From a virus (Duplodnaviria; Caudoviricetes), in the IMG/VR virus record IMGVR_UViG_2974602183_000001, positions 48,107 to 112,106 of that record: a DNA stretch of 64,000 nt, one strand, 5' to 3'. The notes beneath the pieces were generated by a model. It was not told where the DNA came from and did no database searches. It saw only the letters and a list, made by a program, of their open reading frames with translations. The first letter of the stretch is position 1. The number at the start of each line of letters is the position of its first letter. Position numbers and translations under genes: made by a program. This document shows positions 1 to 64,000 of this stretch, piece after piece.

Positions 1-324
1 TAGGTTTTCTAGCTCGGGGTTCGTTACGTGCTTAAGTAATAGTGCTCCGATGGAACGAGCCGCTACTGCGTCGGCTAGCATTTGCCAACTAATCGTGCGT
101 TGCATAGGACGTACTAGGCCTTGTGGTGCCTTTTGCATGTCCATGCGGTCTTGAGTTAGGCTAACTTCAAACTCGTTCCAGATTTGGGCTACCTGGTCTT
201 GGTACAGCTCCTCTAGTTCAGGGTAGGTTACGTTTACAGTATCCGGTAAGCCCATTTGTTCGTCTAGGAAGAGTTTGTATTTTTGCTTCTTATAGCCTGT
301 GTTGTTAGGGTTGAACTTACTCAA
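1..324 (-). CDS. nrdB: Ribonucleotide reductase class Ia beta subunit, N-terminal part (runs off window)
   Basis: Manual translation from TTG at 324 (RBS GAAGGAG): MSKFNPNNTGYKKQKYKLFLDEQMGLPDTVNVTYPELEELYQDQVAQIWNEFEVSLTQDRMD...SWQMLADAVAARS. Typical R2 N-terminus, downstream of nrdA. Confidence 0.9.
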   Translation of the reverse strand, partial: MSKFNPNNTGYKKQKYKLFLDEQMGLPDTVNVTYPELEELYQDQVAQIWNEFEVSLTQDRMDMQKAPQGLVRPMQRTISWQMLADAVAARSIGALLLKHVTNPELENL

Positions 325-497
325 CTTAGTTCTCCTTCAATAATATGTACTAAACGTTTAGCGTCTAGGAAAGAGGTGAGACCGAAAGTGCTCTTTAGCA
401 ACTTTCCTGCATCTAACTTAGTAAGCCCGGCAGCGCGAGCTGCCAGGTATACTTCTTTATGTTCTGGAATATACGGAGTATATGTGGGAAAACACAT
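321..497 (-). CDS. Small 58-aa protein between nrdA and nrdB (not in ORF track)
   Basis: MCFPTYTPYIPEHKEVYLAARAAGLTKLDAGKLLKSTFGLTSFLDAKRLVHIIEGELS. ATG overlaps the nrdA stop (TAATG) and its TGA overlaps the nrdB TTG start. Confidence 0.7.
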   Translation of the reverse strand: MCFPTYTPYIPEHKEVYLAARAAGLTKLDAGKLLKSTFGLTSFLDAKRLVHIIEGELS

Positions 498-3400
498 TAT
501 AGTTTACAACCTCCTTCACAGCCCTCGTCTACCTCGGCATTAGCTGCCGCTATAGCATCCTGCGCTGTTTTTGATGTTTTGTCTTTAGTGTTTTGGTAGT
601 ACAGGGATTTAGTTCCTGACTTCCAGAAGTAAATGATTTGTTTGATTAGCTCAGACATAGGAACCTTACCATTAGGGTAGTTCTCAGGAACTACGTAAGT
701 ATCCGCTGAGATACCTTGGTCTGTCCAGTCCTGCACTCGGCTGTAGTACTGCATGTGGCGAGTATTAGGCACTTCCCAAGCTGTCAAGAAGTTCTCTTGG
801 TCAACAATGAACTGTACGTTACCTGTTCGTGCTTTCTTGTAGATTACACGCTCACGAGGAGGGTATAGGCCATTTGACGCACCACTAAACACAGCACTAG
901 ATTCTGTAGGCATGTGTGCTACTAGAACTGAGTGTCTGCGAGGAAGACCGCGAATCGACTCCCATGACATGATAGGCTCGTACTTCTTATTGACTCGTGT
1001 GTCGATAGGCAGCCAATCAGTAATTCCTGTTACAGACTCTCCTGCCTCTTTAGCCATCTTGATAGATGCTTTATACAGGAAGAACATGTGCTGTTCTGCT
1101 AGACGAGACACAGCTTCCAGAGATTCTGGAGAGCCATCGTAGTCCAGGCCATTCTTATACAGGAACTGTGCTAGGCCAGTGATACCGATACCTACAGAAC
1201 GACGCTTTAGCATCTGCTTCTTCATAGGCTCAGTAAGGCCAGGTGCTTTTTCAATCATGCTATCCACGGTGCGTAACGCTACTTCCACGATATGTTCGAT
1301 TTCATGTTCTTCAACGTTAGCATAGTTGATTGCTGATAAGCTACAGAATGCTGTCTCACCAATAGAATCACCATTCTCGTCACCTACGTATAAGTCTAGC
1401 ATATCTACATATGGTTTAGTAGGTAGGAAGATTTCTTGACATTGCCCTGTCAGAATACCGGCGAACATACCCATACCACGCTTCTCTTCCGTGAAGCAGA
1501 AAGTGTCGTCCACCCGACCTTCGTCTAATACTTCTACTACCTTAATGAAACGCTTAGCGTCTCGTTGTGGTTTTCTAGGTTTCCAACTCAGGCGCTCTGT
1601 AGAGAACCCTAACTCAGATAACTTAAATAACCCATTAGATGTAACGATTAGGCGGTACGACTCCTTACAGTTGAAGTACCCTACGTTACCTGAGCCATCG
1701 TTTAGCGGTAGCAATTGCTTGCCACTTTTCATGTGTTTAACTACTTTTGAGTCCACACCTAAAGTTTGTAACATTAACTGTACGTCTTTTAGGAACTCTT
1801 TCTCTACCGATACGGCCACTAGCTGTTCGTTTGTACCGTTCCTATAGATGCAACCATCAGCATCCATGTAGCCAGCTAACCATTGAAGACGAGATTCAAT
1901 AGAGTAAGTATTGTCTGGTACGAAAAACTTGTCTCGTAGGCCTGCTACGTTCCCGTAGACTCGATTTTGTTCCGGTTGTTCTTGAAGTCCAGTAAAGCTA
2001 AACTTACCTAGGAGGTCTCGCTTCTCCCCGTATAGGTAAACGCGTCTATCTTTTCCTACTTGGCAACCATCGCCAGAGAAGAACCCGTTTTGGTATGCTA
2101 GAGGTAAATCCTCGCTACCCTCAATAACCGGTAGGTCGAACTTAATAAGCTTGTCACCCGCCTGTAGTTCGTGGGCACGCTTCTCTACTACCTTACCCTT
2201 ACCATGCCCTACCTGTACGTAGAACTTGTGGTACTCTGTACACTCAAGCTCTTGTCCCGAATCTGTTACTACACGTACTAGTTTTTGGCTTGTTCCTGTC
2301 TTCCTTACAGTTGTAGTAGTGAACTCTTCTCCGTTCCACACCTCTACCTTAGAGCCCTCTAGCTCCGCTATAGGTACGTAACCGTTTCGCGTTAGGATAG
2401 GGGTCTCTGGAGCAACACATAGGTTTGATAGACGAATAGGGTCTTCAAAAGGTGTATGCGAGTTAGCTCGTGAAGCATTAAAACAGTATACACGTCCAGT
2501 CTCTTGGCGTGCTGTTAGGAACTGCTTAAGTAGAGATAAGGCATCTACTGAGCCTGCACTCTTATATTTAGAGCCTTCTGCTTCCCATTCCGCTAGAGTT
2601 ACTTTCTCTTTCGAGAAGAATAGCTCGTGCATCTTAGGCGCTTCTAGTAGGTCGTACAGCTTCCACTCTCGCTTAGCTATTACAGCTTCCATGAACGCAT
2701 CATTAATACAGAAGCTATAGTCCAGTTTATCAATACGTTCCTCAATGTCCACTTTCTGTGTCTTCCATTGAAGAAGTTTCTGAATCTCTGGGTCAATACA
2801 CTTGTAAGATACTGTTGCTGAACCACCACGGGTTTGTTGCGTCAATGCCTTAACAGCCGAATCAATTCGTTTGTACAGAGAGTGCTTGCCTAAGTGCTCT
2901 ACTCGACCGTTCTTGACAGGGGCACCTTTACTACGAGTGTCTAGCTCGATACCGATACCTGCTTTTTTCGCTGTCATTTCATACGCGATATGGTCTGCTA
3001 CACCTAGTGAGTGTGTGTTGTCACCACCGGAAATTACACAGCAAGAAACGGAGTCAAAGTCACCTGTACGACCACCGTTTAAGGCAGGCGTTGGTAGGTT
3101 AATCTTTCCTCGTACAATTGCTCGTGCAGTATCCAGAGCTAGCTGCGTGTCTCCATGATGTGCTAAACCGATGCCGATGGCACCTAAAGCAACTGGCTCT
3201 ACACACAAGCCTTCGTATTTGGTACAGTATTTATCAGACCATTGCTTAATAGTCCAGTACTCTAGAGGGATATTGGATAGTTCGATTAGCCAATTCTCCC
3301 ACTCAGGGTTATATTTAGGTAGTGTTACTTCACACCATAAACCAAGTTCAATTAGCTGCTCCATGGAACCTTTGAAGTCATCTACTCCATCAATACCTAG

Positions 3401-3664
3401 TCGTTCGGCGTTTTTTAGGATAATAGCTTCTTCTAGGCGTGCGGCAGCACGAGTATATGCTAAATCTTCTTTTAGAAGACAGTAACGAATCATACTCTCT
3501 AGGATTTCTTGAGTTGACACACCGTCATATAAGTTCTTTAGCGTGTTAAGGGAGATATCCGACATCATAGTCGGGTCTACCGCTGCGTATTCTGCTAGGC
3601 GGTTAAGTTTGGTTGCGGAGAATGGTTCTGTTCGTCCGTCGTGCTTTACTACTGTTGAAATCAA
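497..3664 (-). CDS. nrdA: Ribonucleotide reductase class Ia alpha subunit, intein-containing
   Basis: N-terminal ATP-cone-like VVKHDGRTEPF, PTPALN, SCC, split SNL/CQE active site, MPTESSA, TKSLYY, C-terminal CEGGCKL. TTG start with GAGGAG RBS. Confidence 0.97.
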   Translation of the reverse strand: MISTVVKHDGRTEPFSATKLNRLAEYAAVDPTMMSDISLNTLKNLYDGVSTQEILESMIRYCLLKEDLAYTRAAARLEEAIILKNAERLGIDGVDDFKGSMEQLIELGLWCEVTLPKYNPEWENWLIELSNIPLEYWTIKQWSDKYCTKYEGLCVEPVALGAIGIGLAHHGDTQLALDTARAIVRGKINLPTPALNGGRTGDFDSVSCCVISGGDNTHSLGVADHIAYEMTAKKAGIGIELDTRSKGAPVKNGRVEHLGKHSLYKRIDSAVKALTQQTRGGSATVSYKCIDPEIQKLLQWKTQKVDIEERIDKLDYSFCINDAFMEAVIAKREWKLYDLLEAPKMHELFFSKEKVTLAEWEAEGSKYKSAGSVDALSLLKQFLTARQETGRVYCFNASRANSHTPFEDPIRLSNLCVAPETPILTRNGYVPIAELEGSKVEVWNGEEFTTTTVRKTGTSQKLVRVVTDSGQELECTEYHKFYVQVGHGKGKVVEKRAHELQAGDKLIKFDLPVIEGSEDLPLAYQNGFFSGDGCQVGKDRRVYLYGEKRDLLGKFSFTGLQEQPEQNRVYGNVAGLRDKFFVPDNTYSIESRLQWLAGYMDADGCIYRNGTNEQLVAVSVEKEFLKDVQLMLQTLGVDSKVVKHMKSGKQLLPLNDGSGNVGYFNCKESYRLIVTSNGLFKLSELGFSTERLSWKPRKPQRDAKRFIKVVEVLDEGRVDDTFCFTEEKRGMGMFAGILTGQCQEIFLPTKPYVDMLDLYVGDENGDSIGETAFCSLSAINYANVEEHEIEHIVEVALRTVDSMIEKAPGLTEPMKKQMLKRRSVGIGITGLAQFLYKNGLDYDGSPESLEAVSRLAEQHMFFLYKASIKMAKEAGESVTGITDWLPIDTRVNKKYEPIMSWESIRGLPRRHSVLVAHMPTESSAVFSGASNGLYPPRERVIYKKARTGNVQFIVDQENFLTAWEVPNTRHMQYYSRVQDWTDQGISADTYVVPENYPNGKVPMSELIKQIIYFWKSGTKSLYYQNTKDKTSKTAQDAIAAANAEVDEGCEGGCKL
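1442..2419 (-). mobile_element. Intein (326 aa) with LAGLIDADG homing endonuclease in nrdA
   Basis: Starts CVAPETPILT, has block B LECTEYHKF, endonuclease motifs NGFFSGDG and LAGYMDADG, and ends TFCF...GILTGQ followed by extein Cys. Removal restores SNL-CQE. Confidence 0.95.
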
Positions 3665-3694
3665 TTAATGCTCCTCTCTCAATTTCTGGAAAGT

Positions 3695-3723
3695 ATTATA
3701 CAAAATGTTGGGAATATCCGCAA
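3695..3723 (-). promoter_or_regulatory. sigma70-type promoter for nrdA-nrdB
   Basis: TTGCGG-17-TATAAT on the minus strand. Confidence 0.75.
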
Positions 3724-3740
3724 ATGAATTTTTGAAGAAT

Positions 3741-3763
3741 AAAACCCCGCACTAGGCGGGGTT
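3741..3763 (-). terminator. Intrinsic terminator after phoH
   Basis: AACCCCGC-ctagt-GCGGGGTTTT. Confidence 0.8.
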
Positions 3764-3767
3764 AGTT

Positions 3768-5204
3768 TTAAAGGTGCTCGTCAGCAAATTTAGCTAGGCG
3801 AGAGCGGTGTACTCCACCTAGTGTAATCACCTTGGCGAACGGTTCTCCATGGAATTTTTCGGTAGTACAGGCTAGTGCCGAAGTTCTTGGGGTTACAATT
3901 GGAGAGTCAATCTGATTTAGGGAGCCCATTAGGACAACCTTACAGTACTCACCCGCACGGGAGATTATGGTTTTAACTTGTGACTGAGTTAGGTTTTGAA
4001 TTTCGTCTATAATGAAGACTTTGTGAACGATAGAACGGCCACGCATAAAGTTCAGCGCTTTAGCTTGGATGAACGCATCACCACCTTGCTCGTCAGTTGG
4101 AGTATCAGTTGAGCTAACAATGGAGTTATTAGGGTGTAGCTTCATGTTCTTGGTTACTCGTGCCAGGTGCTCTAAGTTATCAGTAACACCACTTAACCAC
4201 GGTTTGGTCTTCTCAGACTCATTACCAGGTAAGAAACCAATATCGTCGAACTGAGAGTGCATGCTTCGGGAAACGATAACGTCGTAGTGACGGTAGCCAC
4301 GTTTTCCTTTAACCATCTCTACTGCTGCTGCCATAGCTAGCAAAGTCTTACCAGAACCTGCGGCACCGTTAATAATCACAATGTCTAGTTCAGGGTCTAG
4401 TAGGGCGTCTAGGGCAATGGCTTGGTAAAAGTCTTTAGGAACAATACCAGAAGCCTTGCGGTTCAGGAATTGTCCAGCGTTTACGAAAGTAAATTCGAGG
4501 TACATACCATCTTCGTAGCGAGAATCGCCCTCTACAGGCCCCTCTAGCTGAGCGAAGATACCGTCTTCCTCGTTGATTAACCAATCGTTGATACCGAAAG
4601 GTTCATCTCCCAGTAATTCTTCGATTACTGAGGTTTTAATTAGGGTGCGACCGCAAGATTTTGAGATAACGTCATCGTTACCTACAGTGCTTAGCCAGCC
4701 GTCTGGCACTTCAAAGTAACCACGAGGTAATAGGTCAGGGTCTTGAACCACTACATCATTACGATACTCTTGAACTTGTTGTACGCCTGCGCCCCTAGCC
4801 TTTAAGCGCATGCAAACATCGTTAGTTACGAGAACAGGTGAGCCCTTGAAAGCTTCTGAGCCTTCGGCTGGTTCTTGCTGATGAATCGTTGCATTGATAA
4901 TTGCATCGTCCGGACAAGTAACTTTAATGGCTTCAGGGACACCGATGTTAGGTAAAACGAATAGTCGTCCACCTGAGTTCATTTCAACGCCGTCCTCAAT
5001 AGCATCCATATCTCGGATGATTGAGTCTAGGGTACGGATGACAGCTCGGGCGTCGCGGGCTACATCTCTGTCACTTGACTTCTGTCGGTCTAGCTCCTCT
5101 AGTACAGTCATTGGGATTGCTACGTTATGCTCCTCAAACTTAAGAACAGCATGAGGGTCAGAAAGTAGTACGTTGGTATCTAGTATATATAGTTTTTGTG
5201 ACAT
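3768..5204 (-). CDS. phoH: PIN domain-PhoH family ATPase
   Basis: PIN motifs ILDTNVL, VLEELD, VTNDVCMR. Walker A GAAGSGKT, IGFLPG, FMRGRS, IIDEIQN, HRSRLA. Confidence 0.95.
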   Translation of the reverse strand: MSQKLYILDTNVLLSDPHAVLKFEEHNVAIPMTVLEELDRQKSSDRDVARDARAVIRTLDSIIRDMDAIEDGVEMNSGGRLFVLPNIGVPEAIKVTCPDDAIINATIHQQEPAEGSEAFKGSPVLVTNDVCMRLKARGAGVQQVQEYRNDVVVQDPDLLPRGYFEVPDGWLSTVGNDDVISKSCGRTLIKTSVIEELLGDEPFGINDWLINEEDGIFAQLEGPVEGDSRYEDGMYLEFTFVNAGQFLNRKASGIVPKDFYQAIALDALLDPELDIVIINGAAGSGKTLLAMAAAVEMVKGKRGYRHYDVIVSRSMHSQFDDIGFLPGNESEKTKPWLSGVTDNLEHLARVTKNMKLHPNNSIVSSTDTPTDEQGGDAFIQAKALNFMRGRSIVHKVFIIDEIQNLTQSQVKTIISRAGEYCKVVLMGSLNQIDSPIVTPRTSALACTTEKFHGEPFAKVITLGGVHRSRLAKFADEHL

Positions 5205-5248
5205 TTAGTTTCCTTTTTCTCGTAATAGAGCTTTTCAACTTAGACTAT

Positions 5249-5277
5249 ATCATATCAAATATGGGGCATAGATGCAA
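5249..5277 (-). promoter_or_regulatory. sigma70-type promoter for phoH
   Basis: TTGCAT-17-TATGAT on the minus strand. Confidence 0.65.
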
Positions 5278-5492
5278 GTAAAATTTTCTAAAGCTCACTA
5301 ACCTACAGTTGTGGTGGTTATTAGAGCGATTTTAAAAATTTTACTTGCCATGAAGGAGGAAGATAGGGTATTAGATATCATTACTAATTTTACGCGTGCG
5401 CGCGAGGAGGATTCCGTAAAAATTTAGTAGCCAGGGAGCCGGTTATTTTGTATAATATGCGTATATTCGAAAAATAACCAAAGAGAGCGCAC

Positions 5493-5873
5493 ATGATTTG
5501 GACTAACTACCATGTAAAAGTACACCACCAGATTAAGAAACTAACAGATACTGCCGTAGCTTTGGGAATGGCTCTGGTATGTAGCAACCAGGGGTTTTCT
5601 GTGGCTGTCCATAGGCCTGGGAAAGATGCTTGGGCGCTGCATAAACTTATCAGTATCCATAACCATCACTTCTCTTCTCCTTTCTACCAAGAGTTAAGTG
5701 AGTGGCAAAAGAGGGAAGTGCAAAAGTTACTATTGAAGCCGTACTTTCCTGTAACTATTCAACGCAGCAAAGGTGTCTTAATTACTCCTGATATGCGAGC
5801 AGAAGAAAGGTTGCATTACATCGAACTTAGACGAAATAAACTAGTTGAACTAGGAATGTGGACTCGTAAATAA
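5493..5873 (+). CDS. Hypothetical protein (126 aa)
   Basis: ORF downstream of a TAGCCA-17-TATAAT promoter-like element. Confidence 0.75.
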   Translation: MIWTNYHVKVHHQIKKLTDTAVALGMALVCSNQGFSVAVHRPGKDAWALHKLISIHNHHFSSPFYQELSEWQKREVQKLLLKPYFPVTIQRSKGVLITPDMRAEERLHYIELRRNKLVELGMWTRK

Positions 5874-5882
5874 AAAATAGAG

Positions 5883-5911
5883 TTGACGTTTTTCTTTTCC
5901 TTTAGTATACT
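5883..5911 (+). promoter_or_regulatory. Strong sigma70 promoter about 600 nt upstream of the origin-binding gene
   Basis: TTGACG-17-TATACT with an A-rich UP region. Confidence 0.8.
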
Positions 5912-6085
5912 ATATATCTATTCTCTAAAAGGTCTGGACAACCTTTCCCTCAAGTACGCTGGTACTTCTTTAATAAGAGAACTCCTATATACCCTTTAAT
6001 TAGGGTATTCTTAAATGTTCGGTTCTGAGCATTTAAGAATACTTTAAGAAAGTAAGTCTTAGCAGCACTATGTCTTAAAAGGCGC

Positions 6086-6254
6086 GACTATCACTTTGTA
6101 GCCTCAATCCTCGGATTGTGTGAGTCAGTTAACTTCTGTCGACGTGTGGCTTGTAAAGGACTTTATCACCAAGTACGTAACTCCCTGCTTAAATGCAAGA
6201 CTATCACTTTGTAGCCTCAATCCTCGGATTGTGTGAGTCAGTTAACTTCTGTCG
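6086..6254. repeat. Two identical 56-bp direct repeats (6086-6141, 6199-6254)
   Basis: GACTATCACTTTGTAGCCTCAATCCTCGGATTGTGTGAGTCAGTTAACTTCTGTCG twice, period 113 bp. Confidence 0.95.
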
Positions 6255-6509
6255 GGTGGGACGTCGGTGAGGCGAGACCTGAGATTTACAATCGTAAAGT
6301 GTTAACACAGAATAAATTTTGCTACCCCGAGCTTCTTGACTCTTGTCTAGCTCAGCCGAGCATTATTACGTCCAAATTCTGTGAGATACTCGAAATCTCG
6401 CGAGTATATAAAAAATAATATAGTGGCAAAAAATTAACCACCATAGGAGTATAGTTATTAAAGAGAATATCCATGAGCGTATCTCGCTACAGTATGGAGG
6501 ATTTCGCAC

Positions 6510-9500
6510 GTGTTTACCTTTATAGCACAGGTAGAGAACGAAACCGCTCCAGAAGCTTCATCCTACGGATGGGGTCAAAATCGTAAAAAGTACCTGACCA
6601 AGGTATGGCACTCCCCTACAAAAACAACAGATATTTATTTAGCAAAGCATTTTGATGTCGTGGAAGAAGTAACTCCTGCAAGTATGGAGGAGTTACGCAC
6701 ACTTGTACTAAAGTACTCCCAAGACCCTAATGTTTGTATGCTACAGCATGCTCTAGCGGAAGGAGCACCACGAAAAAACATTCGCCGTAACAAGGAAACT
6801 TTCAGTGTAGTACCAAAGAGCAAATTCATGGTATTCGATATTGATAGTTTTCCTAGGCCAGAGCACATAGACCCTCTAGATATCCACCAACAGGCAAAGT
6901 ATGTCCTAGAACTACTGTCAGAACGGTTCCCTGTATACTTCGATAAGAAGTGTGGATACATTGCTAGGGGCTCTAGTTCCGCAGGTATTAAGACAGACAC
7001 CATCCGAATGCACTTGTACTTGGAGAACACGGTTCCTGTAAATACAAAGCAGCTAGACACTATAGCTGACGAGGTAAACGAAGTCTTTAACGAAGAATTC
7101 AAATGCGACTTATTCGATGACTCTCTTTACACTCGTGCCCACATACTGTACACGGCAGACCCTATATTTGAGGGTTGCATGGAAGACCCTTTTGGTGTGA
7201 TGCCACGAACAGTATTCTACAAATCAAGAGTTACGGCATCAATACCACCAACTACTGAGGAGAAGGAGCGTGTGAAAACAGCAACACTAACCGAAGAAGA
7301 CCTAGAGAGCATTAAAAGGTTCCAAGGCACAGACATAATTACACCTCCAGTCCGTCGAGTGCTAGACGACATCGAGGAAAACCCTGATAACGTCTATACC
7401 AAAAAAGCACCTCGACTATTCTTCTTGGCAATGGAGGATGGTATAGGATTCGAGCCGCTAAAAGAAGCATTTACTATTGCTATGCAAGACCACCCTAAGA
7501 TTGTCTCAGGGGAGAGAAGCATCGACGACTACTTAAAAGCGGCCATGGAATTCTGTTTCCAAACAATCAAATCTCGCGCCATACGCACCATTCCAGATAA
7601 GATAGACATTCGAATCAAACCATATGAGGAAATCCCTCCGGAGGTTCGAAAAGACATCTTAACTGATTGGCCAGTAGAGAAACTGTATCCTGACGGTGCA
7701 GGAACGGATAACGGCTACCTGTACATCCCAGACATGCCCCCGGTGGGCAAACTTACGTTCTGGAAGGCATCCCTCGGAACTGGTAAGACTACGGCACTTC
7801 AACGTCTAGTTTTAGGTGACGAGATTTTAGGCATCAAGCCAAAGTTTCATGGGCGTATGTTAGCAGTAACTAACACCGTATCTCTAGTAGATGGCAACGC
7901 CGCCAAGTTGGGTGCCCCAACTGATAAGGCGTACTTAGACCCTGCTCACCGAGATTCTTTCCGCCAGAACCCTAATGGACGTATGTCTACTACAATCCAC
8001 TCTTTGTGGAGATTTAAGGAAATGGCTGAGGAAGGTGCGATAGACTTTGTATTCATTGATGAATGCGATGCTGTAATGGATACTTTGCTTAACGCATCAG
8101 CGGTTATTATGAAAGAAAGGGCTAAGTGTATTGACGCTCTTAGTACTATTCTTCGCAGAGCTAAGTATGTGGTTCTAGCAGATGGTGACATTAGTGAAGA
8201 AACCATGTTCTCATACTTTGCACTCTCGGATAAGGAAGTAGCAGCAGTTGATTACAAATTTAACAAGCTAGAAGGCAGCAAAGCTTACGAGTGTAAGAAA
8301 GAAGAAACCGTATGGTTATCAGGAGTTCACGCAAACCTAGACGAAGGCTTGAAAGTTCTAGTGGTATCAGACCTAGGGCCGAAGGCAATCAATGAAAGAG
8401 TTCGTGGACTAGAAATGTTACATCCTGGCCACGTAATCAAGGGTGTGCATTCAGAGTCTACAAAAGACGAAGATATACGAGATATTCTAGAGAACACAAA
8501 CGCTGCGTTAGCTCAGTACAACGTTGATTGTTTAGTGTGTTCTCCATCCGTCGTATCGGGAGTAGACTTCCATTACTTTGATGTTGTAGCTATGATTACT
8601 AACACAAAGATTGCACCGCCTAACCTAAGATTCCAGGCCTTGCGACGTTGTCGCAAACCTAATAAAGAGTACTGGATTTACACAGACCCAGATACTTCTA
8701 ACTTCTCTACAGGGTACTTCCGTGCGGGGAACACGTACCCAAGTCTGGAAGACTTAATGCGTGAAAAATTCGCACTTCGTAAAAATGCAGAGTTCTCTGG
8801 ATTTAAGTCAAACCTACGATTCATGCTAATGGACCAAGGGTGTGAAGTAGTTGTGGATGACTTGTTTGAGGCAGGGCCAGGGGAGACTCTAGAGACCACT
8901 GTTAAGGACATGTGTGGAGAAGGTGCGAAAGCTGCGGAGCGTGAAGCGATGATTTACGCTATCTTAATGTCTAGAGAAGACCACTTCCCAAGACGCTATA
9001 ACAATGCTTTCGAAGTAAAACAACAAATCGCACACTATTACGAGCTTCCTAGTGTTGATGCTATCTCGTACGACCACGTAGACATGTATATTGACCAAGA
9101 TATTCATACCAAGATGGCTAACTTAGCTGAAGTAGTACGTGGGGGTCTGTACGGTCTGATGAAGGTCAACGCAAGCACATTGGAACGTTTTACTAAGTTC
9201 CTCCGTGTTCACGCTATTCAATGGTATAATGCCACAGGCGAGAACGCCTTCACAGGTTACGGAAGAAAAATGAACATGCGTAACGCTAAATATCAGGCTA
9301 GCCGCATAGGGTTAGTTATTGATATAGAAGACAAAGGCGTGGAGCCTAATTGGGAGCAGTTGCATGACTGGGCTCGTAAGTACTACGAGTATGAAGAGTT
9401 AGCAATCCCTAAAGAGTTCTTGACCGCAGAAGAGAAAGCTAAACTAGCGGAAGCAGCTAGTGATTTGAATCATAAACTACAGCGAGAGGAAGAAGCTAGC

Positions 9501-9548
9501 GATGACTACGGAAGCCTAAGCTGGGTAAACGTTAAGGGGTTCTCATGA
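6510..9548 (+). CDS. obp: Replication origin-binding protein (N-terminal AEP primase-like domain plus UL9-like SF2 helicase)
   Basis: FMVFDID and RMHLY primase-like motifs; KASLGTGKT, FIDECD, SGVDF, QALRRCR helicase motifs. GTG start with GGAGG RBS; T5 synteny. Confidence 0.85.
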   Translation: MFTFIAQVENETAPEASSYGWGQNRKKYLTKVWHSPTKTTDIYLAKHFDVVEEVTPASMEELRTLVLKYSQDPNVCMLQHALAEGAPRKNIRRNKETFSVVPKSKFMVFDIDSFPRPEHIDPLDIHQQAKYVLELLSERFPVYFDKKCGYIARGSSSAGIKTDTIRMHLYLENTVPVNTKQLDTIADEVNEVFNEEFKCDLFDDSLYTRAHILYTADPIFEGCMEDPFGVMPRTVFYKSRVTASIPPTTEEKERVKTATLTEEDLESIKRFQGTDIITPPVRRVLDDIEENPDNVYTKKAPRLFFLAMEDGIGFEPLKEAFTIAMQDHPKIVSGERSIDDYLKAAMEFCFQTIKSRAIRTIPDKIDIRIKPYEEIPPEVRKDILTDWPVEKLYPDGAGTDNGYLYIPDMPPVGKLTFWKASLGTGKTTALQRLVLGDEILGIKPKFHGRMLAVTNTVSLVDGNAAKLGAPTDKAYLDPAHRDSFRQNPNGRMSTTIHSLWRFKEMAEEGAIDFVFIDECDAVMDTLLNASAVIMKERAKCIDALSTILRRAKYVVLADGDISEETMFSYFALSDKEVAAVDYKFNKLEGSKAYECKKEETVWLSGVHANLDEGLKVLVVSDLGPKAINERVRGLEMLHPGHVIKGVHSESTKDEDIRDILENTNAALAQYNVDCLVCSPSVVSGVDFHYFDVVAMITNTKIAPPNLRFQALRRCRKPNKEYWIYTDPDTSNFSTGYFRAGNTYPSLEDLMREKFALRKNAEFSGFKSNLRFMLMDQGCEVVVDDLFEAGPGETLETTVKDMCGEGAKAAEREAMIYAILMSREDHFPRRYNNAFEVKQQIAHYYELPSVDAISYDHVDMYIDQDIHTKMANLAEVVRGGLYGLMKVNASTLERFTKFLRVHAIQWYNATGENAFTGYGRKMNMRNAKYQASRIGLVIDIEDKGVEPNWEQLHDWARKYYEYEELAIPKEFLTAEEKAKLAEAASDLNHKLQREEEASDDYGSLSWVNVKGFS

Positions 9549-9847
9549 TATCTAGAAAGATAAGAAGACGCATAGACGAAAATAGGAATCTAGAAAAGTC
9601 TAGGCAGGTAGAAGCTGCTAAGCGGGCGTATAGGGAGATAGTGCTAGCTCTAGGCGAAGAAAAGGTAAAGTTCTTAGTTGGCAGGTACACTATGTATAGT
9701 GAGTCGGATATTAAATATGTCCGACAAATTTTAAGATACTTAGGGGTGTCCGCAAAAGTTTACGTGGTTCCTATAGAAGGAAGGCTAATGGACTGTAGAA
9801 ACGTGATAACAAGTACAGGCTTTTCCATAACGGTACAGTATGGCTAA
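9545..9847 (+). CDS. Hypothetical basic protein
   Basis: ATGA overlap with the upstream gene. Confidence 0.75.
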   Translation: MISRKIRRRIDENRNLEKSRQVEAAKRAYREIVLALGEEKVKFLVGRYTMYSESDIKYVRQILRYLGVSAKVYVVPIEGRLMDCRNVITSTGFSITVQYG

Positions 9848-10088
9848 GGAATTCACGAGTATAACTATGGGCAAGGAACGCCCTAAAAAGAAAAAGAAGT
9901 ATAAAAGATTTCAGCCCCAAGGGTGTCGTGTATTCCCCTTATCTATAGCACTTTTAGGGGCGGATATCATACTTCAATTCCCAATCGTATACCGGATACA
10001 AAAGAACGAAGACTTATCCGCCCTCTTACTTAAACGTAAACGTCTAATAACGGAGTTAAGAAAAGAAAATCTTCAATTGCCGAAATAG
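9840..10088 (+). CDS. Hypothetical basic protein
   Basis: Overlapping, co-oriented ORF. Confidence 0.6.
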   Translation: MAKEFTSITMGKERPKKKKKYKRFQPQGCRVFPLSIALLGADIILQFPIVYRIQKNEDLSALLLKRKRLITELRKENLQLPK

Positions 10089-10105
10089 CCAATTTATCTT
10101 ATAAT
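10077..10105 (+). promoter_or_regulatory. Early-type promoter
   Basis: TTGCCG-17-TATAAT. Confidence 0.7.
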
Positions 10106-10131
10106 ATTTGTATAAATTAATTGGAGAGCTT

Positions 10132-10395
10132 ATGAAGATTCATAGATTAAGAGCCAAGCACAACAAGAGAAAGGAAAAAGTAGCCAAGTCGATTATTAGA
10201 GACGTAAAGGCTGATTTCTCTTTTTGTAAATACAATTATATAAGAGGACGTAACGTACTCCTCGATGGGTATAATTCAACTATGTTGGCCACACGGCTAC
10301 CTCTGTTATTGAAAGCCCTAAGGTACATTGACATACCCGTAACCTTACACTGGTACGGAGTTAACATGGTAGAACTAGAACTAGGAGACGACTAA
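10132..10395 (+). CDS. Hypothetical protein
   Basis: Start moved to the ATG (MKIHRL) that follows GGAGAG; stop overlaps the D2 start. Confidence 0.7.
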   Translation: MKIHRLRAKHNKRKEKVAKSIIRDVKADFSFCKYNYIRGRNVLLDGYNSTMLATRLPLLLKALRYIDIPVTLHWYGVNMVELELGDD

Positions 10396-11099
10396 TGGCT
10401 CGTAAAAATTCAAAATCAGCAGCAGACGTAACAGAAGACCAATTTGAAATGGCTCTTGCTGAGCGTGAACAGGGTGCCACTAAGAAACGTCAATGTGAAA
10501 TCCTAGGTATTAACTACAATACCAAACGCCTAGACGAAATGCTAGATAACTATTTAGCAGAGAAAGAACATCGCAAAGAAATGATGCGCAAGAACCGTAC
10601 TAAGCCTCTTTCTCCACAGGAAGAAATTAACATGGCTGAAGCGTATCTTACTGGTGATGCTATTGAAGAAATTGCCAAGCGATACTACCGCTCCCCAGCC
10701 TTAGTGCGTCGTCGCCTAGAGCTTATGGGTCTTTTAGACTTTAAGCTTAGAGAGTCAGCAGACCCTCTAAACCCTGCTATGGTTCCAGAGGAAGCCATGT
10801 CAGAGCGTTTCGCTATTGGGCAAAAAGTATGGGTTCCAGGGTACAAATGTCTAGGTGAAGTTATGGCGGAACATAAGCCTAATGCCGACGGTATCTATGC
10901 TTATCGAGTGTACCTGCTAGCATCAAATAAACATCGTAACGTAAACTTTTACGCATACGATTTAGGCAGCTTAAAATACCTAGAAGAAAAAGGTATCAAC
11001 CCTAACGTTCTCCAAGACAATATGTCTAGAGAGGACATTGTGTATACTCTAAATGCGGCGTTGCTGGCTGCACGTAAGAACGCTAACAAAGGAAAGTGA
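10395..11099 (+). CDS. D2: T5 D2-like protein
   Basis: 234 aa, CEILGINYNTKRL motif, position after obp as in T5. Confidence 0.8.
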   Translation: MARKNSKSAADVTEDQFEMALAEREQGATKKRQCEILGINYNTKRLDEMLDNYLAEKEHRKEMMRKNRTKPLSPQEEINMAEAYLTGDAIEEIAKRYYRSPALVRRRLELMGLLDFKLRESADPLNPAMVPEEAMSERFAIGQKVWVPGYKCLGEVMAEHKPNADGIYAYRVYLLASNKHRNVNFYAYDLGSLKYLEEKGINPNVLQDNMSREDIVYTLNAALLAARKNANKGK

Positions 11100-11156
11100 G
11101 GCCTACCTGGCTCCTCACTTTCACATAGCGTAACTCCCAATAACAAAAACTTTCAG

Positions 11157-11185
11157 TTGCTTAGTGGCTGAAAGTTACGTATAAT
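11157..11185 (+). promoter_or_regulatory. T5-type strong promoter
   Basis: TTGCTT-17-TATAAT. Confidence 0.8.
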
Positions 11186-11229
11186 ATATCTATAAATTCG
11201 ACAAACGACAACCAAAGGAAGTAATATTT

Positions 11230-11640
11230 ATGACCAAACCTATCTCTTGGACAGATGAGCTTAAAGCAGAAGTAGAATCTCTATACAAAGCAAAAATGGG
11301 TGAACTAGCGGAAGCTAACCCAGAAGCGGAAGAAGGTACTTTCTCTAACGAAGCACTTACTTACGCAGCAGCTGAGATTGGTACATCTGTAGCATCAGCT
11401 CGTGCACAGCTAACTAAACTAGGTGTGTATGTTAAGCAAATTAACAAAGCTAAGAAAACATCTAATGCGTCAGAAGGTGGTTCTAAGCGTGTGGGCAAAG
11501 CAGAAGCCCAAGGCGAGCTACTCGCAGCCTTTAAAGATGGTGGAGTCACTGACCTAGATGACGACATTATCTCAAAACTAACCGGTAAAGCAGCATCACA
11601 CCTAGCTGCAAAAATCCGCGAACTTCAGTCACAAGCATAA
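11230..11640 (+). CDS. D3: T5 D3-like DNA-binding protein
   Basis: 136 aa, HTH-like AAEIGTSVASARAQLTKLGVYVK; synteny. Confidence 0.8.
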   Translation: MTKPISWTDELKAEVESLYKAKMGELAEANPEAEEGTFSNEALTYAAAEIGTSVASARAQLTKLGVYVKQINKAKKTSNASEGGSKRVGKAEAQGELLAAFKDGGVTDLDDDIISKLTGKAASHLAAKIRELQSQA

Positions 11641-11652
11641 GGAGAGTAGTAT

Positions 11653-11979
11653 ATGCGAATGACCCGCTTCCTAGAGTTATCCCAAAAATTCGATACTTTC
11701 TATGCTCAATATAAGTATAAGAAAGCTGGTACTCCCAACAAGTCTTTCATCGTGGCTACGACTAACTTCGATACGCCGTACCTGAAAGCAGAGCTAGAGA
11801 AAGCTCCTGAGCATGTACAAAAGCAGGTGGCAAACCCTAAAGATGGTTACGTGGCTCTGTTCTGTTACACAACTAACAAGTTCCGTACAATGCCTGTGGA
11901 CGTGTTTACTCATCTTTCCATGCTGAGTTATGAGTTAGACAAACAAGAACGTGATTCACGACGATTTACAAGGGCATGA
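11653..11979 (+). CDS. Conserved T5-like hypothetical protein
   Basis: AAGGAG RBS; syntenic position. Confidence 0.8.
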   Translation: MRMTRFLELSQKFDTFYAQYKYKKAGTPNKSFIVATTNFDTPYLKAELEKAPEHVQKQVANPKDGYVALFCYTTNKFRTMPVDVFTHLSMLSYELDKQERDSRRFTRA

Positions 11980-12262
11980 AGATAAGCTGGATGCAGTCAT
12001 CTACCAAGATGAAGAATTAGGCATCCAGTTACGCTTCACTGTTTCTGAATTCATGGGTAGGCACTACCTAGGCATTAGGGAGTACTACCTAGACTTTGAA
12101 GGGGAGTGGCTTCCTACACGGAATGGACTAAGCTTCCCTTATAACCTAGATTCAGTAACTAGACTATACTCAGCTTTTGCCTCTATCATGGCTCAAGCTG
12201 AGGTATCTCAAGAAGTAATAGAAAATCACCATAAACATACTACCCAAGACGAGGACAAGTAA
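11951..12262 (+). CDS. PC4/transcriptional coactivator p15-like ssDNA-binding protein
   Basis: VSEFMGRHYLGIREYYLDFEGEWLPTRNGLSF is the PC4 signature. Confidence 0.85.
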   Translation: MIHDDLQGHEDKLDAVIYQDEELGIQLRFTVSEFMGRHYLGIREYYLDFEGEWLPTRNGLSFPYNLDSVTRLYSAFASIMAQAEVSQEVIENHHKHTTQDEDK

Positions 12263-13212
12263 TGCAAGAGTATATCCGTTACCTACAAAAGTGCTACTAC
12301 GAAGGCAACCCAGTAATCTCTAATGAGGAGTACGATGCACTAGTCTCTCGCTTTGGAGAGGATGGATTGGGTGTGGGCGGCGAATTCAAGCATATGTATC
12401 GTATGTACTCACTAGACAAGGTGTATCCTGGTCGAGGTGAGGAATTACCACTACCTGTAGAAAAATGCATAGAAACTCCGAAATTGGACGGATGTGCAAT
12501 TTCTTTGTTTTACATTGGTAATAAGCTAGTTCAAGGTAACACTCGTGGCGACGGAATAACATCCCCAACCACTTTTGAGCCGTGGAAGCTGGCGTTGCTT
12601 GTACCAGGTGAACTATCTAGTAGCTCTCCTATCCAAATTACTGGTGAGGTAGTTACTACCAATCCTGTAAAAAACATGCGTAACTACGCGTCTGGAGCTA
12701 TGCAGCTAAAAGACGAAAAAGAGTTTCGAGAGCGTGTTTTAGAAGGCGGGCTTATCTTCGTAGCTTATGGGATTCAGGAAGCGGAAGACCACGCAGGTAT
12801 TTTCCCTCACTATGAGCAGGATATGGCCTGGCTATCTGGTGAAGGTTTCTGTACGGTAGTTGACTCAGACTGGGAAGACTGCCCGCAAGACGGGCGAGTG
12901 TTCCGCCTCTCTAGCAACAGAGATTTCTTCGATGCTGGATTTACCCACAAACATCCTAAAGGTGCATTCGCCGTAAAAGAAGACGAAGAAGGTATCTGGA
13001 CTAAGTTAGTAGACCTAACATGGCAGACTGGTAAGTCTGGTAAAGTGACTCCAGTAGCAATCTTTGAGCCAATCTTTATCGACGATGCAGAAATCACCCG
13101 AGCAACATTAAACAATGCTGGTTATGTGGAAAACCTAGGAGTCTACGAAGGCTGCGAGGTTTGTGTTATCCGCTCAGGCGGCATTATCCCTAAGATTATA
13201 GACGTAAGGTAA
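12262..13212 (+). CDS. ligA: NAD-dependent DNA ligase subunit A (adenylation and OB domains)
   Basis: YYEGNPVISNEEYD, MYSLDK, KLDG, TRGDG, RATLNN, RSGGIIPKI. Confidence 0.95.
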   Translation: MQEYIRYLQKCYYEGNPVISNEEYDALVSRFGEDGLGVGGEFKHMYRMYSLDKVYPGRGEELPLPVEKCIETPKLDGCAISLFYIGNKLVQGNTRGDGITSPTTFEPWKLALLVPGELSSSSPIQITGEVVTTNPVKNMRNYASGAMQLKDEKEFRERVLEGGLIFVAYGIQEAEDHAGIFPHYEQDMAWLSGEGFCTVVDSDWEDCPQDGRVFRLSSNRDFFDAGFTHKHPKGAFAVKEDEEGIWTKLVDLTWQTGKSGKVTPVAIFEPIFIDDAEITRATLNNAGYVENLGVYEGCEVCVIRSGGIIPKIIDVR

Positions 13213-13213
13213 T

Positions 13214-13432
13214 ATGAAAAGTAACAAACTAAGAGCTGCGGAATTACAAGTAGAGCGTAACGAGTTATTTATAAAGCTCCATCGGCTGGAGGCATTCTTG
13301 GACTCTGTCGCAGGACATGAAGTAACAAAAGAACTAGCCGACCAGCTAGAACTACTAGTACAGCAAAGACTAGTAATGATGGAGTATGTAAGTATACTCG
13401 ATGACCGAATAGCACTCCTACAAGGAACTTAA
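13214..13432 (+). CDS. Small helical hypothetical protein
   Basis: ERNEL..KL.RL.AFL...LLVQQ..VM.EY..IL..RI pattern, common in small phage proteins. Confidence 0.75.
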   Translation: MKSNKLRAAELQVERNELFIKLHRLEAFLDSVAGHEVTKELADQLELLVQQRLVMMEYVSILDDRIALLQGT

Positions 13433-13744
13433 ATGAAGAACTACGACCTATCAGAGTTAATAAAAACCACAGAAGCCGACCGACTGACTCTCATCATTGC
13501 GTTAGGTGGTGACGGCGCGGAGGCGGATGCAACCTTGCAAATGGTAGCAAAAATCACCACGTTCTCTTTAGCAGAGAAGCCGTTGTCTGAAAATGATGTG
13601 TTAGAACTAACTAAGGCACTGACCACATATAAAAACAAAGTGACCACATCCTTAGATACGCTACTGGCTATCATTAATAACGCTCCAGTTGTGGAATTGA
13701 CGGAAGAATCAACTATTCAGTCAGCTCCTAAAAAGTACCATTGA
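13433..13744 (+). CDS. Hypothetical protein
   Basis: AAGGA RBS, abuts the previous ORF. Confidence 0.7.
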   Translation: MKNYDLSELIKTTEADRLTLIIALGGDGAEADATLQMVAKITTFSLAEKPLSENDVLELTKALTTYKNKVTTSLDTLLAIINNAPVVELTEESTIQSAPKKYH

Positions 13745-13866
13745 CGCGAATGAATCCTTAGCATATAATATATCTCATGCTTTGGGACACAAGCGAATTG
13801 ATTAAAGAGGTCTGGGCATAAAGAGGAAAACTTTTATTTGCCCTCTCAGTATCATTTTGATATAAT
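13741..13866 (+). promoter_or_regulatory. Two tandem sigma70 promoters upstream of ligB
   Basis: TTGACG-17-TATAAT (13741-13769) and TTGCCC-17-TATAAT (13838-13866). Confidence 0.75.
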
Positions 13867-13895
13867 GAGTATACAAAATAGATAGAAGGACAGAT

Positions 13896-14645
13896 ATGAA
13901 CATCCCTACTAATTGCCCAAGCTGCGACTCTCTACTCGAAAGAGTCAAAGACCAACTCTTTTGTCGTAACTCTTCTTGCCCAGCTCAGACAGCAAAAATT
14001 GTTGAAAGCTTTTGTAAGAAGATGAAGATTAAAGGCTTCGGACCGAAGACCATTGAAAAATTAGGTGTTGAGTCCCTATCTGAACTGTATTCCTTGTCGG
14101 AAGACTACCTAACAGAGAAATTAGGAGAGAAGACAGCTACTAAGTTACACGCCGAGATTGCGAACAAACGAGTAGTGGAATTCGGACAGTTTCTCGGTGC
14201 ACTAGGAATCCCTTTGATTGGTACCGTAGCTGCTAACAAGCTAGGTATTAAGGCAAACTCTTGGGAAGACGTCACTGAAGCCTCCTGTGCGGAGGCAGGC
14301 TTAGGAGAGAAAGCCACTAAAAACTTATTAGACTGGATGGTTTCACCCCAAGGTGAGGATGTCCGTCAAATCCCTATTACGTTTACCGTAACAGAACAGT
14401 CAACTACAGCGTCCACCTCTGTGGAAGCCAAAGGAGACGTAGTAATTACTGGTAAACTTAACGACTTTAAGAACCGCACAGAAGCTGCTAAGTTCTTAGA
14501 ACAACATGGATACTCCGTAAAGAGCGGAGTAACGAAAAAGACTATAGCCCTAATCGTCGAAGATGGTTCTACATCTTCAAAAACAAACAAAGCTAACGAT
14601 TTAGGCATCCCAATTCTAACTATCAAAGAGCTTTTAGGCTCTTAA
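13896..14645 (+). CDS. ligB: NAD-dependent DNA ligase subunit B (Zn finger, HhH, BRCT)
   Basis: CPSC...CRNSSC, IKGFG, ALGIPLIG, VITGKL...SGVTKKT...SSKTNKANDLGIPIL. Confidence 0.95.
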   Translation: MNIPTNCPSCDSLLERVKDQLFCRNSSCPAQTAKIVESFCKKMKIKGFGPKTIEKLGVESLSELYSLSEDYLTEKLGEKTATKLHAEIANKRVVEFGQFLGALGIPLIGTVAANKLGIKANSWEDVTEASCAEAGLGEKATKNLLDWMVSPQGEDVRQIPITFTVTEQSTTASTSVEAKGDVVITGKLNDFKNRTEAAKFLEQHGYSVKSGVTKKTIALIVEDGSTSSKTNKANDLGIPILTIKELLGS

Positions 14646-14672
14646 CCCGAAAATTTTTGGAGAAAATCACAC

Positions 14673-15410
14673 ATGGCAAAATTCACTTGGACTGAAGACA
14701 ACGTAAAAGCACTAGAAGCAGCAGTAGCTGGCGTAGATGAAGTGTCTCAAGACCAACTTAAAGAAATCGCGGAACAGCTAGGTACTTCAGCTCGTTCAGT
14801 AGGTTCTAAACTTCGTAAAATGGAATATTCTGTGCAGCTAGCAACAGAAGCTGGTAAGCCAAAATGGACAGAAGACGAAGAAGCAGTACTTGTAGACTTC
14901 CTAAACGCTAATGCAGGTAATCTAACTTACTCTGAAATCGCAGCAGCAGTTCTAGATGGTAAGTTCTCTACTAAGCAGGTTCAAGGTAAGATTCTTTCTC
15001 TACAGCTAACAGAGCACGTTAAGCCTACTGAAAAAGCGGCTCCGGTACGCTCTTACTCTGTAGACGAAGAAGCTAAGATTGTTGACTTAGTTTCAGGTGG
15101 TGCTTCTATGGAAGCTGTTGCTGAAGCAATGGGTCGACCACTTAACAGCGTTCGCGGTAAGTGTCTAAGCCTACAAAAAGAAGGTCGCATTAGCGAAATG
15201 CCTAAGCAAGAAACTTCTAGCGCAAAAGCTAAAGAAGACATTCTTGAAGGTCTAGATGTTGCTAATATGACTGTAGCGGAAATTGCAGCAGCAGTTGACC
15301 GTACAGAGCGTGGTATTAAAGCTACACTAACTCGCCGTGGTATCAGCTGTGCAGACCACGATGGTGCAAAACGCGCTGCTAAAATTGCATCTCAAAAGTC
15401 AGCTGAGTAA
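14673..15410 (+). CDS. D5: T5 D5-like DNA-binding transcription regulator
   Basis: Repeated WT.DE / IAEQLG...RSV..KL HTH units; synteny. Confidence 0.85.
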   Translation: MAKFTWTEDNVKALEAAVAGVDEVSQDQLKEIAEQLGTSARSVGSKLRKMEYSVQLATEAGKPKWTEDEEAVLVDFLNANAGNLTYSEIAAAVLDGKFSTKQVQGKILSLQLTEHVKPTEKAAPVRSYSVDEEAKIVDLVSGGASMEAVAEAMGRPLNSVRGKCLSLQKEGRISEMPKQETSSAKAKEDILEGLDVANMTVAEIAAAVDRTERGIKATLTRRGISCADHDGAKRAAKIASQKSAE

Positions 15411-15431
15411 TAAAATCTAATTTCTAAGTCG

Positions 15432-15466
15432 AAGGGGTGGGGCGTGAGCCTCGCCCCTTTTCTTTT
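15432..15466 (+). terminator. Intrinsic terminator after D5
   Basis: GC-rich hairpin followed by TTTTCTTTT. Confidence 0.75.
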
Positions 15467-15479
15467 ATGAGGACACTGA

Positions 15480-16844
15480 ATGAGTATAAATACTCAAGCA
15501 ATAGTGCTAAAGCTGTTATTAAGTTCCTCATCAGAATCTGACCTAGTATTAGAGTTTGATGCAGCAAAAAGCGAGTATTTCTCAGACTCTTATCGTAAAA
15601 TTCGCCATCTAATAGCGCAGTTCTACGAAAAATACAATAAGCTTCCAAACCTTACGGAGCTACGGTTAGCCAATAACCGCTCCGGTAGCGTGCTTGCAAC
15701 TTTAGATGCGTTAGCGAATACAGAACTGCCTGATGAGGTGGAACTGTCCCTAGCTATAGAAGCACTAGAGAGTGAGTACGCACAACAACTATCACTAACA
15801 ACGATACAGAATCTACTACTTAAAGACATTACTCTATTAAACGCTCAAGAAATTACTGAAAGGCTCGCGGAAATCCAAACTCACGTTTCGGACTCGCTAG
15901 ACGCTAGTGATAAGGTATTTACTGGTAATAAACTATCTGCTTTCCAATCCACTGAGGATTCAGAGGCGGAAACGGTGCTTACTAGCATAAGCCCTAGATG
16001 GGACTTTGAATACGGTGGTTTACGTAGAGAAGATTTACTATTGCTCGGAGGTAAACGAGGTTCTGGTAAGTCAGTAATGTCAATGAACTTTGCAGCAAAT
16101 CAGTACAGGGATGGTAAGATATGTCCGTACTTCACTATTGAGATGCGAGCAGGGGAGACGTTCCAAAGATTCATGGCTAATCTGTCAGGTGCAGACGCTA
16201 TGGATTTACGTAATAATGAAACTTCTGGCACTGATATATTTAAACTTCTAGTTACTCGCGCAGCGATGTTCGAGGACAGCTATGAGGTACTATCTGGGTT
16301 TCTAGAGGAAATGGAAGAGCCGTGTGAGAAAGGTTCTGACCTAGTAGGGTTCGAAGCATCGCTAAGAAATCTACCAGAAGTCACCCCCTTCATTATAGTA
16401 GACGATTCCCAACTTAGGCTCGCCTCCGTGGATGCACACTTGGGCGCTATAGTGTCTAAGTATGGGGAGCAGGTTACGGCCTGTGTTGTTGACTATGTTA
16501 ACCAAGTTATCGTGGAAGACCAGTCGTCTATGTATGATTGGAAAGACCAGTTAGTAGTGGCAAAAGGTTTGAAGAACCTTGCTCGTAAACATGAGGTAGC
16601 AATGATATCTCCTTACCAAATCAATAATGATGGTGAAGCAAGACTTTCCCAAGCTATCCTAGACCCCGCAGATTACGCTATGGTTATTCACGCGTATGAA
16701 GAAGCGGATATAGTCGTATTGGAAGCCACTAAGGTACGTTCTATTAGTAATGTTACTTTCGCTATGCCTATGGATTGGCAGTGCTTAAGAATAAAGAACG
16801 TAGACTTGACCAAAGAGTTGTTGGAAGATATGCTTGAAAAATAA
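15480..16844 (+). CDS. D6: DnaB-like replicative helicase (T5 D6)
   Basis: GGKRGSGKS, FTIEM, VVDYVN, PYQIN, ARLSQAILDPAD. Confidence 0.9.
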   Translation: MSINTQAIVLKLLLSSSSESDLVLEFDAAKSEYFSDSYRKIRHLIAQFYEKYNKLPNLTELRLANNRSGSVLATLDALANTELPDEVELSLAIEALESEYAQQLSLTTIQNLLLKDITLLNAQEITERLAEIQTHVSDSLDASDKVFTGNKLSAFQSTEDSEAETVLTSISPRWDFEYGGLRREDLLLLGGKRGSGKSVMSMNFAANQYRDGKICPYFTIEMRAGETFQRFMANLSGADAMDLRNNETSGTDIFKLLVTRAAMFEDSYEVLSGFLEEMEEPCEKGSDLVGFEASLRNLPEVTPFIIVDDSQLRLASVDAHLGAIVSKYGEQVTACVVDYVNQVIVEDQSSMYDWKDQLVVAKGLKNLARKHEVAMISPYQINNDGEARLSQAILDPADYAMVIHAYEEADIVVLEATKVRSISNVTFAMPMDWQCLRIKNVDLTKELLEDMLEK

Positions 16845-16888
16845 CCGCGCCAAACCAGCCTTAGCGCATACTACTTAGAGGATTACGT

Positions 16889-17764
16889 GTGACCACAGAC
16901 GTGTTAAAACTCTTAAACGAGAAAGGTGTAGAATATACTGAAAAGGGGAACGACTATGTCGTTTCCTGTTTCAACCCAGAACATGAGGACAATAACCCCT
17001 CGCTAAGAATAGACCGAGACACAGGACGTTTTCATTGTTTGTCCTGTGGCTTTAAGGGGGACTTATTCGACCACTTCGGACAGTACAGAAGCAGGACTTA
17101 TGACTTGCTCTATGAGGTGGAGTCCCAAATACAAAACATACTCCTAGAAACTAGAGGTTTAGATATACCGGAATCTAGTGTACCTTTCTCTAAAGAGTTT
17201 AGGGGTATAAAGGCAGAGACTTTTGAAAAATTCCAGGCCTTCACCCACACTGACCCAGAATTCCTAAATAGGGTCGTTTTCCCTATATTCTCCGTCAGTG
17301 GCACTATACCGGCATTGATTGGCAGATACACCCACTCCAATGCAACCCCAAAGTACTTAGTATACCCAGCCTCAGCTAACCTCCCAATTTACCCTATACC
17401 TAAAAATAGTGATACAGTAGTTCTGGTAGAGGGACTTTTTGATGTAGTTAATCTACATGATAAAGGACTGGACACAGCAGCGGCTATATTTGGTACTCAC
17501 AACTTAACCTGGAAGACAGCGGAAGAGAAGCTGGCTCCACTAACCGCATCAGGAATAACTAGGATAGTTTTATTACTAGATGGAGATGGTGCAGGGCAAC
17601 TAGCAACCGCTAAGCTAGAGAAACTGATAAAAGCTAAAACCTCGTGTAGGGTGTTCGACGCAAGCGACTTCTTACTTCCTGGGCAAGACCCTGGCGGACT
17701 AGACGAAGATGAAGTGTATCAGTTACAGAATTATATCGAAAAATTATTAGCCAACAAGGTCTAA
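16889..17764 (+). CDS. pri: DNA primase (CHC2 Zn finger plus TOPRIM)
   Basis: CFNPEHEDNNPS..HCLSC, VEGLFD, LDGDGAG, DPG. Confidence 0.93.
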   Translation: MTTDVLKLLNEKGVEYTEKGNDYVVSCFNPEHEDNNPSLRIDRDTGRFHCLSCGFKGDLFDHFGQYRSRTYDLLYEVESQIQNILLETRGLDIPESSVPFSKEFRGIKAETFEKFQAFTHTDPEFLNRVVFPIFSVSGTIPALIGRYTHSNATPKYLVYPASANLPIYPIPKNSDTVVLVEGLFDVVNLHDKGLDTAAAIFGTHNLTWKTAEEKLAPLTASGITRIVLLLDGDGAGQLATAKLEKLIKAKTSCRVFDASDFLLPGQDPGGLDEDEVYQLQNYIEKLLANKV

Positions 17765-17825
17765 TTATTGATATAATATTTAAATAAATGAAGAAAGTAT
17801 TATCCATAATAATTGTAGGAAATAT

Positions 17826-20426
17826 ATGTCAAAAATAGCACTAATTGTACCTAAACCTACTAAAACCAACTTTTCTAAGTTGTTCGGTAGGGAAGTGGAT
17901 GTCTTTCCACTTACCACTCAATCAGTAAAACGAGTTTTGGTGAAGCACGTTGATATAGATATTGACGTGTATGAGTATGACTGGGTTATCCTAGTTGGTT
18001 CTGAACCATTAAAGTATTTTTCTAAGGAAACCTCTGTAGTAGATATGACTGGTATGCGTGTAGACGCTAAACCTAAGAAAGACTGGTCAGACTACGAGAA
18101 CTTCCTTTGTTCTATGAACCCTGCGGCGCTTTTCTTTAAGCCGGAGGGCAAGCCTGTGTTCGACCAAACGGTTGAGCGTCTAAATTCTCACATCGACGGA
18201 ACCTACGTAGAGCCAGAGAAAGTAATCTACAATATCTTCTGCAACCACACTACTCAAGAGGAGTTGGACGAGCAGGAAGATAACTTAGTTATTGGCTCCA
18301 TGACTGAGTTCAAGATGTACTTGCGTTCCGTACTAGGGATGCGTCCTAACGTAGTTGCTCTCGACTCGGAAACAGGAGGCTTTTACGCCAGAAATGCTGA
18401 GATGCTAGGAATATCAATGTCTCACTCCGAAGGCCAAGGGGTCTACGTAAACGCAGACTACTTCGACGAAGAAGTATTTAACCTCATCCAGAAGGTAGTG
18501 GATTGTGAAGACATTCATATAGTATTCCATAATACCAAGTTCGACTGGCACTGGTTTACTCATCACATGGGTATAAGCTTTGAGAAGTGTTTCAAAGAGA
18601 AACGCCTACACGATTCCATGATTCAGCACTATGTTCTGGACGAACGTAAAGGACACGGCTTAAAACCTCTAGCAATCAAGTACACCGATATGGGTAACTA
18701 TGATAAAAAGCTAGACGAATTCAAGTCTGAGTACTGTAAGGTGCACAAGATTAAGAAAGAGCAGTTCACCTATGACCTGATTCCTTTCCCAATCCTCGCA
18801 GCTTACGCTGCGAAAGATACGGACGCTACCATACGTCTACACAACAAGTTCTACCCAATCGTAATGAAAAACCCTCGTCTGAAGGAACTTTACGAGAACT
18901 TAATGATTCCAGGTATGCGATTCCTTAAGCGTATGGAAGACCGAGGAGTTCCGGTCTCTAAGAAGAGATTACGTGCAGCTCAAAAATTACTGCATGAAGC
19001 AATCTTCGAGGCTGAAGAAGAGCTTTACTCACACCCAGCAGTTATCGAGTTCGAAAAGCAGGAAGGTAAGAAATTTAATCCTCAATCCCCTATACAGCTA
19101 CGTGTTTTGCTGTTTGATATAGCAGGGTACCAGCCTACAGGGATTATGACAGACACAGGACAGGACTCCACTAACGCAGAAGTTCTAACCAAACTGTCAG
19201 AGTTCGGGGACTTACCTAAGTTACTACTAAAAGTGCGTAAAAACACCAAACTACTATCTTCTTTCATTAACAAAATGATTGATAACGTGGATTGGGATGG
19301 TCGTGTACGTACAGGTTTTGGTATCACTACAACTACCTCAGGCCGTCTATCGTCCTCTGGTACAATTAACTTGCAACAACTGCCTCGTGATAACCCAATA
19401 GTCAAGGGTTGTATTGTAGCTCCTCCAGGCTACAAGATTGTGGCAAAAGACTTGACAACTGCCGAGGTTTATTACGCGGCCGTACTGTCTGGAGACAAAG
19501 CCCTACAACAAGTGTTCGTTAACATGACTAACGAGCCTGATAAGTACGCGGACTTCCACTCCACTATCGCACACATGGTGTTCAACCTACCTTGTGAGCC
19601 TAACGAGGTTAAGAAGCTATATCCAGCGATGCGTCAAGCATCTAAGGCTATCACCTTCGGTATCTTGTACGGTTCTGGCCCTGCGAAAGTAATGGAGTCG
19701 GTAAACGAAGCTCTACTAGAGCAACACATCGAAATGGGTACTCCGTACAACCCATGTACTCTAGGAGATGCAAAAGGGTACATCGAAACTTACTTCGGTC
19801 GATTCCCTCAACTTAAGAAGTGGATTGAAGAATCTCACGACCAAATACGTCAGTACGGGTTTATCTACAGCTTCTACGGACGTAAGCGTAGACTGCACAA
19901 CATCAAGTCTGATGACCGTGGAGTTGTGGGTGGCGAAATCCGTTCAGGATTCAACGCTATCATTCAGTCAGCGTCTTCTGATTCCCTGTTGATGGGTTGT
20001 ATAGATGCGGATAATGAGATTGCTGAGCGTGGAATGGACGCAGAAATTGTGGCGCTAGTACACGACTCGATTGTCGCAGTTGTTCGTGAAGACTTAGTGG
20101 ACGAGTACTCTGAGCTTCTAGATAGAAATATCCAGAAAGCTAGATTCAATAGTCTTGGAGAGTTCTTAGGTATTGAGGGTACCCCTATCGGTATCGAAAG
20201 CGACTCTGAGAAAGGAGGCTCTGTAGACTATGGGTGTGGCAAGCTCAAGAAGATGTGGCCAGATTTGGCTGTGCTAGAAGACGAGAAGTTCGCTACGGAA
20301 GTAACGAGCTGGTTATCTAAGTACGAAACCGACCCTATCCCAGAGGATGACTTGCAGCCTCACGAAAAGGTCTGGGTTGAGAGAGCCGAAAGGATAAAGA
20401 CAGTGGTAGAGGAGGAGTATGCTTAA
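17826..20426 (+). CDS. pol: Family A DNA polymerase with 3'-5' exonuclease
   Basis: LDSET, FHNTKFD, YAAKD, TTSGRLSS, DLTTAE, RQASKAITFGILYG, LVHDS. Confidence 0.97.
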   Translation: MSKIALIVPKPTKTNFSKLFGREVDVFPLTTQSVKRVLVKHVDIDIDVYEYDWVILVGSEPLKYFSKETSVVDMTGMRVDAKPKKDWSDYENFLCSMNPAALFFKPEGKPVFDQTVERLNSHIDGTYVEPEKVIYNIFCNHTTQEELDEQEDNLVIGSMTEFKMYLRSVLGMRPNVVALDSETGGFYARNAEMLGISMSHSEGQGVYVNADYFDEEVFNLIQKVVDCEDIHIVFHNTKFDWHWFTHHMGISFEKCFKEKRLHDSMIQHYVLDERKGHGLKPLAIKYTDMGNYDKKLDEFKSEYCKVHKIKKEQFTYDLIPFPILAAYAAKDTDATIRLHNKFYPIVMKNPRLKELYENLMIPGMRFLKRMEDRGVPVSKKRLRAAQKLLHEAIFEAEEELYSHPAVIEFEKQEGKKFNPQSPIQLRVLLFDIAGYQPTGIMTDTGQDSTNAEVLTKLSEFGDLPKLLLKVRKNTKLLSSFINKMIDNVDWDGRVRTGFGITTTTSGRLSSSGTINLQQLPRDNPIVKGCIVAPPGYKIVAKDLTTAEVYYAAVLSGDKALQQVFVNMTNEPDKYADFHSTIAHMVFNLPCEPNEVKKLYPAMRQASKAITFGILYGSGPAKVMESVNEALLEQHIEMGTPYNPCTLGDAKGYIETYFGRFPQLKKWIEESHDQIRQYGFIYSFYGRKRRLHNIKSDDRGVVGGEIRSGFNAIIQSASSDSLLMGCIDADNEIAERGMDAEIVALVHDSIVAVVREDLVDEYSELLDRNIQKARFNSLGEFLGIEGTPIGIESDSEKGGSVDYGCGKLKKMWPDLAVLEDEKFATEVTSWLSKYETDPIPEDDLQPHEKVWVERAERIKTVVEEEYA

Positions 20427-20901
20427 CGCAAAGTTTCCTCTCTACGCGCTAAGAGCTAACTTTGGGAGGGTCGAAGACCCTCCATATATTCTTATAAATT
20501 CCAGATACCGACAGTATATACTAGACATGCCGTCACTACCTGGAAACTACTTCGAAAGGAGGCTAAAGTTGGCAGAGATGGATACAGGACTACCACTGTA
20601 TCCGTTAAAGGAAAAGTACACTACCATAGCACAAATCCTACGCAATCCCCGAAGGCGGGAGTTTATAGATTCTGATGGAAAAATATGGAAGATTAGTAAG
20701 TGCAAAACCTACCCTATTTCTTCCCATAAAGTATTACACCGCTCTAGAACTTGGAATGGAAAGTATCTGTTACAGACTAGGGTTGGTAACTTCGTAACGT
20801 CAGAAGCTGGAGACTATGTAGTAGTGGTGGACACTCCGAAAGGCAGGATTTTATTCGATGTCTCGGATAAGCCCTCGGAGCGTGTGAGAATCAAGCTGTG
20901 A
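20419..20901 (+). CDS. Conserved T5-like hypothetical protein between pol and D10
   Basis: Overlapping ORF, FIDSDG motif, syntenic. Confidence 0.8.
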   Translation: MLNAKFPLYALRANFGRVEDPPYILINSRYRQYILDMPSLPGNYFERRLKLAEMDTGLPLYPLKEKYTTIAQILRNPRRREFIDSDGKIWKISKCKTYPISSHKVLHRSRTWNGKYLLQTRVGNFVTSEAGDYVVVVDTPKGRILFDVSDKPSERVRIKL

Positions 20902-22250
20902 AAATAGTTCTATCTAATAAAATATATTTAAAACCGGATGAGGAGCTGAAGGAGAGACTACAGAAGCAGCTTACTTACGAGATTATAGACCCCCAAGCTA
21001 CCTACCCGAGATACGTCTCTCATTTCGGGCAAGTAGCGGGAGATGTTTACTGGATGCCAAATACTAGGCTAGACTTGTTGAAAGGGATTGACCTAGAGAT
21101 AGTAGACAAGAGGATTTCTGTACCTGCTGAAATACCTGAGCCGGAGTTTGCCTTACGAAGCGACCAAGCGGAGATTTGTGAGGATGTAGATGGCGACTGT
21201 ATAATCAATGGTGCGCCAGGTTTCGGTAAGACCATTAGTGCCTTGTTCTTGGCGTATAAGTTCCAGCAAAAAACTCTAGTAGTCTGTACAAACACGAACA
21301 TCAGGGCTATGTGGGAGAAGGAAATTAAGAAATGGTTCGGCTTTACTCCTGGAGTCATAGGTGGAGGTAAGTACGAAACCGACCCACCTATTGTAGTAGC
21401 CAATATTCAGACCGTTAGGAAGTATGGCTCAGACTTATCTGATAAGTTTGGCTTACTAATCGTAGACGAGGCACATCACTGTGTAGCAGCTACCTTTGAA
21501 CTATTGGTTATGTTCTCCAAGGCTAAAATCAAGGTGGGACTAACCGGTACTTTATGGAGAAAGGATGGACTTCACGTATGCTTCTCTAACTTCTTTGGTA
21601 ATAAAGTATATACACCGGCAGAGAACAACACCTTGCCTCCTACAATACACATGTACGAGCTAGACTGTGAGATTCCTGGGGGCTCAGACACTCCGTGGGC
21701 ACTAAGAGTCAACGAGCTCTACAAAGACCCTGAGTACTTCCACACAGTAAAGGCCTTAGCCAATGCTTATGCTAAGCTAGGACACAAGGTCTTGGTCGTA
21801 AACGACCGAGTAGAGATGCTAGAAGAATGGAACAAGGATAACCAAGTAGACTCTTACATCATCACTGGAAACGTCGATATGGACGATAGGCTAGAGATAA
21901 TGGATACTGTGGCGGATGCCGTGGAACCTACTATTCTGTGGGCTACGCAGTCTATATTTGCAGAAGGTGTATCTTTGGACGAGCTTAGTTGTGTTATCCT
22001 AGCCACCCCTACTAATAATAAGTCCTTAGTGGAGCAGATAGCTGGACGTATTCAGCGTATAGCTGTAGGCAAGGAATTACCTGTGGTGGTAGACCTAGGC
22101 TTGCAAGGAAATACAGGTCGCAGACACAAGGGAACTAGAAAAGGAATTTACCAAGGACGAGGTTGGGAAATGGTTCGTTACACCAAGAAGAGACTTGGAC
22201 TCGAATTAAAGGAAAAAATCAATAGCCAAGAAGGTGAAACATTGATATAA
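20898..22250 (+). CDS. D10: SF2 branch-migration helicase D10 (UvsW-like)
   Basis: GAPGFGKT, DEAHH, GLTGT, QIAGRIQR; 450 aa. Confidence 0.93.
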   Translation: MKIVLSNKIYLKPDEELKERLQKQLTYEIIDPQATYPRYVSHFGQVAGDVYWMPNTRLDLLKGIDLEIVDKRISVPAEIPEPEFALRSDQAEICEDVDGDCIINGAPGFGKTISALFLAYKFQQKTLVVCTNTNIRAMWEKEIKKWFGFTPGVIGGGKYETDPPIVVANIQTVRKYGSDLSDKFGLLIVDEAHHCVAATFELLVMFSKAKIKVGLTGTLWRKDGLHVCFSNFFGNKVYTPAENNTLPPTIHMYELDCEIPGGSDTPWALRVNELYKDPEYFHTVKALANAYAKLGHKVLVVNDRVEMLEEWNKDNQVDSYIITGNVDMDDRLEIMDTVADAVEPTILWATQSIFAEGVSLDELSCVILATPTNNKSLVEQIAGRIQRIAVGKELPVVVDLGLQGNTGRRHKGTRKGIYQGRGWEMVRYTKKRLGLELKEKINSQEGETLI

Positions 22251-22462
22251 TACTTCTCAGAAATCGAGATAGAAGAAGTGCAAAACCGACCCTAACTTAA
22301 AAAGTTAAAATTTCGGTAGCTTCGAAGCTCCATTTATTATATAATATTTATAGAAATTGAGAAGTTTAGAAATCCTTCCTGAAAGTTCCCTCAACACTTC
22401 AAGACCCGTGTAGTAAATAATTTAAAATTTTTCTTGCTACACGGAGTTATTTAGGATATAAT
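22222..22462 (+). promoter_or_regulatory. Three tandem promoter-like elements before the D11 operon
   Basis: TAGCCA..TATAAT, TAGCTT..TATAAT and TTGCTA-17-TATAAT (22434-22462). Confidence 0.65.
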
Positions 22463-22473
22463 ATCCATCCAAA

Positions 22474-22836
22474 ATGAAATTCTTCAACTACGAAGCGCTT
22501 TACTTACTAGCACTTGGAAACTCTGAGGTTATGGTTAAGCTCTTTGAAGATTACGTTGCTGATAATACGGGGCACGATGTACTTAACGGGGACAACTTCA
22601 TACTGAATCCTCAAGTAGTAACTCAAAACCCCTACAACCTAACGTATCAGCAGCGCGCAGAGTATTTAGGACTCTGCTCCTTACGTAACTATCAAACCTA
22701 CGCAACAACAGGGTATACAGACTTAAATATGGCATACGTACCTGAGTACATCGAGCCAAACGTCGTCAAATCAAACCCACTAATCCGCATTAACAAAACT
22801 GAATTAATCTTTATAGAGGAAAGCATATGTCATTGA
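22474..22836 (+). CDS. Conserved T5-like hypothetical protein (120 aa)
   Basis: AEYLGLCSLRNY motif; precedes D11. Confidence 0.8.
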   Translation: MKFFNYEALYLLALGNSEVMVKLFEDYVADNTGHDVLNGDNFILNPQVVTQNPYNLTYQQRAEYLGLCSLRNYQTYATTGYTDLNMAYVPEYIEPNVVKSNPLIRINKTELIFIEESICH

Positions 22837-23531
22837 ACTGGGGCGAAGCTCGCGGCGAAGCACAAAAATCTGAAGTAACACACATGAAACTAACTAACGG
22901 CAACACTCAATTCCGTATCGTATCTGGCGTACTAGCCCGTATGGATTACTGGGTGCACAACTCCGAAGGTAAACCTCGCCCGTTTGAGTGCCTACGTTAC
23001 GACCGCAAACTAGAGAAGTTTGTTGGTGGCGCTGACCCAATCCAAGAAGTAGGTCTTCAAGAAAAAGACCCAGATAACCCAGGCCAAATGCGTCCACTAC
23101 GCTGCAAGCGCGCGTATAAGTGCATGGTTATCAACCGTAAAACTGGTAAGCTAGAAGCTATGGACTTGAAAAAGTCAATCTTCGATGGTATCATGGAAAC
23201 TATGGAAGAGCTGGGTATTCAAGACCCAACTACTGTAGATTTCGTTGTGAAGCGTACTGGTGAAAAATGGAACGAAGTCAAGTACAGCATCAACCAGCTT
23301 GCGACATCTCGCCTAATGGGCGATGAAGAAGTTGCAGCAATGCACGAAGCTGATAAGGAAATTATCGCTACAATGAAGCCTATCGACGAGCTATTCCCAC
23401 GTATGACTCCAGAAGAGCAGCGTAAAGAGCTACAATCTTGGTTATCAGGTGGCTCAGCTAGCGGCAAAAACGAAAAAGATTCAGGTGACGACAGCGCAGC
23501 TGATGAAGCAATTAGCGAACTAGACGACTAA
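22827..23531 (+). CDS. D11: D11 single-stranded DNA-binding protein
   Basis: Acidic C-terminal tail; position as in T5. Confidence 0.8.
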   Translation: MSLNWGEARGEAQKSEVTHMKLTNGNTQFRIVSGVLARMDYWVHNSEGKPRPFECLRYDRKLEKFVGGADPIQEVGLQEKDPDNPGQMRPLRCKRAYKCMVINRKTGKLEAMDLKKSIFDGIMETMEELGIQDPTTVDFVVKRTGEKWNEVKYSINQLATSRLMGDEEVAAMHEADKEIIATMKPIDELFPRMTPEEQRKELQSWLSGGSASGKNEKDSGDDSAADEAISELDD

Positions 23532-23540
23532 TTAATGTTT

Positions 23541-23564
23541 AAGGGAGCTTCGGCTCCCTTTCTT
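23541..23564 (+). terminator. Intrinsic terminator after D11
   Basis: AAGGGAGC-TTCG-GCTCCCTTTCTT. Confidence 0.85.
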
Positions 23565-23577
23565 GTTGGAGAACTAC

Positions 23578-24543
23578 GTGAAAATACTGTTTAGTGCCGA
23601 TTGGCATATAAAAATAGGGCAACGTAAAGTCCCCGAGGCTTGGCAAAGAAATAGGTTCCATATGATGGTAGACGAGCTTAACAAAGTTGAGGCTGACCTA
23701 CACATCATAGGAGGCGATATCTTCGATAAGGCTGATGCTTCCTTGAAAGAGATTGAGCTATATTTCGAACTTATTGCCAAGCTGACACACAAAACGATAA
23801 TCTATTCTGGCAACCATGAAGCCAAGACCAAATCTTATGGCATCCTCCACTACCTAGCAGAAGAAACCACTCGCTGCAACCCATTAGTACAAGTAGTACT
23901 AGAACCTTACCGCTCTAAAGAGTTTGATATTATAGACTTTTTCGAGCTACACAAGGATTGGGAGCCTAGGACTTCAGATATTCTGTTCACGCACGTACGT
24001 GCAGAGCTTCCTGAGCATATGAAAACAGAGCCAGAAATAGACTTAGCCAAGTTTGACGACTACGCAATCGTATTTGCAGGTGACTTGCACGCTCACTCTA
24101 TGTCTCAGAAGACAGCAGGTGGTACGCCTATTATCTACCCAGGGAGCCCACTAACAACTTCGTTCCATAGAGAATTGGTAGAGGGAGAGAATGGGTACCT
24201 TATTATTGATACGGAACTTGGTGATTGGACTTTTCATAGCCTGGATACTTTACCGCAGCTACTTAGACTCAAAGTAGACTCGGAAGCGGCTATGAAGGAA
24301 GACCCATACCACAGGGTAATATACGAACTTGAGGGTGACTTGCAAACCCTTGGTAAGGTAAAAGATGCCGACTTACTAGATAAGAAGGTAAACATCAGCG
24401 TCAGTAAAGATGCTACCCTAGAATTAGAGGGCTTAACAGTAGAAGAAGAACTAGCTATATACCTCGCAGAAGTAGAGGGGCTAGAACCACACACTATTAA
24501 GCGTATTATGAAGAGGTTTGCTAGTGCAGTTAAAACTTCATGA
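23578..24543 (+). CDS. D12: SbcD/Mre11-like nuclease D12
   Basis: ADWH, GGDIFD, GNHE, GDLH, YPGS. Start set at the GTG after GGAG. Confidence 0.92.
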   Translation: MKILFSADWHIKIGQRKVPEAWQRNRFHMMVDELNKVEADLHIIGGDIFDKADASLKEIELYFELIAKLTHKTIIYSGNHEAKTKSYGILHYLAEETTRCNPLVQVVLEPYRSKEFDIIDFFELHKDWEPRTSDILFTHVRAELPEHMKTEPEIDLAKFDDYAIVFAGDLHAHSMSQKTAGGTPIIYPGSPLTTSFHRELVEGENGYLIIDTELGDWTFHSLDTLPQLLRLKVDSEAAMKEDPYHRVIYELEGDLQTLGKVKDADLLDKKVNISVSKDATLELEGLTVEEELAIYLAEVEGLEPHTIKRIMKRFASAVKTS

Positions 24544-26395
24544 GTTCTTGTTTGACAATGTTTTTGCTTACGGAGAGGGGAACTTAATCTCTTTTGACGA
24601 AGCCAGGGTCACTCAAATAATCGGTGCCAATGGTAGCGGTAAGAGCTCAATCCCAGGAGCTTTAGAGGAGCTGCTGTATAATAAAAACTCTAGAGGGGTT
24701 AAGAAAGCCTCTGTAAAGAATCGCTACTCAGATAACTACAGTATGAAAGCTACCTTCTCCATCGGGGATGACTTCTTCGAAGTAGAGAAGATAGCCAAGT
24801 CTACTGCTAAGGTTAAGTTGCTGAAGAACGGTCAAGACATAAGTGGACATACAGCCACACAAACGTACAAAATCCTAGAGAAAGAAATTGGTTTGGATTT
24901 CTCAACATTCTCTAAGTTAGTATATCAGTCAATGAAGTCTAGTCTAGATTTCCTTACTGCAACAGATACTAACCGTAAGAAGTTCTTAGTGGGACTTTTA
25001 GGCTTAGAAGAATATGAAAAAATTGAGAGCCAATTAAAAGAATATTCTAAGGATTGTTCAAACGACGTTCAAAGAATCAAGGGCGCGCTAGACTCGACAT
25101 CTAGCTGGCTATCTCGTCATTCTTCCATCCCTGATTTAGAAGAAACGGTAGAAATTCCAGAATTCGACGAGACCCTTACCGATGACATTGCTAACCTCCG
25201 AGCAAAAGTGAGCGGAACAACTGAGCGCAATGAAAGAATCGGCAAACAAAAGCTTACAGTAGCCGCAGCAAAAAATAAACATAAAAAAGCGCAGCAAGAC
25301 CTTGAGGCTTTAGGAGAAGCCCCGGAGGAAGCAGACGATAGGTCAGCAGAGCTACAGAAAGTAAATAATGAGCTGAGCACTGTGAAAGCTAATATGGCCA
25401 CAGAGAAAGCTACATACGTTAAGTTCAAGGACTCTGCGGAGAACACGGAGTGCCCAACCTGTGGCTCGTCACTAGACGTGACGGAAGCAGAGAAAGCTAG
25501 AGACGCTGCTAAAGCAAGATGGCTAGCTTTAAGACCAGAGCGAGATAAGCTTGAAGAACAGGTTACGGCCTTAGAGGCTGAGCAGAGTAAGCATAAAACC
25601 TATGCTAATTATGTAAGACGTTCTGAGACCCTGACTAACATGTTACAGTCAGCAGAAGAGTATTTAACTCAAACCTTGGAAAACTGCCCAGACTACGAAA
25701 CAGAGCCAGAAAGTGTCGAAGACCTAGAAGAACAACTACGCAAGCTGACAAGACAGTCCCAACAACTAAGACGCGAAATTGACAGGGCTACGGAACACAA
25801 CTCTGCCGCAGAGCAAAACAACGCTAAGCGAGAGCAGATTCTAGAGCAGTTGGACGAACGTAGACAAGAACTACAAGAACTAGAAAAGGAGTTCGAATTA
25901 GCGAATGACAAGCTATCTGATTACAAAGTACTTACTAAAGCCTTCGGTGCAAAAGGGCTTGTGGCGTACAAGATTGAAAGCTCAATTAAGTCTCTTGAAG
26001 AAACGCTTAACGAGTACCTATCAGAGCTTACGGCGGGACAATTCGCGTTAGGTTTTGAGCTGTCTGGGACCAAGCTCGACGTTGTCGTATACGACAATTC
26101 TGAGCTGGTAGAGGTGAACTCTCTAAGCTCTGGTGAGTTTGCTAACGTGCAAGTGGCTACTTTACTAGCTATACGCAAAATACTTAGTACTCTAAACTCA
26201 GTAGATATCAACGTACTGTTCTTAGACGAAATTATTTCTGTTATCGACCCTCTAGGGCGTGACAGGTTAGTAGATTTACTACAGAAAGAAACGGAACTTA
26301 ACACATTCCTAGTTTCCCACGGCTATGAGCACCCACTTACTAATAAGCTGTACGTCTCTAAAGAGGACGGGTTTTCAAAGGTTAGGAAAGGCTAA
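24518..26395 (+). CDS. D13: SbcC/Rad50-like ATPase D13
   Basis: GANGSGKS, coiled coil, CPTC hook, LSSGE, FLDE, VSH. Confidence 0.95.
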   Translation: MLVQLKLHEFLFDNVFAYGEGNLISFDEARVTQIIGANGSGKSSIPGALEELLYNKNSRGVKKASVKNRYSDNYSMKATFSIGDDFFEVEKIAKSTAKVKLLKNGQDISGHTATQTYKILEKEIGLDFSTFSKLVYQSMKSSLDFLTATDTNRKKFLVGLLGLEEYEKIESQLKEYSKDCSNDVQRIKGALDSTSSWLSRHSSIPDLEETVEIPEFDETLTDDIANLRAKVSGTTERNERIGKQKLTVAAAKNKHKKAQQDLEALGEAPEEADDRSAELQKVNNELSTVKANMATEKATYVKFKDSAENTECPTCGSSLDVTEAEKARDAAKARWLALRPERDKLEEQVTALEAEQSKHKTYANYVRRSETLTNMLQSAEEYLTQTLENCPDYETEPESVEDLEEQLRKLTRQSQQLRREIDRATEHNSAAEQNNAKREQILEQLDERRQELQELEKEFELANDKLSDYKVLTKAFGAKGLVAYKIESSIKSLEETLNEYLSELTAGQFALGFELSGTKLDVVVYDNSELVEVNSLSSGEFANVQVATLLAIRKILSTLNSVDINVLFLDEIISVIDPLGRDRLVDLLQKETELNTFLVSHGYEHPLTNKLYVSKEDGFSKVRKG

Positions 26396-26610
26396 TGCAG
26401 GAACTATTCGATAAACAAAAGAGCGCCTACGAAAGGCTTCTTTACTGCCTAGATGGGAGACATGCCGACCTAGTGCTAGGAAACAAAGGTGACGCGGACC
26501 AATGGATACGCCATATAGATAAAGCGTATGAGGACTATAGGGATACTACGGAAGAACTAGAGCTCGCTCTAAAAGGTACGTTAGCAATTCAAGGAGGGGA
26601 CAATGGCTAA
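26395..26610 (+). CDS. Hypothetical protein
   Basis: Overlaps both neighbours. Confidence 0.7.
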   Translation: MQELFDKQKSAYERLLYCLDGRHADLVLGNKGDADQWIRHIDKAYEDYRDTTEELELALKGTLAIQGGDNG

Positions 26611-27097
26611 TTCACGAGATAAAGGTCAGAGAGCCGAGTATGCTGTCAGAGACCTACTTAGGGCTGCCACAGGAGCACAATGGGAACGAGTTCCCGGCTC
26701 CGGTGGGTTTGGCTCACAACACGGGCTTAAGGGAGATATTTATCTCCCTAACTCCACAGGCCTAATGAGCCTGTACTGTATTGAGGTTAAACACTACGCG
26801 GATGAGCAGTTTAACTCTAATATGTTAAAGCAAACAAAGACACAAAGTCAAATGGAAAAGTGGCTCCTGCAAACAGAGCGTGAAGCTGGAGAAATGAATG
26901 CTAGACCAGTTCTAGTGTTTAAGAAGGATAGAGGCCCTTGGTTCGTAGCCATAAGAACGAAAGACCCTCTAGTGGAGAAGGTAGTTAGTGAAGTACCTTA
27001 CGCCATTATCAAAGTATCGGATGACGTAGAGGAATACTTTGTAGTAGATTTCAAAGCATTCTTAAATAATATTAAGTTGGAGGATTTAGCTAAATGA
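26603..27097 (+). CDS. D14: D14, PD-(D/E)xK Holliday junction resolvase-like
   Basis: SRDKGQRAE, RVPGSG, GDI, IEVK. Confidence 0.88.
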   Translation: MANSRDKGQRAEYAVRDLLRAATGAQWERVPGSGGFGSQHGLKGDIYLPNSTGLMSLYCIEVKHYADEQFNSNMLKQTKTQSQMEKWLLQTEREAGEMNARPVLVFKKDRGPWFVAIRTKDPLVEKVVSEVPYAIIKVSDDVEEYFVVDFKAFLNNIKLEDLAK

Positions 27098-28008
27098 TGC
27101 AAGGCTGGGAATTACCGAAGAAAGATGAACGAAAGACAGGTAAAAACCTGCTAATTGTGGATGGATTTAACTTAGCTTTCCGATGGAAGCATAAAGGGCA
27201 GTCTGAGTTTGCTACAGACTACCTAAAAACAGTTAACTCTTTAGCTAAATCCTATAGCTGTGAAGATATTGTGGTGTTGTCCGACCATAAAGGCTCCTAC
27301 CACAGAAAAGAGCTGTATGAAGGCTACAAAGGAAACCGAGACTACAGCAAACAGACAGAGCAAGAAAAAGAAGCAGCTATGGAGTTCTTCGCCGGGTTTG
27401 ATAGAACTATAGACCTAATTACTCGTAGCAGTATGCACTTGGTTAGGTTTACGGGCATTGAGGCGGACGACTTCGCTGCATACCTAGTTATGGGCTTAGA
27501 AGGTGTCTATGATAATATCTGGCTAATCTCAACGGATAAGGACTGGGATGAGTTGCTAAGCCCTAAAGTACACCGATTCTCCTATGCTTCTAGGAAAGAG
27601 TTCTTCTTCAACAATGGAGAAGAAGGGTGTAACTTCTTTGACGAACATGCCTGCGATAACCCTGAACAGTATGTTCTTATGAAGTGCCTAAAAGGAGACC
27701 TATCGGACGGTATTCGTGGAGTAGAAGGAATCGGAGATAAACGAGCCTACAGCATAATCCGAAACTACGACAGCCTTTACGAGCTAATTGATGACTTGCC
27801 ACTACCCGGTAAGCAGAAGTACATACAAAACCTCAATGCTTCAGAGGAAATCCTAGAGCGTAATCTGATGTTAATGGACTTAAAAACCTTCAGTCCTGAG
27901 ATTATCGCAGAAAACCCTGAAGCCCTTGAGTACGTCGATAACTTAATTGACACACTGACTAACCAAATTCACGATAGTATTGATGTGGAGGACATTTCAG
28001 AGCTATGA
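27094..28008 (+). CDS. D15: 5'-3' flap endonuclease D15
   Basis: IVDGFNL, YKGNR, EADD, STDKD, GDLSDGIRGVEGIG. Confidence 0.95.
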   Translation: MMQGWELPKKDERKTGKNLLIVDGFNLAFRWKHKGQSEFATDYLKTVNSLAKSYSCEDIVVLSDHKGSYHRKELYEGYKGNRDYSKQTEQEKEAAMEFFAGFDRTIDLITRSSMHLVRFTGIEADDFAAYLVMGLEGVYDNIWLISTDKDWDELLSPKVHRFSYASRKEFFFNNGEEGCNFFDEHACDNPEQYVLMKCLKGDLSDGIRGVEGIGDKRAYSIIRNYDSLYELIDDLPLPGKQKYIQNLNASEEILERNLMLMDLKTFSPEIIAENPEALEYVDNLIDTLTNQIHDSIDVEDISEL

Positions 28009-28430
28009 GACCAGTATTTCAAGTAGAAAACGAAGGCTGTACACCAACCCTAGGTTCGGAGATGGCGGGAGGCATAGACCTCCGAGTAAACGCGAAAAAT
28101 CAGTGGATTGACCCAGGCGTAGAATATCATTTCAGCCTAGGTGTTCGTTGCGCTATACCTAAAGGATGGGTTGGGTTGATATTCCCGCGCAGTGGGCTAG
28201 GGGTTAAGTACAAGCTTCGCATACTTAACACCGTAGGTGTTATTGATGCGGACTATAGGGGCGTTATCCGACTAGCATGTACCTTTGAAAAGGGTTTCTG
28301 GATGGAAGACTTTGAGCGTATGTGTCAGATGGTGTTAGTACCCTGCAGAACCGATTTTGTAATCGGGGATGTTGATGTAGAAGAAACCGAAAGAGGCGAA
28401 GGCGGATACGGAAGCTCCGGTCGCACGTAA
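28005..28430 (+). CDS. dut: dUTPase
   Basis: GIDL, PRSG, GVIDADYRG, RGEGGYGSSG. Confidence 0.96.
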   Translation: MRPVFQVENEGCTPTLGSEMAGGIDLRVNAKNQWIDPGVEYHFSLGVRCAIPKGWVGLIFPRSGLGVKYKLRILNTVGVIDADYRGVIRLACTFEKGFWMEDFERMCQMVLVPCRTDFVIGDVDVEETERGEGGYGSSGRT

Positions 28431-28431
28431 T

Positions 28432-28467
28432 AAAAACCCCAGAGTCCTGTAGGACTCTGGGGTTTTT
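28432..28467. terminator. Bidirectional terminator between early and late modules
   Basis: AAAAACCCCAGAGTCC-tgta-GGACTCTGGGGTTTTT. Confidence 0.9.
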
Positions 28468-28470
28468 GCT

Positions 28471-31400
28471 TTATAGGTCAACACCATCTACTTGTGAACC
28501 AGCCCTAGATTGGTTCTTAGTATAGCCATAAGGAATAGCTAACTCAGAAGTACCGTATAGGCAAGTATCACCATTTAGGTTTGTATATGTACCTGTACCA
28601 TCTGTGATGTGAATTGTTGAGTCATCACCCCAACCGTCACTCTTGCCTTGGTAACTTTTTACTGTCGCATCTAAAGAGATTGAGTTACCACCGCCGTAGT
28701 ACACTTCACCTTCATCCCCCATATACATACCGTTCCAGTTCCATACAGCATTATTTCCATTTGCTTTAAATATCTGGCCTTTCAGTGGAACGTCTGCTTT
28801 TATGACATAGACTTCACCTTGGTTAACTGGGCTAGACGCTGTATTCACATCTTTAACTATTAAGTTCTTCCAAACCAACTCATTCCAAGCGAAGTTCATT
28901 GATGCCTGTTGGTTGTTAGCCGTTTGATACCATAGAGCTTTAACTGCTGGAGTAGTATCATCAGGTTTTGCTAAATCTAATGTAGCGTGAGTAGGCAGGT
29001 AACCCACCCCAACGTCTAACGTACAAACTTTCTCATGAATCAAGTAATCCTGAAGAGTGTAAGTATGTCTAGCATTCGTAGAAGCACTTGTTGCTACCTT
29101 ACCTAATAATGTCTCTACCAGAGTAGCACCTGCTGTTACATGGTGATGATATGTAGCGTGTACTTGCCCCAAACCTTCAGTACTATTCAGTACTTTCTTA
29201 TTCGTGCTTTCCTTAGTCTGCTTGGCGAATGCTGTGTAAGGTAGATAATAAATAGTACCCACTACCCCTGACCAATTATCACGTCCGTTAATTGTGTAAT
29301 CAAACTCAGTATCAAATGCACCTTGAGTCCACGTCGTACCATTGTCGGTTGTGTAGTAATCGATGCCAATATCCAGTGCTTTACGTGTGTACTTCCAATT
29401 AATACCATTTTGGTCGTCGTTAGTTGGGATAACAGGAATCCAGCCACCTAACCACCCATTAGCTAAAGAAGGTGTTGCTAGAATCTCCGCAGGGTCACCA
29501 ATCACATCAATCATAGTGAATTCGCCTGATACGGTTGAATCTGTAGGGTAAACCATAACGACATACATAACGTCTGAGTTATCTCTAGCTAACGTACTAT
29601 CAAAATATAGATGAACTGCTGCTATTGTTGAATCAAACCCTCTAGGATATAACTTTGAGTCAATAAACGAGGATACCCAACCTTTAGTAACATTATAAGT
29701 ATAGTAACCCAATGCACCTACAGCAGGGGAATCAGAACCAATATTAGCTAACCCGTTTGGTATATATTCTAAGTTTGGATAAGTTGACGAAGTAGTACTA
29801 GATTTACCCGTTGATTGCGTTGTAAGCACCACTGTTTTTGTTAACGCTTCCTCACCACGGTATGACCCATTTACTACTTTCTGGAATACCTTACTTGCTT
29901 CTTCTTTAGAAGACATATCCCAAGAAGGCAGACGGTAATCAATTACACCACCTTGACCTGAATTATAGATAGCATCATAGAACTTACCGTCAGGACGTTT
30001 ATTATTACCGTGACTAATACGACCTGAACCCGGTGTTTTAGCAATTTGAGTAGTTGCACTTACGTTAGTAAAACACTTACCGGCACTAGTAATTCCACTT
30101 ACTACTCGAGAATCATACCAAGGTAAGTTAGAAGCAGCTCCCCACTTATGCCAAGCAGCGGCACCCATAGGGTTAAACGATGGATGGTAAGCACCTTGGT
30201 TCAAACGAGGAACTACACCCCATACGTGGAAGTAACACTCCCCGTTTACACCTACACTAGTTAAGTCATCTTGTACTTTGAAAACACCAACTTCATTATT
30301 GGTATTCCAGCCATAACCTCGGTATTGTCTAACATCTGGGATACTTAACGAAGGAACTGTATCAAGAGTACCTTGCGACCAAACCCGCATAATATCCTCA
30401 GCATATTCTAAAACCGAACCGCTTGAGTTCGTATTGAACCAGTCTCCGTTACCAGCACCTGCAATAGTACGTTGACGCATACGCCATTGAACCAAACGAC
30501 CGTCATCTAACATGAAGATATTATTGGTTTCATCAGATACCATTGCTTTCTTCTGTTCATCCGTAGCTGCCCAGAAATCTACACCCTTACCTTGTGAACC
30601 AGTATCACCATCATATACTGCGTAGTAAGTGACAGGACGATTAGATGTAGTTGTGGTAATACCATTCATTGAAGTAGCTTGGGATTGAACCATTCCTTTT
30701 GGGTAAACAAAAGGGTTAGTTTGAGATACTTCTTCTAGGAAGAACTCGGCACCAAACATATCATGACGGTCGATTACTACTTCTTCGGTTGCTAAACGAA
30801 TAGAAGCCGTGTCGTAATAAACTGCGCCTATATTGTCATTTGTTGCTGATAGGTGCAAATACATTGCCGCCGTTTGTGCTTGGAACGTGAATTCAAAATA
30901 CCCTGTATCTGTTGTTACTTCGTTTAGTGAATAAGTACCAGAACCTAAATCTGGAGAGTTATTAACACTAATACGTGCTAACTGGCCCGCATCCACTGAA
31001 TCAATATAAACCCCAACCGTTACCATATCACCAACGTCTGCAAATGGTGTAATCTCTTGTGACGCCGCCGAACCTGCTAGTGTTGCGCTGCCTTGAACTT
31101 TTAGCAATGCTGAAGAAGCTACAATTGATAGGGTTGCTCCACGAGTAGCATTCCAATAGCCAGCTACCGGTGCGCGGAAATCTCCATTTTGGCACCAACC
31201 TTCGAATGCACGACTAACTGCTTCATTAACATCACCATTAGCACTATTACCATACTTAGGGTCAACATCGGTAAGTAAATTCAAAGTAGCATTACCAGCA
31301 CCACGAGCATTCCCAGTAGAGTCGTAAATAACTGTACCATTTGGTGCTTCTGGGAATTTGATTGGACTTTGCACATTACTTGCATCACCATTATTACTTA

Positions 31401-32712
31401 CAATCTCAGAAATGAATCCGGCAATATGGGTAACTGCAAAATCAGTCTTAGAAGTTCCCGAATGAGTAGAACCACTTGAGCGACCCATTACAAGAGAACC
31501 AGAAGTATTTGACTGCCACAAACCTGCATTAATAGCATTTCTGTCTGCGTCTTCTAACTGCAACCCATAATGGTCAAAACCACTAGCTGCACGAACAGAT
31601 TTATTCTGCTCACGCATTTGGTTCAAAGAAGCTTCATTACGTACAAACTGTTTCCATTCAATCTCTGATAGGACATTAGCTGCATCATCAGCACTCTGTT
31701 GAGCATCTGCTGCACTTTGTGCTGCATTGGCCTCACTCGTAGCAGCGTTACTCTCACTCGTTGCTGCATTAGTTTCGCTTGTAGCTGCATTATTTGCGGA
31801 AGTATTGGCGCTAGACGCAGCCAAAGATGCAACATTCTGCGCAGATTCTGCATTTGATTCAGACGTACTTGCCGCAGAAGCTGAAGCAGCGGCGTTTGTC
31901 TCGCTAGCTTCGGCTGCTGCCTCTGCTATAAGAGCAGCGTCACGAGCGGCCACTGCGGTGTTAGCTGCTTGTATCGCTGTTTCTGATGGAACGTCCCAAG
32001 CAGCTCCATTCCAAAACCTTAGCTCATCCTCAGCACTATTCCAGTAACTAGCACCTACCTGTAGGGGGTTGCCGTCGTTATCCGTTGTAGGGTCGGAAGC
32101 CTTTGCACCTAAGTACTTATCATCAAAATTATCAAATGCTGCTTCTGCGTTGGCTGCGTGAACAGCAGCATTGGTTTCAGATGTCGCTGCGTTGGCTTCT
32201 GAAACGGAAGCCGCTGCCTCACTACTTGCTGCTGCCTGCTTAGACGCTAGAGCTGAAGAAGCTGAGTTCGCTGCGTTAGACTCTGAGCCGGCTGCTGCTG
32301 ACGCGCTAGATGCTGCGTTAGCTTCACTACTTGCCGCTGCTTGTTCAGAAGATAGGGCAGCTGACGCAGAGTTTGCTGCTGCCGTCTCGGAACCCGCTGC
32401 ATTGGCTTCAGAAGAGGCCGCGTTAGTTTCCGATTCTTTGGAGTTCTTTTCAGGAGAGTCCCAAACATTAGACCCCTCGTAGTAGTATACATAACCATCA
32501 GTGGTGTTTAGGTAGTAATCTCCTAGCTCCAGAGCTGTACCGTCTACGCGCTCCGTAGGCGCGGTTGGGTGAGCCCCTTGGTATTTAGCTACCTGAGCTA
32601 GCCCCTTTATAGCCCCAACAGTTGGGGCTATATCTAGAACTACTAGCTTATTCTTTTTGCTCTCTAGCTCTAGCGTGTTTTTTATTTGTTCTAGGTAAAT
32701 TCTGGTTCCCAT
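28471..32712 (-). CDS. ltf: Long (L-shaped) tail fibre protein
   Basis: Ala/Ser-rich SE.NAA coiled-coil repeats, YLGAKASDPTTDNDGNPL motif, large beta-rich C-terminus; T5 ltf position. Confidence 0.85.
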   Translation of the reverse strand: MGTRIYLEQIKNTLELESKKNKLVVLDIAPTVGAIKGLAQVAKYQGAHPTAPTERVDGTALELGDYYLNTTDGYVYYYEGSNVWDSPEKNSKESETNAASSEANAAGSETAAANSASAALSSEQAAASSEANAASSASAAAGSESNAANSASSALASKQAAASSEAAASVSEANAATSETNAAVHAANAEAAFDNFDDKYLGAKASDPTTDNDGNPLQVGASYWNSAEDELRFWNGAAWDVPSETAIQAANTAVAARDAALIAEAAAEASETNAAASASAASTSESNAESAQNVASLAASSANTSANNAATSETNAATSESNAATSEANAAQSAADAQQSADDAANVLSEIEWKQFVRNEASLNQMREQNKSVRAASGFDHYGLQLEDADRNAINAGLWQSNTSGSLVMGRSSGSTHSGTSKTDFAVTHIAGFISEIVSNNGDASNVQSPIKFPEAPNGTVIYDSTGNARGAGNATLNLLTDVDPKYGNSANGDVNEAVSRAFEGWCQNGDFRAPVAGYWNATRGATLSIVASSALLKVQGSATLAGSAASQEITPFADVGDMVTVGVYIDSVDAGQLARISVNNSPDLGSGTYSLNEVTTDTGYFEFTFQAQTAAMYLHLSATNDNIGAVYYDTASIRLATEEVVIDRHDMFGAEFFLEEVSQTNPFVYPKGMVQSQATSMNGITTTTSNRPVTYYAVYDGDTGSQGKGVDFWAATDEQKKAMVSDETNNIFMLDDGRLVQWRMRQRTIAGAGNGDWFNTNSSGSVLEYAEDIMRVWSQGTLDTVPSLSIPDVRQYRGYGWNTNNEVGVFKVQDDLTSVGVNGECYFHVWGVVPRLNQGAYHPSFNPMGAAAWHKWGAASNLPWYDSRVVSGITSAGKCFTNVSATTQIAKTPGSGRISHGNNKRPDGKFYDAIYNSGQGGVIDYRLPSWDMSSKEEASKVFQKVVNGSYRGEEALTKTVVLTTQSTGKSSTTSSTYPNLEYIPNGLANIGSDSPAVGALGYYTYNVTKGWVSSFIDSKLYPRGFDSTIAAVHLYFDSTLARDNSDVMYVVMVYPTDSTVSGEFTMIDVIGDPAEILATPSLANGWLGGWIPVIPTNDDQNGINWKYTRKALDIGIDYYTTDNGTTWTQGAFDTEFDYTINGRDNWSGVVGTIYYLPYTAFAKQTKESTNKKVLNSTEGLGQVHATYHHHVTAGATLVETLLGKVATSASTNARHTYTLQDYLIHEKVCTLDVGVGYLPTHATLDLAKPDDTTPAVKALWYQTANNQQASMNFAWNELVWKNLIVKDVNTASSPVNQGEVYVIKADVPLKGQIFKANGNNAVWNWNGMYMGDEGEVYYGGGNSISLDATVKSYQGKSDGWGDDSTIHITDGTGTYTNLNGDTCLYGTSELAIPYGYTKNQSRAGSQVDGVDL

Positions 32713-33158
32713 TATACTACCCCATCACTAAAGTATACTTTACCTTGCATTATTCTAGTCACCACGTCTGATTGGGTATCTCTTACCAAGACGTCGTAAT
32801 AGCCTAAGAACCTGATTCTTGGGCTGTATTTATCTCGAGTTGGTTGCGCATAAGGAAGCATCGCAGTTACTTCCGCCCTACCAAGGCTCATATCCACAAC
32901 CCCATTAACTGCGTCGGTTTTCTGGAAAGTGAAGCTACCGATATCAGTAGCGGAATCCTCAAGAGAGTCTGCTATACTTCCAGTGAACTCTTGATATGTT
33001 AAATTAATAGGAGTTTCTACCTCCACGCAGTTCTCATCATTGCCTGTAACAGGATGTTGAGTACACTGCAACTCTGTTTCTTTTAGACGAAGCCTCAGCC
33101 CGAAGTCTGCTCCTTCCTCTAGTATAATATCGTATGTTTTTTGGTCTAAAACGCTCAT
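32712..33158 (-). CDS. Collar / fibre-attachment protein (T5 p132-like)
   Basis: 148 aa, between central fibre and ltf; YDVLV...RIMQGKV Ig-like pattern. Confidence 0.7.
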   Translation of the reverse strand: MSVLDQKTYDIILEEGADFGLRLRLKETELQCTQHPVTGNDENCVEVETPINLTYQEFTGSIADSLEDSATDIGSFTFQKTDAVNGVVDMSLGRAEVTAMLPYAQPTRDKYSPRIRFLGYYDVLVRDTQSDVVTRIMQGKVYFSDGVV

Positions 33159-33258
33159 TACTGGGCTCCTTTAACAATATATTCTTACCAAAATATTTAA
33201 AATTATTATAGTATGGTTTTTTATTTTTGTCACGAGAATTTTTTAGAGTAGTATAAAT

Positions 33259-33281
33259 AAAAATAGGGGCCGAGGCCCCTA
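33259..33281 (-). terminator. Terminator after the central fibre gene
   Basis: TAGGGGCC-tc-GGCCCCTATTTTT. Confidence 0.75.
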
Positions 33282-33286
33282 CCTTA

Positions 33287-36200
33287 TTAAGATAACTCCC
33301 CTGAGTCTTTGAATAGGTATGCTACAACATCCGAGTTAATGGTGCGGTAAGATGTACCTAGGGTACGGTACATATACCTAATAGAAGCTATATTTCTACT
33401 AGCGGACACCTGTAATACGTAGGAGGAGGCAGCCTCACCAGCTGGTATCATACCATCTATCGAAGGGATAGTTACTGATGAGGTTAGGTTACTTCCAGTA
33501 AAGTCATATACATAGCTATACTCCCATAGAACGTTATTAGTGGTAGAGTTTACAACCCTTAACCTTATAACGGTGTCAGCAAAGCCAGCATCACGTTGTA
33601 CTATCACAGAGAACCCCGCTCCCCCATTAGACACCCTTAAACTTAAATTTCGAGGGTAAGGCCTAACGGTACCTGTGGAAACTAAAGTAGCTACAGTAGC
33701 CCAAGTGTTTCCGTAAGTAAAACCTGTGTAGCTAGCGGGGTTGTTCTTAACTATCCCTGAAACGATATCCCCTACTATGTTCTCAGCGTATACGGTGCCA
33801 TCGAACACACCATCAGTGAAGTAACCAACACCACGAACAACTACATTGTTAAACTCTGCGTTGCCGTTAATATCCATAGAGAACCCGTCGTTACCCTGAG
33901 AGTAATTAGAGGACTTAATAACTGTAGAGTTCTGATTAGGATATATCCTATTCTCTGTATATCCATTAGCTGCTGCTTTCGCTGCATTGGCCTTTGCGGT
34001 GGCGTCCGCTGCGGCCGTACTAATAGCTGAGTTTTTAGCCGCGTTTGCCTTAGTCGTAGCATCTGCTGCGGCCGTACTAATAGCTGAGTTTTTAGCCGCG
34101 TTTGCCTTAGACTGCGCACCAGAGGGAGTTTCAGCCCCGATACTAGACGTTGTCACATTGCTATTATCAATGGCGTCTGGTATGTCTCCGGTAAGTGTCA
34201 GCGTCTCTGCTATAATATCCCCTCGGAAGGAATACTTGTCAGTTATAGGGTTAAGCTCAACCCTAGTGCTTCCTGCAGAGTTCCTTGCGTACATGATACC
34301 GTTAGAGGTCACACCCCACTTCCAGTTAGGTAGGTTGTTATCTGTTACGGAAGTATACCCTGCAACAAAAGCTAGACTAGCACCAGATGTATGATTACCA
34401 CGAATACCTGCGTAAACTCCACTACCTCCGGTATTTCCTATATGCAGGTTCGTACCTAAGATAGTATTAGCTATCAGGGCGTCCGCCGTCAACGACCCAT
34501 CAACCACCATGTTACCGTGAACAGCTAAGGCTACAGTCCCCCATGCTCCAGAGGATGCAGTATCCCATTGTCTAGTAGTAGCGATGGACGGGTTACTTGG
34601 GTTATACTGAGTTAGGACATCATACTTAGCCGGTGGTCTTCCAAATTGAGATTGGAAGAAAGAGGTAGCTGTACTAGACCGGAAGGTTCCATTAAACCCA
34701 GAGATAGCCTGAGAGTAAAACCCCGGACCATCAGCTCCATCTTGTCCATCTTGACCATCTTGTCCAGGGGCTCCCGTGCCTCCAGTAAGAGCAGGGGTTG
34801 ACCAGCTCTCTCCGCCTACTAGGAAGGAAGTAGTAAGGTCTACCAAGCCCACTGAAGTATATAGGTATTGTCCTGAAGGTACTGTAGGTGGAGCTACAGA
34901 CCATCCGGAAGGTGGATATGTAGTCTGTGTCGGAGTGCTTGGAGTGGACGAGGCTGCTTTATAGATATTTCTTACCTGAGAGTACAGAGGCCTGTCCCCT
35001 TGAGGAGTACCTATAGCAACGTCTCCAGAAATCCTTAAAGTATCCCCATCCCAACGTATATACTGAGCACTGTTACCTAAATCGAACTTGAATCGATATC
35101 CTCCGGACATCTCGTGACCCATCCAGATACCCTCTGTAGAGTCTCCATACTCAGTCTTACCAGCGGAGCGCAGCTGAGGTGACTGAGTACCGTTTAAGTT
35201 AGTTAACACAAAGTTCGCAGCGTTTATCGTCTCAGAAATTACAGAACCCTTGACGTTCACTGTACCGTTACCATTGCCGTCAGACGTGAAACTTATCGGT
35301 GCTTCACCTTCTTCGTCTAGTATACCTATTGTAACGTTACCAGTGGCAGCATCTACATTAAAAGACTGCTTCCATACAGAGTTAGCGTCGTCCCATACTC
35401 TTCCTCTAATGTGGGAGTATGTTAGGTCAATACCTGTCTCATTAGTGAACGAGTTATCAATCGTCGTCGTATCGTCGATTTTAAATATAATATTATCTGC
35501 GTAGACAACATCATCGGATTCTGGGCCCCAAGCTGTAGTAGCTACTCGATACACTTGCTCTCTGTCGAAAGGGTGGTTAGTAACTACTACGGACTTCGCG
35601 GTACCTGCGTTAATTACCTCGGCACCTGCCCATTTATCTGATGCACTATTGGAGTCGTATTTGGCTTTGTCTAGTCTCCAAACCACGAATTCTCTAGCAT
35701 TGGCTCCGTCTAGCTTCTCCCAGTCCCAAGATATTTTTACGTCGTATCTTTCCGCAGGCTCTTTTAATTTGGCTACCTGGAAAGTAACATTGCTAACCTT
35801 CTCTGGTGGAGTGAATCCCCAGTTAAGTGTTATGTTCTCTAGAGTATCCCAAGAGCTTAAGTCTCTAGTGCTGCCATCTGGGAAGTTAACCACACCACGG
35901 ATGCGAACGTCTATAGCGACCCCAATAGGTAGGCCGGCCACTCCTAGAGTCTGTAGGAAGCCTCCATAGAAGAATCCAGTCCAGTTTGAAGTACCTGTAG
36001 GAGCCCACTGGGCTTCTATAAGGTCAGCATCTCCATCTAGGTCTAGTGTAAGAACGGGAGGAGCCACACCCACGTCCACTTCCTCTGCTGTAACTGTATA
36101 AGAGTTAATGGTTGGCTCAGCTCTCGTGGCGGTAGCCACGGGGTCTGAGATTGCCATACCAAAACGTTCAGCCCTAAGCTCCGCGTCTACCATGGCATCG

Positions 36201-36424
36201 AAGTACGCGGCTTCTAGGTTGTACGGAGAGCCTGGGTTTAGCCCAACAGCGAATACATAGTACCTGTCAATGTTTACGTCAGGGGTTTGGGCCGTACCGT
36301 TGACCCAAACCATTTTACCCTGTACGTCTACGTCCGTGTAGGCCGTGTGTTGCATGTAAATGGCCGTATATCCTGGGTAGACGTCAGTGATACCCATTTT
36401 TAGCGGCTGAGTGTTTTCAATCAT
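33287..36424 (-). CDS. pb4: Central straight fibre (pb4-like) with extended C-terminus
   Basis: FnIII-like N-terminal domains, beta-spike, collagen-like GQD repeats, lambda-J-like GFSMDINGNAEFNNVVVRG. Start MIENTQ overlaps the pb3 stop. Confidence 0.8.
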   Translation of the reverse strand: MIENTQPLKMGITDVYPGYTAIYMQHTAYTDVDVQGKMVWVNGTAQTPDVNIDRYYVFAVGLNPGSPYNLEAAYFDAMVDAELRAERFGMAISDPVATATRAEPTINSYTVTAEEVDVGVAPPVLTLDLDGDADLIEAQWAPTGTSNWTGFFYGGFLQTLGVAGLPIGVAIDVRIRGVVNFPDGSTRDLSSWDTLENITLNWGFTPPEKVSNVTFQVAKLKEPAERYDVKISWDWEKLDGANAREFVVWRLDKAKYDSNSASDKWAGAEVINAGTAKSVVVTNHPFDREQVYRVATTAWGPESDDVVYADNIIFKIDDTTTIDNSFTNETGIDLTYSHIRGRVWDDANSVWKQSFNVDAATGNVTIGILDEEGEAPISFTSDGNGNGTVNVKGSVISETINAANFVLTNLNGTQSPQLRSAGKTEYGDSTEGIWMGHEMSGGYRFKFDLGNSAQYIRWDGDTLRISGDVAIGTPQGDRPLYSQVRNIYKAASSTPSTPTQTTYPPSGWSVAPPTVPSGQYLYTSVGLVDLTTSFLVGGESWSTPALTGGTGAPGQDGQDGQDGADGPGFYSQAISGFNGTFRSSTATSFFQSQFGRPPAKYDVLTQYNPSNPSIATTRQWDTASSGAWGTVALAVHGNMVVDGSLTADALIANTILGTNLHIGNTGGSGVYAGIRGNHTSGASLAFVAGYTSVTDNNLPNWKWGVTSNGIMYARNSAGSTRVELNPITDKYSFRGDIIAETLTLTGDIPDAIDNSNVTTSSIGAETPSGAQSKANAAKNSAISTAAADATTKANAAKNSAISTAAADATAKANAAKAAANGYTENRIYPNQNSTVIKSSNYSQGNDGFSMDINGNAEFNNVVVRGVGYFTDGVFDGTVYAENIVGDIVSGIVKNNPASYTGFTYGNTWATVATLVSTGTVRPYPRNLSLRVSNGGAGFSVIVQRDAGFADTVIRLRVVNSTTNNVLWEYSYVYDFTGSNLTSSVTIPSIDGMIPAGEAASSYVLQVSASRNIASIRYMYRTLGTSYRTINSDVVAYLFKDSGELS
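34008..34110. repeat. Intragenic tandem repeat, period 57 bp, 46 bp identical
   Basis: Encodes KANAAKNSAISTAAADAT twice. Confidence 0.9.
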
Positions 36425-39300
36425 ATTTTTGTCCATCCCACGGATTTAGCTCCGTCATCTGATTCTGCTCGTATCCTAACCCCTAACTGCCTAAACATAC
36501 CTTTAGTGCCTTTAGCAGCTAAGTAGTCTGACTTATTAGCAGGGAGGTCGTATATGTAAGCATAAGCATTACGTATCTCTAGCGAACGAATTAGGTCACC
36601 CGTGTCGAAATCGCCGTCCCAAAATTCCAAATTATAATATATATTATCCATGAAGTCTTCTTCGAATATAGGATTCCATTGTAGGCTAACCTCCGCACCT
36701 TTCCATATTGTCTCATCCCCTGTAATATTGTTCACTAGGTCAAATCCCGTCACCATAGTAAGGTTTTTTGTACCGTCGGGCCCTAGTTGCAAGGAGAGTA
36801 TAGCCGGAGAGGAAGATAATCCTTTATTGCCTGCTACCGCTCGGACTTCGAAAGTATAAATCCTATCCTCAGTAATAGTGTCTACAGGAAGCTCTATGTA
36901 CGTACTAGGCTCGTCCGTGGAGGAGGCGTTGACTGTGATAGTCGAAGCTACTCCAGTATAGTTGATTGCGTAGTACGTTACGTCAGGAGAGAAACTAGGA
37001 AGCCATCTTAAATATCCATTCACTCCTTCAGGGTCCCCAGGTATAGAAGGCCTATAGTTCAAATCCCTAGGAGGAAGTACCTTAGTACCTATCTCTGGAA
37101 TTTGAGAGTCTCCTATATCCGCCTGAGGGGAGTTAATAAATACCCCATCCTCGTATTCTCGAAGTTTCAGCTTAACCTTACCAGTAGATTGCCATACGGT
37201 CTCCCTGATTAGGAACTGCTTCTTGTCCCAACCAAAACGCTCATACGTTAAAGTTATTGGGGAGTTAATAGGTAAATCTACATACTTGTAAGGCACTGTA
37301 ATAGAAACCTCTCGGTTGTATCTAGACTTCTTGAGAACTCGTTCCGCTAAAGCCCTAGCACAGTAGTAGTTAGTTATATGTGGAAAGGAGATATTGGCTT
37401 TTTTCTCTAATTGACTGTCTTCCGCTTTGAAGTCTGCATTAAAGAAAATAATGTCGTTGGATTCCCACCCTATGCCAGGGTCTCTAATATCTGCCTGCAC
37501 TGTGTTGTACTTTTCCTTGGACGTAATATCTGAGACTTGAAGTCGTCCACCAACTAAATCTGCCTCGGTTAGGTCCGCCACAGGGTCTTTTAGGGACTCT
37601 ACAGTAAGTGCGTACTTACCTTCAATGATATTCAAAGAGGACTCGGCTTGCTCTAACATACTCTTCATGTTTTTAAAGAGAGAAGTCTCTCCATTCAACA
37701 GTGGGTTGGTTTGCAAAATAGCCTTATTCGCCTCAGTGGTATTGTCCTCCCAACCGATGTATCTCCAGAATGGTACCCACGATAACTCATAGGTGTTGTC
37801 TACTGTACCTAGTAGGTTTGCTACCTCTACAAAAGTATTCAAGTCTATTCGGTCCATACCTACAGCGGCCCCGAAGATAGGGCTATTTAAGTAGTCTAGC
37901 ATCTGCCATGCTGGGTTGGTGCTTGTTCTATCATCCCTTACTAGCCCATTCTCATCATAGACAGCTACTTTTCTTCCCTGTATCTCTGCATAGATAGTAG
38001 GTATTTCTGTTCTTTGGTCGGTTATTTTAAACTCGGCTACCACATACGCAGTGTCTAGTAGCTTATACCTAGAGTCCCAGTACTCTGGTCCCATAGGGGT
38101 TGGCCCGTTGTTCTGTAGATAGAAGTTTCCGTTAGCTGCTATGTCTACTAGCTTAGAGCATGCTGTCTGGTCTCTTTTACCATGAAATGTCCAGAAGCTT
38201 ACTTGCCCTAAACCATCCTGAACGATGTATTCTTGCCCATGTACAGAAGGCGCTGTAGGGTCTTGAGTAGGTGTAGCAACAGAGATAGTGTCCCCGTTAC
38301 CTCTTTTTACACCAAAACAAGCTCGCTCATCAGCATCGTTAGTATCATTACATACTAAAGGTTTATCTTCCATCCATATGTCTAAGAATCCATCTATCTC
38401 TCCTTCACAGAAAGCGTATACTACGTATACAGTTGAAGGGTCGTCTAGCAGTGTGTCTGCGAATACTGGGATACCTTGGGTCTTTTGAACCCCATAAATA
38501 GTAGGGATATTCTTTGCTGCAAGGTTGAACCGCATATCAACCTCTTTTTCCACAGTTTCCCAGTACTCTACAAGGTCGTAAGATTTCTTAATACCAAAAA
38601 GGCCTGAAGACTTTTTCTTCAGCTTGTAAGCTTGCTCTAGACCTTGGTATTTGGCTAGTATGTTTACGGACTTGTTGGCGTGGAAGAAGCCTAGGTCCGT
38701 CTGATACTCAAATCTCTTAGCCGCGTTGGAGGGAACCTCTTCTCCGTCTTGGTCTACGATAAGACCTCGGTGAGACTCATCGTCCGTTAACCTACCATTT
38801 ACTCGCTCTAAGTCATAGAACTCATTAGCACACTTCCAAGAGATGGTGGATTCGCCCCTAGAAGTAGCTGAGCGGTTTTCGTCGATAGACACCTCAGTTA
38901 TGGTACCCTCGAAGAATAGTAGTGTACTACCATCTGCGTAGTAGGGAACTACCTCACCAGTTGTGTTATCTAGTACTACTCTCCATATAGAAATCTTCTT
39001 GTTCAGGTACTGCTGTGAGCGTACTGCACGGTCTACCTCCTCGGAGGATGCACCAGTTATCTTAATTGTCACGTTATGGGCACTAAGCCTATTAGACTGC
39101 TTAACGTCACTGATATTCTTGACCTTACCAGGGACAAACTCCTGTCCGTCGTACTGGATTTCTCTAGAATAATCTGTGTAGTAGGCAAAGCTAGCTAGTT
39201 CTCCCGGTAGTTCTATTCTAACTAGGTGCGCTAGCTGTACCTTATCATTATTGTTTAAGTAGTCTTTTAGTGCCTGAGTAATCTTACTCGGCATGTACAT
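36421..39300 (-). CDS. pb3: Baseplate hub protein pb3
   Basis: 959 aa, IPTIYG, CEGEIDG, STNPAWQMLDYL, C-terminal FnIII; synteny. Confidence 0.9.
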   Translation of the reverse strand: MYMPSKITQALKDYLNNNDKVQLAHLVRIELPGELASFAYYTDYSREIQYDGQEFVPGKVKNISDVKQSNRLSAHNVTIKITGASSEEVDRAVRSQQYLNKKISIWRVVLDNTTGEVVPYYADGSTLLFFEGTITEVSIDENRSATSRGESTISWKCANEFYDLERVNGRLTDDESHRGLIVDQDGEEVPSNAAKRFEYQTDLGFFHANKSVNILAKYQGLEQAYKLKKKSSGLFGIKKSYDLVEYWETVEKEVDMRFNLAAKNIPTIYGVQKTQGIPVFADTLLDDPSTVYVVYAFCEGEIDGFLDIWMEDKPLVCNDTNDADERACFGVKRGNGDTISVATPTQDPTAPSVHGQEYIVQDGLGQVSFWTFHGKRDQTACSKLVDIAANGNFYLQNNGPTPMGPEYWDSRYKLLDTAYVVAEFKITDQRTEIPTIYAEIQGRKVAVYDENGLVRDDRTSTNPAWQMLDYLNSPIFGAAVGMDRIDLNTFVEVANLLGTVDNTYELSWVPFWRYIGWEDNTTEANKAILQTNPLLNGETSLFKNMKSMLEQAESSLNIIEGKYALTVESLKDPVADLTEADLVGGRLQVSDITSKEKYNTVQADIRDPGIGWESNDIIFFNADFKAEDSQLEKKANISFPHITNYYCARALAERVLKKSRYNREVSITVPYKYVDLPINSPITLTYERFGWDKKQFLIRETVWQSTGKVKLKLREYEDGVFINSPQADIGDSQIPEIGTKVLPPRDLNYRPSIPGDPEGVNGYLRWLPSFSPDVTYYAINYTGVASTITVNASSTDEPSTYIELPVDTITEDRIYTFEVRAVAGNKGLSSSPAILSLQLGPDGTKNLTMVTGFDLVNNITGDETIWKGAEVSLQWNPIFEEDFMDNIYYNLEFWDGDFDTGDLIRSLEIRNAYAYIYDLPANKSDYLAAKGTKGMFRQLGVRIRAESDDGAKSVGWTKI

Positions 39301-39907
39301 TCTCCCTTAAAGTAAGTTCGAATCCTTGATACATCCCGTTCACGTCAAGGTCTTCGGTAGGGATTGTGTCGTCCACCAAGACCATCTCGAACAAGATGTT
39401 ATTGAATATAGGTTTCTCTGTACCGTCTGTTATCTTTGCTAATTTAGGGTATAGCCCTAGGGTTATGCTATTAGATGCGTTATTCGAAGTGTAGCTAGTT
39501 ATTTTGTACACCTTGGAATGCCCAGTTATTTTAAATAAATCCCCTATATTAGGTCTGCCACTAAGTGCTGATGCGTTCTGAATAACTATCTGATTGCCTT
39601 TTTGCCCCGCGGGTACTACAGTGCTATTAGGGTTTCCGGTAACCCTGTAGTTTTCATACTGAGGTAGAAGGACGTCTATAGTATCACCTACCCTAATAGC
39701 TTCCATAACAGCTGCACTTAGTACTGCAAACTCCATATAAAATAACTCAGGATATGTTAACTCTAAAGACCAAAACTGGGCGGCTCCATCTACACGTAGT
39801 ACAGAACCGTTCGGCATTTCGTCGTATATTACAGGGTTATTATCTACAAGACGGGCACCTGTAAAGCCTGGGGCGTCTGCATTAGTGAAAGGGTCTGGAA
39901 GGCGCAT
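39284..39907 (-). CDS. pb9: Distal tail protein pb9
   Basis: MRLPDP start after AGGAG; synteny. Confidence 0.85.
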   Translation of the reverse strand: MRLPDPFTNADAPGFTGARLVDNNPVIYDEMPNGSVLRVDGAAQFWSLELTYPELFYMEFAVLSAAVMEAIRVGDTIDVLLPQYENYRVTGNPNSTVVPAGQKGNQIVIQNASALSGRPNIGDLFKITGHSKVYKITSYTSNNASNSITLGLYPKLAKITDGTEKPIFNNILFEMVLVDDTIPTEDLDVNGMYQGFELTLRENVHAE

Positions 39908-40013
39908 AGTTTGTATTCTCCTATAAAGCTCTGTGCCACGATAATTTGTCAATATATTTTATACTTATTATATATAAAACCTCTCAAACTGTCTAGAGAT
40001 TTTTCTACCCGAC

Positions 40014-40041
40014 AAAAAGAAACCCGCACAAAGGCGGGTTC
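40014..40041 (-). terminator. Terminator after the tape measure gene
   Basis: AACCCGC-ctttgt-GCGGGTTTCTTTTT. Confidence 0.8.
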
Positions 40042-40044
40042 TTA

Positions 40045-43000
40045 CTAAGCGTCTCGAACAATAGACCTACCACTCTGGTTGGCCCCTTCCTCTAACGCCT
40101 CGATAATTTCATCAGCCCTATCTAGGATAGATGCTGCGTCTAACGCCTCAATCTGTAGGATTGTAGGGGCTCTACCCATAGCTCCTGCTGATTTCTCATT
40201 TTCCTCAGCTGTAGGGGTAATCACTGAGTCCACTTTAGGGGTGACTACTTCCGTACCTGTCTCACCTACTAAGTAGGACTTATCCTTGTACATATTACCA
40301 GAAGAGGCACGTCCATAGAACCCACGGTCACCTAGAGACTCAGCTCGTTCTGCTGCGGAAGCGGAGGAGCTGACATCTACTTTCATATCGTTAGCTTCTC
40401 CCACTTTCAGAGAAGTTGGGTCAGCACCTTCATTAGTAGAGTTACCAAGAGCTGCTAGTTGAGAAGCTGCTGAGTTAGAAGCTTGTTGGTATGCCATAGC
40501 ACCTGCAACAGCCACAAGACCTGCGTTTATAAAGCTTAGTGGAGGTGGAGCACTACCTAAAGCATACGCAATACCTGCCGCTGTCTGGATTAGGATAGTG
40601 GCCTTAGCGTATTTCTCCTGCTCCTTTATCTTCTTCTTGTTCAGTTCTTTTAGCTTCTTCTCTTCTGCTTCACTTAGGTTTTCCTTAGACTGTAGGGCTG
40701 CAATTTCAGCATCTATACTGCCAACCGCTGCCTGCCCAGCCATCTGAATTACACTAGATATACTGTTCAATGCGGATGCTGTAGTAGTTGCAGAGGCAGC
40801 TGCTAAGTCCCCAGCCGATTTAGCTGATTGACCGTAGATTTCCCACGCGTCCGCTGCTGCAAGTACCTGACTCTGCATGTCCGCTATTTCAGGACTTAAA
40901 GTAGCTACCGTGCTGTCAACTCCCTGTTGGTTATCTTGACGTAGACGTCTAGAGTTTTCCTCTTGAGAGATAACTAACTGTCTCTCCAGCTCCTTAGTTC
41001 TCTCCCTCTGAGCCTCGACTTCAGCCTTGGAGATAAACTCTTGGCGCTGCATAGTCTCTAGGATTGACATCTCTAGGCTAAGTTCTCTTTGTAGAGTTGT
41101 TGTAGAGTCCAGAGGTTCTCTGAATGTACTTTGGTTTCTATTCTCGAATTCGGACTGGATTCTTAGCTTTTCATAACTGCTCTGAATAGACTTGGCCCGA
41201 GCTGCGTTTAGTTTCTGCTCTAGAACCCACTCATCGTAAACCATTTGAGTGGTTTTTTCTTTGATGCCTAACACTGCTGTGGCAGCATCATTGATTTTTC
41301 TTTGAGCTTCTAACTGTTGCTCTGCGACTAATACTGCCTCATCGAAGCTTGTAAGTCCGTCCAACTCCCTTGCAAGCATTTCTTGCTTTTGCATCTCTTT
41401 GGTTTGATTCTCTTGAATCTTGGCGTAAGCCTGAATTGCATCTAGCTTGTAGAATTGCTCAGAAGTTATTTTTAGTCTCTCTAAGGCCTCTCTTTGGGAG
41501 ATACCTGCCTCAGTTAGTAGGTTTACAGACCTCTGAGCCTCCTTTGCTTCATTAGCTAGCCCAGCGTATGTTCCCTTCTCTGGAGTAAGGTCATTAATGA
41601 TTCCTGTGATGCCACCAGAAAGGCTTCTACTTAAGGTAGTTAAGTTCTGAATCTCAGGAGCGATAGCCTTAACAGTGTCTTTACTAGTACCCATAGACTT
41701 AGTAAACTCATTTACTGCCCTGGTTGCCAGTAAATATTCTGCTTTAAGAGCGCGCACCTCATCTTCTAGGGGCCCTACCTGTCCTGGGGCAGCATTGTTG
41801 GCTGCACGAGCAGCTTTACGTAGCTTCTTGTCTAGCTTCTCCTGTTCTTCTAGTAGACCGTTCAGTGCTAGCATGTCATCAATAAAGCCAGGAGACACTC
41901 TTGCCTCTTTAAGCGTATCAATTACTGGTAAAGAATCAGCTCCTTCACGGCCCCACCTATCAATAGCCTCAAACACACCATTAATCTCGTTTAACGTACC
42001 AATAACAATATCATTAGTAGCGATTAAGCGTAATAACCTGTTAGTAGCTCCAGATACGTTAGCTCCGAACTTCTCCCAAGCTGTAGATTCTAACCTAGAG
42101 TCTACTGCACCTAAGTTCTGCTCGGATTTACGTATCACCTCATTAGCCAGCGCTTGTTGTCTCTGGAAGGAGTTTAGGCTGTTAGCTGCAATGTTATGCT
42201 CTGCGGCGTACTGAGCGAACGCTTCGTTTAGTCGAACAGTAATACCTAGTTCGTCTAATAGTTCCACTTCCGCTTTTGATACACCACGTACCACACGGTT
42301 AAGTGCATCAGTCATTTCCACACCTAGAACGATGGATGCACGTCTAGCTACTGTGGCAAACTCTGAGATGGTTTGGGTATCGAAGCCAAATGCTGTAGCA
42401 GATGCTGCCTGTCTAAGGGCCGCTTGGTAGCTTACAGCACCGTCAGTAGCTTCTTGCAATGCTTCCGCCACTCCGATGATGGAAATACCTAACTGTCCAG
42501 ACATAACTGCAGAGACCTCTTCTAGACGTTCTACACTAGCTGCTTCGTTAAGTAGTCTAAATGCTTCTGTAACCGCGAAGACGTTAGCAGCAACTAGCGC
42601 GTAAGCGTTTACAATAGAGTTGGAAGACCTGGCCATATCAGAGAAAGTCCTAACTGAGTTGGTACCTTGTCTATTAATGTCCTTTAATCGGTTATTTACA
42701 CGTCTAGCTTGCCCTTCTGTTTGCTCAAAAGACTCACCAACGCCTCTAACATTATTATCCAGTTTTTGTACTGCATTGCCCGTTGCTACGGAGTTCCTGT
42801 TAAGGTCTTGAACCTCTTCTGATAGTCCTACTATATCTGCACGTGCAGCGTCTGCGTTCTCACCTAACTGGTCTAGTACAGCGTCTAGGGTTTCAGAGGC
42901 TTTAAAGGTGTTCGATTCTATGTACTCTAATACATCGTTGAACTTCTCGAAAGAGCCTGTTAGGGAAGTCATGGACGCAGGAACTTTTATGTTGGAGAGG

Positions 43001-43137
43001 CTTTTATTAAGGTCATCCGTGAATATAGCAGCATCATTCAATGCTTCACTTAAAGCCTCTACCTCTTTAGTGGCGGGCTTTATACCACGTCTACGTACCT
43101 GAATCATTAATTCCTGTACTGATTTGTTATCTGCCAT
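40045..43137 (-). CDS. pb2: Tape measure protein pb2
   Basis: Long helical protein, ELLDELGITVRL motif, hydrophobic C-terminal segments; upstream of pb9. Confidence 0.92.
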   Translation of the reverse strand: MADNKSVQELMIQVRRRGIKPATKEVEALSEALNDAAIFTDDLNKSLSNIKVPASMTSLTGSFEKFNDVLEYIESNTFKASETLDAVLDQLGENADAARADIVGLSEEVQDLNRNSVATGNAVQKLDNNVRGVGESFEQTEGQARRVNNRLKDINRQGTNSVRTFSDMARSSNSIVNAYALVAANVFAVTEAFRLLNEAASVERLEEVSAVMSGQLGISIIGVAEALQEATDGAVSYQAALRQAASATAFGFDTQTISEFATVARRASIVLGVEMTDALNRVVRGVSKAEVELLDELGITVRLNEAFAQYAAEHNIAANSLNSFQRQQALANEVIRKSEQNLGAVDSRLESTAWEKFGANVSGATNRLLRLIATNDIVIGTLNEINGVFEAIDRWGREGADSLPVIDTLKEARVSPGFIDDMLALNGLLEEQEKLDKKLRKAARAANNAAPGQVGPLEDEVRALKAEYLLATRAVNEFTKSMGTSKDTVKAIAPEIQNLTTLSRSLSGGITGIINDLTPEKGTYAGLANEAKEAQRSVNLLTEAGISQREALERLKITSEQFYKLDAIQAYAKIQENQTKEMQKQEMLARELDGLTSFDEAVLVAEQQLEAQRKINDAATAVLGIKEKTTQMVYDEWVLEQKLNAARAKSIQSSYEKLRIQSEFENRNQSTFREPLDSTTTLQRELSLEMSILETMQRQEFISKAEVEAQRERTKELERQLVISQEENSRRLRQDNQQGVDSTVATLSPEIADMQSQVLAAADAWEIYGQSAKSAGDLAAASATTTASALNSISSVIQMAGQAAVGSIDAEIAALQSKENLSEAEEKKLKELNKKKIKEQEKYAKATILIQTAAGIAYALGSAPPPLSFINAGLVAVAGAMAYQQASNSAASQLAALGNSTNEGADPTSLKVGEANDMKVDVSSSASAAERAESLGDRGFYGRASSGNMYKDKSYLVGETGTEVVTPKVDSVITPTAEENEKSAGAMGRAPTILQIEALDAASILDRADEIIEALEEGANQSGRSIVRDA

Positions 43138-43148
43138 ATTTTACCTAT

Positions 43149-43173
43149 AAAAATAGCGGCACTAAGGCCGCTA
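43149..43173 (-). terminator. Terminator downstream of the capsid-like paralog
   Basis: TAGCGGC-cttagt-GCCGCTATTTTT. Confidence 0.75.
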
Positions 43174-43179
43174 ATATAA

Positions 43180-43953
43180 TTAAGCCGTTACGAATCGGAT
43201 GTATTTAGTATCCCAAGCGTACCCGTAACTATAACCGCCGATTAGTGCAGTGTTTTGTTTTCCACCTTCCCTTTCGAATCCGATAGTTAGTGGTGTGAAC
43301 CCTCCAGCTACTCCGTGAGTGTGGTAGGCTAGTACCTCACCCGCTGCTAAATGCTCAGAGGTTACGATGCGAATTTTCTTATCTAAGAAGTCCTTGGCGT
43401 CGCTAAGGGCATCTGTACTGATAAGGTCTAAGTAGTCAGCTAAGCTAACGGCAAAGATAATTGGCCCGACAGTATTGAACACGTTAGGCCCCATATCTGC
43501 GATAATTGCTTTTAACCCTGCCCAGGTAGCGGCCCCACCAGGAGCTACTGGAATGGTTGCGTCGGCCCTAGCAGCGTCTACGAAGTTCTTCTCCATGTCT
43601 TTAGCTAGTACTTGGCCTAGCAAAGTTGTTAGGCAATCACGAGGACCTACCATAGGATTCATGTCTTCAATAGTTTCATCAGCTAAGTCTACCACAGCTA
43701 CTGTCTGAGTCTTAGTGATTGAGAGTCCTTGGATAACAAAGGACGTCTGCCCTGCGACAGGCAGGTCTGTGTATGGATGCAGCACTCTACCCGATTCTAA
43801 CTCTACATCTTGCATGATTTGAGAAATCAGAGTCATCTGGTTTAGGGCTGCTTTACGGGTGCTCTCAAGACTTTCGTCTAAAGCATCCGTAATATCCTTT
43901 TGAATATATGCTCGCTTAGCTTCCGGGGTCATATTCTTAAATGAAGTTGACAT
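43180..43953 (-). CDS. Divergent major-capsid-like (HK97 fold) protein
   Basis: Colinear motif matches to the MCP in this window: DETIED/DETTED, MEKNFV/IEKAFL, VSLADYLDLI/VSLDVYYDLI, IVTSEHL/VVVSEYF, TIGFER/TVEYER. Confidence 0.75.
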   Translation of the reverse strand: MSTSFKNMTPEAKRAYIQKDITDALDESLESTRKAALNQMTLISQIMQDVELESGRVLHPYTDLPVAGQTSFVIQGLSITKTQTVAVVDLADETIEDMNPMVGPRDCLTTLLGQVLAKDMEKNFVDAARADATIPVAPGGAATWAGLKAIIADMGPNVFNTVGPIIFAVSLADYLDLISTDALSDAKDFLDKKIRIVTSEHLAAGEVLAYHTHGVAGGFTPLTIGFEREGGKQNTALIGGYSYGYAWDTKYIRFVTA

Positions 43954-43966
43954 TTATGTTTCCTTT

Positions 43967-43988
43967 AAAAAATTGCCCCCGTGGGGGC
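43967..43988 (-). terminator. Terminator-like hairpin between the tail chaperones and the capsid-like gene
   Basis: GCCCC-cacg-GGGGC-AATTTTTT. Confidence 0.55.
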
Positions 43989-44005
43989 TAAGATGGAGAA
44001 AAGAA

Positions 44006-44377
44006 TTATTTCTTACTAGCGTTGCGTTTTCGTTCTGCTACCGCCTGTTCTATAGCTTTCTTTTCCATATGTAATATGATATCTGTCACTAATTCTTTAT
44101 CCCTAGGACTCCTTACTTCATATATATCGAAGAATACTGGGAGGGCGGAGTAGTCCTTACCTCCGAATATAGAGCCTGTCATTCCGAGAGGTATAAACAC
44201 ATCGGATAGGGATTTGTAGATGATATTAGCAATTTGAACGACATGTGGCATATCTGACAGGTCCTTAGGTACCTTGTTAGGGTCGGGTTCCTGCCCCAAC
44301 TGCTCACATATCATGTAGTATTTTTCTTTGGTTAGACCTTGTTGGGTTTTAAGGAGCGTATCTAGCCCCTTAAACAC
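44006..44377 (-). CDS. Tail assembly chaperone, second ORF (gpT-like)
   Basis: YYMICEQLGQEPDP, GKDYSAL; follows the first chaperone in the +1 frame. Confidence 0.8.
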   Translation of the reverse strand: MFKGLDTLLKTQQGLTKEKYYMICEQLGQEPDPNKVPKDLSDMPHVVQIANIIYKSLSDVFIPLGMTGSIFGGKDYSALPVFFDIYEVRSPRDKELVTDIILHMEKKAIEQAVAERKRNASKK

Positions 44378-44390
44378 CTCTTCTCTAGCT

Positions 44391-44798
44391 TTAGCCTCGA
44401 AAGTTGTTAAGGTCAGCTAAACAGCTATTAACCCAGCTGTCGAATGTGTTGCTTTGCGTAAGAAGAGTGGTAGCGTTCTCAACAGTGAACTCTAGCTCGT
44501 CTTCTAGCTCCACGGCTGACTCATTGATTAGTAGCATCTGTGCTAGGTACTTATACTTGAAGCCGCTCCACGTTGAAATAACCTCTTTACAGAATACCTC
44601 ATTCCACTTCTCGATGTTGAGTTTTTGGATTGGTGCGCCAACAGATGGGTCGTATTTTGTCTCTAAACAACTCTTACGTAGCTCACTTAGGCGAGACTTA
44701 GAGTTGTAAGTTAGAGTAATTGTTAGACCTTCGAATTCTGGGTGGTCGAAAGTCATAGTTTTTGTGTCTAGGATGATGTTAGCTAAATTAAGGCTCAT
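44391..44798 (-). CDS. Tail assembly chaperone, first ORF (gpG-like)
   Basis: 135 aa, ends FDSWV...LNNFRG; T5 synteny. Confidence 0.82.
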   Translation of the reverse strand: MSLNLANIILDTKTMTFDHPEFEGLTITLTYNSKSRLSELRKSCLETKYDPSVGAPIQKLNIEKWNEVFCKEVISTWSGFKYKYLAQMLLINESAVELEDELEFTVENATTLLTQSNTFDSWVNSCLADLNNFRG

Positions 44799-45664
44799 CG
44801 TTTTTCTCCATATTGAATAATGACGTCTCCAGATTCTTCTACTGGGGATACGTCCAAGTTATTTTGATAAACAGTTCCTATAGTATTTCTAGGTATAATA
44901 GATGCAGAGTCTATGCTCAAAGACATAGTGTTCTGCTTAACGTAGAAATCCCCTATAGTGGGTTCAGTAAAGAAGCCATTAGTATCTAAGTTTGTTGTTA
45001 TAGTAGCTGATACTATTAAGTCTTCTAGTATTGCATTACCTCTAGAGTATATTCCAGGGGTAAATAAAGATTTATCTTGTCGCCAGTCGGCTACTTGCTG
45101 TATGCTGAAGGATGCGTTTACCACATTGTTAAATATCTGCTCACCAAAGCCTAGGTATATAGGCGTTAATGGTAGAGGTAGTCCTTGTGGGCTGGTTTCC
45201 AGTTGTGGCATCTCATCGACGTACTCGAAGCTCGCGGCATTAAACACGGTGCCTATACCTAAAGGAGAATCCTTACTCATAAACACGTCTATGGTCTCTA
45301 AGAAACATGGGGATAACTTAATAGTTACTTCAGTATTTGTTAGGTACACATCGAAGTATTCAGGACTTACTGGGATAGAATCAGGAAGTCGGTGTAAAGG
45401 ACCTTCTGAAAGGCCTATAAGCTTGAATAGTAGCTCCTCAGTTCTCCCGTCTGTAGCAACTAAGTCTACTTGGACAGTAGTTGATGCCTTCTCGGAGATT
45501 ATAGAGTATTTCTTGGCTACTTTCTTAAATAAAGTCTTCCTACGACCAGAGACCTCCGTAAAGGAGGTCTCTAGGCTTATTGAGGAAGCTGCTTGGTAAG
45601 TGTAAGAGCGGCCTTCGTAGACTATAACCACTAGGGCGTTTCTTAAAAGTTGTCTGCTGGCCAC
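44795..45664 (-). CDS. Baseplate tube protein (T5 p140-like)
   Basis: QLLRNA start resembles the tail tube protein; synteny. Confidence 0.8.
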   Translation of the reverse strand: MASRQLLRNALVVIVYEGRSYTYQAASSISLETSFTEVSGRRKTLFKKVAKKYSIISEKASTTVQVDLVATDGRTEELLFKLIGLSEGPLHRLPDSIPVSPEYFDVYLTNTEVTIKLSPCFLETIDVFMSKDSPLGIGTVFNAASFEYVDEMPQLETSPQGLPLPLTPIYLGFGEQIFNNVVNASFSIQQVADWRQDKSLFTPGIYSRGNAILEDLIVSATITTNLDTNGFFTEPTIGDFYVKQNTMSLSIDSASIIPRNTIGTVYQNNLDVSPVEESGDVIIQYGEKR

Positions 45665-45675
45665 TTTAACTCCTA

Positions 45676-46815
45676 TTAAGCTTCACCGTCTCCAGTGTTG
45701 ATTAGACGGTCAATTTCTGCACTAGTGAATCGGTCAGAGAAGCCTAAGAAGGCCTCGTCCCCTGCTGAGAAGTCAGTAGGAATACCCTTAAAGGATAGGC
45801 TGGTACTGATAACGTCAGCGGATTCGATACTAGGTACGTCTAGGTGCGCTGTCGGTAGAACGATAACAGCTGCTGGAGCCGTACCGGAGCTAGCCACACC
45901 ACCCATAATCACCGCAATCTCAAAACTAGATGTTACTGATTTTTGTTGCAACATGTCCGCTAGTAACTTCTTAGACCCGTTAGTCTTGTCGTCTAGGTAC
46001 GCTGTCATCTCACCTGTAATAGATAGAGACCCGGTGTACGAACCGATAGGAACGTCTAAACAGCTAAGGGTACTAGGAGTTAGGAACGTGATGTTGTTGG
46101 TAAATGTAATAGAACCACCAGTGATAGCGATGTCATACGCTGTGTTAGAATTTCTGTTATCAGTAACTCGTAGGACTGTCAGCTTGTTACGGATGTAAGA
46201 AGCTTGTAAGTTACAGTCTACAGAAAGAACGTTTGCTGGGTCAAATGGTTGCGAAGGTAGCTCTGATAGTAAAGTACCTTGTCCAGTCCATGTAGTAGAA
46301 CCAATACCATCAATATCGTTTGAGATTGTTGCTTCACCTACTTGACAGTTCTCAATAACGTACCATGCACCATCTACATTCATGTAAACATGGAACTTCA
46401 ATAGTTCGTGGTGTTGAGAATCTTTAAAGTCTAGAAGCATGTTAACAGGGTTAGAATGAACACCTGCTGCACTAGTAACGTCGAATGGAGAGCCAGAAGC
46501 TAGGGAGTGCCATAGAAGTGCATCAGGAGTAAACTGATACTCGTCACCACTATCTGGAGTGCCATCTGGGTCTACTAAATACGAACGAATGTAAGTGGAG
46601 AATGTCCAATCCGCTGGCTCTAGTGCGTCATTGAAGCGGGCGGAACCACGTGTAGGTGTTGCACCTGCTTCTTCTAATTCAATATCAGAACTCGTAGGGT
46701 TCTGGTTAAAGGATAGGTCGTCCTGCACTTGGATTTCCCAAGTATTGGTTGTGTCGTGACCTGATAGAACCGTACTTACCCACAGACGGGTATTACGGAG
46801 TAATTTAACTGCCAT
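45676..46815 (-). CDS. pb6: Major tail tube protein pb6
   Basis: KLLRNTRLWVST, RGSARFNDALEPADWTFSTYIR. Confidence 0.92.
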   Translation of the reverse strand: MAVKLLRNTRLWVSTVLSGHDTTNTWEIQVQDDLSFNQNPTSSDIELEEAGATPTRGSARFNDALEPADWTFSTYIRSYLVDPDGTPDSGDEYQFTPDALLWHSLASGSPFDVTSAAGVHSNPVNMLLDFKDSQHHELLKFHVYMNVDGAWYVIENCQVGEATISNDIDGIGSTTWTGQGTLLSELPSQPFDPANVLSVDCNLQASYIRNKLTVLRVTDNRNSNTAYDIAITGGSITFTNNITFLTPSTLSCLDVPIGSYTGSLSITGEMTAYLDDKTNGSKKLLADMLQQKSVTSSFEIAVIMGGVASSGTAPAAVIVLPTAHLDVPSIESADVISTSLSFKGIPTDFSAGDEAFLGFSDRFTSAEIDRLINTGDGEA

Positions 46816-46837
46816 TTATATAACTCCTAAAATGTTG

Positions 46838-47326
46838 TTAGCAGAATCTAGAATTCTGCGTCTCGTATCTAACACGCAGTCTGATTTCACCCATTGCGTC
46901 TGGGGCTAGTAATCCCTCGTCCGTCCCAATCTCTTCGGCTACCACCTCAGTTACTCGATGAGTAGTAACCGAACTATCAGGATTTTCTATAGTATATTCA
47001 AAATCTTCCGTATTGTCAATGAGAGAAATTAAATCAGATATTACTTTCTCTAGCTCCTCGTCATAGTCTTCTATGTTACTAATATATACTCTAATGAACA
47101 TATTATAGTGGTGCCAGTTAAAGCCTCCAGGGAGGTTCTCAATGCGTTCGGTAGATTTAACTACACTTATAAAGGGGAAGTCGGTTATTTCATCAAAGTG
47201 TAGGATTTTGGTAGAGGCATTTCTACCATACACGTTGGTGTAATAAGGGCCAGTTCCTGTAAAGTTATCTTTGATTATTTCTACAAACTTACTGGCGATT
47301 GCTGTCCTGTGTGTTCCATTGCTCAT
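46838..47326 (-). CDS. Tail terminator (T5 p142-like)
   Basis: HRTAIA, TDEGLLAP motif; synteny. Confidence 0.85.
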   Translation of the reverse strand: MSNGTHRTAIASKFVEIIKDNFTGTGPYYTNVYGRNASTKILHFDEITDFPFISVVKSTERIENLPGGFNWHHYNMFIRVYISNIEDYDEELEKVISDLISLIDNTEDFEYTIENPDSSVTTHRVTEVVAEEIGTDEGLLAPDAMGEIRLRVRYETQNSRFC

Positions 47327-48096
47327 ATTTGTCTAACCTCTATGTTGTAGGCCTTCTCTAAGACTAAGTCCCTAGCAGCCTTGGCCAACGCTTCTCCAAT
47401 TATCCTAACAGGGTCTCTAGCCTTCGATGCCAGTGCCTCGCGGGAGGTCCTGCGTGGGTCGAAAACTTGATATGGATAAATCATATAATTAAAATATAAA
47501 GACAATTTTTGTTTTTGTCTTTTCGATGGTGTGTTAATTAAGGCTACCTTATCCACTACTGCGGAGTTGACAAACCTACCTGTCCTATTTCTAAGGGGAG
47601 TATTTCTTCCTTTGCCTGCAGAAGGTGAAGTCATTTCCTTCAACATATACTCCTTCATTACTAGATTCAGTAGGAACGTTAGGTTCTTCTGGGAGATTAG
47701 CTTACCTCTAGCGGTTTGAATACCTGCCGAAATTCCGTCTTCCCCGCCTGTCTCATCATAGACTATATTAACACTACCAGTTGTTCTTTTTCTTAAGATG
47801 TTCTGGCCAGCCCCCTCTACCTCGAATCCGTATTGAGTGAGTAACTTAGCACCTACGTCCGCTGCGGCGTCAGCCGCGAGTTCTTCAGTAAGCTTAGTGA
47901 AAGCCTTCCTAGCCTTGCCTCGTAACTCATCCTCATTTATTGGGGCCTTAGACTCGAACCTCAGTGTTATGAGAGTTGTGTCACTACGGGTATCTGCGAC
48001 GACTACCTCATAAGCTACCTTTCCTCGGGTCTTTCCGCCCTCATCTTCGTATATGGCCCTAGTAAGGGCCATAGCTGCGTCCGAAAGTCCTGACAT
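47323..48096 (-). CDS. Tail completion / neck protein (T5 p143-like)
   Basis: LRNRTGRFVNS, YMIYPYQVF, RDP..II motifs. Start moved to MSGLSD. Confidence 0.82.
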   Translation of the reverse strand: MSGLSDAAMALTRAIYEDEGGKTRGKVAYEVVVADTRSDTTLITLRFESKAPINEDELRGKARKAFTKLTEELAADAAADVGAKLLTQYGFEVEGAGQNILRKRTTGSVNIVYDETGGEDGISAGIQTARGKLISQKNLTFLLNLVMKEYMLKEMTSPSAGKGRNTPLRNRTGRFVNSAVVDKVALINTPSKRQKQKLSLYFNYMIYPYQVFDPRRTSREALASKARDPVRIIGEALAKAARDLVLEKAYNIEVRQI

Positions 48097-48097
48097 A

Positions 48098-48694
48098 TTA
48101 AGCCTTCCTATACATGTTAAGTATGTTCTCAATATGCTTTGGCATATTGTTTAGGCGTACCTTGGTAGTAGACTGACCTTGGTTAACCACTGTTTTATTG
48201 AAATTCTTACGGTCAATCCAGTAGTCTAGAAGCATAAAGCCGGCTAACTTAATATCAGCAGACGCCTGGATTAGGTCTACATCGTAGGTAACGGTCATAA
48301 TATATGCCTTATCTAGTGTAGGAAACACAGTAAGCTTACCTAACCTAGGGTCGGCATACCAGTCGTCCGCTCCGAGAACTTTGTTCTCTGTTTCGGGAGC
48401 CCCTGTTCTTCGTAACTTGACCTCTGTAACTGCCACTTCCACATCTTGCAACATGAACTCCTGTTGGTGTGGAGAAGTAACTTGAGTTTCCGTAGCACCT
48501 ACTAGTACATCCGTGACAAAAGGAAAAGTACTATTACTGTTAGCTACTGGGGCTTCTTCGAACTCGTAACCTAAGTAAGTCTGTATGGCAGAGGCTACAG
48601 CAGGCATTAGTTGCTCTATTTTTGCATCCTGAGTTGGTGATGCTATAGCAGCGTATTCTTTATACTCTTCCAAGCTAAACAATAGAGTTGCCAT
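48098..48694 (-). CDS. Head completion / head-tail adaptor (T5 p144-like)
   Basis: LEEYKEY, DIKLAGFMLLDYW, PKHIENILNMYR. Confidence 0.85.
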   Translation of the reverse strand: MATLLFSLEEYKEYAAIASPTQDAKIEQLMPAVASAIQTYLGYEFEEAPVANSNSTFPFVTDVLVGATETQVTSPHQQEFMLQDVEVAVTEVKLRRTGAPETENKVLGADDWYADPRLGKLTVFPTLDKAYIMTVTYDVDLIQASADIKLAGFMLLDYWIDRKNFNKTVVNQGQSTTKVRLNNMPKHIENILNMYRKA

Positions 48695-48710
48695 ATTCTC
48701 TCCTTATAAG

Positions 48711-48745
48711 AAAAAAGGGAGTAGAGCCTCAGCCCTACTCCCTTT
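48711..48745 (-). terminator. Terminator after the major capsid gene
   Basis: AAAGGGAGTAG...CTACTCCCTTTTTT. Confidence 0.85.
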
Positions 48746-48756
48746 CAGTGTTACGC

Positions 48757-50154
48757 TTAAGCAGCAGCGTAGTTAAGAACTGCTACGTTGTCACCAGAGA
48801 AGTAACGTTGTAGGTTCAGACGCTGTGTTACGTAGTAAGCATCTTTTTGTTGGCGCTGAATACGCTCATACTCAACCGTTACGTCACGCTGACGTGGTAC
48901 GATGAAGTCTGGAGTGTAAACTAGAACCGCACATGCTACGGAAGCAGCTTTAGCAGGGAAGTACTCAGATACAACAACGTTTAGACCGTAGATACGACCA
49001 ACTTGTCCTTGTAGCTTAGCAGCAGCATTACCTACTTTGTCCATATCTTGCCACTCTGGGTCTTCGATAAGGTCGTAGTAAACATCTAAGGAAACGATTA
49101 GAGTCAAGTCGTTTAGACGAGTACCCTTACGTCCTAGTTTACGACGAAGCTTCAATAGGTCGATAGCAGGAACTAGAGACGCTGCATCTGCACCGTTTAC
49201 AGTTGTTACTGCGTTGCCGTCATCGTTAGCTAGCTTAACTAGACCGATTGGAGCACCTGCAACAGTACCTGTAAGGAATGCTTTCTCGATAGCTTCTGCG
49301 TGTGCTTCGATTAGACGACGACGGATGATACCTAGAAGAGGAGTAATCGCATCTTCTGTAGTTTCGTCAGTCATGTAAGCTTTACATGCTAGTTTGTACG
49401 TACTGAACGTAATGTCAGTAAGTGCAGTGGTGTGCTCGCCACCGGTAGAGTTATCAGTACCGAACTGTGCAGCGTCAACCCATGTTGCACCTGCTGCGTC
49501 GCGGCCCGCTTCGATTTGCATTGTTAGCAACTTAGAAGTCATTGGTAGTTCTGTGAACAGGTTACCAACTACTAGGCGCTTTTGAATGTCACGAAGGATA
49601 CGGTTAGAGAATACTGTTTCGTAGTCTTCAGAAGAAACTTGGATAGAAGAAGCACCGTTTACTGCTTTATGAACTTCTGCACCGAACTTAGTGTCTTCTA
49701 CAGAGTCAACACCCATGATAGACTTAACGAACGCAGCATCTTCCATTAGCTGGTCACGGTCTTCTACGTTGCGAATTGTTTTACCAACTGCTGTAGCTAC
49801 GATATCTTTACCGTCACGACGTGCTAGTAGAGATTTAATTTCTGATTGTAGTTCTGTAACTACTTCTTGGTTTTCTTCTAGCTTAGCCGCGAAGTCTTCA
49901 GCCGATTTCTTAGCTGCTTCTTCCATTGCGTCGATAAGTTGTAGAGCTTTTTCGAATTTCTCACTCATCTCGCCTGTAGCGGTGTCAACTAGTTCCTGCA
50001 TGCGCTTCGTTTCAGCTTCCTGACGACGCTTATCTTCGTCTAGTTGCTTTTGGCGCTTCTGCTCTGCTACTAGGTCCGCGACGTCGTCTAGGCCTAGGTC
50101 TTTCTTAAGCTCAGCTTTAAGTTTGTTGATGTCAATATTTGGTGTGGTAGACAT
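48757..50154 (-). CDS. pb8: Major capsid protein pb8 with N-terminal delta (scaffold) domain
   Basis: Coiled-coil N-terminus, KAVN cleavage region, HK97-fold motifs. Confidence 0.95.
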   Translation of the reverse strand: MSTTPNIDINKLKAELKKDLGLDDVADLVAEQKRQKQLDEDKRRQEAETKRMQELVDTATGEMSEKFEKALQLIDAMEEAAKKSAEDFAAKLEENQEVVTELQSEIKSLLARRDGKDIVATAVGKTIRNVEDRDQLMEDAAFVKSIMGVDSVEDTKFGAEVHKAVNGASSIQVSSEDYETVFSNRILRDIQKRLVVGNLFTELPMTSKLLTMQIEAGRDAAGATWVDAAQFGTDNSTGGEHTTALTDITFSTYKLACKAYMTDETTEDAITPLLGIIRRRLIEAHAEAIEKAFLTGTVAGAPIGLVKLANDDGNAVTTVNGADAASLVPAIDLLKLRRKLGRKGTRLNDLTLIVSLDVYYDLIEDPEWQDMDKVGNAAAKLQGQVGRIYGLNVVVSEYFPAKAASVACAVLVYTPDFIVPRQRDVTVEYERIQRQQKDAYYVTQRLNLQRYFSGDNVAVLNYAAA

Positions 50155-50156
50155 TA

Positions 50157-50783
50157 TTAATCCTGTTTAAAATATCCTAGCGCATACGCTAGCTTTTCAA
50201 GTTCACTGTTAAAAACCGGTTCTACGCTAGGGGTAGAGCCTTTCTCTGCTCTGATTTCTTCTTTTAGAGCTTTGAATGATGTGGAGTCTAGAGATTTCTG
50301 AGCCTCAAATAATGAGTCTTGGTTACAAGGGATTGAAACCACTGAGATTTCAAATAACTCTAGTTCTGTAATTGTAAAGATGTCTTCGTCAACATCATAG
50401 CTGTAGTCGGAGATTCGGAAACCTACGGAGAATGCTTTAAGAGCACCCTTATCTACTAGACGGAAAACTCGTTGGTCTACATCGTAGATTTCAATCTCTA
50501 CGTATAGACCCTTCTCGTCTACCTTATAATCTAGCATCTTACCGATTGGCTCGTCATGGTCGTGCTGGAAAAGTACTATAGGGTTCTTTAAGTAGTTTTC
50601 CATTGCCTTGGGCTTAAGCCATGCATCGGCTGGGATTATATCTCCTGCTCTGTCTTCATTGGTAGTATTCGCGTACCCAGAGATAACAATAGAGCGGGTT
50701 TCGTCTTCGTTCTTCTGTTTCTTAACCACGTCAAAAGTGGAATTTAGCCACTTTTCACATCGTTTGTCTAGAACGTTACTCAT
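50157..50783 (-). CDS. pb11: Prohead protease pb11
   Basis: ISGYANT, DRAGD, LFQHD, FSVGF, EISVVSIPCN. Confidence 0.95.
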   Translation of the reverse strand: MSNVLDKRCEKWLNSTFDVVKKQKNEDETRSIVISGYANTTNEDRAGDIIPADAWLKPKAMENYLKNPIVLFQHDHDEPIGKMLDYKVDEKGLYVEIEIYDVDQRVFRLVDKGALKAFSVGFRISDYSYDVDEDIFTITELELFEISVVSIPCNQDSLFEAQKSLDSTSFKALKEEIRAEKGSTPSVEPVFNSELEKLAYALGYFKQD

Positions 50784-51030
50784 CGGAATCCTCCTCGACC
50801 GCTTCGGTCTTGACAGGCTCCTTAACTACAGGTTCTTCTTTGTTCTCGATAAATTCTTCGAAGTCTGCCACTAGTAGGTGCCAAGCTTTTACTGAGCACG
50901 TATTATAGGCTTTCTCTACCATAAGCTGTGTAACACCGTGATGTGCTACATATGCGTAAAAGTGAGCTTTTGTTGGGAGTGAGTCCCCAAATACTTCTTG
51001 GATTTTATCGAAAGGGATTGATTTGTTCAT
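50776..51030 (-). CDS. pb10: Capsid decoration protein (pb10 N-terminal domain only)
   Basis: FGDSLP...FYAYVAHH...KAW resembles the T5 pb10 capsid-binding domain; between portal and protease. Confidence 0.7.
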   Translation of the reverse strand: MNKSIPFDKIQEVFGDSLPTKAHFYAYVAHHGVTQLMVEKAYNTCSVKAWHLLVADFEEFIENKEEPVVKEPVKTEAVEEDSDE

Positions 51031-52238
51031 TAGCTATTATCCTCTTTCTTAGGGGCTCCGCCCTCTTCACCAGAAACACCAGTACCAGAACCCGCTACGT
51101 TTTGAGGGATTCTAATCTTATCCATTAGTGGGTCAGCGATAGGCTCTAGTCGTAGTTTCTCACGAGCTTCGTTACCTGTGATGATACCATTATTAACCTT
51201 AGAAGAAAGCTCATTGGACTCCTTCTCTCGGTCAGGTGTCAGTGCTGCAATATCGGAGGTGTCTAGTTTGATATCGAAACCGAAGAAGAACTCTAAAGCT
51301 TTTTCAAACTTCTCAGCTATTGGTAGAATAGTCAGGTAGTAGAATAGGTCAATATTAGGTCTAATATTAGCGTTGTTCCCGCCCTCTAGTAAGATTGGTG
51401 GGATACCTAATGCCTTACAAATCTCTTTGTCAAACCTATCTAGGTCTTCCTCGATACCTAACTCTTTTAAATTCGTTGCGCTAAGGGACTTAGCTTTCTT
51501 ACCCCCATCTAGGATAAGAACGTTTGATTTACCATTTCTAACGTTATGGTCGATGCGAATTTCTTCGCGCTCTCTATCCTTTAGACGCTTATTCAGAACC
51601 TGCTCGGTTTCTATAATAAGACCCATAACTGTTCCGTTGTCGAAGAACTTTTCTTTGAAGTGCTGCAACTTATCTTTTCGGATAATGCTACTTAGTGCTG
51701 ATAGGACTCTAGGGTAGCCTGATATCTGGGAGGTTTCTCCGTTGAAGGAGTTATCTTTTATGAAGATAATCTCATTAGGCTTGTACTTAGTTTGTCCATC
51801 ATATAAGAAATGGTTAATATAATATTTTTTATCAGCAAATACTTCCATATTCGCTGCCGGAAGGTGGTAGATAGCCTGTTCTTCTTCATTGTAGTAAATG
51901 AATGCCCAGCCCTCTAGTAAGAAATCCATGTAAACTAGTCGCCAGAAGGTACTTGAGTCCATGAATAGGTTAGGGCGCTGGTTCAGCAGTCTGTCTAAGG
52001 TCTTCCCTTTGATGCCTGAGCCATACGTGGTGTAGCCACGAGACTTTTGGACATCGAAGTCTACTTCTGCACAGGAGTCAATTAGCATGTTAACACCACG
52101 GTTAACTATCTCCATATCTCGGAAAGAGTTACGTACCGTAGTAGGACGCCTATTGCTTCGACTACTTGAAGGTTCTCTTCGCTGTATCTGTGGCTGTGCA
52201 GGGTTTATTTTTTCCTTTATCCAATCAAAGAAACCCAT
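51030..52238 (-). CDS. pb7: Portal protein pb7
   Basis: LLNQRPN, FFDNG, ILDGG, ALGIPPILL, GIITGNEAR. Confidence 0.95.
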   Translation of the reverse strand: MGFFDWIKEKINPAQPQIQRREPSSSRSNRRPTTVRNSFRDMEIVNRGVNMLIDSCAEVDFDVQKSRGYTTYGSGIKGKTLDRLLNQRPNLFMDSSTFWRLVYMDFLLEGWAFIYYNEEEQAIYHLPAANMEVFADKKYYINHFLYDGQTKYKPNEIIFIKDNSFNGETSQISGYPRVLSALSSIIRKDKLQHFKEKFFDNGTVMGLIIETEQVLNKRLKDREREEIRIDHNVRNGKSNVLILDGGKKAKSLSATNLKELGIEEDLDRFDKEICKALGIPPILLEGGNNANIRPNIDLFYYLTILPIAEKFEKALEFFFGFDIKLDTSDIAALTPDREKESNELSSKVNNGIITGNEAREKLRLEPIADPLMDKIRIPQNVAGSGTGVSGEEGGAPKKEDNS

Positions 52239-52240
52239 AC

Positions 52241-52714
52241 CTATACCAAAAACTTGCTTAAAGGCTTGGACTTGACCGCAAAAGTACCTAGAGCAGTTTC
52301 GTAACTGACCGTAGGTTCCTCAGTTAGGTCTTCAATTCCGTTAGCCTTATTGTGCATCTTCTCTACCCACTTCCTCTGCTTCGACGCAGTGTGTAGTAGA
52401 GGCTTCTGACCGTAGATTTTGTGCAGCAACACGTGATGAGTGTTACAGAGAGATACAGTGTCTTCGACTAGTTCATACCATTTATCTTTGTAAAATTCCT
52501 CACGCATAGCGAGTATCTTATCTACATTGGAGAGGTCCAACCCCTTCTCCTTGGTATACCTTTCTAGTACGAAAGCCACTGTATGATAGTGATGAAGCTC
52601 AATATCTTCTGTAGTTCCACAAATCTCGCAGCAGTCCTTCTTTTTGTATTGTGATTTTATTCCGTCTCGTATGTACTTAACGGCGTCACGTTTCAGTCCT
52701 GTATTTTTTGCCAT
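52241..52714 (-). CDS. T5-type nicking HNH endonuclease
   Basis: CEICG..ELHH...LCNTHH..LH; between terL and portal as in T5. Confidence 0.85.
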   Translation of the reverse strand: MAKNTGLKRDAVKYIRDGIKSQYKKKDCCEICGTTEDIELHHYHTVAFVLERYTKEKGLDLSNVDKILAMREEFYKDKWYELVEDTVSLCNTHHVLLHKIYGQKPLLHTASKQRKWVEKMHNKANGIEDLTEEPTVSYETALGTFAVKSKPLSKFLV

Positions 52715-52788
52715 GTTTGCTGCTCCAAATTCAATTCATGTTAGTATTATACATCACATAACAAATATGTCTAGGGGATTTTATACTA

Positions 52789-54087
52789 TCACCTTGAGTA
52801 ACTGTATAGTGCATAGCGTAACGCGTCCGCAGGGTGAGAATGCTCATCGTGGACTGGACGTTCACGTACAAGGTTCTCATTCATATCCCAACGGTAGTTG
52901 ATTAGCATGTCCACTACTATGTGGCACTTATCACTAATTATGAGTTTATCTTGCTCCAATAGCATCTGTAGATAGGATATACCATCTAGCACCGACTTAT
53001 TAGCTGGGTTACTAGGGATATCAAATTCGGACACTAAGTCTTGTCGGAACTGCGCTGCCGCAGAGTCGACGGTGATTATGTCTATCATCCACCTATCTAT
53101 TTGGTCCTGTATCTTCTCAGCGTGGTAGGATGTAGGCTTCAAGGCCTCCATGTACTCATCCACTACGTAGAATACATCCTCGTCAAAGCTATATTTAATA
53201 GAAAGAACTGCCGTAGGGTCTCTGTACCCTGGGTCAATACCCATAAGCCCTTCATACTCATACTCATTATTAAAGTTAATACCACTAAGGTCTTTAACGT
53301 GCTTGTCTGGGTCAAACGCTTCGTAGATTTGTCCTTCACGAGTGCTGAATGAACACTCAAACTCTTGCTCGAACTGAGGCTTAGACATCGCTGCACGCGC
53401 TTGCGCAATAACCTCTGGAGAAACCCTAGGGTTATCTTTATACGTACCGAATACCGAACACCATGAAGCAAACTCAGCCCCTTGACTAAACCCGTTGTTA
53501 TAGAAGTCATGCATCCAGTTCGTACCACGAGGGGTAGATATGAACAACGCCTTAGAGTTAGGTTTATCTAGGGTAGGCATCAAGGTAACGTTAAACGCAT
53601 CACCACCACGGTCATCGATTGCCGCTTCGTCGAACAGTACTAAGTCGTAAGAGCGACCAACACACGAGTCCGCGTTACCAACGGAACCAAGCTTTAGCAG
53701 GCTACCGTTTTCTAGCACTAGTTCTTTGTCTTTTGCATTACAACGTTCCATCTCTAGGCCATGAGCCTTTATTCGCTGCAACTGCTCGTTCCAAGAAATC
53801 TGGGCTAGGGAGTAGTTAGGTGCTATGATAAGTACCTGAGACCCTGGCTCTAGGAGCTTAAGGAAGGCAATAACGTTACCGATGTACGTCTTACCTGTAC
53901 GTCTACTTAAGACCCCCGTAACGAAACGGTATTGCGGGTCGTTGATAGCGTTGATTATCGCGAGCTGGGGTGCGATGGCGTCGATTTCTTCCATAGCAAG
54001 ATAGTTTTCAATCGGTAGTTTGATGAATCTATCTTCTACGGGGAAGTCTACTACTCTGTCGGTTACTATATCCCTACTACAAAGCAT
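52789..54087 (-). CDS. terL: Terminase large subunit
   Basis: SRRTGKT, LFDEAA, ISTPRG, GIDPG, HPADALRY. Start moved to the ATG after AGGAG. Confidence 0.95.
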   Translation of the reverse strand: MLCSRDIVTDRVVDFPVEDRFIKLPIENYLAMEEIDAIAPQLAIINAINDPQYRFVTGVLSRRTGKTYIGNVIAFLKLLEPGSQVLIIAPNYSLAQISWNEQLQRIKAHGLEMERCNAKDKELVLENGSLLKLGSVGNADSCVGRSYDLVLFDEAAIDDRGGDAFNVTLMPTLDKPNSKALFISTPRGTNWMHDFYNNGFSQGAEFASWCSVFGTYKDNPRVSPEVIAQARAAMSKPQFEQEFECSFSTREGQIYEAFDPDKHVKDLSGINFNNEYEYEGLMGIDPGYRDPTAVLSIKYSFDEDVFYVVDEYMEALKPTSYHAEKIQDQIDRWMIDIITVDSAAAQFRQDLVSEFDIPSNPANKSVLDGISYLQMLLEQDKLIISDKCHIVVDMLINYRWDMNENLVRERPVHDEHSHPADALRYALYSYSR

Positions 54088-54184
54088 AAAATTACTCCTA
54101 CAATTAGGAATATCATAGACCAGCAAGCCCTAGAGTTTAGTAACTCTCTAAATACAATAGCTAGGAGTATCTGAAACTTACTCA

Positions 54185-54655
54185 TCATGATTTCCCGTTA
54201 ATCAGAGAACCTAGAAGACCGTTCATCCCCTCGGAGCCTGAAAAGTTATTCTGAATGTTAGTTTGATTTGCAGGGGCTTTCTGTTTGTTTTGGGCCTCTA
54301 TAAGCTTAATCTCCATGTTAAGCTCAGCCATCTTCATTTTATGTACTTTCTCTAGCACAGATAGTAGGTCATCTTCCGATACTATGCCGGATTCTTCTGC
54401 CTCTGCGATTTTTCTATTAATTATTTCATCTAGGAGCCCGAATAGTCTGTCTCGGTTCCTAAATCCCGTTTCCATGAACACAGAGTTTATGTAGTGCCTA
54501 ACCTCGGGGGTCTTCATTTGGGCCGCTACAACCTCCACACCCATGCCTAGTTTTTCTGCGGCTGCCGCTACAGTGCCTGTCTCAAGATAGGCCTCAGCAA
54601 CTAACAACCCCTCCGGAGCCATTATCTCCGGAAGTAGTTTATCTTCATCTGACAT
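54185..54655 (-). CDS. terS: Terminase small subunit
   Basis: APEGL.VAEAYL HTH, GFRNR, NIQNN; T5 synteny. Confidence 0.88.
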   Translation of the reverse strand: MSDEDKLLPEIMAPEGLLVAEAYLETGTVAAAAEKLGMGVEVVAAQMKTPEVRHYINSVFMETGFRNRDRLFGLLDEIINRKIAEAEESGIVSEDDLLSVLEKVHKMKMAELNMEIKLIEAQNKQKAPANQTNIQNNFSGSEGMNGLLGSLINGKS

Positions 54656-54739
54656 CGAGTACTCCTCATCAAAATTTTTGCAAATCTTGTGATTATTATA
54701 TAATATAAATTCGCCGATGCAAAGATGATTTTGTTATGG

Positions 54740-54930
54740 GGTTGCCGAACCTTGCCGAGTACGAAATTTCACATAATAAAATTTTTGAACTGCCGTTTTT
54801 GCCGATACCTGCCGAGTAGTCTGTTTCTATGAGCACTGGGTATATTAGCACCGAGTACGCCTTACTTCAAAAATCACATAAGTATATTAGCACCGATAAC
54901 ATACCAAACCAAAATTCACATAAGTAGTAC
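54740..54930. repeat. Short dispersed repeats near the putative terminal-repeat boundary
   Basis: TATATTAGCACCGA x2, TCACATAA x3, several TGCCGA. Confidence 0.7.
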
Positions 54931-55054
54931 GTGAAGGGGGGTCGCCACGTGCCCTAAATGAGAACAAGTCTCATTACCGCCTACCCTGTACAGGTCTAGT
55001 CTGTTTTTGGAGGCAATCGCTGTACATCATGCGATTGCCTGCCCTGCCGTTATC

Positions 55055-55693
55055 TTATGCACTAGCACCTAACAGTTGACCAGTTAGCGATTCGATGAGA
55101 GATTCACTTTCATTATACGCCAGTTCCTCCATATCGTTAAAGCCTTGCTGATATGCAATTTCAAGCATAAGGTTTAAGTTAGTGGCATCAATAGCAGTAA
55201 AGCCTCTCGCTTTAGCTGCTTTAAGCACGCCCTGATGGTCGTCGTACATGATAAATTCGTGGTTGGTTCCGAAACGCTCAAGCAACATGTCAAAGTAGGC
55301 ACCCTTGTAGGCTGCATCACCTGAGTTATAGATACGCTGCACTTGCTCGGCTGTGAAGTGTTTATGTAGTTGGTCACGGCTAAGGACAAGAGGAACACGC
55401 AAACCGTTTTTGCGTAAATAGTAGTAATCACTATTAGCCATGTGTCGAGCCGTACAGATAACAACAATTTCGCCCTTAGATATTAGGGCTTTCATGTAAT
55501 CGGCTAGTGGCATTAGCTTGTCACGCATAACCTTATTGTGTACACACGCTTCTTTGCGGTACTTGTCAAGGTCTAAATCACCGCCCTCACGTAAACAAGG
55601 CTCTACACGTTCAAAGCTGTCTATAGTGGTTCCGTCTAGGTCAAAAATGTGAACGGTTTGCATTGATAAGGCTAATAGGTTTAGTTTATTCAT
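55055..55693 (-). CDS. dmp: Deoxynucleoside-5'-monophosphatase (HAD family)
   Basis: FDLDGT, CTAR, MYDD motifs; first pre-early gene position. Confidence 0.88.
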   Translation of the reverse strand: MNKLNLLALSMQTVHIFDLDGTTIDSFERVEPCLREGGDLDLDKYRKEACVHNKVMRDKLMPLADYMKALISKGEIVVICTARHMANSDYYYLRKNGLRVPLVLSRDQLHKHFTAEQVQRIYNSGDAAYKGAYFDMLLERFGTNHEFIMYDDHQGVLKAAKARGFTAIDATNLNLMLEIAYQQGFNDMEELAYNESESLIESLTGQLLGASA

Positions 55694-55769
55694 TGGTATT
55701 TCCTCGCATGTTTGCGGATTAGTTAGGTGTGACGGGCGTCACGTTTTTGCGCCCGTCACGGTTTGGGGT

Positions 55770-57437
55770 TTAGTATTGGTACTCGCCCACTTTGTACATA
55801 GGCACTAGCTGATGTGTAGAGTTAGGATAAATAACGGCGTTAGCTCTGTCCCAAGTTGTACCGCCTTTGTTATAGCCCATTTCCATCGAACCCGTTACAC
55901 CTACTACAACCGTGTTATTATCTTCAAACGGTGAATGTGTATGCCCTGTTACAGTCTTAATGCGCATTTTCTTAAAACTAACAGCCGAACCACGGGCACC
56001 GCCTGTACCTACATGACCATGTATTGATACATCATAACCGAATGCGAGGCGTTGCTCGTCAATCTTACCAAACTCAATGTTACTAGAAAGTTCTGGCAAA
56101 CGGTCTGCTAAGGCTGCAAAGGCTAAGTCCATTTTCGCAAGGTCGTTAAATGTTCCGTTATCCATCGCTTCAATGTAAGCAAGCATTAGGGCATGGTATG
56201 TGCGGGCGTTTTTCGGGTCTTTTCGTACATCAAAGCGATTATCACGCAACCAAGAATCTAGGGCTAGGTCGTGGTTTGACTCAACAATAAAGACGGGCGC
56301 AATTTCTGCCAAACGGTTTAGGTAGTTGATTACATCCGTTAAATCTTCAATTACGGCTCTATCTTGCATCTGGTATAAGAACGTCCAATCTTCACGGTTA
56401 TGATGGTTACGGCTCATAAAGTCTAGCGCATCATGTACAACTATCATCTTAGGGTTAACACCCTTAGCCCAGTCAGTTGCACGGCTGAATGAGTCGTCGC
56501 ACATCTTTTCGCAGTGTAAATCACCTAGCACGATTACCGGTTGATTTTCGAATACATCATTATAGGCTTTGATTGAGCCGTCAGGGAAGAACACCGAGCC
56601 GTTATCAATAATTACGCCGTTTTCATCTGATACCAATCTACGGTGAGTAACGTAGCCGTCACGCACTTCGATTAGTAGACCGCCGTAACAATGCTCGGAT
56701 TCTGCCTCCGCACCTGCACGGCTGTCGGTGTAGTGTTTGAGCGTACAAGCTGCCGTTGTATATACCCAACGGTGCGAGCCGTTTTTCTGTCTAGATAGTG
56801 TTTTTGTTTGTCGTCTAGGGCTAGCAACTACCGTGATTGACTCGCCAGTATTTAATCGCTCGGCTGCGTTGATAGGCTGTTTAGCAGTAGGCAAAATTTG
56901 CGCACTGTTTGCCAGTAATACATTACCTTCACCGCCTAACCAAGTGTCAACATAGGTTAATAGGTGCGCTTTTACATCCGCATGGAAGCTAGGCTTTTTG
57001 CGCTCCAAACCTTGCAAAGTTGTTGTATATTTAATAGGCATGATACCAAATTCAGCACCATAGTTTTTTGCCATAGATAGCAAGGTTTTCAGCACTGGAT
57101 GGGGATGGGTATTGTTCTGTCCTGCCGTAATGATATAAATACCGTCGTCTAGGTCGTCAGTTTCACGCCCTGACATCGAACCTGCGAAAGTTGGTTCGAT
57201 GTCCTCTTTCGCCTGTTTGGTATGCGATTTAGTTTGGGATTTTGGAGCCGGACGGTTGTCGTCCAGAAAGTCGATTATCTCCCTAGAATGTACATCCTCG
57301 CCCAGCTCCAAATCGTCACGGATTGCAATTGCTACCTCTCGGCGCTTGGAGTCTAGGCGTTTGCCCCAAAAGTTTTCGCCCTTAGCTAGCTTTAGGATTG
57401 CAGTTGCATTATCAGTGATTTTGTTAGAAATAGTCAT
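55770..57437 (-). CDS. A1: A1 protein (host DNA degradation / second-step transfer), metallophosphoesterase fold
   Basis: 555 aa; GDLH, HDALD, SNHD, IHGH, GHTHSP motifs. Confidence 0.92.
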   Translation of the reverse strand: MTISNKITDNATAILKLAKGENFWGKRLDSKRREVAIAIRDDLELGEDVHSREIIDFLDDNRPAPKSQTKSHTKQAKEDIEPTFAGSMSGRETDDLDDGIYIITAGQNNTHPHPVLKTLLSMAKNYGAEFGIMPIKYTTTLQGLERKKPSFHADVKAHLLTYVDTWLGGEGNVLLANSAQILPTAKQPINAAERLNTGESITVVASPRRQTKTLSRQKNGSHRWVYTTAACTLKHYTDSRAGAEAESEHCYGGLLIEVRDGYVTHRRLVSDENGVIIDNGSVFFPDGSIKAYNDVFENQPVIVLGDLHCEKMCDDSFSRATDWAKGVNPKMIVVHDALDFMSRNHHNREDWTFLYQMQDRAVIEDLTDVINYLNRLAEIAPVFIVESNHDLALDSWLRDNRFDVRKDPKNARTYHALMLAYIEAMDNGTFNDLAKMDLAFAALADRLPELSSNIEFGKIDEQRLAFGYDVSIHGHVGTGGARGSAVSFKKMRIKTVTGHTHSPFEDNNTVVVGVTGSMEMGYNKGGTTWDRANAVIYPNSTHQLVPMYKVGEYQY

Positions 57438-57472
57438 TAGAAATATCCTCGCTTATAGCGGTTAGTGGTGTA

Positions 57473-57513
57473 AATTTACACTGTAAATTGATGGTCAATT
57501 TACAGTGTAAATT
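57473..57513. repeat. Perfect 19-bp inverted repeat with 3-nt loop
   Basis: AATTTACACTGTAAATTGA-tgg-TCAATTTACAGTGTAAATT. Confidence 0.95.
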
Positions 57514-57594
57514 GCCCCCGTTTGGAGGCAATCTGTTAGAATAGGTTAGGTAGCACAAACGCACCTATCAGCACGCCTAGCACTAACCAGTTCA

Positions 57595-58080
57595 TTAGGC
57601 TTTCGCCGTTTCTTGGCGTGGAACTTTCGCTTCTTCGTCAGCTTGAGTGTCGTCAGGGTTAACAATCACTTGCTTACCGCTTAGGGCTTCCGCCAGCTCT
57701 ACGATTAGCTCCAAGTCGGAACCCACAGCTTGCTCTAGTGACTCAAACTTGCGTCCTGTCACTTCCACGCCGTTAGCGGTAGCTAGGTTTTGCAATGCAC
57801 GGATATAGTGAATTTTTTGGGTTTTCACTTTGCCACGTACTGAACGAGCTTTCGCAGCTTTTTGGTAAACTGGTTCGCCTTCTTCGTCTTTAAGCGTGGA
57901 CAGTTTAGAACGTACCGATTGAGCGGATTTAGCCCCGACCGCTTTCGCAATCTTGCCTAGCTCAACATTTGTATTAGCTGTTTCTAAACCAACTTCCGCC
58001 ACAAGTTCACGGTATAGAGTTGTTGCTTGAGATTCAGTTTCTTTGTTCCATTCAAAACCTGCTACTGTTTGCTTAGTCAT
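57595..58080 (-). CDS. A2: A2 DNA-binding protein
   Basis: IAKAVGAKSAQSVRSKL..VYQK HTH, FESLE; upstream of A1. Confidence 0.85.
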   Translation of the reverse strand: MTKQTVAGFEWNKETESQATTLYRELVAEVGLETANTNVELGKIAKAVGAKSAQSVRSKLSTLKDEEGEPVYQKAAKARSVRGKVKTQKIHYIRALQNLATANGVEVTGRKFESLEQAVGSDLELIVELAEALSGKQVIVNPDDTQADEEAKVPRQETAKA

Positions 58081-58211
58081 AATTGTTTCCTCTTTTCAGA
58101 TTTGCCGGATGTTATGAGCACCCGAGTAATGGGACAATTCCCCGAACTAGGCACTTGGTTAAATACCTAGTCAGTGAACTATTCGCTACCTGATAGAAAA
58201 CATATCCAAAT

Positions 58212-58223
58212 TGTTAAAGAGCG
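58212..58223 (-). promoter_or_regulatory. boxA antitermination element
   Basis: CGCTCTTTAACA(ATTT) on the minus strand, compared with rrn boxA TGCTCTTTAACA; just downstream of a promoter. Confidence 0.75.
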
Positions 58224-58244
58224 TATTCCCTTGGGAACGTTGTT

Positions 58245-58273
58245 AGTATCTCAAAAGCCGTTTATTGTGTCAA
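58245..58273 (-). promoter_or_regulatory. Strong pre-early promoter for A2-A1-dmp
   Basis: TTGACA-17-GATACT with an upstream A/T tract. Confidence 0.8.
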
Positions 58274-58399
58274 CTACTTTTTTGAAACTTTTTCGAAAGG
58301 CTTTTCGGCTTTTCTGTCCCGCCTTGTTGCTGCGGTATGTGTATATAATAGCAAATTGAGTCAATGAGTCTAATCGTTTAAATCTTTAAAAATCCCTAG

Positions 58400-59110
58400 A
58401 TTGATAGGTTTTGGCTATCAGCGATTTTTGTCTATAAATATAAGGAAACGGGCGCGCGTCTATCATAGCTAGGAATAAATATCAAATATTTTGGTGAAAA
58501 GTGTGATATAGCTCCAACCCAAAAATCATGCCAACTTGAAAAACACTGTATAAATATACATGCCTCTAAAACGCTCTGTGTGCGTTTCTAAGCGATTTTA
58601 GCCTCTACCCTTGCAATGGTATTCCCAAACAGTTTATGCACTTTTGGGTATTTTTCTGCATATTTATTCACTTTAGTGAATAGAGTGAGAACGAGCTTCT
58701 TTGAAAAGTCAAGGACAAATTTCAAACTCAAAAATCGTCGCAGATGAGAATCCATATTATATATAAATGATAAGGATTCTCATTCGCAGATGAGAACCTT
58801 TTGCATTTGGGTCGAAAAATCGTTGGCACGCCTTTTGCAAGGCAAAATGTATGCCAAGCCTTTTGTTCACAACTTTATGCACATTAGCAAGTTCTAATAA
58901 TACTGGTTATGTACTGTATATCCACAACTTATCAACAGGCTAAGTAAAGTTATCCACCCTAAAAAGGCACTTATAAATTACGGAATGCCGTTTCTAGGCT
59001 GTAGAATCCATTCTAAGCGGTTATCCACAACCTAGACATATTAAAGTAAGGCTTCTTTCTAAAACCTCTCAGAAACGCTTACAGAGCTTATACCCGTTTT
59101 GCTGGTGGTT
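58400..59110. promoter_or_regulatory. Cluster A of host-regulator-like sites (Fur, sigma54, DnaA, LexA, ArgR, CRP, LysR-type)
   Basis: Examples: AATGATAAGGATTCTCATT 58766, TTGGCACGCCTTTTGC 58823, TTATCCACA 59021. Confidence 0.75.
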
Positions 59111-59182
59111 ATAACAAAATGTTATTAGACAAATGGGCTAGAATTGCTACTATATAAGGGAAGGCGGCAAGGAGGACACAAC

Positions 59183-59302
59183 ATGTACCGTATTCACTTT
59201 GATGTTATTTGGTGGTGTCTCAATAAAGAGACGGGCGAGTATACTACAGCTAGTAGTATGCAGAAACTATTTGACAAGGTAGGTATAACATGTTTGAACT
59301 AA
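59183..59302 (+). CDS. 39-aa pre-early protein (not in ORF track)
   Basis: AGGAGG RBS; MYRIHFDVIWWCLNKETGEYTTASSMQKLFDKVGITCLN. Confidence 0.7.
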   Translation: MYRIHFDVIWWCLNKETGEYTTASSMQKLFDKVGITCLN

Positions 59303-59364
59303 TTGCTTGTGTTATGTTTATTGCTGCTATTGCAGTAGGTCTTTACCCCCATTGGAGATGTTAA
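59290..59364 (+). CDS. 24-aa hydrophobic peptide (not in ORF track)
   Basis: MFELIACVMFIAAIAVGLYPHWRC; AGGTAGG upstream; fills the gap between neighbours. Confidence 0.5.
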   Translation: MFELIACVMFIAAIAVGLYPHWRC

Positions 59365-59366
59365 AA

Positions 59367-59660
59367 ATGTTTGTATTAAGTGAAAATGATGTTCGTAAAA
59401 CTGGTTTTATGGAAGCTAGAGAGTTAAAATTTGGTGACACGTTTATACAAAAAGATGAAGAATTAACATTAGAAAATGTTAAAATTGCAGTGTGTCACTA
59501 TGCCGACGATGACGACGACATAGTATATATGCCTTTAGTACCTAAAGAAACACACAACTTACAAGAATTTGGAGATATTCGTTCTGATAACTATATCAGT
59601 AGTTCGGGCAACGTTTGCCTAGTGAAAGTGGTAGTCGAGGGAGTGTCTAAAAATGTTTAA
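59367..59660 (+). CDS. Pre-early hypothetical protein (paralog 1)
   Basis: Start moved to the ATG after GGAG; similar to 59968-60264. Confidence 0.8.
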   Translation: MFVLSENDVRKTGFMEARELKFGDTFIQKDEELTLENVKIAVCHYADDDDDIVYMPLVPKETHNLQEFGDIRSDNYISSSGNVCLVKVVVEGVSKNV

Positions 59661-59958
59661 CCAAAAAGATAAGACTAGTCTAGTCACTCTTGACTATATA
59701 CTGGCGGAATTGTCAATGCTATCCGCAACGGATGACCCATCAGACACGGTATGGTATATCGACTCGGATGAGTCCTTGTTGATTACGGTACATCCTAAAT
59801 ACGGGCTAGTGTTCTACAACGATGAGATGCAAACTATAGGTATCTACGACAGAGAGCAAGAAAGCGAGATGCTAAACCTACTAGACGACTGGTCTATTTA
59901 TAGTGACTCTAAGGTGTGGCGTGAAATTGGTATAGACCAAATCGACTACGTAGTGTAG
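59653..59958 (+). CDS. Pre-early acidic hypothetical protein
   Basis: GAGGGAG RBS, overlaps the upstream ORF. Confidence 0.8.
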   Translation: MFNQKDKTSLVTLDYILAELSMLSATDDPSDTVWYIDSDESLLITVHPKYGLVFYNDEMQTIGIYDREQESEMLNLLDDWSIYSDSKVWREIGIDQIDYVV

Positions 59959-59967
59959 GGGTAGGAT

Positions 59968-60264
59968 ATGATTGTTCACAAAAAAGACAAAAAAGACAAA
60001 AAAGAGTTCTTGGCAAGCGATTTGCTACAAGGTCAAGCCTTTGTTATCCGAGGTGAGGATATAGAGCTAAAAAATGTTAAGATAGCTCTATACACCTATT
60101 CAGAGACGGATGAGGATGTAGTTTACTTGCCCATCAATAGTGCATCGGCACACAAAACAGACTGTTTAAGGTTCCAAGATAATTACTATATAAGCGAGGA
60201 TGCCAAGGTAGTGCCTGTGGTTCTAGAAGTAGAAGACGTGTATCCTGACAAAAATGTGAGCTAG
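59968..60264 (+). CDS. Pre-early hypothetical protein (paralog 2)
   Basis: LKNVKIA / DVVYLP / YIS shared with 59367-59660. Confidence 0.8.
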   Translation: MIVHKKDKKDKKEFLASDLLQGQAFVIRGEDIELKNVKIALYTYSETDEDVVYLPINSASAHKTDCLRFQDNYYISEDAKVVPVVLEVEDVYPDKNVS

Positions 60265-60298
60265 GTCACTTGACTAGGGCAACGGATTGTCCTATTAT
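60255..60298 (+). promoter_or_regulatory. sigma70 promoter with abutting CRP-like site
   Basis: TGTGA-gctagg-TCACT (60255-60270), then TTGACT-17-TATTAT. Confidence 0.65.
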
Positions 60299-60359
60299 AT
60301 ACCCATACCAGCGAGGTATGACCGACCGGACGGATTTTCCGAGATTTTGGAGATTTACC

Positions 60360-60563
60360 ATGAAAGCATCTAACCTAGTAGCCCTAGCCAATATCATTGA
60401 GACTAACGCCAGTGATTATGCTGTAATCTCAATTACTGACAATGCAATAGATGGTCTAACTGTTGTTTTGGAGCGTGTGGATTCAGGTCACGTCCTGACT
60501 GTACAAGGCGACACACTAAGCGAGCTAGAACAAGCTATCATTAACGGCGTTCAACCATTCTAA
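60360..60563 (+). CDS. Pre-early hypothetical protein (67 aa)
   Basis: Start moved to MKASNL after GGAG. Confidence 0.75.
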   Translation: MKASNLVALANIIETNASDYAVISITDNAIDGLTVVLERVDSGHVLTVQGDTLSELEQAIINGVQPF

Positions 60564-60619
60564 CCAACTAGGGCGACTAAGGTCGCCCACAACTAACCGC
60601 TAAGAGCGAGGAAAAGACC

Positions 60620-60955
60620 ATGTATACATATAACGCTATAGTAGACGACCCAACTCATCGTTGGTATGGTATGTTAGTTAAAGTAGAAGTAACAGACCTG
60701 GACTCAATGGTTCACAAATGTATCCGTGAAGGTCGCCAGTCGTACGTAGATTGCAAGCACTTGAAAAAGCGTAGTGCAGTCAATAACCACGTAGTAGGGG
60801 AACCACGTTGCGGTATCCTATTCAATAAGGGCGCTATTTGGTTAGGCGGTCATTACTCCCCATTCAATCGCCGTTGGTGTATCAACCTAGTACCGTGCAT
60901 CACAATTTGGTTCACCCTGCGAGACGGTAAAGCACCGCAAAGGGCTAAGTTTTGA
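60620..60955 (+). CDS. Pre-early hypothetical protein
   Basis: GAGGA RBS; Trp-rich C-terminus WLGGHYSPFNRRWCINLVPC. Confidence 0.8.
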   Translation: MYTYNAIVDDPTHRWYGMLVKVEVTDLDSMVHKCIREGRQSYVDCKHLKKRSAVNNHVVGEPRCGILFNKGAIWLGGHYSPFNRRWCINLVPCITIWFTLRDGKAPQRAKF

Positions 60956-61084
60956 GAGCCGTATTTGTTCTAGGGGCATTGTTTGGGGTAGTCAGAATTT
61001 ATTTTGGCACGGAACTTGCCCACACGTTTCAAGGCGTACTAGTGATTTTATGTAGCTTGGTCGCCTTGGGGGTATATTACATAG

Positions 61085-61273
61085 ATGGAGAGTAGACTAA
61101 TGTTAGCTTACCAAATAATCTACTACCTAAAAGTTGATGTACTCGGCGGAGGTATCCGCCGATTTACTAAGGCGTTCCCTAGCCGAGAGCTACGGGACGA
61201 AGTATATTATCGCATAGTGACCAGTAACCCTAGAATTGTTGGTCTGGTTGAACTTAAAACAGTGAGGCAATAA
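61085..61273 (+). CDS. Pre-early hypothetical protein
   Basis: ORF; the true start may be the ATG at 61100 after GGAG. Confidence 0.65.
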   Translation: MESRLMLAYQIIYYLKVDVLGGGIRRFTKAFPSRELRDEVYYRIVTSNPRIVGLVELKTVRQ

Positions 61274-61275
61274 TC

Positions 61276-61503
61276 ATGCCAAAATTAATCCATATCGTTG
61301 CACTAGATTTTGAGCTTGTGGAAATTTCAGACTACACTTGGGAAATCTGCGAGGAAGAAATTCACAACGTACTAGATAATATTTTTGTTGAGCACATCCC
61401 CAAGGGTGACTTTTCCGAAGGCTTCCTAGAATTGTTGCGTGAAGACCTAAAGATGACCAAGGATGAGTTTGACAAAGTCACCCACCTTGTAAGTGTTAGC
61501 TAG
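61276..61503 (+). CDS. Pre-early acidic hypothetical protein
   Basis: GAGG RBS; followed by a terminator. Confidence 0.7.
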   Translation: MPKLIHIVALDFELVEISDYTWEICEEEIHNVLDNIFVEHIPKGDFSEGFLELLREDLKMTKDEFDKVTHLVSVS

Positions 61504-61516
61504 CAATAATCATACC

Positions 61517-61541
61517 AATCCCGCCTTGTGTGGGATTTTTT
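61517..61541 (+). terminator. Terminator ending the rightward pre-early operon
   Basis: AATCCCGC-cttgt-GTGGGATTTTTT. Confidence 0.75.
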
Positions 61542-61555
61542 GTATCCAGAGCCTA

Positions 61556-62016
61556 ATTGAGAATGCTTCTCATTTGACCGCGCCCGTCCGGCAATGAGAA
61601 TGATTATCATTTGTGTTACGTGCGTGTGCAAGGCTGCTAGTGGATGGTAGGCTTGCTTTAGTACCTAGGGCGGTGAAACTCGGCTTACAGAGCGTTACAG
61701 TGCCTCTCAAGGGCACCCAGAATATTGCACTACGTGCAAGGTACTGTTTATTTATACAGTGGTATAAGCTGTGGATAACTGTGTGGATAAGTCGTCAGAG
61801 AGCCTTACAGCGATAAAGCAAAAATCGTGCCATGTGGATAACAAAATTCATGCCATATTTTATATTGTCCATCTGTGCAGTAAACTAGATGATAATGCTT
61901 CTCATTCAACCTAGGGAATGCGAATGAGAATGCTTCGCATTCGTACTCGCAGGGGCAAATGAGAATTATTCGCATTTGCAAATGATTATCATTTCGCTCT
62001 TTGAATAATTCTCATT
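61556..62016. promoter_or_regulatory. Cluster B of host-regulator-like sites (7 Fur, 3 DnaA, LexA, sigma54)
   Basis: Examples: AATGAGAATGATTATCATT 61593, CTGTTTATTTATACAG 61744, TGTGGATAA 61770/61782/61833. Confidence 0.8.
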
Positions 62017-62048
62017 CAACTTCTCTGGTACATTGATTCTGCGCCCCA

Positions 62049-62527
62049 GGGAGTGCGAAATCTATGAGTGCAAAAGTTACGTGTGAGTGCGGATTCTATG
62101 TGAGTGCGGATTCTATGTGAGTGCGGATTCTATTGGAAGCTTCGTGGGTTACGACGGCTACGCCGTCGAGCTACATGGGCCCTGGGGCGTTTTTGGAGGT
62201 AATCGGCAAAAACTTGAAATAATCGCTTGACAATCGGGTTTCGGTGAGATTCTGCGCCCTTGGGGCCTCAAAAGCCGCGCCACCTGTGGAGTACAGGAGC
62301 TGGCAGCTCCCCAGGATTAGGTACATATAGAATTCAACCTGGGGCTCAGGGGGTTCGACGGCAAAGCCGTCGGGTTCCTGTAATTTAAGTGCCTGTAATT
62401 TAAGTGCCTGTAATTACAATAAGGCTAGGGATAGGTTGGCTAGGGAAAGTTATGTGAGCTAGGGTAGATTTTTGAATGGGTTTGTGAGTGCGGATTCTAG
62501 GGAAAGTTATGTGAGTGCGGATTCTAT
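62049..62527. repeat. Repeat and hairpin field (injection-stop-signal-like or repeat boundary)
   Basis: 17-bp GTGAGTGCGGATTCTAT x3 tandem (62083-62133) plus copies at 62484 and 62511; 15-bp CCTGTAATTTAAGTG x2.6 (62377-62415); two CGACGGC-N3-GCCGTCG hairpins. Confidence 0.9.
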
Positions 62528-62967
62528 GTAGAGGTTATTAAGTTTTAGAAGCTAGGAATGGATTATAGGGAAAGATACTAGGAAGGGATTACGGGGCGGG
62601 CAAGGCTTTTGTTTTGTAAAAGTCTCTTGTGGGAATTAAGGTAGTCTGTTTTTGAGGAGTCTCTTTTTAGTAAAAGATGACTTTTTAAGGTTCGAGTGGA
62701 ATTTAGGGTATTAGAGTCCCCACCAAAAGATTAAGAAGTTATTAAAAGATATTTAGTAGTATTTTATTGCTCGCTTTTTTGCGAATACTACTAGGATTTT
62801 TGTTGTTTCCATCTCTCCTTTGCTGCCGCCTCCCGAATGGAAACAAGAATCCTAGGCATTCGCGAAGCGAGCTAGGGTTTTTAGAAAGGAGGTAAATTAA
62901 AACCTCCTAGTCTCTAAAAGTTCCATATGATTATAACATATTTTGAAGTTTTTCCAACCGACTTTTT

Positions 62968-63669
62968 CTACTCTGGGGTGAGTTTGATGGTCATTCCGAT
63001 TTTTGGTTTCTCATTCATAAGCTCCTTAGTCTCGCGAAGCTTGGCCGGCTTGCCCTGCCTAAAATCTTCAATCTGTTCGGCTCTAGAAGCTTTAGTTAGT
63101 ATAGGGTGCTTAAGTCCTGGATTGCCATTGCACAAATTGAATTGGCAAGTAGGCTCAAACTCGCGAGTCTTAAGTTCTTCTACCAATTGCATGATATGCA
63201 CTGGTTTTTCATATATTATCTCGTACAACACAGCGAGGACAGGAGTATTCCAAGTATTAGAAAGCTCAGAGTTCTTCTTCCATTTGCCCCAGTTAGGTTT
63301 GTAGCCTAACTCTGGCCATTGAGGTAGTTTTCTCACAAACTCCTTAATGTGTGTAGTATCTCCACTAGAGAAGGAGAGTTCAGTGCCTACGTCAGACTTG
63401 CCACGTCCTAGACCTACAGACTCTGGATTCAGGAAGTAGTTATCACGTTCTTCGTGTAATGCCCAATACCTGCAAATGTACTCTATACCTCCCGGTGCAT
63501 TACCAAAGGAGAATTGCCAAGTACTTTGTGACTTGGCTAGTGACTGTTTTCCTCTCTTAGAGAACCCTAGTAACATTAAGTGTAGCTCCGTTAAAGGTAC
63601 CTCTCCAGTCTTGACTTGTTTTAGTGTTTCTTTTACTTTATGGTAAAGCGCGTGTCTATATTGTTCCAT
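62968..63669 (-). CDS. Hypothetical early protein (233 aa)
   Basis: GAGG RBS, long ORF. Confidence 0.8.
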   Translation of the reverse strand: MEQYRHALYHKVKETLKQVKTGEVPLTELHLMLLGFSKRGKQSLAKSQSTWQFSFGNAPGGIEYICRYWALHEERDNYFLNPESVGLGRGKSDVGTELSFSSGDTTHIKEFVRKLPQWPELGYKPNWGKWKKNSELSNTWNTPVLAVLYEIIYEKPVHIMQLVEELKTREFEPTCQFNLCNGNPGLKHPILTKASRAEQIEDFRQGKPAKLRETKELMNEKPKIGMTIKLTPE

Positions 63670-63678
63670 TGTTACCTC

Positions 63679-64000
63679 TTAAATATCTGCTGCTTGCTCG
63701 TCGTTGTAGTTCTTTGACTTTTGCATCATCTCATCACGCCTGTTCTTATCGCCCGCTTCTTTTTCACGGTCTACTAGGTCTTGTATAATAGCCTCGATAT
63801 CTTTGCGCTTAGTGAATGGGTTGTCCTTCTGCTCAAAGGATACTTTGGCACATTCCGCATCTTCCCAAGCTGAGTGGCCTTCCACTCCTAGGAAGCAACC
63901 AATACACTTTTCATCGGGGTGCATAGATTTAAATGATTTTCCATGAAACTGCTTCCATAGTCGCTCTAGTCGTAGGATTGTGTGGTAGTCTTTATTGGCT
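63679..64000 (-). CDS. Hypothetical protein, probably 5'-truncated by the window edge
   Basis: The frame of 63679-63924 stays open to the window end (ANKDYHTILRLERLWKQFHGKSFKSMHPDE...). Confidence 0.7.
   Translation of the reverse strand, partial: ANKDYHTILRLERLWKQFHGKSFKSMHPDEKCIGCFLGVEGHSAWEDAECAKVSFEQKDNPFTKRKDIEAIIQDLVDREKEAGDKNRRDEMMQKSKNYNDEQAADI

What the first reader, a model, noticed from the sequence alone, without database searches (positions are those of the whole stretch)
58400..62016. First-injected DNA carries dense arrays of binding sites for many host regulators: candidate DNA decoy / landing-pad system
Seen: two gene-free blocks of the pre-early region (about 58400-59110 and 61500-62020) are tiled almost end to end with close matches to known gammaproteobacterial sites: Fur, sigma54 -24/-12, DnaA, LexA, ArgR, CRP and a LysR-type palindrome. 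Both blocks use largely the same vocabulary (Fur, sigma54, DnaA, LexA and one unknown motif) in a different order. Many sites point at no gene or face each other. Known: T5-like phages inject this segment first and then pause, and DnaA-like boxes and palindromes were noted at the T5 injection-stop signal. Inference: a protein-free system in which phage DNA recruits or titrates host regulators. It could derepress iron uptake, SOS and arginine genes while sequestering DnaA and sigma54-RNAP. Alternatively the bound proteins could act as a ratchet, stop or protective coat for the incoming DNA. I do not know of this multi-regulator array being described.
Basis: partly seen in the sequence, partly recalled or inferred. 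Interest (0 to 1): 0.92.

Follow-up and report, generated by a model that had tools for sequence, protein, structure and literature searches.

The report
Host-protein sites on first-injected phage DNA
Two gene-free stretches in the DNA that this T5-like Vibrio phage probably injects first carry real, conserved binding-site sequences for the host proteins Fur, LexA, DnaA and sigma-54 polymerase, the same kit found in phage T5's unexplained injection-pause region, so they more likely dock host proteins on the phage DNA than drain them from the host.

Summary
The window is a T5-like Vibrio phage (Pogseptimavirus group). The two blocks match T5 "Repeat Regions 1/2" (between the divergent pre-early operons) and "Repeat Region 3" (injection-stop region).

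Confirmed, far above chance and found almost nowhere else in the 112-kb genome:
- Fur boxes: 8 of 9 genome sites lie in the blocks.
- Perfect DnaA boxes: 4 of 4.
- Perfect sigma-54 -24/-12 elements: 2 of 2.
- One perfect and one near LexA box.

CRP, ArgR and LysR sites are not supported.

The same kit sits only in the terminal-repeat or pre-early DNA of 10 relatives. In T5 itself, "palindrome D" is a LexA box and "direct repeat C" is a Fur-box array. DnaA boxes there are published (Davison 2020). I found LexA, Fur and sigma-54 in none of the T5 papers I could search. Earlier agents of this scan reached the same reading on other T5-like genomes.

A decoy role is unlikely. There is a single DNA copy at that stage, T5 destroys host DNA within minutes, and the sites overlap no promoter. 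The best reading is a cis-acting docking module for pre-existing host proteins, serving the injection pause, DNA-end handling or local transcription. No binding has been shown.

The parts
54957..54981 (.). Left-terminal element AATGAGAACAAGTCTCATT+ACCGCC. It is a Fur-like palindrome with 2 mismatches and the only Fur-type site outside the two blocks. It lies about 20 bp inside the probable left genome end.
   Evidence: site. (the same element lies 17-46 bp from the recorded left ends of EscoHU1 and phi 3, and at 220 in KIT04). (the SJ1 terminal repeat maps to about 54936).
58245..58273 (-). Sigma-70-type promoter candidate (TTGACA-17-GATACT with TG) for the leftward A2-A1-dmp operon. It lies outside the site cluster.
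   Evidence: Gene identities.
58443..58460 (.). GC-rich word GGAAACGGGCGCGCGTC. It is conserved in T5, EscoHU1 and phi 3. An inverted 9-mer copy lies at 61579.
58544..58563 (.). LexA-box-like palindrome. Its core CTGTATAAATATACAT has one mismatch in the right half-site, and the same mismatch is kept in all the Vibrio relatives checked.
   Evidence: (matches phi 3, phiR2-01 and the ends of N4-like phages).
58566..58601 (.). Left arm of an inverted repeat (CTAAAACGCTCTGTGTGCGTTTCTAAGCG). By sequence and position it corresponds to T5 'inverted repeat B'. Binder unknown.
   Evidence: I2: 29-nt arms, 83% complementary. (the same word in EscoHU1, phi 3 and T5)..
58745..58784 (.). Fur-box palindrome pair in block 1. 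The best site is AATGATAAGGATTCTCATT at 58766-58784 (1 mismatch to the 19-mer).
   Evidence: This stretch is absent or different in Ceto, VPG01 and Chester.
58824..58839 (+). Perfect sigma-54 -24/-12 element TGGCACGCCTTTTGCA. It points toward the DnaA boxes and the rightward operon.
   Evidence: phi 3 has a perfect one at the equivalent place.
58863..59029 (+). Cluster of DnaA boxes, all on the + strand. Consensus boxes at 58875 and 59021. One-mismatch boxes at 58863, 58918, 58929 and 58950.
   Evidence: No variable column in 45 box positions among 4 close relatives.
59059..59087 (.). Right arm of the inverted repeat. It contains GCTCTGTAAGCG on the minus strand.
59126..59153 (+). Sigma-70-type promoter candidate (TAGACA-16-TACTAT with TG) for the rightward small-gene operon (59184-61503).
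61556..61611 (.). Two Fur-type palindromes: 61556-61574 (2 mismatches) and 61593-61611 (exact 19-mer AATGAGAATGATTATCATT). They flank an 18-nt GC-rich spacer. The recorded terminal-repeat boundary of the 93% relative SJ1 maps to 61583, inside that spacer.
   Evidence: (I16).
61682..61693 (-). Copy of the GCTCTGTAAGC word (1 mismatch).
61742..61761 (.). Canonical LexA box TACTGTTTATTTATACAGTG. Its 16-bp core is identical to the boxes upstream of E. coli K-12 hokE and istR-2/tisB.
   Evidence: It is the most conserved element across 9 phages.
61770..61841 (-). Three perfect DnaA boxes on the minus strand. 61770 and 61782 form a pair 3 bp apart. The third is at 61833.
   Evidence: The pairing matches that described for T5.
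61817..61855 (-). Perfect sigma-54 element (minus-strand read TGGCACGATTTTTGCT, 61817-61832) and a weaker copy with 2 mismatches (61840-61855). The 16-mer is identical in KIT04 and Ceto.
   Evidence: Alignment.
61888..62016 (.). Array of five Fur-type boxes. The first three (61888, 61923, 61958) are 35 bp apart. Two weaker ones follow at 61975 and 61998.
   Evidence: (family D2). The same 35-bp spacing occurs in X1, ValDsh2, SJ1, EscoHU1, T5 and DU_PP_V.
62049..62600 (+). Field of short direct repeats (TGTGAGTGCGGATTCTA x5, a 15-bp tandem x3) and twin hairpins. By position it corresponds to T5 'direct repeat D'. It lies outside the finding but in the same non-coding region.
   Evidence: T5 annotation. 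Repeat field of phi 3.

Best explanation
The two blocks are this Vibrio phage's versions of the conserved untranslated modules of the T5 first-step-transfer DNA. Block 1 corresponds to Repeat Regions 1/2, between the divergent pre-early operons. Block 2 corresponds to the start of Repeat Region 3, the injection-stop region. The two are partly inverted copies of each other.

They are built from high-affinity sites for host DNA-binding proteins that already exist in every cell: LexA, DnaA and Fur, plus sigma-54 RNA polymerase in the Vibrio-phage lineages. The most likely mode of action is in cis. Within the first seconds of entry, before any phage protein exists, these abundant host proteins load onto the incoming DNA and build a nucleoprotein complex.

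That complex would hold or organise the first-injected DNA during the pause before the rest of the genome follows. It could anchor or stop the DNA, loop the two inverted modules together, or shield DNA ends. It would also set the local transcription context. The module therefore acts as a landing pad, not a sink.

Shown: the sites exist, are strongly enriched, are confined to this DNA, and are conserved from E. coli phages to Vibrio phages. Inferred: that the named proteins bind, that this phage injects in two steps, and what the complex does.
For: 1. Enrichment and exclusivity in this genome: Fur 8 of 9 sites, DnaA 4 of 4, sigma-54 2 of 2, and 0 of 1000 shuffles reach any of these counts.

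2. The patterns mark true host sites.
- In E. coli K-12, 5 of 6 CTGT-W8-ACAG matches lie just upstream of hokE, istR-2/tisB, umuD, sbmC and dinD. That these are SOS genes is recalled knowledge.
- Of 4 perfect Fur-pattern matches in K-12, 2 lie just upstream of gpmA and sufA.
- In 80 bacterial loci holding the exact 19-mer pattern, the box lies inside a long ORF in only 4. The 76 adjacent genes include TonB-dependent receptors (8), Fur (5), Peripla_BP_2 (5), FecCD (3), FeoB (3), Nramp (2) and FTR1 (2). In 92 control genes from the same loci, the 25 families listed include none of these except Peripla_BP_2 (2).

3. Deep conservation. I scanned 10 relatives over their whole records.
- All 20 distinct Fur sites (up to 1 mismatch; present in 8 of 10 phages) lie in the terminal repeat or pre-early DNA. 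So do all 10 distinct strict LexA boxes (8 of 10 phages). None lies in the roughly 100-kb unique parts. Reversed-pattern controls gave 0.
- In T5 itself, the LexA box is the annotated 'palindrome D' and sits in inverted repeats D/D'. The Fur boxes are 'direct repeat C / palindromes E, G, I' at 9475-9630. These lie beside the calculated shear point 9618 and the 7.9% nick.
- In a 9-phage alignment, 14 of 21 invariant columns fall in the LexA box.
- Perfect sigma-54 elements occur at matching places in phi 3, KIT04 and Ceto but not in T5 or DU_PP_V.

4. The sites do not overlap promoters. The candidate sigma-70 promoters of both operons lie outside the cluster. In T5 the sites lie between annotated promoters P3 and P4.

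5. The phage encodes no Fur, LexA DNA-binding or sigma-54-activator homologue.

6. Biology from Davison 2020. The T5 pause needs no phage protein synthesis, does not occur with FhuA proteoliposomes, and 'the host protein responsible is unsolved'.
Against: - No binding, footprint, ChIP or expression data exist for any of these sites. I found no RNA data set for this phage.
- Two-step injection has been verified only in T5 and BF23. For this phage it is inferred from A1, A2, dmp and the repeat architecture.
- Proteins that bind DNA already inside the cell do not obviously stop the DNA behind it.
- Among four close relatives, the sites are only modestly better conserved than the flanks: 24 of 344 variable columns against 101 of 888, Fisher p = 0.02. 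Fur boxes alone show no difference (17 of 186, p = 0.44).
- Fur-box number and position turn over. D423 and Chester have none at up to 1 mismatch. The block-1 Fur/sigma-54 stretch is missing or different in Ceto, VPG01 and Chester.
- The block-1 LexA-like box carries a mismatch in a critical half-site, and every Vibrio relative keeps it. That hints at another binder.
- Fur-like palindromes also sit about 10-20 bp inside both recorded ends of SJ1's terminal repeat. This points to packaging or end binding.
- From recall, not checked here: T5 grows on fur and lexA mutant hosts. No single one of these factors can therefore be essential.
Confidence: 0.45

Rival explanations
1. Transcription control. 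The sigma-54 elements are working enhancer-dependent promoters. Block 1 would fire sense into the rightward pre-early operon. Block 2 would fire antisense into its 3' end. Fur, LexA and DnaA would act as roadblocks, insulators or condition sensors (iron, DNA damage) between the convergent and divergent transcription units.
For: The -24/-12 elements are perfect and kept in other Vibrio-phage genera. TGGCACGATTTTTGCT is identical here, in KIT04 and in Ceto. Both copies point into the same operon from opposite sides. A lytic phage that depends on sigma-54 has a precedent, Pseudomonas phage YuA (passage read in 10.1101/2023.10.13.562163). Block 2 lies between convergent units, where roadblocks would make sense.
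Against: The phage encodes no enhancer-binding ATPase, and I identified no known activator site. E. coli T5-like phages keep Fur, LexA and DnaA without any sigma-54 element. The repressor sites overlap no sigma-70 promoter candidate. No Rfam RNA lies downstream. No RNA data were available.
Confidence: 0.2
2. Packaging or DNA-end function for the Fur-like palindromes. They would be recognition sites for the terminase or an end-binding protein, with or without host Fur as an accessory (as IHF serves lambda cos; recalled). They would mark where the terminal repeat is cut or capped.
For: A conserved element ATGAGAAnnAGTCTCATTACCGCC lies 17-46 bp from the recorded left ends of EscoHU1 and phi 3. 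It also occurs here at 54957. SJ1's recorded 6,675-bp repeat ends about 10-20 bp outside a Fur-like palindrome at both boundaries. One boundary maps to 61583, between the two palindromes of block 2. The left-end element keeps a non-Fur base (AGT for ATT) in all phages, which suggests a constraint other than Fur. Regularly spaced arrays at 35 bp resemble terminase small-subunit site arrays (recalled). In K-12, 2 of 4 perfect Fur-pattern sites lie next to the nohD and nohA packaging genes of cryptic prophages.
Against: The SJ1 ends come from an unverified record. The recorded repeat ends in T5 (10139), phi 3 (7769) and EscoHU1 (9914) are not at Fur boxes. This reading does not explain the LexA, DnaA and sigma-54 sites. 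The array sites match the host Fur consensus closely, including one exact 19-mer.
Confidence: 0.13
3. Decoy or titration. The phage DNA soaks up Fur, LexA, DnaA and sigma-54 to derepress or starve host functions.
For: Several high-affinity sites lie close together. At up to 1 mismatch there are 5 Fur sites in 1.2 kb, whereas no two of the 26 K-12 sites lie within 500 bp of each other. Multicopy Fur boxes are known to titrate Fur in the FURTA assay (recalled). After replication, hundreds of genome copies carrying the duplicated repeat could reach the size of scarce pools such as sigma-54 (recalled numbers).
Against: One copy is present at the first-injection stage. In T5 the host DNA is degraded and host transcription shut off within minutes, which leaves nothing to derepress. 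The sites are arranged in a conserved order, orientation and spacing, which a sink would not need. The ArgR and CRP parts of the idea are not real.
Confidence: 0.07
4. The palindromes are operators of a phage protein, for example the A2-type DNA-binding protein, and only resemble host Fur and LexA boxes.
For: An A2-like DNA-binding protein is encoded next to block 1 (phrog_1725, E = 2.8e-21) and has no known target. The block-1 LexA-like box keeps a half-site mismatch in all Vibrio relatives. The same 45-nt element sits at the ends of unrelated N4-like Vibrio phages.
Against: Three or four different host consensus sequences, each near perfect, co-occur. The same words are validated host sites in bacteria. 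The T5 pause happens without phage protein synthesis.
Confidence: 0.1
5. A DnaA-dependent replication origin or replication-control locus of the phage.
For: DnaA boxes are clustered, oriented and paired 3 bp apart, as around oriC.
Against: T5 origins were mapped near the genome centre, and the replication genes arrive only with the second step (Davison 2020). I did not look for an AT-rich unwinding element. The LexA and Fur arrays are not origin features.
Confidence: 0.05

Closest known systems
Phage T5 untranslated Repeat Regions 1/2 and 3 of the left terminal repeat. These hold IRC-spacer-IRD and IRD'-spacer-IRC' with eight DnaA boxes, and the candidate injection stop signal. Sources: Davison 2020, bioRxiv 10.1101/866236 (abstract, sections 3.3, 4.1 and 4.5 and term searches read) and the GenBank AY587007 annotation.
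   Same: Same positions: between the divergent pre-early operons and after the rightward operon. Same inverted relationship between the two modules. Same order in the right-hand module: LexA-type palindrome, DnaA-box pairs, Fur-type repeats, then short direct repeats. Direct sequence matches.
   Different: The published description names only DnaA boxes, repeats and palindromes. Here, and in T5 on re-reading, the palindromes resolve into LexA and Fur boxes. The Vibrio lineages add sigma-54 elements. By the SJ1 record, the repeat boundary here may fall inside block 2 rather than beyond it.
Bacterial Fur and LexA operators, for example E. coli gpmA, sufA, umuD, sbmC, dinD, hokE and tisB/istR-2.
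   Same: Same consensus words. The block-2 LexA core is identical to the K-12 hokE and istR-2/tisB boxes. One Fur site is an exact 19-mer of the pattern that marks iron-uptake genes.
   Different: The phage sites overlap no promoter. They lie between or after operons. They form arrays with 35-bp spacing, denser than anything in K-12 at the same threshold.
Sigma-54-dependent transcription in the lytic Pseudomonas phage YuA (Ceyssens et al. 2008, as cited in 10.1101/2023.10.13.562163; one passage read).
   Same: A virulent phage that carries host-type sigma-54 promoter elements.
   Different: In YuA promoter activity was measured. Here nothing is measured, no activator is known, and one element faces antisense to the nearest operon.
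Protein-titrating DNA loci: the E. coli datA locus for DnaA, and multicopy Fur boxes in the FURTA assay (recalled, not checked in a call).
   Same: Clusters of high-affinity sites with no gene to regulate.
   Different: Those work through capacity or copy number against a living chromosome. Here there is one copy at the relevant time and the host DNA is being destroyed.
Host-factor sites at phage DNA-handling loci, such as the IHF site in lambda cosB (recalled).
   Same: A phage borrows an abundant host DNA-binding protein as an architectural part of a cis-acting DNA-handling site.
   Different: Different proteins, several of them together, and a different process (entry, or possibly end formation).

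Membership tests
T5-type first-step-transfer repeat modules (Repeat Regions 1/2 and 3) | Untranslated blocks between the divergent dmp-A1-A2 operon and the small-gene operon, and after the small-gene operon. | tested here: met
   ORF map. A1, A2 and dmp identified. T5 layout.
T5-type first-step-transfer repeat modules (Repeat Regions 1/2 and 3) | The two modules share elements in inverted orientation. | tested here: met
   24 shared 9-mers against a mean of 4.1 in controls. DnaA boxes are on + in block 1 and on - in block 2, as in T5.
T5-type first-step-transfer repeat modules (Repeat Regions 1/2 and 3) | DnaA boxes in pairs separated by 3 bp. | tested here: met
   61770-61778 and 61782-61790 are 3 bp apart. 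The block-1 pair 58918/58929 is 2 bp apart. Feature as defined.
T5-type first-step-transfer repeat modules (Repeat Regions 1/2 and 3) | Constant 52-bp spacer between the two inverted-repeat arms. | not tested
   I did not delimit the arms in this phage.
T5-type first-step-transfer repeat modules (Repeat Regions 1/2 and 3) | Two-step DNA injection that pauses at this region. | not testable with these tools
   Verified only for T5 and BF23.
LexA (SOS) box | CTGT-N8-ACAG with an AT-rich spacer. | tested here: met
   61744 is perfect. 58546 has one half-site mismatch. In K-12 the pattern hits SOS-gene upstream regions in 5 of 6 cases.
LexA (SOS) box | Binding by LexA, and overlap with a regulated promoter. 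| tested here: not met
   No promoter candidate overlaps either box. Binding itself cannot be tested with these tools.
Fur box | 19-bp 7-1-7 inverted repeat, AATGAKAATNATTMTCATT. | tested here: met
   One exact site, two with 1 mismatch and four with 2 mismatches to the 19-mer. The pattern is validated on bacterial loci and on K-12.
Fur box | Binding by metal-loaded Fur. | not testable with these tools
   No assay available. The phage encodes no Fur of its own.
Sigma-54 promoter | -24 GG and -12 GC elements with fixed spacing (TGGCAC-N5-TTGCW). | tested here: met
   Perfect at 58824 (+) and 61817 (-). These are 2 of 2 in the genome.
Sigma-54 promoter | An enhancer-binding ATPase with upstream sites, and a transcript start. 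| tested here: inconclusive
   The phage has no Sigma54_activat homologue. Host activators and transcript starts cannot be tested here.
CRP and ArgR operators | Matches to TGTGA-N6-TCACA and to the ARG box above chance. | tested here: not met
   CRP: 0 in the blocks. ArgR: 1 match, reached by 91 of 1000 shuffles.
Titrating decoy locus (datA- or FURTA-like) | Enough site capacity or copies to change the free pool of the protein while host targets can still respond. | not testable with these tools
   By inference this is unlikely. There is a single copy at first-step transfer, and the host DNA is degraded within minutes in T5.

The most novel reading that the evidence does not exclude
Fur, LexA and DnaA, plus sigma-54 polymerase in Vibrio, are together the long-sought host factor of T5-type two-step injection. 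These abundant proteins would capture the incoming DNA within milliseconds at arrays placed at its leading end and at the pause point. They would bridge the two inverted modules into a closed, end-protected loop. That loop would both halt further transfer and allow pre-early transcription, until A1 and A2 dismantle it.
Probability: 0.18. Interest if true: 0.9.

Novelty: new variant of a known kind. Interest (0 to 1): 0.66.

Why it matters
It is still unknown why T5 DNA transfer stops after about 8% and which host component is responsible. Reading the enigmatic palindromes and repeats of that region as LexA and Fur boxes next to the known DnaA boxes gives the problem short lists of named proteins and base pairs. 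These can be tested with standard mutants, footprints and ChIP. That the kit persists from E. coli phages to Vibrio phages, which add sigma-54 elements, argues that it is functional and tuned to the host. It would also be an unusual case of a strictly lytic phage using host repressors as structural parts on its own DNA rather than as regulators.

Tried and rejected
- CRP, ArgR and IHF sites were scanned and found at chance level or absent. LysR was not testable.
- Rfam search of 54500-63100 at E up to 1: only two chance-level hits (mir-1538 and Trp leader, far below gathering scores). No known RNA family explains the blocks.
- Phage-encoded Fur, LexA DNA-binding or sigma-54-activator homologues: none. 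Pfam and PHROGs on ten pre-early proteins gave only A1, A2 and dmp-type hits plus families of unknown function.
- Sequencing runs: no RNA holder listed and only assembled contigs kept. Neither expression nor physical DNA ends could be examined, so I did not use read laying.
- A LexA-pattern and DnaA-pattern hit elsewhere in the genome (contig position about 26524) is one overlapping GC-containing word, not a module. I dropped it.
- Conservation of sites against flanks among four close relatives gave only a modest signal. There I labelled two weak Fur-like words (58744-58762 and 58789-58803, 3 mismatches) as sites. The flanks also hold other conserved words, so the test is conservative and imperfect.
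- K-12 calibration of the Fur pattern: I annotated only the 4 perfect hits out of 26 hits at up to 1 mismatch. Two were iron-related (gpmA, sufA) and two lay in cryptic prophages. My impression that several one-mismatch hits are entC/fepB, fiu, mntH, sodA, fecI and fhuF is recall of the map, not a call.
- Literature. Davison's 2015 review was not held. The 1987 and 2005 T5 sequence papers were not searchable. Supplements are closed, and Davison 2020 refers its repeat catalogue to supplemental files, which might name further motifs. 'Not in print' therefore rests only. For the 11 papers holding 'bacteriophage T5' and 'LexA' and the 1 paper holding 'bacteriophage T5' and 'Fur box', I saw listings only, plus one term search (PMC8541194, where LexA appears only in a reference).

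Full report
WHAT THE DNA IS. The window belongs to a T5-like phage of Vibrio. Region 58100-62100 is about 91% identical to Vibrio phages ValDsh2, VspSw_1, SJ1 and X1 (Demerecviridae, Pogseptimavirus). Leftward genes 55055-58080 encode the T5 pre-early set: dmp-type phosphatase, A1 'DNA transfer protein' (phrog_1745, E = 2.8e-163) and an A2-type DNA-binding protein (phrog_1725). Block 1 (58400-59110) lies in the 1-kb gap between that operon and a rightward operon of small genes of no known function (59184-61503). Block 2 (61500-62020) begins after that operon's terminator (61517-61537). It runs into a field of short direct repeats before the leftward early genes. This is the layout of the T5 left terminal repeat.

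- Fur 7-1-7 boxes, up to 2 mismatches: 8 of 9 genome sites are in the blocks (shuffle mean 0.04, 0 of 1000 reach 8). The ninth lies at 54959.
- Perfect DnaA boxes: 4 of 4.
- Perfect sigma-54 -24/-12 elements: 2 of 2.
- LexA: one perfect CTGT-N8-ACAG of 3 in the genome (13 of 1000 shuffles), plus a one-mismatch copy.
- CRP: none. ArgR: one loose match at chance level (91 of 1000). IHF: none. LysR is too degenerate to test.

Without using any known motif, the blocks share 24 canonical 9-mers. In 481 random segment pairs the mean was 4.1 and the maximum 17. The shared words are the LexA, Fur and DnaA words, a GCTCTGTAAGC word, a CGCGCCCGT word and AAAAATCGT.

The four-factor core of the observation therefore stands. 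The ArgR, CRP and LysR parts do not. 'Tiled end to end' is an overstatement: supported sites cover 134 of 711 nt of block 1 and 210 of 521 nt of block 2.

DO THE PATTERNS MEAN WHAT THEIR NAMES SAY? I calibrated them on annotated bacterial DNA.
- LexA in E. coli K-12: the strict pattern has 6 matches, against 1 for the reversed control. Five lie in the short gaps just upstream of hokE, istR-2/tisB, umuD, sbmC and dinD. The sixth lies in a cryptic prophage. That those five are SOS genes is textbook knowledge that I recall.
- The 16-bp core at 61744 is identical to the K-12 hokE and istR-2/tisB boxes.
- Fur in K-12: the pattern at up to 1 mismatch has 26 matches, against 2 for the control. No two of them lie within 500 bp of each other. 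Of the 4 perfect ones, two lie just upstream of gpmA and sufA and two lie in cryptic prophages.
The box lies inside a long ORF in only 4, and 58 loci have a gene starting within 350 bp.
- Those 76 neighbouring genes include TonB-dependent receptors (8), Fur itself (5), Peripla_BP_2 (5), iron-type solute-binding proteins (4), FecCD (3), FeoB (3), Nramp (2), FTR1 (2) and FeoA (2).
- In 92 control genes more than 1.2 kb away in the same loci, the 25 families listed contain none of these except Peripla_BP_2 (2).
- The site at 61593-61611 is an exact match to that 19-mer.
- The phage encodes no Fur, LexA DNA-binding or sigma-54-activator homologue.

RELATIVES. The blocks are not a peculiarity of this phage.
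- Block 1 aligns at 70-79% with other Vibrio T5-like genera (KIT04, Ceto, VPG01, Chester), apart from the stretch holding its Fur pair and sigma-54 element.
- Block 2 has diverged beyond alignment outside close relatives, except at a Fur box and at the LexA-DnaA segment. The latter still matches E. coli and Salmonella T5-like phages inside their terminal repeats.
- In whole-record scans of ten relatives (T5, EscoHU1, DU_PP_V, phi 3, KIT04, Ceto, VPG01, X1, D423, Chester), 8 of 10 phages have Fur sites at up to 1 mismatch. All 20 distinct sites lie in the terminal repeat or pre-early DNA. The same holds for all 10 distinct strict LexA boxes (8 of 10 phages). None lies in the roughly 100-kb unique parts, and reversed-pattern controls gave 0.
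- Perfect DnaA boxes are likewise confined in T5, phi 3, KIT04 and Ceto, but not in DU_PP_V.
- Perfect sigma-54 elements occur in the Vibrio phages phi 3, KIT04 and Ceto at matching places. They do not occur in T5 or DU_PP_V.
- In an alignment of the right-hand module of nine phages, 14 of 21 invariant columns lie in the LexA box.
- Among four close relatives, sites vary less than flanks (24 of 344 against 101 of 888 columns, p = 0.02). DnaA boxes drive this. Fur boxes alone do not differ.
- The exact LexA 16-mer is common in other viral contigs. Only large, T5-sized contigs combine it with DnaA boxes: 4 of 7 contigs of 90 kb or more against 0 of 73 smaller ones, among the 80 loci returned.

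T5 ITSELF. Re-reading the annotated T5 sequence gives the following.
- 'Palindrome D', in inverted repeat D' (9332), and its partner in inverted repeat D (6137) read TACTGTATAAATATACAGTA. This is a near-consensus LexA box.
- 'Direct repeat C' and 'palindromes E, G, I' (9475-9630) read AAATGAGAATCATTATCATT and variants. These are Fur boxes.
- They lie next to the calculated shear point of first-step-transfer DNA (9618; Davison 2020, Fig. 3 legend) and the 7.9% nick (9661).
- The order is the same in T5 and here: LexA box, DnaA pairs, Fur array, short direct repeats.
- A 35-bp spacing of Fur boxes recurs here, in X1, ValDsh2, SJ1, EscoHU1, T5 and DU_PP_V.

WHAT IS ALREADY KNOWN. Davison (bioRxiv 2020; abstract, sections 3.3, 4.1 and 4.5 and term searches read) describes three untranslated repeat regions in the T5 terminal repeat. 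He also describes the inverted pair IRC-spacer-IRD and IRD'-spacer-IRC', and eight paired DnaA boxes conserved in 25 enterobacterial T5-like phages. He proposes that membrane-bound DnaA stops injection.
- That text contains no 'LexA', 'sigma' or 'Vibrio', and its 'fur' hits are the word 'further'.
- I checked all 4 papers listed in the library as holding 'injection stop signal'. They mention repeats, palindromes and at most DnaA boxes.
- Searches for 'bacteriophage T5' with 'LexA' (11 papers) or 'Fur box' (1 paper) gave nothing on this topic, judging by listing.
- Older subscription papers, Davison's 2015 review and all supplements could not be read.
- Earlier agents of this same scan reached the same LexA, Fur and sigma-54 reading on other T5-like genomes. 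That is not independent evidence.

HOW IT MOST LIKELY WORKS.

The sites are not classical operators. The candidate sigma-70 promoters of both operons (58273-58245 on the minus strand, 59126-59153 on the plus strand) lie outside the cluster. In T5 the sites lie between annotated promoters P3 and P4, or after the last pre-early gene.

They are unlikely to be decoys. One DNA copy is present at that stage. In T5 the host DNA is degraded and host expression is shut off within minutes. The conserved order, orientation and spacing is more than a sink would need.

What remains is a cis-acting role for proteins that are already present, abundant and nearly universal in gamma-proteobacteria. The T5 pause occurs without phage protein synthesis and is lost with purified receptor in liposomes, so a host component is expected.

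I therefore read the blocks as docking modules that assemble a host-protein complex on the entering DNA. The complex would serve the pause, the looping together of the two inverted modules, end protection or the local transcription context. This is inference. How proteins bound to DNA already inside the cell would stop the DNA behind it is not explained.

A RIVAL THAT EMERGED. The relative SJ1 records a 6,675-bp terminal repeat. It maps to about 54936-61583 of the window.
- Both boundaries lie 10-20 bp outside a Fur-like palindrome.
- One boundary falls in the GC-rich spacer between the two palindromes at the start of block 2.
- The left-end element, ATGAGAAnnAGTCTCATTACCGCC, is conserved 17-46 bp from the recorded left ends of EscoHU1 and phi 3. 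It keeps a non-Fur base in all phages.

Some 'Fur-like' palindromes may therefore serve end formation or end binding. The SJ1 record is unverified, and the recorded ends of T5, phi 3 and EscoHU1 repeats are not at Fur boxes.

The sigma-54 elements may also be real promoters. Phage YuA is a precedent. One would then read sense and one antisense into the rightward operon.

VERDICT. The core observation is real and significant. The decoy interpretation is weak, and the landing-pad alternative is the better one. The structure is a known kind (the T5 injection-stop repeat modules with DnaA boxes). It is seen here in a Vibrio-phage variant that adds sigma-54 elements. In the literature I could search, its LexA and Fur content has not been recognised.

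Noticed in passing
window 54957-54981; L005 (EscoHU1) record 17-40; L004 (phi 3) 30-53; L008 (KIT04) 220-245: A conserved left-terminal element ATGAGAAnnAGTCTCATTACCGCC lies 17-46 bp from the recorded left genome ends of E. coli and Vibrio T5-like phages. T5 has a degenerate version.
   Followed up: partly
window 61556-61611; L024 (SJ1) 1-30 and 6640-6675: SJ1's recorded 6,675-bp terminal repeat ends in the GC-rich spacer between two Fur-type palindromes. The inner palindrome is an inverted copy of the left-terminal element. This hints at a link to end formation.
   Followed up: partly
window 58546-58590; L025 (VCO139) 1501-1543: A 45-nt element (one-mismatch LexA-like palindrome plus GCCTCTAAAAC.CTCTGT) recurs at 89-91% identity within the last 75 bp or so of the records of N4-like V. 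cholerae phages VCO139 and phi 1. In JSF3 it lies about 700 bp from the record end.
   Followed up: partly
E. coli K-12 NC_000913 580594 and 1636593 (L020, L022): Two of the four perfect Fur-pattern palindromes of K-12 lie about 230-240 bp upstream of nohD and nohA. These are the terminase-small-subunit-like genes of cryptic prophages DLP12 and Qin.
   Followed up: no
window 61888-61976; L005 3349-3433; L009 9579-9628; L006 9072-9121: Fur-type boxes are spaced exactly 35 bp apart in four separate T5-like lineages. That is one third of ten helical turns, so three sites would complete a rotation.
   Followed up: no
window 62049-62600: A strand-biased field of repeats: a 17-mer x5, a 15-bp tandem x3, and twin CGACGGC...GCCGTCG hairpins. 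By position it corresponds to T5 direct repeat D and to the GGTGCAAAACCGATATA repeats of phi 3. It may be the phage-specific part of the stop signal.
   Followed up: no
window 58213-58226 (minus strand); L009 about 4980-4995; L005 7771-7785; L004 4040-4052: An rrn boxA-like word (GCTCTTTAAC/A) in the leader of the A2-A1-dmp operon is kept in T5, EscoHU1 and phi 3.
   Followed up: no
window 58443-58460 and 61575-61592: The GC-rich word GGAAACGGGCGCGCG is conserved in T5 (about 5131), EscoHU1 and phi 3. An inverted 9-mer copy lies at the putative repeat boundary.
   Followed up: no
window 57595-58080 (minus strand): The A2-type DNA-binding protein gives a borderline Pfam DUF669 match (20.9 bits against a cut-off of 21).
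   Followed up: no

Follow-up and report, generated by a model that had tools for sequence, protein, structure and literature searches.

Fur-like palindromes beside LexA and DnaA boxes in the non-coding DNA behind the pre-early operon of a T5-like Vibrio phage

What use could a phage have for a dense run of palindromes that resemble Fur operators and lie behind a terminator, in DNA with no gene for them to repress? This question is raised by the 64-kb window (the whole stretch of DNA that was analysed), which belongs to a T5-like Vibrio phage, Pogseptimavirus. Its gene order is terminase, dmp, A1, A2-like, a divergent intergenic region, small rightward ORFs, a terminator and long non-coding repeats. 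This order matches the T5 left terminal repeat. The A1 protein has 555 aa and 1130 homologous phage records, with an identity of about 32% to A1 of T5, and A2 is annotated as a DNA-binding protein. No Fur homologue encoded by the phage was found. A Pfam scan of the small pre-early ORFs found nothing, and an Rfam scan of 54500-64000 gave nothing above threshold.

According to the initial annotation, the block follows a terminator and has no downstream gene to repress, and both observations are borne out. A stem-loop (61517-61537) and a T run form the terminator, the main Fur-like block (61556-62016) begins 19 bp past its stem, and the next ORF (62968-63669) lies on the minus strand, convergent on the block. 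Based on a promoter scan that counts consensus matches only, the main block has no promoter-like site scoring above 9/12 and none above background; the whole region scanned has 18 such sites versus 11.2 ± 3.3 in shuffles. The upstream-module boxes overlap a candidate leftward promoter (ATGAGA-16-TATAAT, 58783 to 58756), box 58766 being the only Fur-like box to overlap one. The terminator and the Fur-like boxes are as follows, with mismatches in brackets:

54957..54975, no strand assigned: outlying Fur-like palindrome (4), downstream of dmp; the record of SJ1, a related phage, ends 16 bp away
58742..58807, no strand assigned: upstream-module Fur-like boxes, 58766-58784 (2) and weaker flanking copies including 58789 (6)
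61517..61547, plus strand: intrinsic terminator that closes the rightward pre-early operon
61556..61611, no strand assigned: two Fur-like boxes, 61556-61574 (4) and 61593-61611 (1)
61888..62016, no strand assigned: five Fur-like boxes, 61888 (3), 61923 (4), 61958 (3), 61975 (4) and 61998 (6)

The reference for all mismatch counts is the 19-bp inverted repeat AATGATAATNATTATCATT, the 19-mer used from the start, which is the published Vibrio Fur box in the accessible parts of PMC7641913 and PMC7536154. All coordinates and counts given earlier are reproduced, both for 61593, 58766, 61888 and 61958 (1, 2, 3 and 3 mismatches) and for the four-mismatch sites 61556, 61923, 61975 and 54957. The copies at 58789 and 61998, described as weaker, have 6 mismatches each, the latter with a perfect right half-site. 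By mismatch, the window has one site at 1, one at 2, two at 3 and four at 4, six of the eight thus carrying 3 or 4. Up to 3 mismatches, the 4 matches compare with 0.03 expected, and none of 100 shuffles reaches 4. Up to 4 mismatches, there are 8 sites, against a mean of 0.63 and a maximum of 4 in 300 first-order Markov simulations. Six of these lie inside 460 bp, where the maximum in any simulation is 2, and at the local composition of the 461-bp block only 0.011 would be expected. All eight sites fall in 54957-61993, the presumed terminal-repeat part of the phage, and the remaining ~55 kb of the window has none at up to 4 mismatches. Between boxes 61556 and 61593 lies a GC-rich 17-mer (61576-61592), which Vibrio phages VCPH and 70E37.1 retain as well.

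The earlier reading of these palindromes as Fur boxes holds as far as the sequence goes, in match, contact bases and chromosomal context, but the promoter overlap is absent in the main block. As reported in the accessible part of PMC7536154, positions T12, T13, C16, A8 and T9 matter for binding of Vibrionaceae Fur by EMSA. Both strands of 16 phage sites give 32 half-oriented reads, and T12 is kept in 29 of them, T13 in 31, C16 in 29, A8 in 29 and T9 in 26. Deviations are mostly found at positions 6 and 14, exactly those which close relatives toggle (G/T and A/C). The motif also has a bias of its own, with G over T at position 6 (19 vs 9 of 32) and C/G at the centre (28 of 32), which could point to a different protein. 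The GAGAAT/ATTCTC variant is natural, as proposed, and is found in bacterial chromosomes directly before iron-uptake genes. From the exact chromosomal matches to AATGAGAATNATTMTCATT that were listed, 30 nearest ORFs were picked, of which 14 are iron-uptake genes (seven TonB-dependent receptors, two FeoB, two Peripla_BP_2, FecCD, FecR and NEAT) and five more encode ZnuA or FbpA-like binding proteins, giving 19 of 30, a raw share with no random-site baseline from ORFs picked, longer ones preferred, out of 65 sites with a candidate ORF. None of the matches listed is a Vibrio copy; the Vibrio consensus is taken from the parts of PMC7641913 and PMC7536154 that were accessible. Exact matches are rare, with 87 of 301 genomes of one order having any, at most 3 each.

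The initial annotation overlooked the LexA and DnaA neighbours of the block, as well as the array of T5 itself. The LexA (SOS) box has the consensus CTGT-N8-ACAG with an AT-rich spacer. In the window, Fur-like boxes lie on either side of one perfect LexA box and three exact DnaA boxes, and GTGC… direct repeats then come; T5 and a Salmonella Epseptimavirus share this layout. These neighbours are:

58546..58561, no strand assigned: LexA-like box, CTGT-N8-ACAT (1 mismatch), in the divergent pre-early intergenic region; inverted partner of 61744
58875..59029, plus strand: upstream-module DnaA boxes, an exact one at 59021 and four one-mismatch copies (58875, 58918, 58929, 58950)
61744..61759, no strand assigned: perfect LexA (SOS) box, CTGTTTATTTATACAG, CTGT-N8-ACAG; positional equivalent of T5 "palindrome D"
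61770..61841, minus strand: three exact DnaA boxes (61770, 61782, 61833), of which 61770 and 61782 form a pair 3 bp apart
62039..62044, plus strand: CTGCGC motif, in the same place relative to the repeats as the annotated major nick 1 of T5 (7.9%, CCCTGCGC)
62053..62526, plus strand: GTGCRRAWYCKA six times on the same strand, corresponding to T5 "direct repeat D"

CTGT-N8-ACAG is found once in the window versus 1.06 expected, i.e. at chance level, and the weight of this LexA box therefore comes solely from conservation. A LexA box adjoins DnaA boxes in 11 of the 12 T5-like loci examined, the exception being Akh-2, which is cut by the record end. A DnaA box pair with a 3-bp gap is described as a T5-like phage feature in the accessible part of the Davison preprint. 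Judging from its position, the CTGCGC motif may be a nick site. The GTGC… repeats (6 copies in the window versus 0.2 expected per 64 kb) also occur in T5 (9), sal2 (9), KPN4 (3), GRLPWR (5), 70E37.1 (3), VCPH (4) and phage X1 (6), the motif being present in 8 of 10 T5-like loci scanned. These family-wide repeats are a better candidate than the Fur-like boxes for a conserved phage protein.

The place of the block, after the terminator of the rightward pre-early operon, is that of T5 "Repeat Region 3", the injection stop signal (iss). As in T5, it is a non-coding stretch past this operon, dmp, A1 and A2 lie at the opposite side, two DnaA boxes are separated by 3 bp, and the module has an inverted partner upstream. 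In T5, a perfect LexA box at 9332 ("palindrome D") is followed by DnaA boxes and then by Fur-like boxes at 9473-9636, palindromes E–J being Fur-like; boxes 61888..62016 are the positional equivalent of T5 direct repeats C and palindromes E-J. The T5 upstream module has LexA and DnaA boxes, but a Fur-like site only at 4 mismatches. In the whole T5 genome, 10 sites are found at up to 3 mismatches, five per terminal-repeat copy and none in the ~101 kb between. At the same threshold, Salmonella phage 100268_sal2 has 11 sites, five per repeat copy plus one, and phage X1 has four, all within the two terminal-repeat regions. With the LexA and DnaA neighbours and the same array in T5, the block no longer reads as an iron element only, but as a group of sites to which several host DNA-binding proteins could bind.

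The array is not found in all relatives. At up to 3 mismatches, the whole genome of Thalassavirus GRLPWR is devoid of sites, despite an A1 that is 80% identical to that of the window, and the iss region of Klebsiella phage KPN4 has no Fur-like site. In 70E37.1 and in VCPH, a single box is present and different repeat arrays occupy the same place. Since the array is patchy across the family, the Fur boxes cannot be essential for two-step injection. A co-variation of the array with A2 type was also considered; suggested by the first three comparisons, it is not borne out by the table of eight phages.

Where the terminal repeat ends is reported differently by different records. In the SJ1 record, which is marked unverified, its inner end is equivalent to window position 61583, which would leave most of the block outside the repeat. 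In T5, sal2 and GRLPWR, the corresponding region is inside the long terminal repeat. Contigs assembled from public runs break at 62104-62111, within 17-bp tandem repeats. Contig depth drops about two-fold near 62.1 kb (from ~47 to 23 in run X1, from ~110 to 48 in run X8), which is a hint at most, gives no copy number and conflicts with the SJ1 boundary. In run X2, a low-depth contig joins 54981 to 61593.

Our favoured explanation, held tentatively and at somewhat less than even confidence, is that the block is the Vibrio-phage counterpart of the T5 iss and that its palindromes are promoter-less Fur operators in a module for the host factors Fur, LexA and DnaA. Binding by Fur, and any effect of it, are inferred from the sequence. 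The iss region would be the non-coding end of the first-step-transfer DNA, directly past the pre-early genes, and the three host DNA-binding proteins would already be present when this DNA arrives. As its last part enters, holo-Fur, LexA and DnaA might load onto their sites, and the resulting nucleoprotein complex at the entry point could help to hold or mark the DNA during the pause, until phage A1 and A2 let the remaining DNA enter. How far the sites are occupied would then vary with iron status (Fur), DNA damage (LexA) and the state of DnaA. The initial annotation had suggested an iron-sensing checkpoint on DNA entry. A checkpoint fits the place, because the block is the positional equivalent of the T5 injection-stop region, but not as a sensor of iron only, with LexA and DnaA sites adjoining. 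Against the favoured explanation speak the 3 or 4 mismatches of most window sites and the repeat boundary of the SJ1 record; nor is it obvious how proteins bound to DNA already inside would stop further entry.

Alternatively, the palindromes might be sites for a phage protein (A2, A1, a terminase subunit or another pre-early product), their likeness to Fur boxes being coincidence or mimicry. The motif preferences of its own (G at position 6, C/G at the centre) agree with this, as does the DNA-binding annotation of A2, and genus-specific proteins would predict the quite different repeat arrays that fill the slot in Thalassavirus, VCPH and 70E37.1. The A2 of the window is also nearer to those of T5 and sal2 (38-41%) than to that of GRLPWR (32%). 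However, KPN4 lacks the array despite an A2 66% identical to that of T5, and 70E37.1, whose A2 is the closest to that of the window, has a single box. Moreover, the motif is nearly unchanged across phages with A1 and A2 only 32-41% identical, consensus sites for two other host proteins adjoin, and arrays of this kind are seen in viral contigs that are unrelated and have different terminases. Identical 19-mers also stand before iron genes in chromosomes. We regard a phage protein as unlikely.

In a second alternative, the array has its function at the genome end and not in injection: it would take part in packaging, in protecting the end, or in the cutting or duplication of the terminal repeat, and either Fur or the sequence as such would have an architectural role like that of IHF at lambda cosB. 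The T5 genome has 121,752 bp, and the array copy in its right repeat (121086-121249) is about 0.5 kb short of the right end; box 54957 lies next to the SJ1 record end. In 9 of 16 other annotated viral contigs with dense Fur-like clusters, the cluster is 0.4-2.0 kb upstream of the terminase gene, but this share has no base rate and only large ORFs were annotated, which favours TerL. A site is found within 300 bp of a contig end in 13 of 41 whole-contig loci versus 3.9 expected, although repeats break assemblies and this can itself place arrays at contig ends. The only lambda site at up to 3 mismatches is 34 bp from the right cos end, and a lambdoid prophage has a site without mismatch at the same place, both cases being found post hoc. 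This prophage came from one of 48 short, weak BLAST matches of the T5 array to E. coli genomes. One plasmid match of the T5 array, before an autotransporter gene, is uninformative. Viral contig L134 is one of those with such a cluster, but its nearest named relatives, Alteromonas phage ZP6 and MW202510.1, have no Fur-like site. A role at the genome end in place of injection seems rather improbable.

The initial annotation also proposed a Fur sponge, in which replicated genomes titrate Fur, derepress host iron uptake and feed the iron-dependent ribonucleotide reductase NrdAB. With 7-10 boxes per genome and many copies, the Fur sink would be large, and the block holds no promoter needing repression. 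However, according to the accessible parts of the Davison preprint and a 2026 preprint, T5 pre-early functions needing A1 degrade the host DNA within minutes, and T5-type phages also shut off host expression in the pre-early phase, which makes a sponge very unlikely. As the window phage retains A1, A2 and dmp, little host transcription would be left to derepress. A sponge also accounts neither for the LexA and DnaA boxes nor for the constant location where the first-step DNA ends, and the relative with an A1 80% identical manages without the array. Equally doubtful is transcription control, with Fur repressing a pre-early promoter from the upstream module and the downstream module acting as roadblock or insulator just behind the terminator: box 58766 does overlap a 10/12 promoter-like site directed at the A2-A1-dmp operon and the main block starts directly past the terminator stem, but such promoter matches rest on consensus, the main block has neither downstream gene nor promoter-like site above background, and the T5 upstream module pairs its LexA and DnaA boxes with no better than a four-mismatch Fur-like site.

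Why T5 DNA stops after 8% has been a question since the 1960s, and the host factor is still called unknown in the portions of the literature covered by our searches. In these portions, only the DnaA boxes are named, and the function of the palindromes is called impossible to guess. As far as our searches reach, reading the palindromes as Fur and LexA operators is new; Davison (2015) or Heusterspreute (1987) may already name either. Placed beside the known DnaA boxes, this reading turns the T5 stop into a simple question of E. coli K-12 host genetics. A broader proposal, which we consider speculative and unlikely as it stands, is that unrelated tailed phages embed Fur operators in promoter-less DNA near genome ends or entry-pause sites, T5-like phages adding LexA and DnaA, and that host regulators are structural, state-reporting parts of DNA entry or packaging. 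The examples seen here are the T5-like iss region, the cosQ side of a lambda-type cos and non-coding DNA upstream of terminase in uncultured phages. If true, a phage would read iron status, DNA damage and replication state when its DNA arrives or is cut, and the host factors holding T5 DNA at 8% would be Fur, LexA and DnaA. Should Fur sites recur at phage genome ends, this would be a new phage use of host regulators, as DNA sensors or scaffolds and not as promoter switches, and would tie iron availability to infection success in marine vibrios.

Compared with the Fur operators of iron-uptake promoters, the phage sites share the 19-bp inverted repeat, the kept contact positions and the overlapping and multiple sites seen at strongly regulated promoters. 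They differ in that the main block has no promoter or regulated gene, that the variant with G at position 6 is preferred and that the density of sites is far higher than in chromosomes (0-3 exact sites per genome). By the FURTA principle, many gene-less Fur boxes could act as a Fur sink, but FURTA requires an intact, transcribing host chromosome, which T5-type phages, according to the accessible sources, remove early. IHF site I1 in lambda cosB, as described in the accessible part of PMC4669245, is likewise a site for a host DNA-binding protein in non-coding phage DNA and not a promoter; its role is experimentally established, while that of Fur here is conjecture, and IHF senses no metabolite. 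The closest system is T5 Repeat Region 3 (Heusterspreute 1987; Wang 2005; Davison 2015, 2020). Both lie past the rightward pre-early operon and have the same order of parts, namely terminator, LexA-type palindrome (palD), paired DnaA boxes, a run of palindromes (palE-J/DRC), a CTGCGC nick-type motif and GTGC… direct repeats (DRD); both also have the module's inverted partner within the divergent promoter region. Outside the boxes, there is no sequence homology, and in the window the LexA/DnaA core is bracketed by Fur-like boxes, which also occur in the upstream module. As in the DnaA-box model of the T5 injection stop (Davison, bioRxiv 10.1101/866236, accessible part), a pre-existing host protein binding the iss would cause the stop; DnaA acts alone in that model, whereas a LexA box (11 of 12 loci) and Fur arrays (three genera) are added here.

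The window forms the final 64 kb of a viral record 112,106 bp long, and its segment 61400-62700 is 89–94% identical to the Vibrio phages vB_ValS_X1, VspSw_1, SJ1 and others (8 records), relatives classed as Demerecviridae, Pogseptimavirus. The annotation of phage X1 gives the neighbouring genes as terminase, deoxynucleoside-5'-monophosphatase (dmp), A1 and a DNA-binding protein.

Genes and gene-free stretch around the Fur-like boxes (window positions)
55055-55693, minus strand: dmp, counterpart of the X1 annotation
55770-57437, minus strand: A1, counterpart of the X1 annotation
57595-58080, minus strand: A2-like gene, counterpart of the X1 DNA-binding protein
59144-61503, plus strand (rightward): small ORFs on the pre-early side (ORF scan)
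61504-62967: stretch without genes, bounded at its far end by a convergent ORF

Based on a comparison of annotations, this gene order is that of the left terminal repeat in T5, which places the Fur-box block at the position of T5 'Repeat Region 3', held in the available text of the Davison preprint (10.1101/866236) to contain the injection stop signal (iss). The block region is very probably the equivalent of the T5 iss region. In T5, the Salmonella phage 100268_sal2 (sal2) and GRLPWR, the equivalent region lies within the terminal repeat; the SJ1 record gives a repeat equivalent to 54941-61583 of the window, and in two runs the contig depths hint at an end near 62.1 kb, depth being no copy number. 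The pre-early genes are mosaic: between the window and GRLPWR, A1 is 80% identical but A2 only 32%, and Chester and GRLPWR share the same A2 but only 38% identity in A1. Between A1 and the A2-like gene stands a perfect inverted repeat (57473-57513; 19 nt with a 3-nt spacer), in the place occupied by 'palindrome B' in T5.

The Fur-box observation is real and strongly non-random. A pattern scan reproduced all ten box coordinates and eight mismatch counts of the initial annotation, the two weak copies (58789 and 61998) having 6 mismatches each. The window holds 4 sites with at most 3 mismatches against 0.03 expected and 8 with at most 4 against 0.63 expected (simulations). Six of the latter fall inside 460 bp, where the simulation maximum was 2 and the expectation at the block's own base composition is 0.011. 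As had been reported, the block follows a terminator, a stem-loop at 61517-61537 recovered by the scan, and has no downstream gene, the next ORF after the gap being convergent. Promoter-like sites scoring more than 9 of 12 were absent from the main block in the scan (background, 11.2 such sites per shuffled region).

LexA and DnaA boxes, overlooked in the initial annotation, stand between two groups of Fur-like boxes, and a second, inverted module is present in the divergent pre-early intergenic region.

Elements of the main block and of the upstream module (window positions)
61744: perfect LexA-type box, CTGT-N8-ACAG (pattern scan)
61770, 61782 and 61833, minus strand: three exact DnaA boxes, the first two 3 bp apart
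62039-62044, plus strand: CTGCGC motif, after the last Fur-like box and ahead of the first GTGC repeat
62053-62526, plus strand: GTGCRRAWYCKA repeated six times on one strand (expected per 64 kb, 0.2)
58546: LexA-like box of the upstream module (pattern scan)
58742-58807: Fur-like boxes of the upstream module (pattern scan)
58875-59029, plus strand: DnaA boxes of the upstream module (pattern scan)

The annotated major nick 1 of T5 (7.9%) has CTGCGC at the position matching 62039-62044, and motifs resembling it occur in sal2, 70E37.1, VCPH and GRLPWR. Immediately after the first Fur-like box lies a GC-rich 17-mer, GACCGCGCCCGTCCGGC (61576-61592), which is kept in VCPH (locus L133, about 2525-2541) and 70E37.1 (locus L006, about 4335-4355, minus strand), more loosely in GRLPWR, and within which the terminal repeat of the SJ1 record terminates.

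Features annotated in T5 include palindrome D, inverted repeats D'/C', direct repeats C and palindromes E-J, together with nick 1 and direct repeats D. By comparison with consensus motifs, palindrome D (AY587007.1, 9330-9349) is a perfect LexA-type box, inverted repeats D'/C' carry DnaA boxes, and direct repeats C with palindromes E-J (9473-9636) are Fur-like boxes, the best of which (AATGAGAATCATTATCATT at 9577, 1 mismatch) is of the variant seen in the best box of the window. In the T5 upstream module (6022-6152), DnaA boxes accompany another perfect LexA-type box (6135-6154), the inverted partner of palindrome D.

Whole-genome scans (Fur-type, at most 3 mismatches; LexA-type, CTGTAT-N4-ATACAG with at most 1 mismatch)
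T5: 10 Fur-type sites, 5 per repeat copy and 0 in the unique ~101 kb; LexA-type boxes, 2 per repeat copy and 0 elsewhere
sal2: 11 Fur-type sites, 5 per repeat copy plus 1; LexA-type boxes, 2 exact in each repeat copy and 3 with one mismatch elsewhere
X1: 4 Fur-type sites, all within the two modules; 1 LexA-type box
GRLPWR: 0 Fur-type sites; 3 LexA-type boxes per repeat copy
70E37.1: 0 Fur-type sites; 3 LexA-type boxes

Of 12 T5-like loci, 11 have a LexA box next to DnaA boxes (the window, X1, SJ1, VspSw_1, T5, sal2, KPN4, GRLPWR, Chester, 70E37.1 and VCPH), in at least six lineages and usually in both inverted modules; none was seen by the DnaA boxes of Akh-2, whose record stops 83 bp past them. 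The dmp coding sequences of T5 (231-249, 231 bp in from the left end of the genome), sal2 (locus L010, 12121) and KPN4 (locus L008, 12122) each contain a Fur-type site with 2–3 mismatches as well; the dmp of the window has none.

The best reading of the palindromes, judged from sequence, is that they would be Fur operators employed without a promoter and accompanied by LexA and DnaA operators, and on balance Fur probably binds the block. The search pattern is the V. cholerae/Vibrio Fur consensus as published in the available text of PMC7641913 and PMC7536154. Exact AATGAGAATNATTMTCATT was sought in one genome per prokaryote species, giving at least 120 stretches, 80 of them among the matches listed, where 65 of 82 sites have an ORF of at least 100 aa starting within 350 bp. 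Thirty of these 65 ORFs were chosen by proximity, with longer ORFs mostly preferred; among these matches listed, 14 encode iron-uptake proteins, 5 ZnuA/FbpA-like binding proteins and 11 other proteins or none with a Pfam match, counts that carry no random-site baseline. Such iron-uptake and ZnuA/FbpA-like families make up a small share of any genome. The 14 iron-uptake neighbours support the claim that GAGAAT/ATTCTC is a natural form of the Fur box; being less similar to a -10 hexamer than GATAAT, GAGAAT might be advantageous in an operator that has to stay silent as a promoter. The K/M-degenerate consensus is scarce in exact form: of 301 genomes in a single order, 87 carry it, none with more than 3 copies, and a reversed control pattern turned up in 2 genomes of the same scan.

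The phage sites' own base bias and mismatch load are points against a Fur reading: G is favoured at position 6 (19/32) and C/G at the centre (28/32), and the majority of sites are 3–4 mismatches off the consensus. In a tally of 16 phage sites free of overlap (window 8, T5 3, sal2 5), the positions important in EMSA according to the available text of PMC7536154 are kept, and variation falls on the centre and on positions 6, 11, 14 and 15. Among four close relatives, box substitutions are mostly a G/T toggle at position 6 and an A/C toggle at position 14; in one relative a single box has been lost.

No Fur homologue was found in the phage by a search in which all control genomes matched. Nor does the Fur array track A2: the A2 of KPN4 is 66% identical to that of T5, yet its iss region has 0 Fur-like sites, and 70E37.1, whose A2 comes nearest to that of the window, carries a single Fur-like box (identity to the window A2: T5 38%, sal2 41%, 70E37.1 46%, KPN4 38%, GRLPWR 32%). 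A better candidate site for a family-conserved phage protein such as A1 or A2 would be the GTGC… repeats (GTGCRRAWYCKA), present in 8 of 10 loci scanned, including T5 ('DRD'), sal2, KPN4, GRLPWR, 70E37.1, VCPH and X1, and not found in Chester and Akh-2, both records being cut short. The slot after the DnaA boxes is filled by different repeat arrays in three phages, so the Fur array is exchangeable and no requirement of the family.

Arrays in place of the Fur-like boxes
GRLPWR (locus L005), 380-480: GGGATCACTAATATAG units
VCPH (locus L133), 2900-3050: GCAACTGTTGC-type palindromes
70E37.1 (locus L006), 3840-4030: ACAATAATATAATA units

The AATGAGAATNATTMTCATT 19-mer was also scanned across IMG/VR. 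Among the 80 loci in the matches listed, 26 have at least 3 sites (at most 4 mismatches) in 600 bp, 2 of the 26 being T5-like, and all 18 clusters checked lie in ORF-free gaps of at least 567 bp. Large ORFs were annotated in 16 of the 24 non-T5-like loci listed: the cluster lies 0.4–2.0 kb upstream of a terminase gene in 9 (contigs L134, L136, L142, L151, L187, L192, L200, L202 and L209; 29–53% G+C, at least two TerL types), by an A1-type protein in 1 and by other or unidentified genes in 6. In 13 of 41 whole-contig loci listed, no more than 300 bp separate the site from an end of the contig, against 3.9 expected, which assembly breaks at repeats could cause. Lambda (NC_001416.1, 48,502 bp) has one site with at most 3 mismatches (48450-48468, 2 mismatches), 34 bp from the right cohesive end and just before the cosQ-type GGGTCCT; a lambdoid prophage (locus L255, 1802-1820) has a 0-mismatch 19-mer at the equivalent place, upstream of nohD and ~220 bp before the small terminase gene. 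These terminase-side, contig-end, lambda and prophage cases are post hoc finds with no base-rate control, and the 0 Fur-type sites in Alteromonas phage ZP6 and MW202510.1 count against generality. In L154, a 62-kb viral contig of 21% G+C, about eight Fur boxes in tandem and, immediately after them, a run of DnaA-box-like repeats (2215-2900) look like a putative origin with Fur boxes attached.

A conserved cluster of LexA and DnaA consensus sites is found at the first-step DNA end, with Fur arrays adjoining in three genera. Fur might act as a classical repressor in the upstream module alone, where box 58766 overlaps a promoter-like site directed towards A2 (scan). The Fur sponge raising iron import, put forward in the initial annotation, fits poorly with the destruction of host DNA early in T5 infection described in the available text of the Davison preprint (10.1101/866236) and the 2026 T5 preprint. 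The other suggestion of the initial annotation, a checkpoint on DNA entry, agrees with the location in an iss-type region; as some genera are without the array, Fur cannot be necessary.

Full-text literature searches returned no paper in which Fur or LexA is linked with cos or with the injection-stop region of T5, and a whole-word search of the available text of the Davison preprint (10.1101/866236) did not find 'LexA', 'SOS' or 'Fur'. The BF23 paper, the 2026 T5 preprint and a 2026 PNAS paper, in their available text, present the region only as a set of repeats, palindromes and DnaA boxes whose function is untested. A LexA and Fur reading of T5 palindrome D, direct repeats C and palindromes E-J is unnamed in the literature searched, as far as its available text goes, and earlier priority is possible.

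Under the operator reading, LexA, DnaA and Fur would load onto the incoming DNA and may contribute to the pause or to events during it, so that the pause would respond to iron, to the SOS state and to the state of DnaA. Such a host-protein pause leaves unexplained how binding inside the cell would halt entry, and a contribution of Fur binding to the pause is a tentative and rather doubtful idea. The proposal extends the DnaA model of the T5 injection stop set out by Davison in the available text of the preprint (10.1101/866236).
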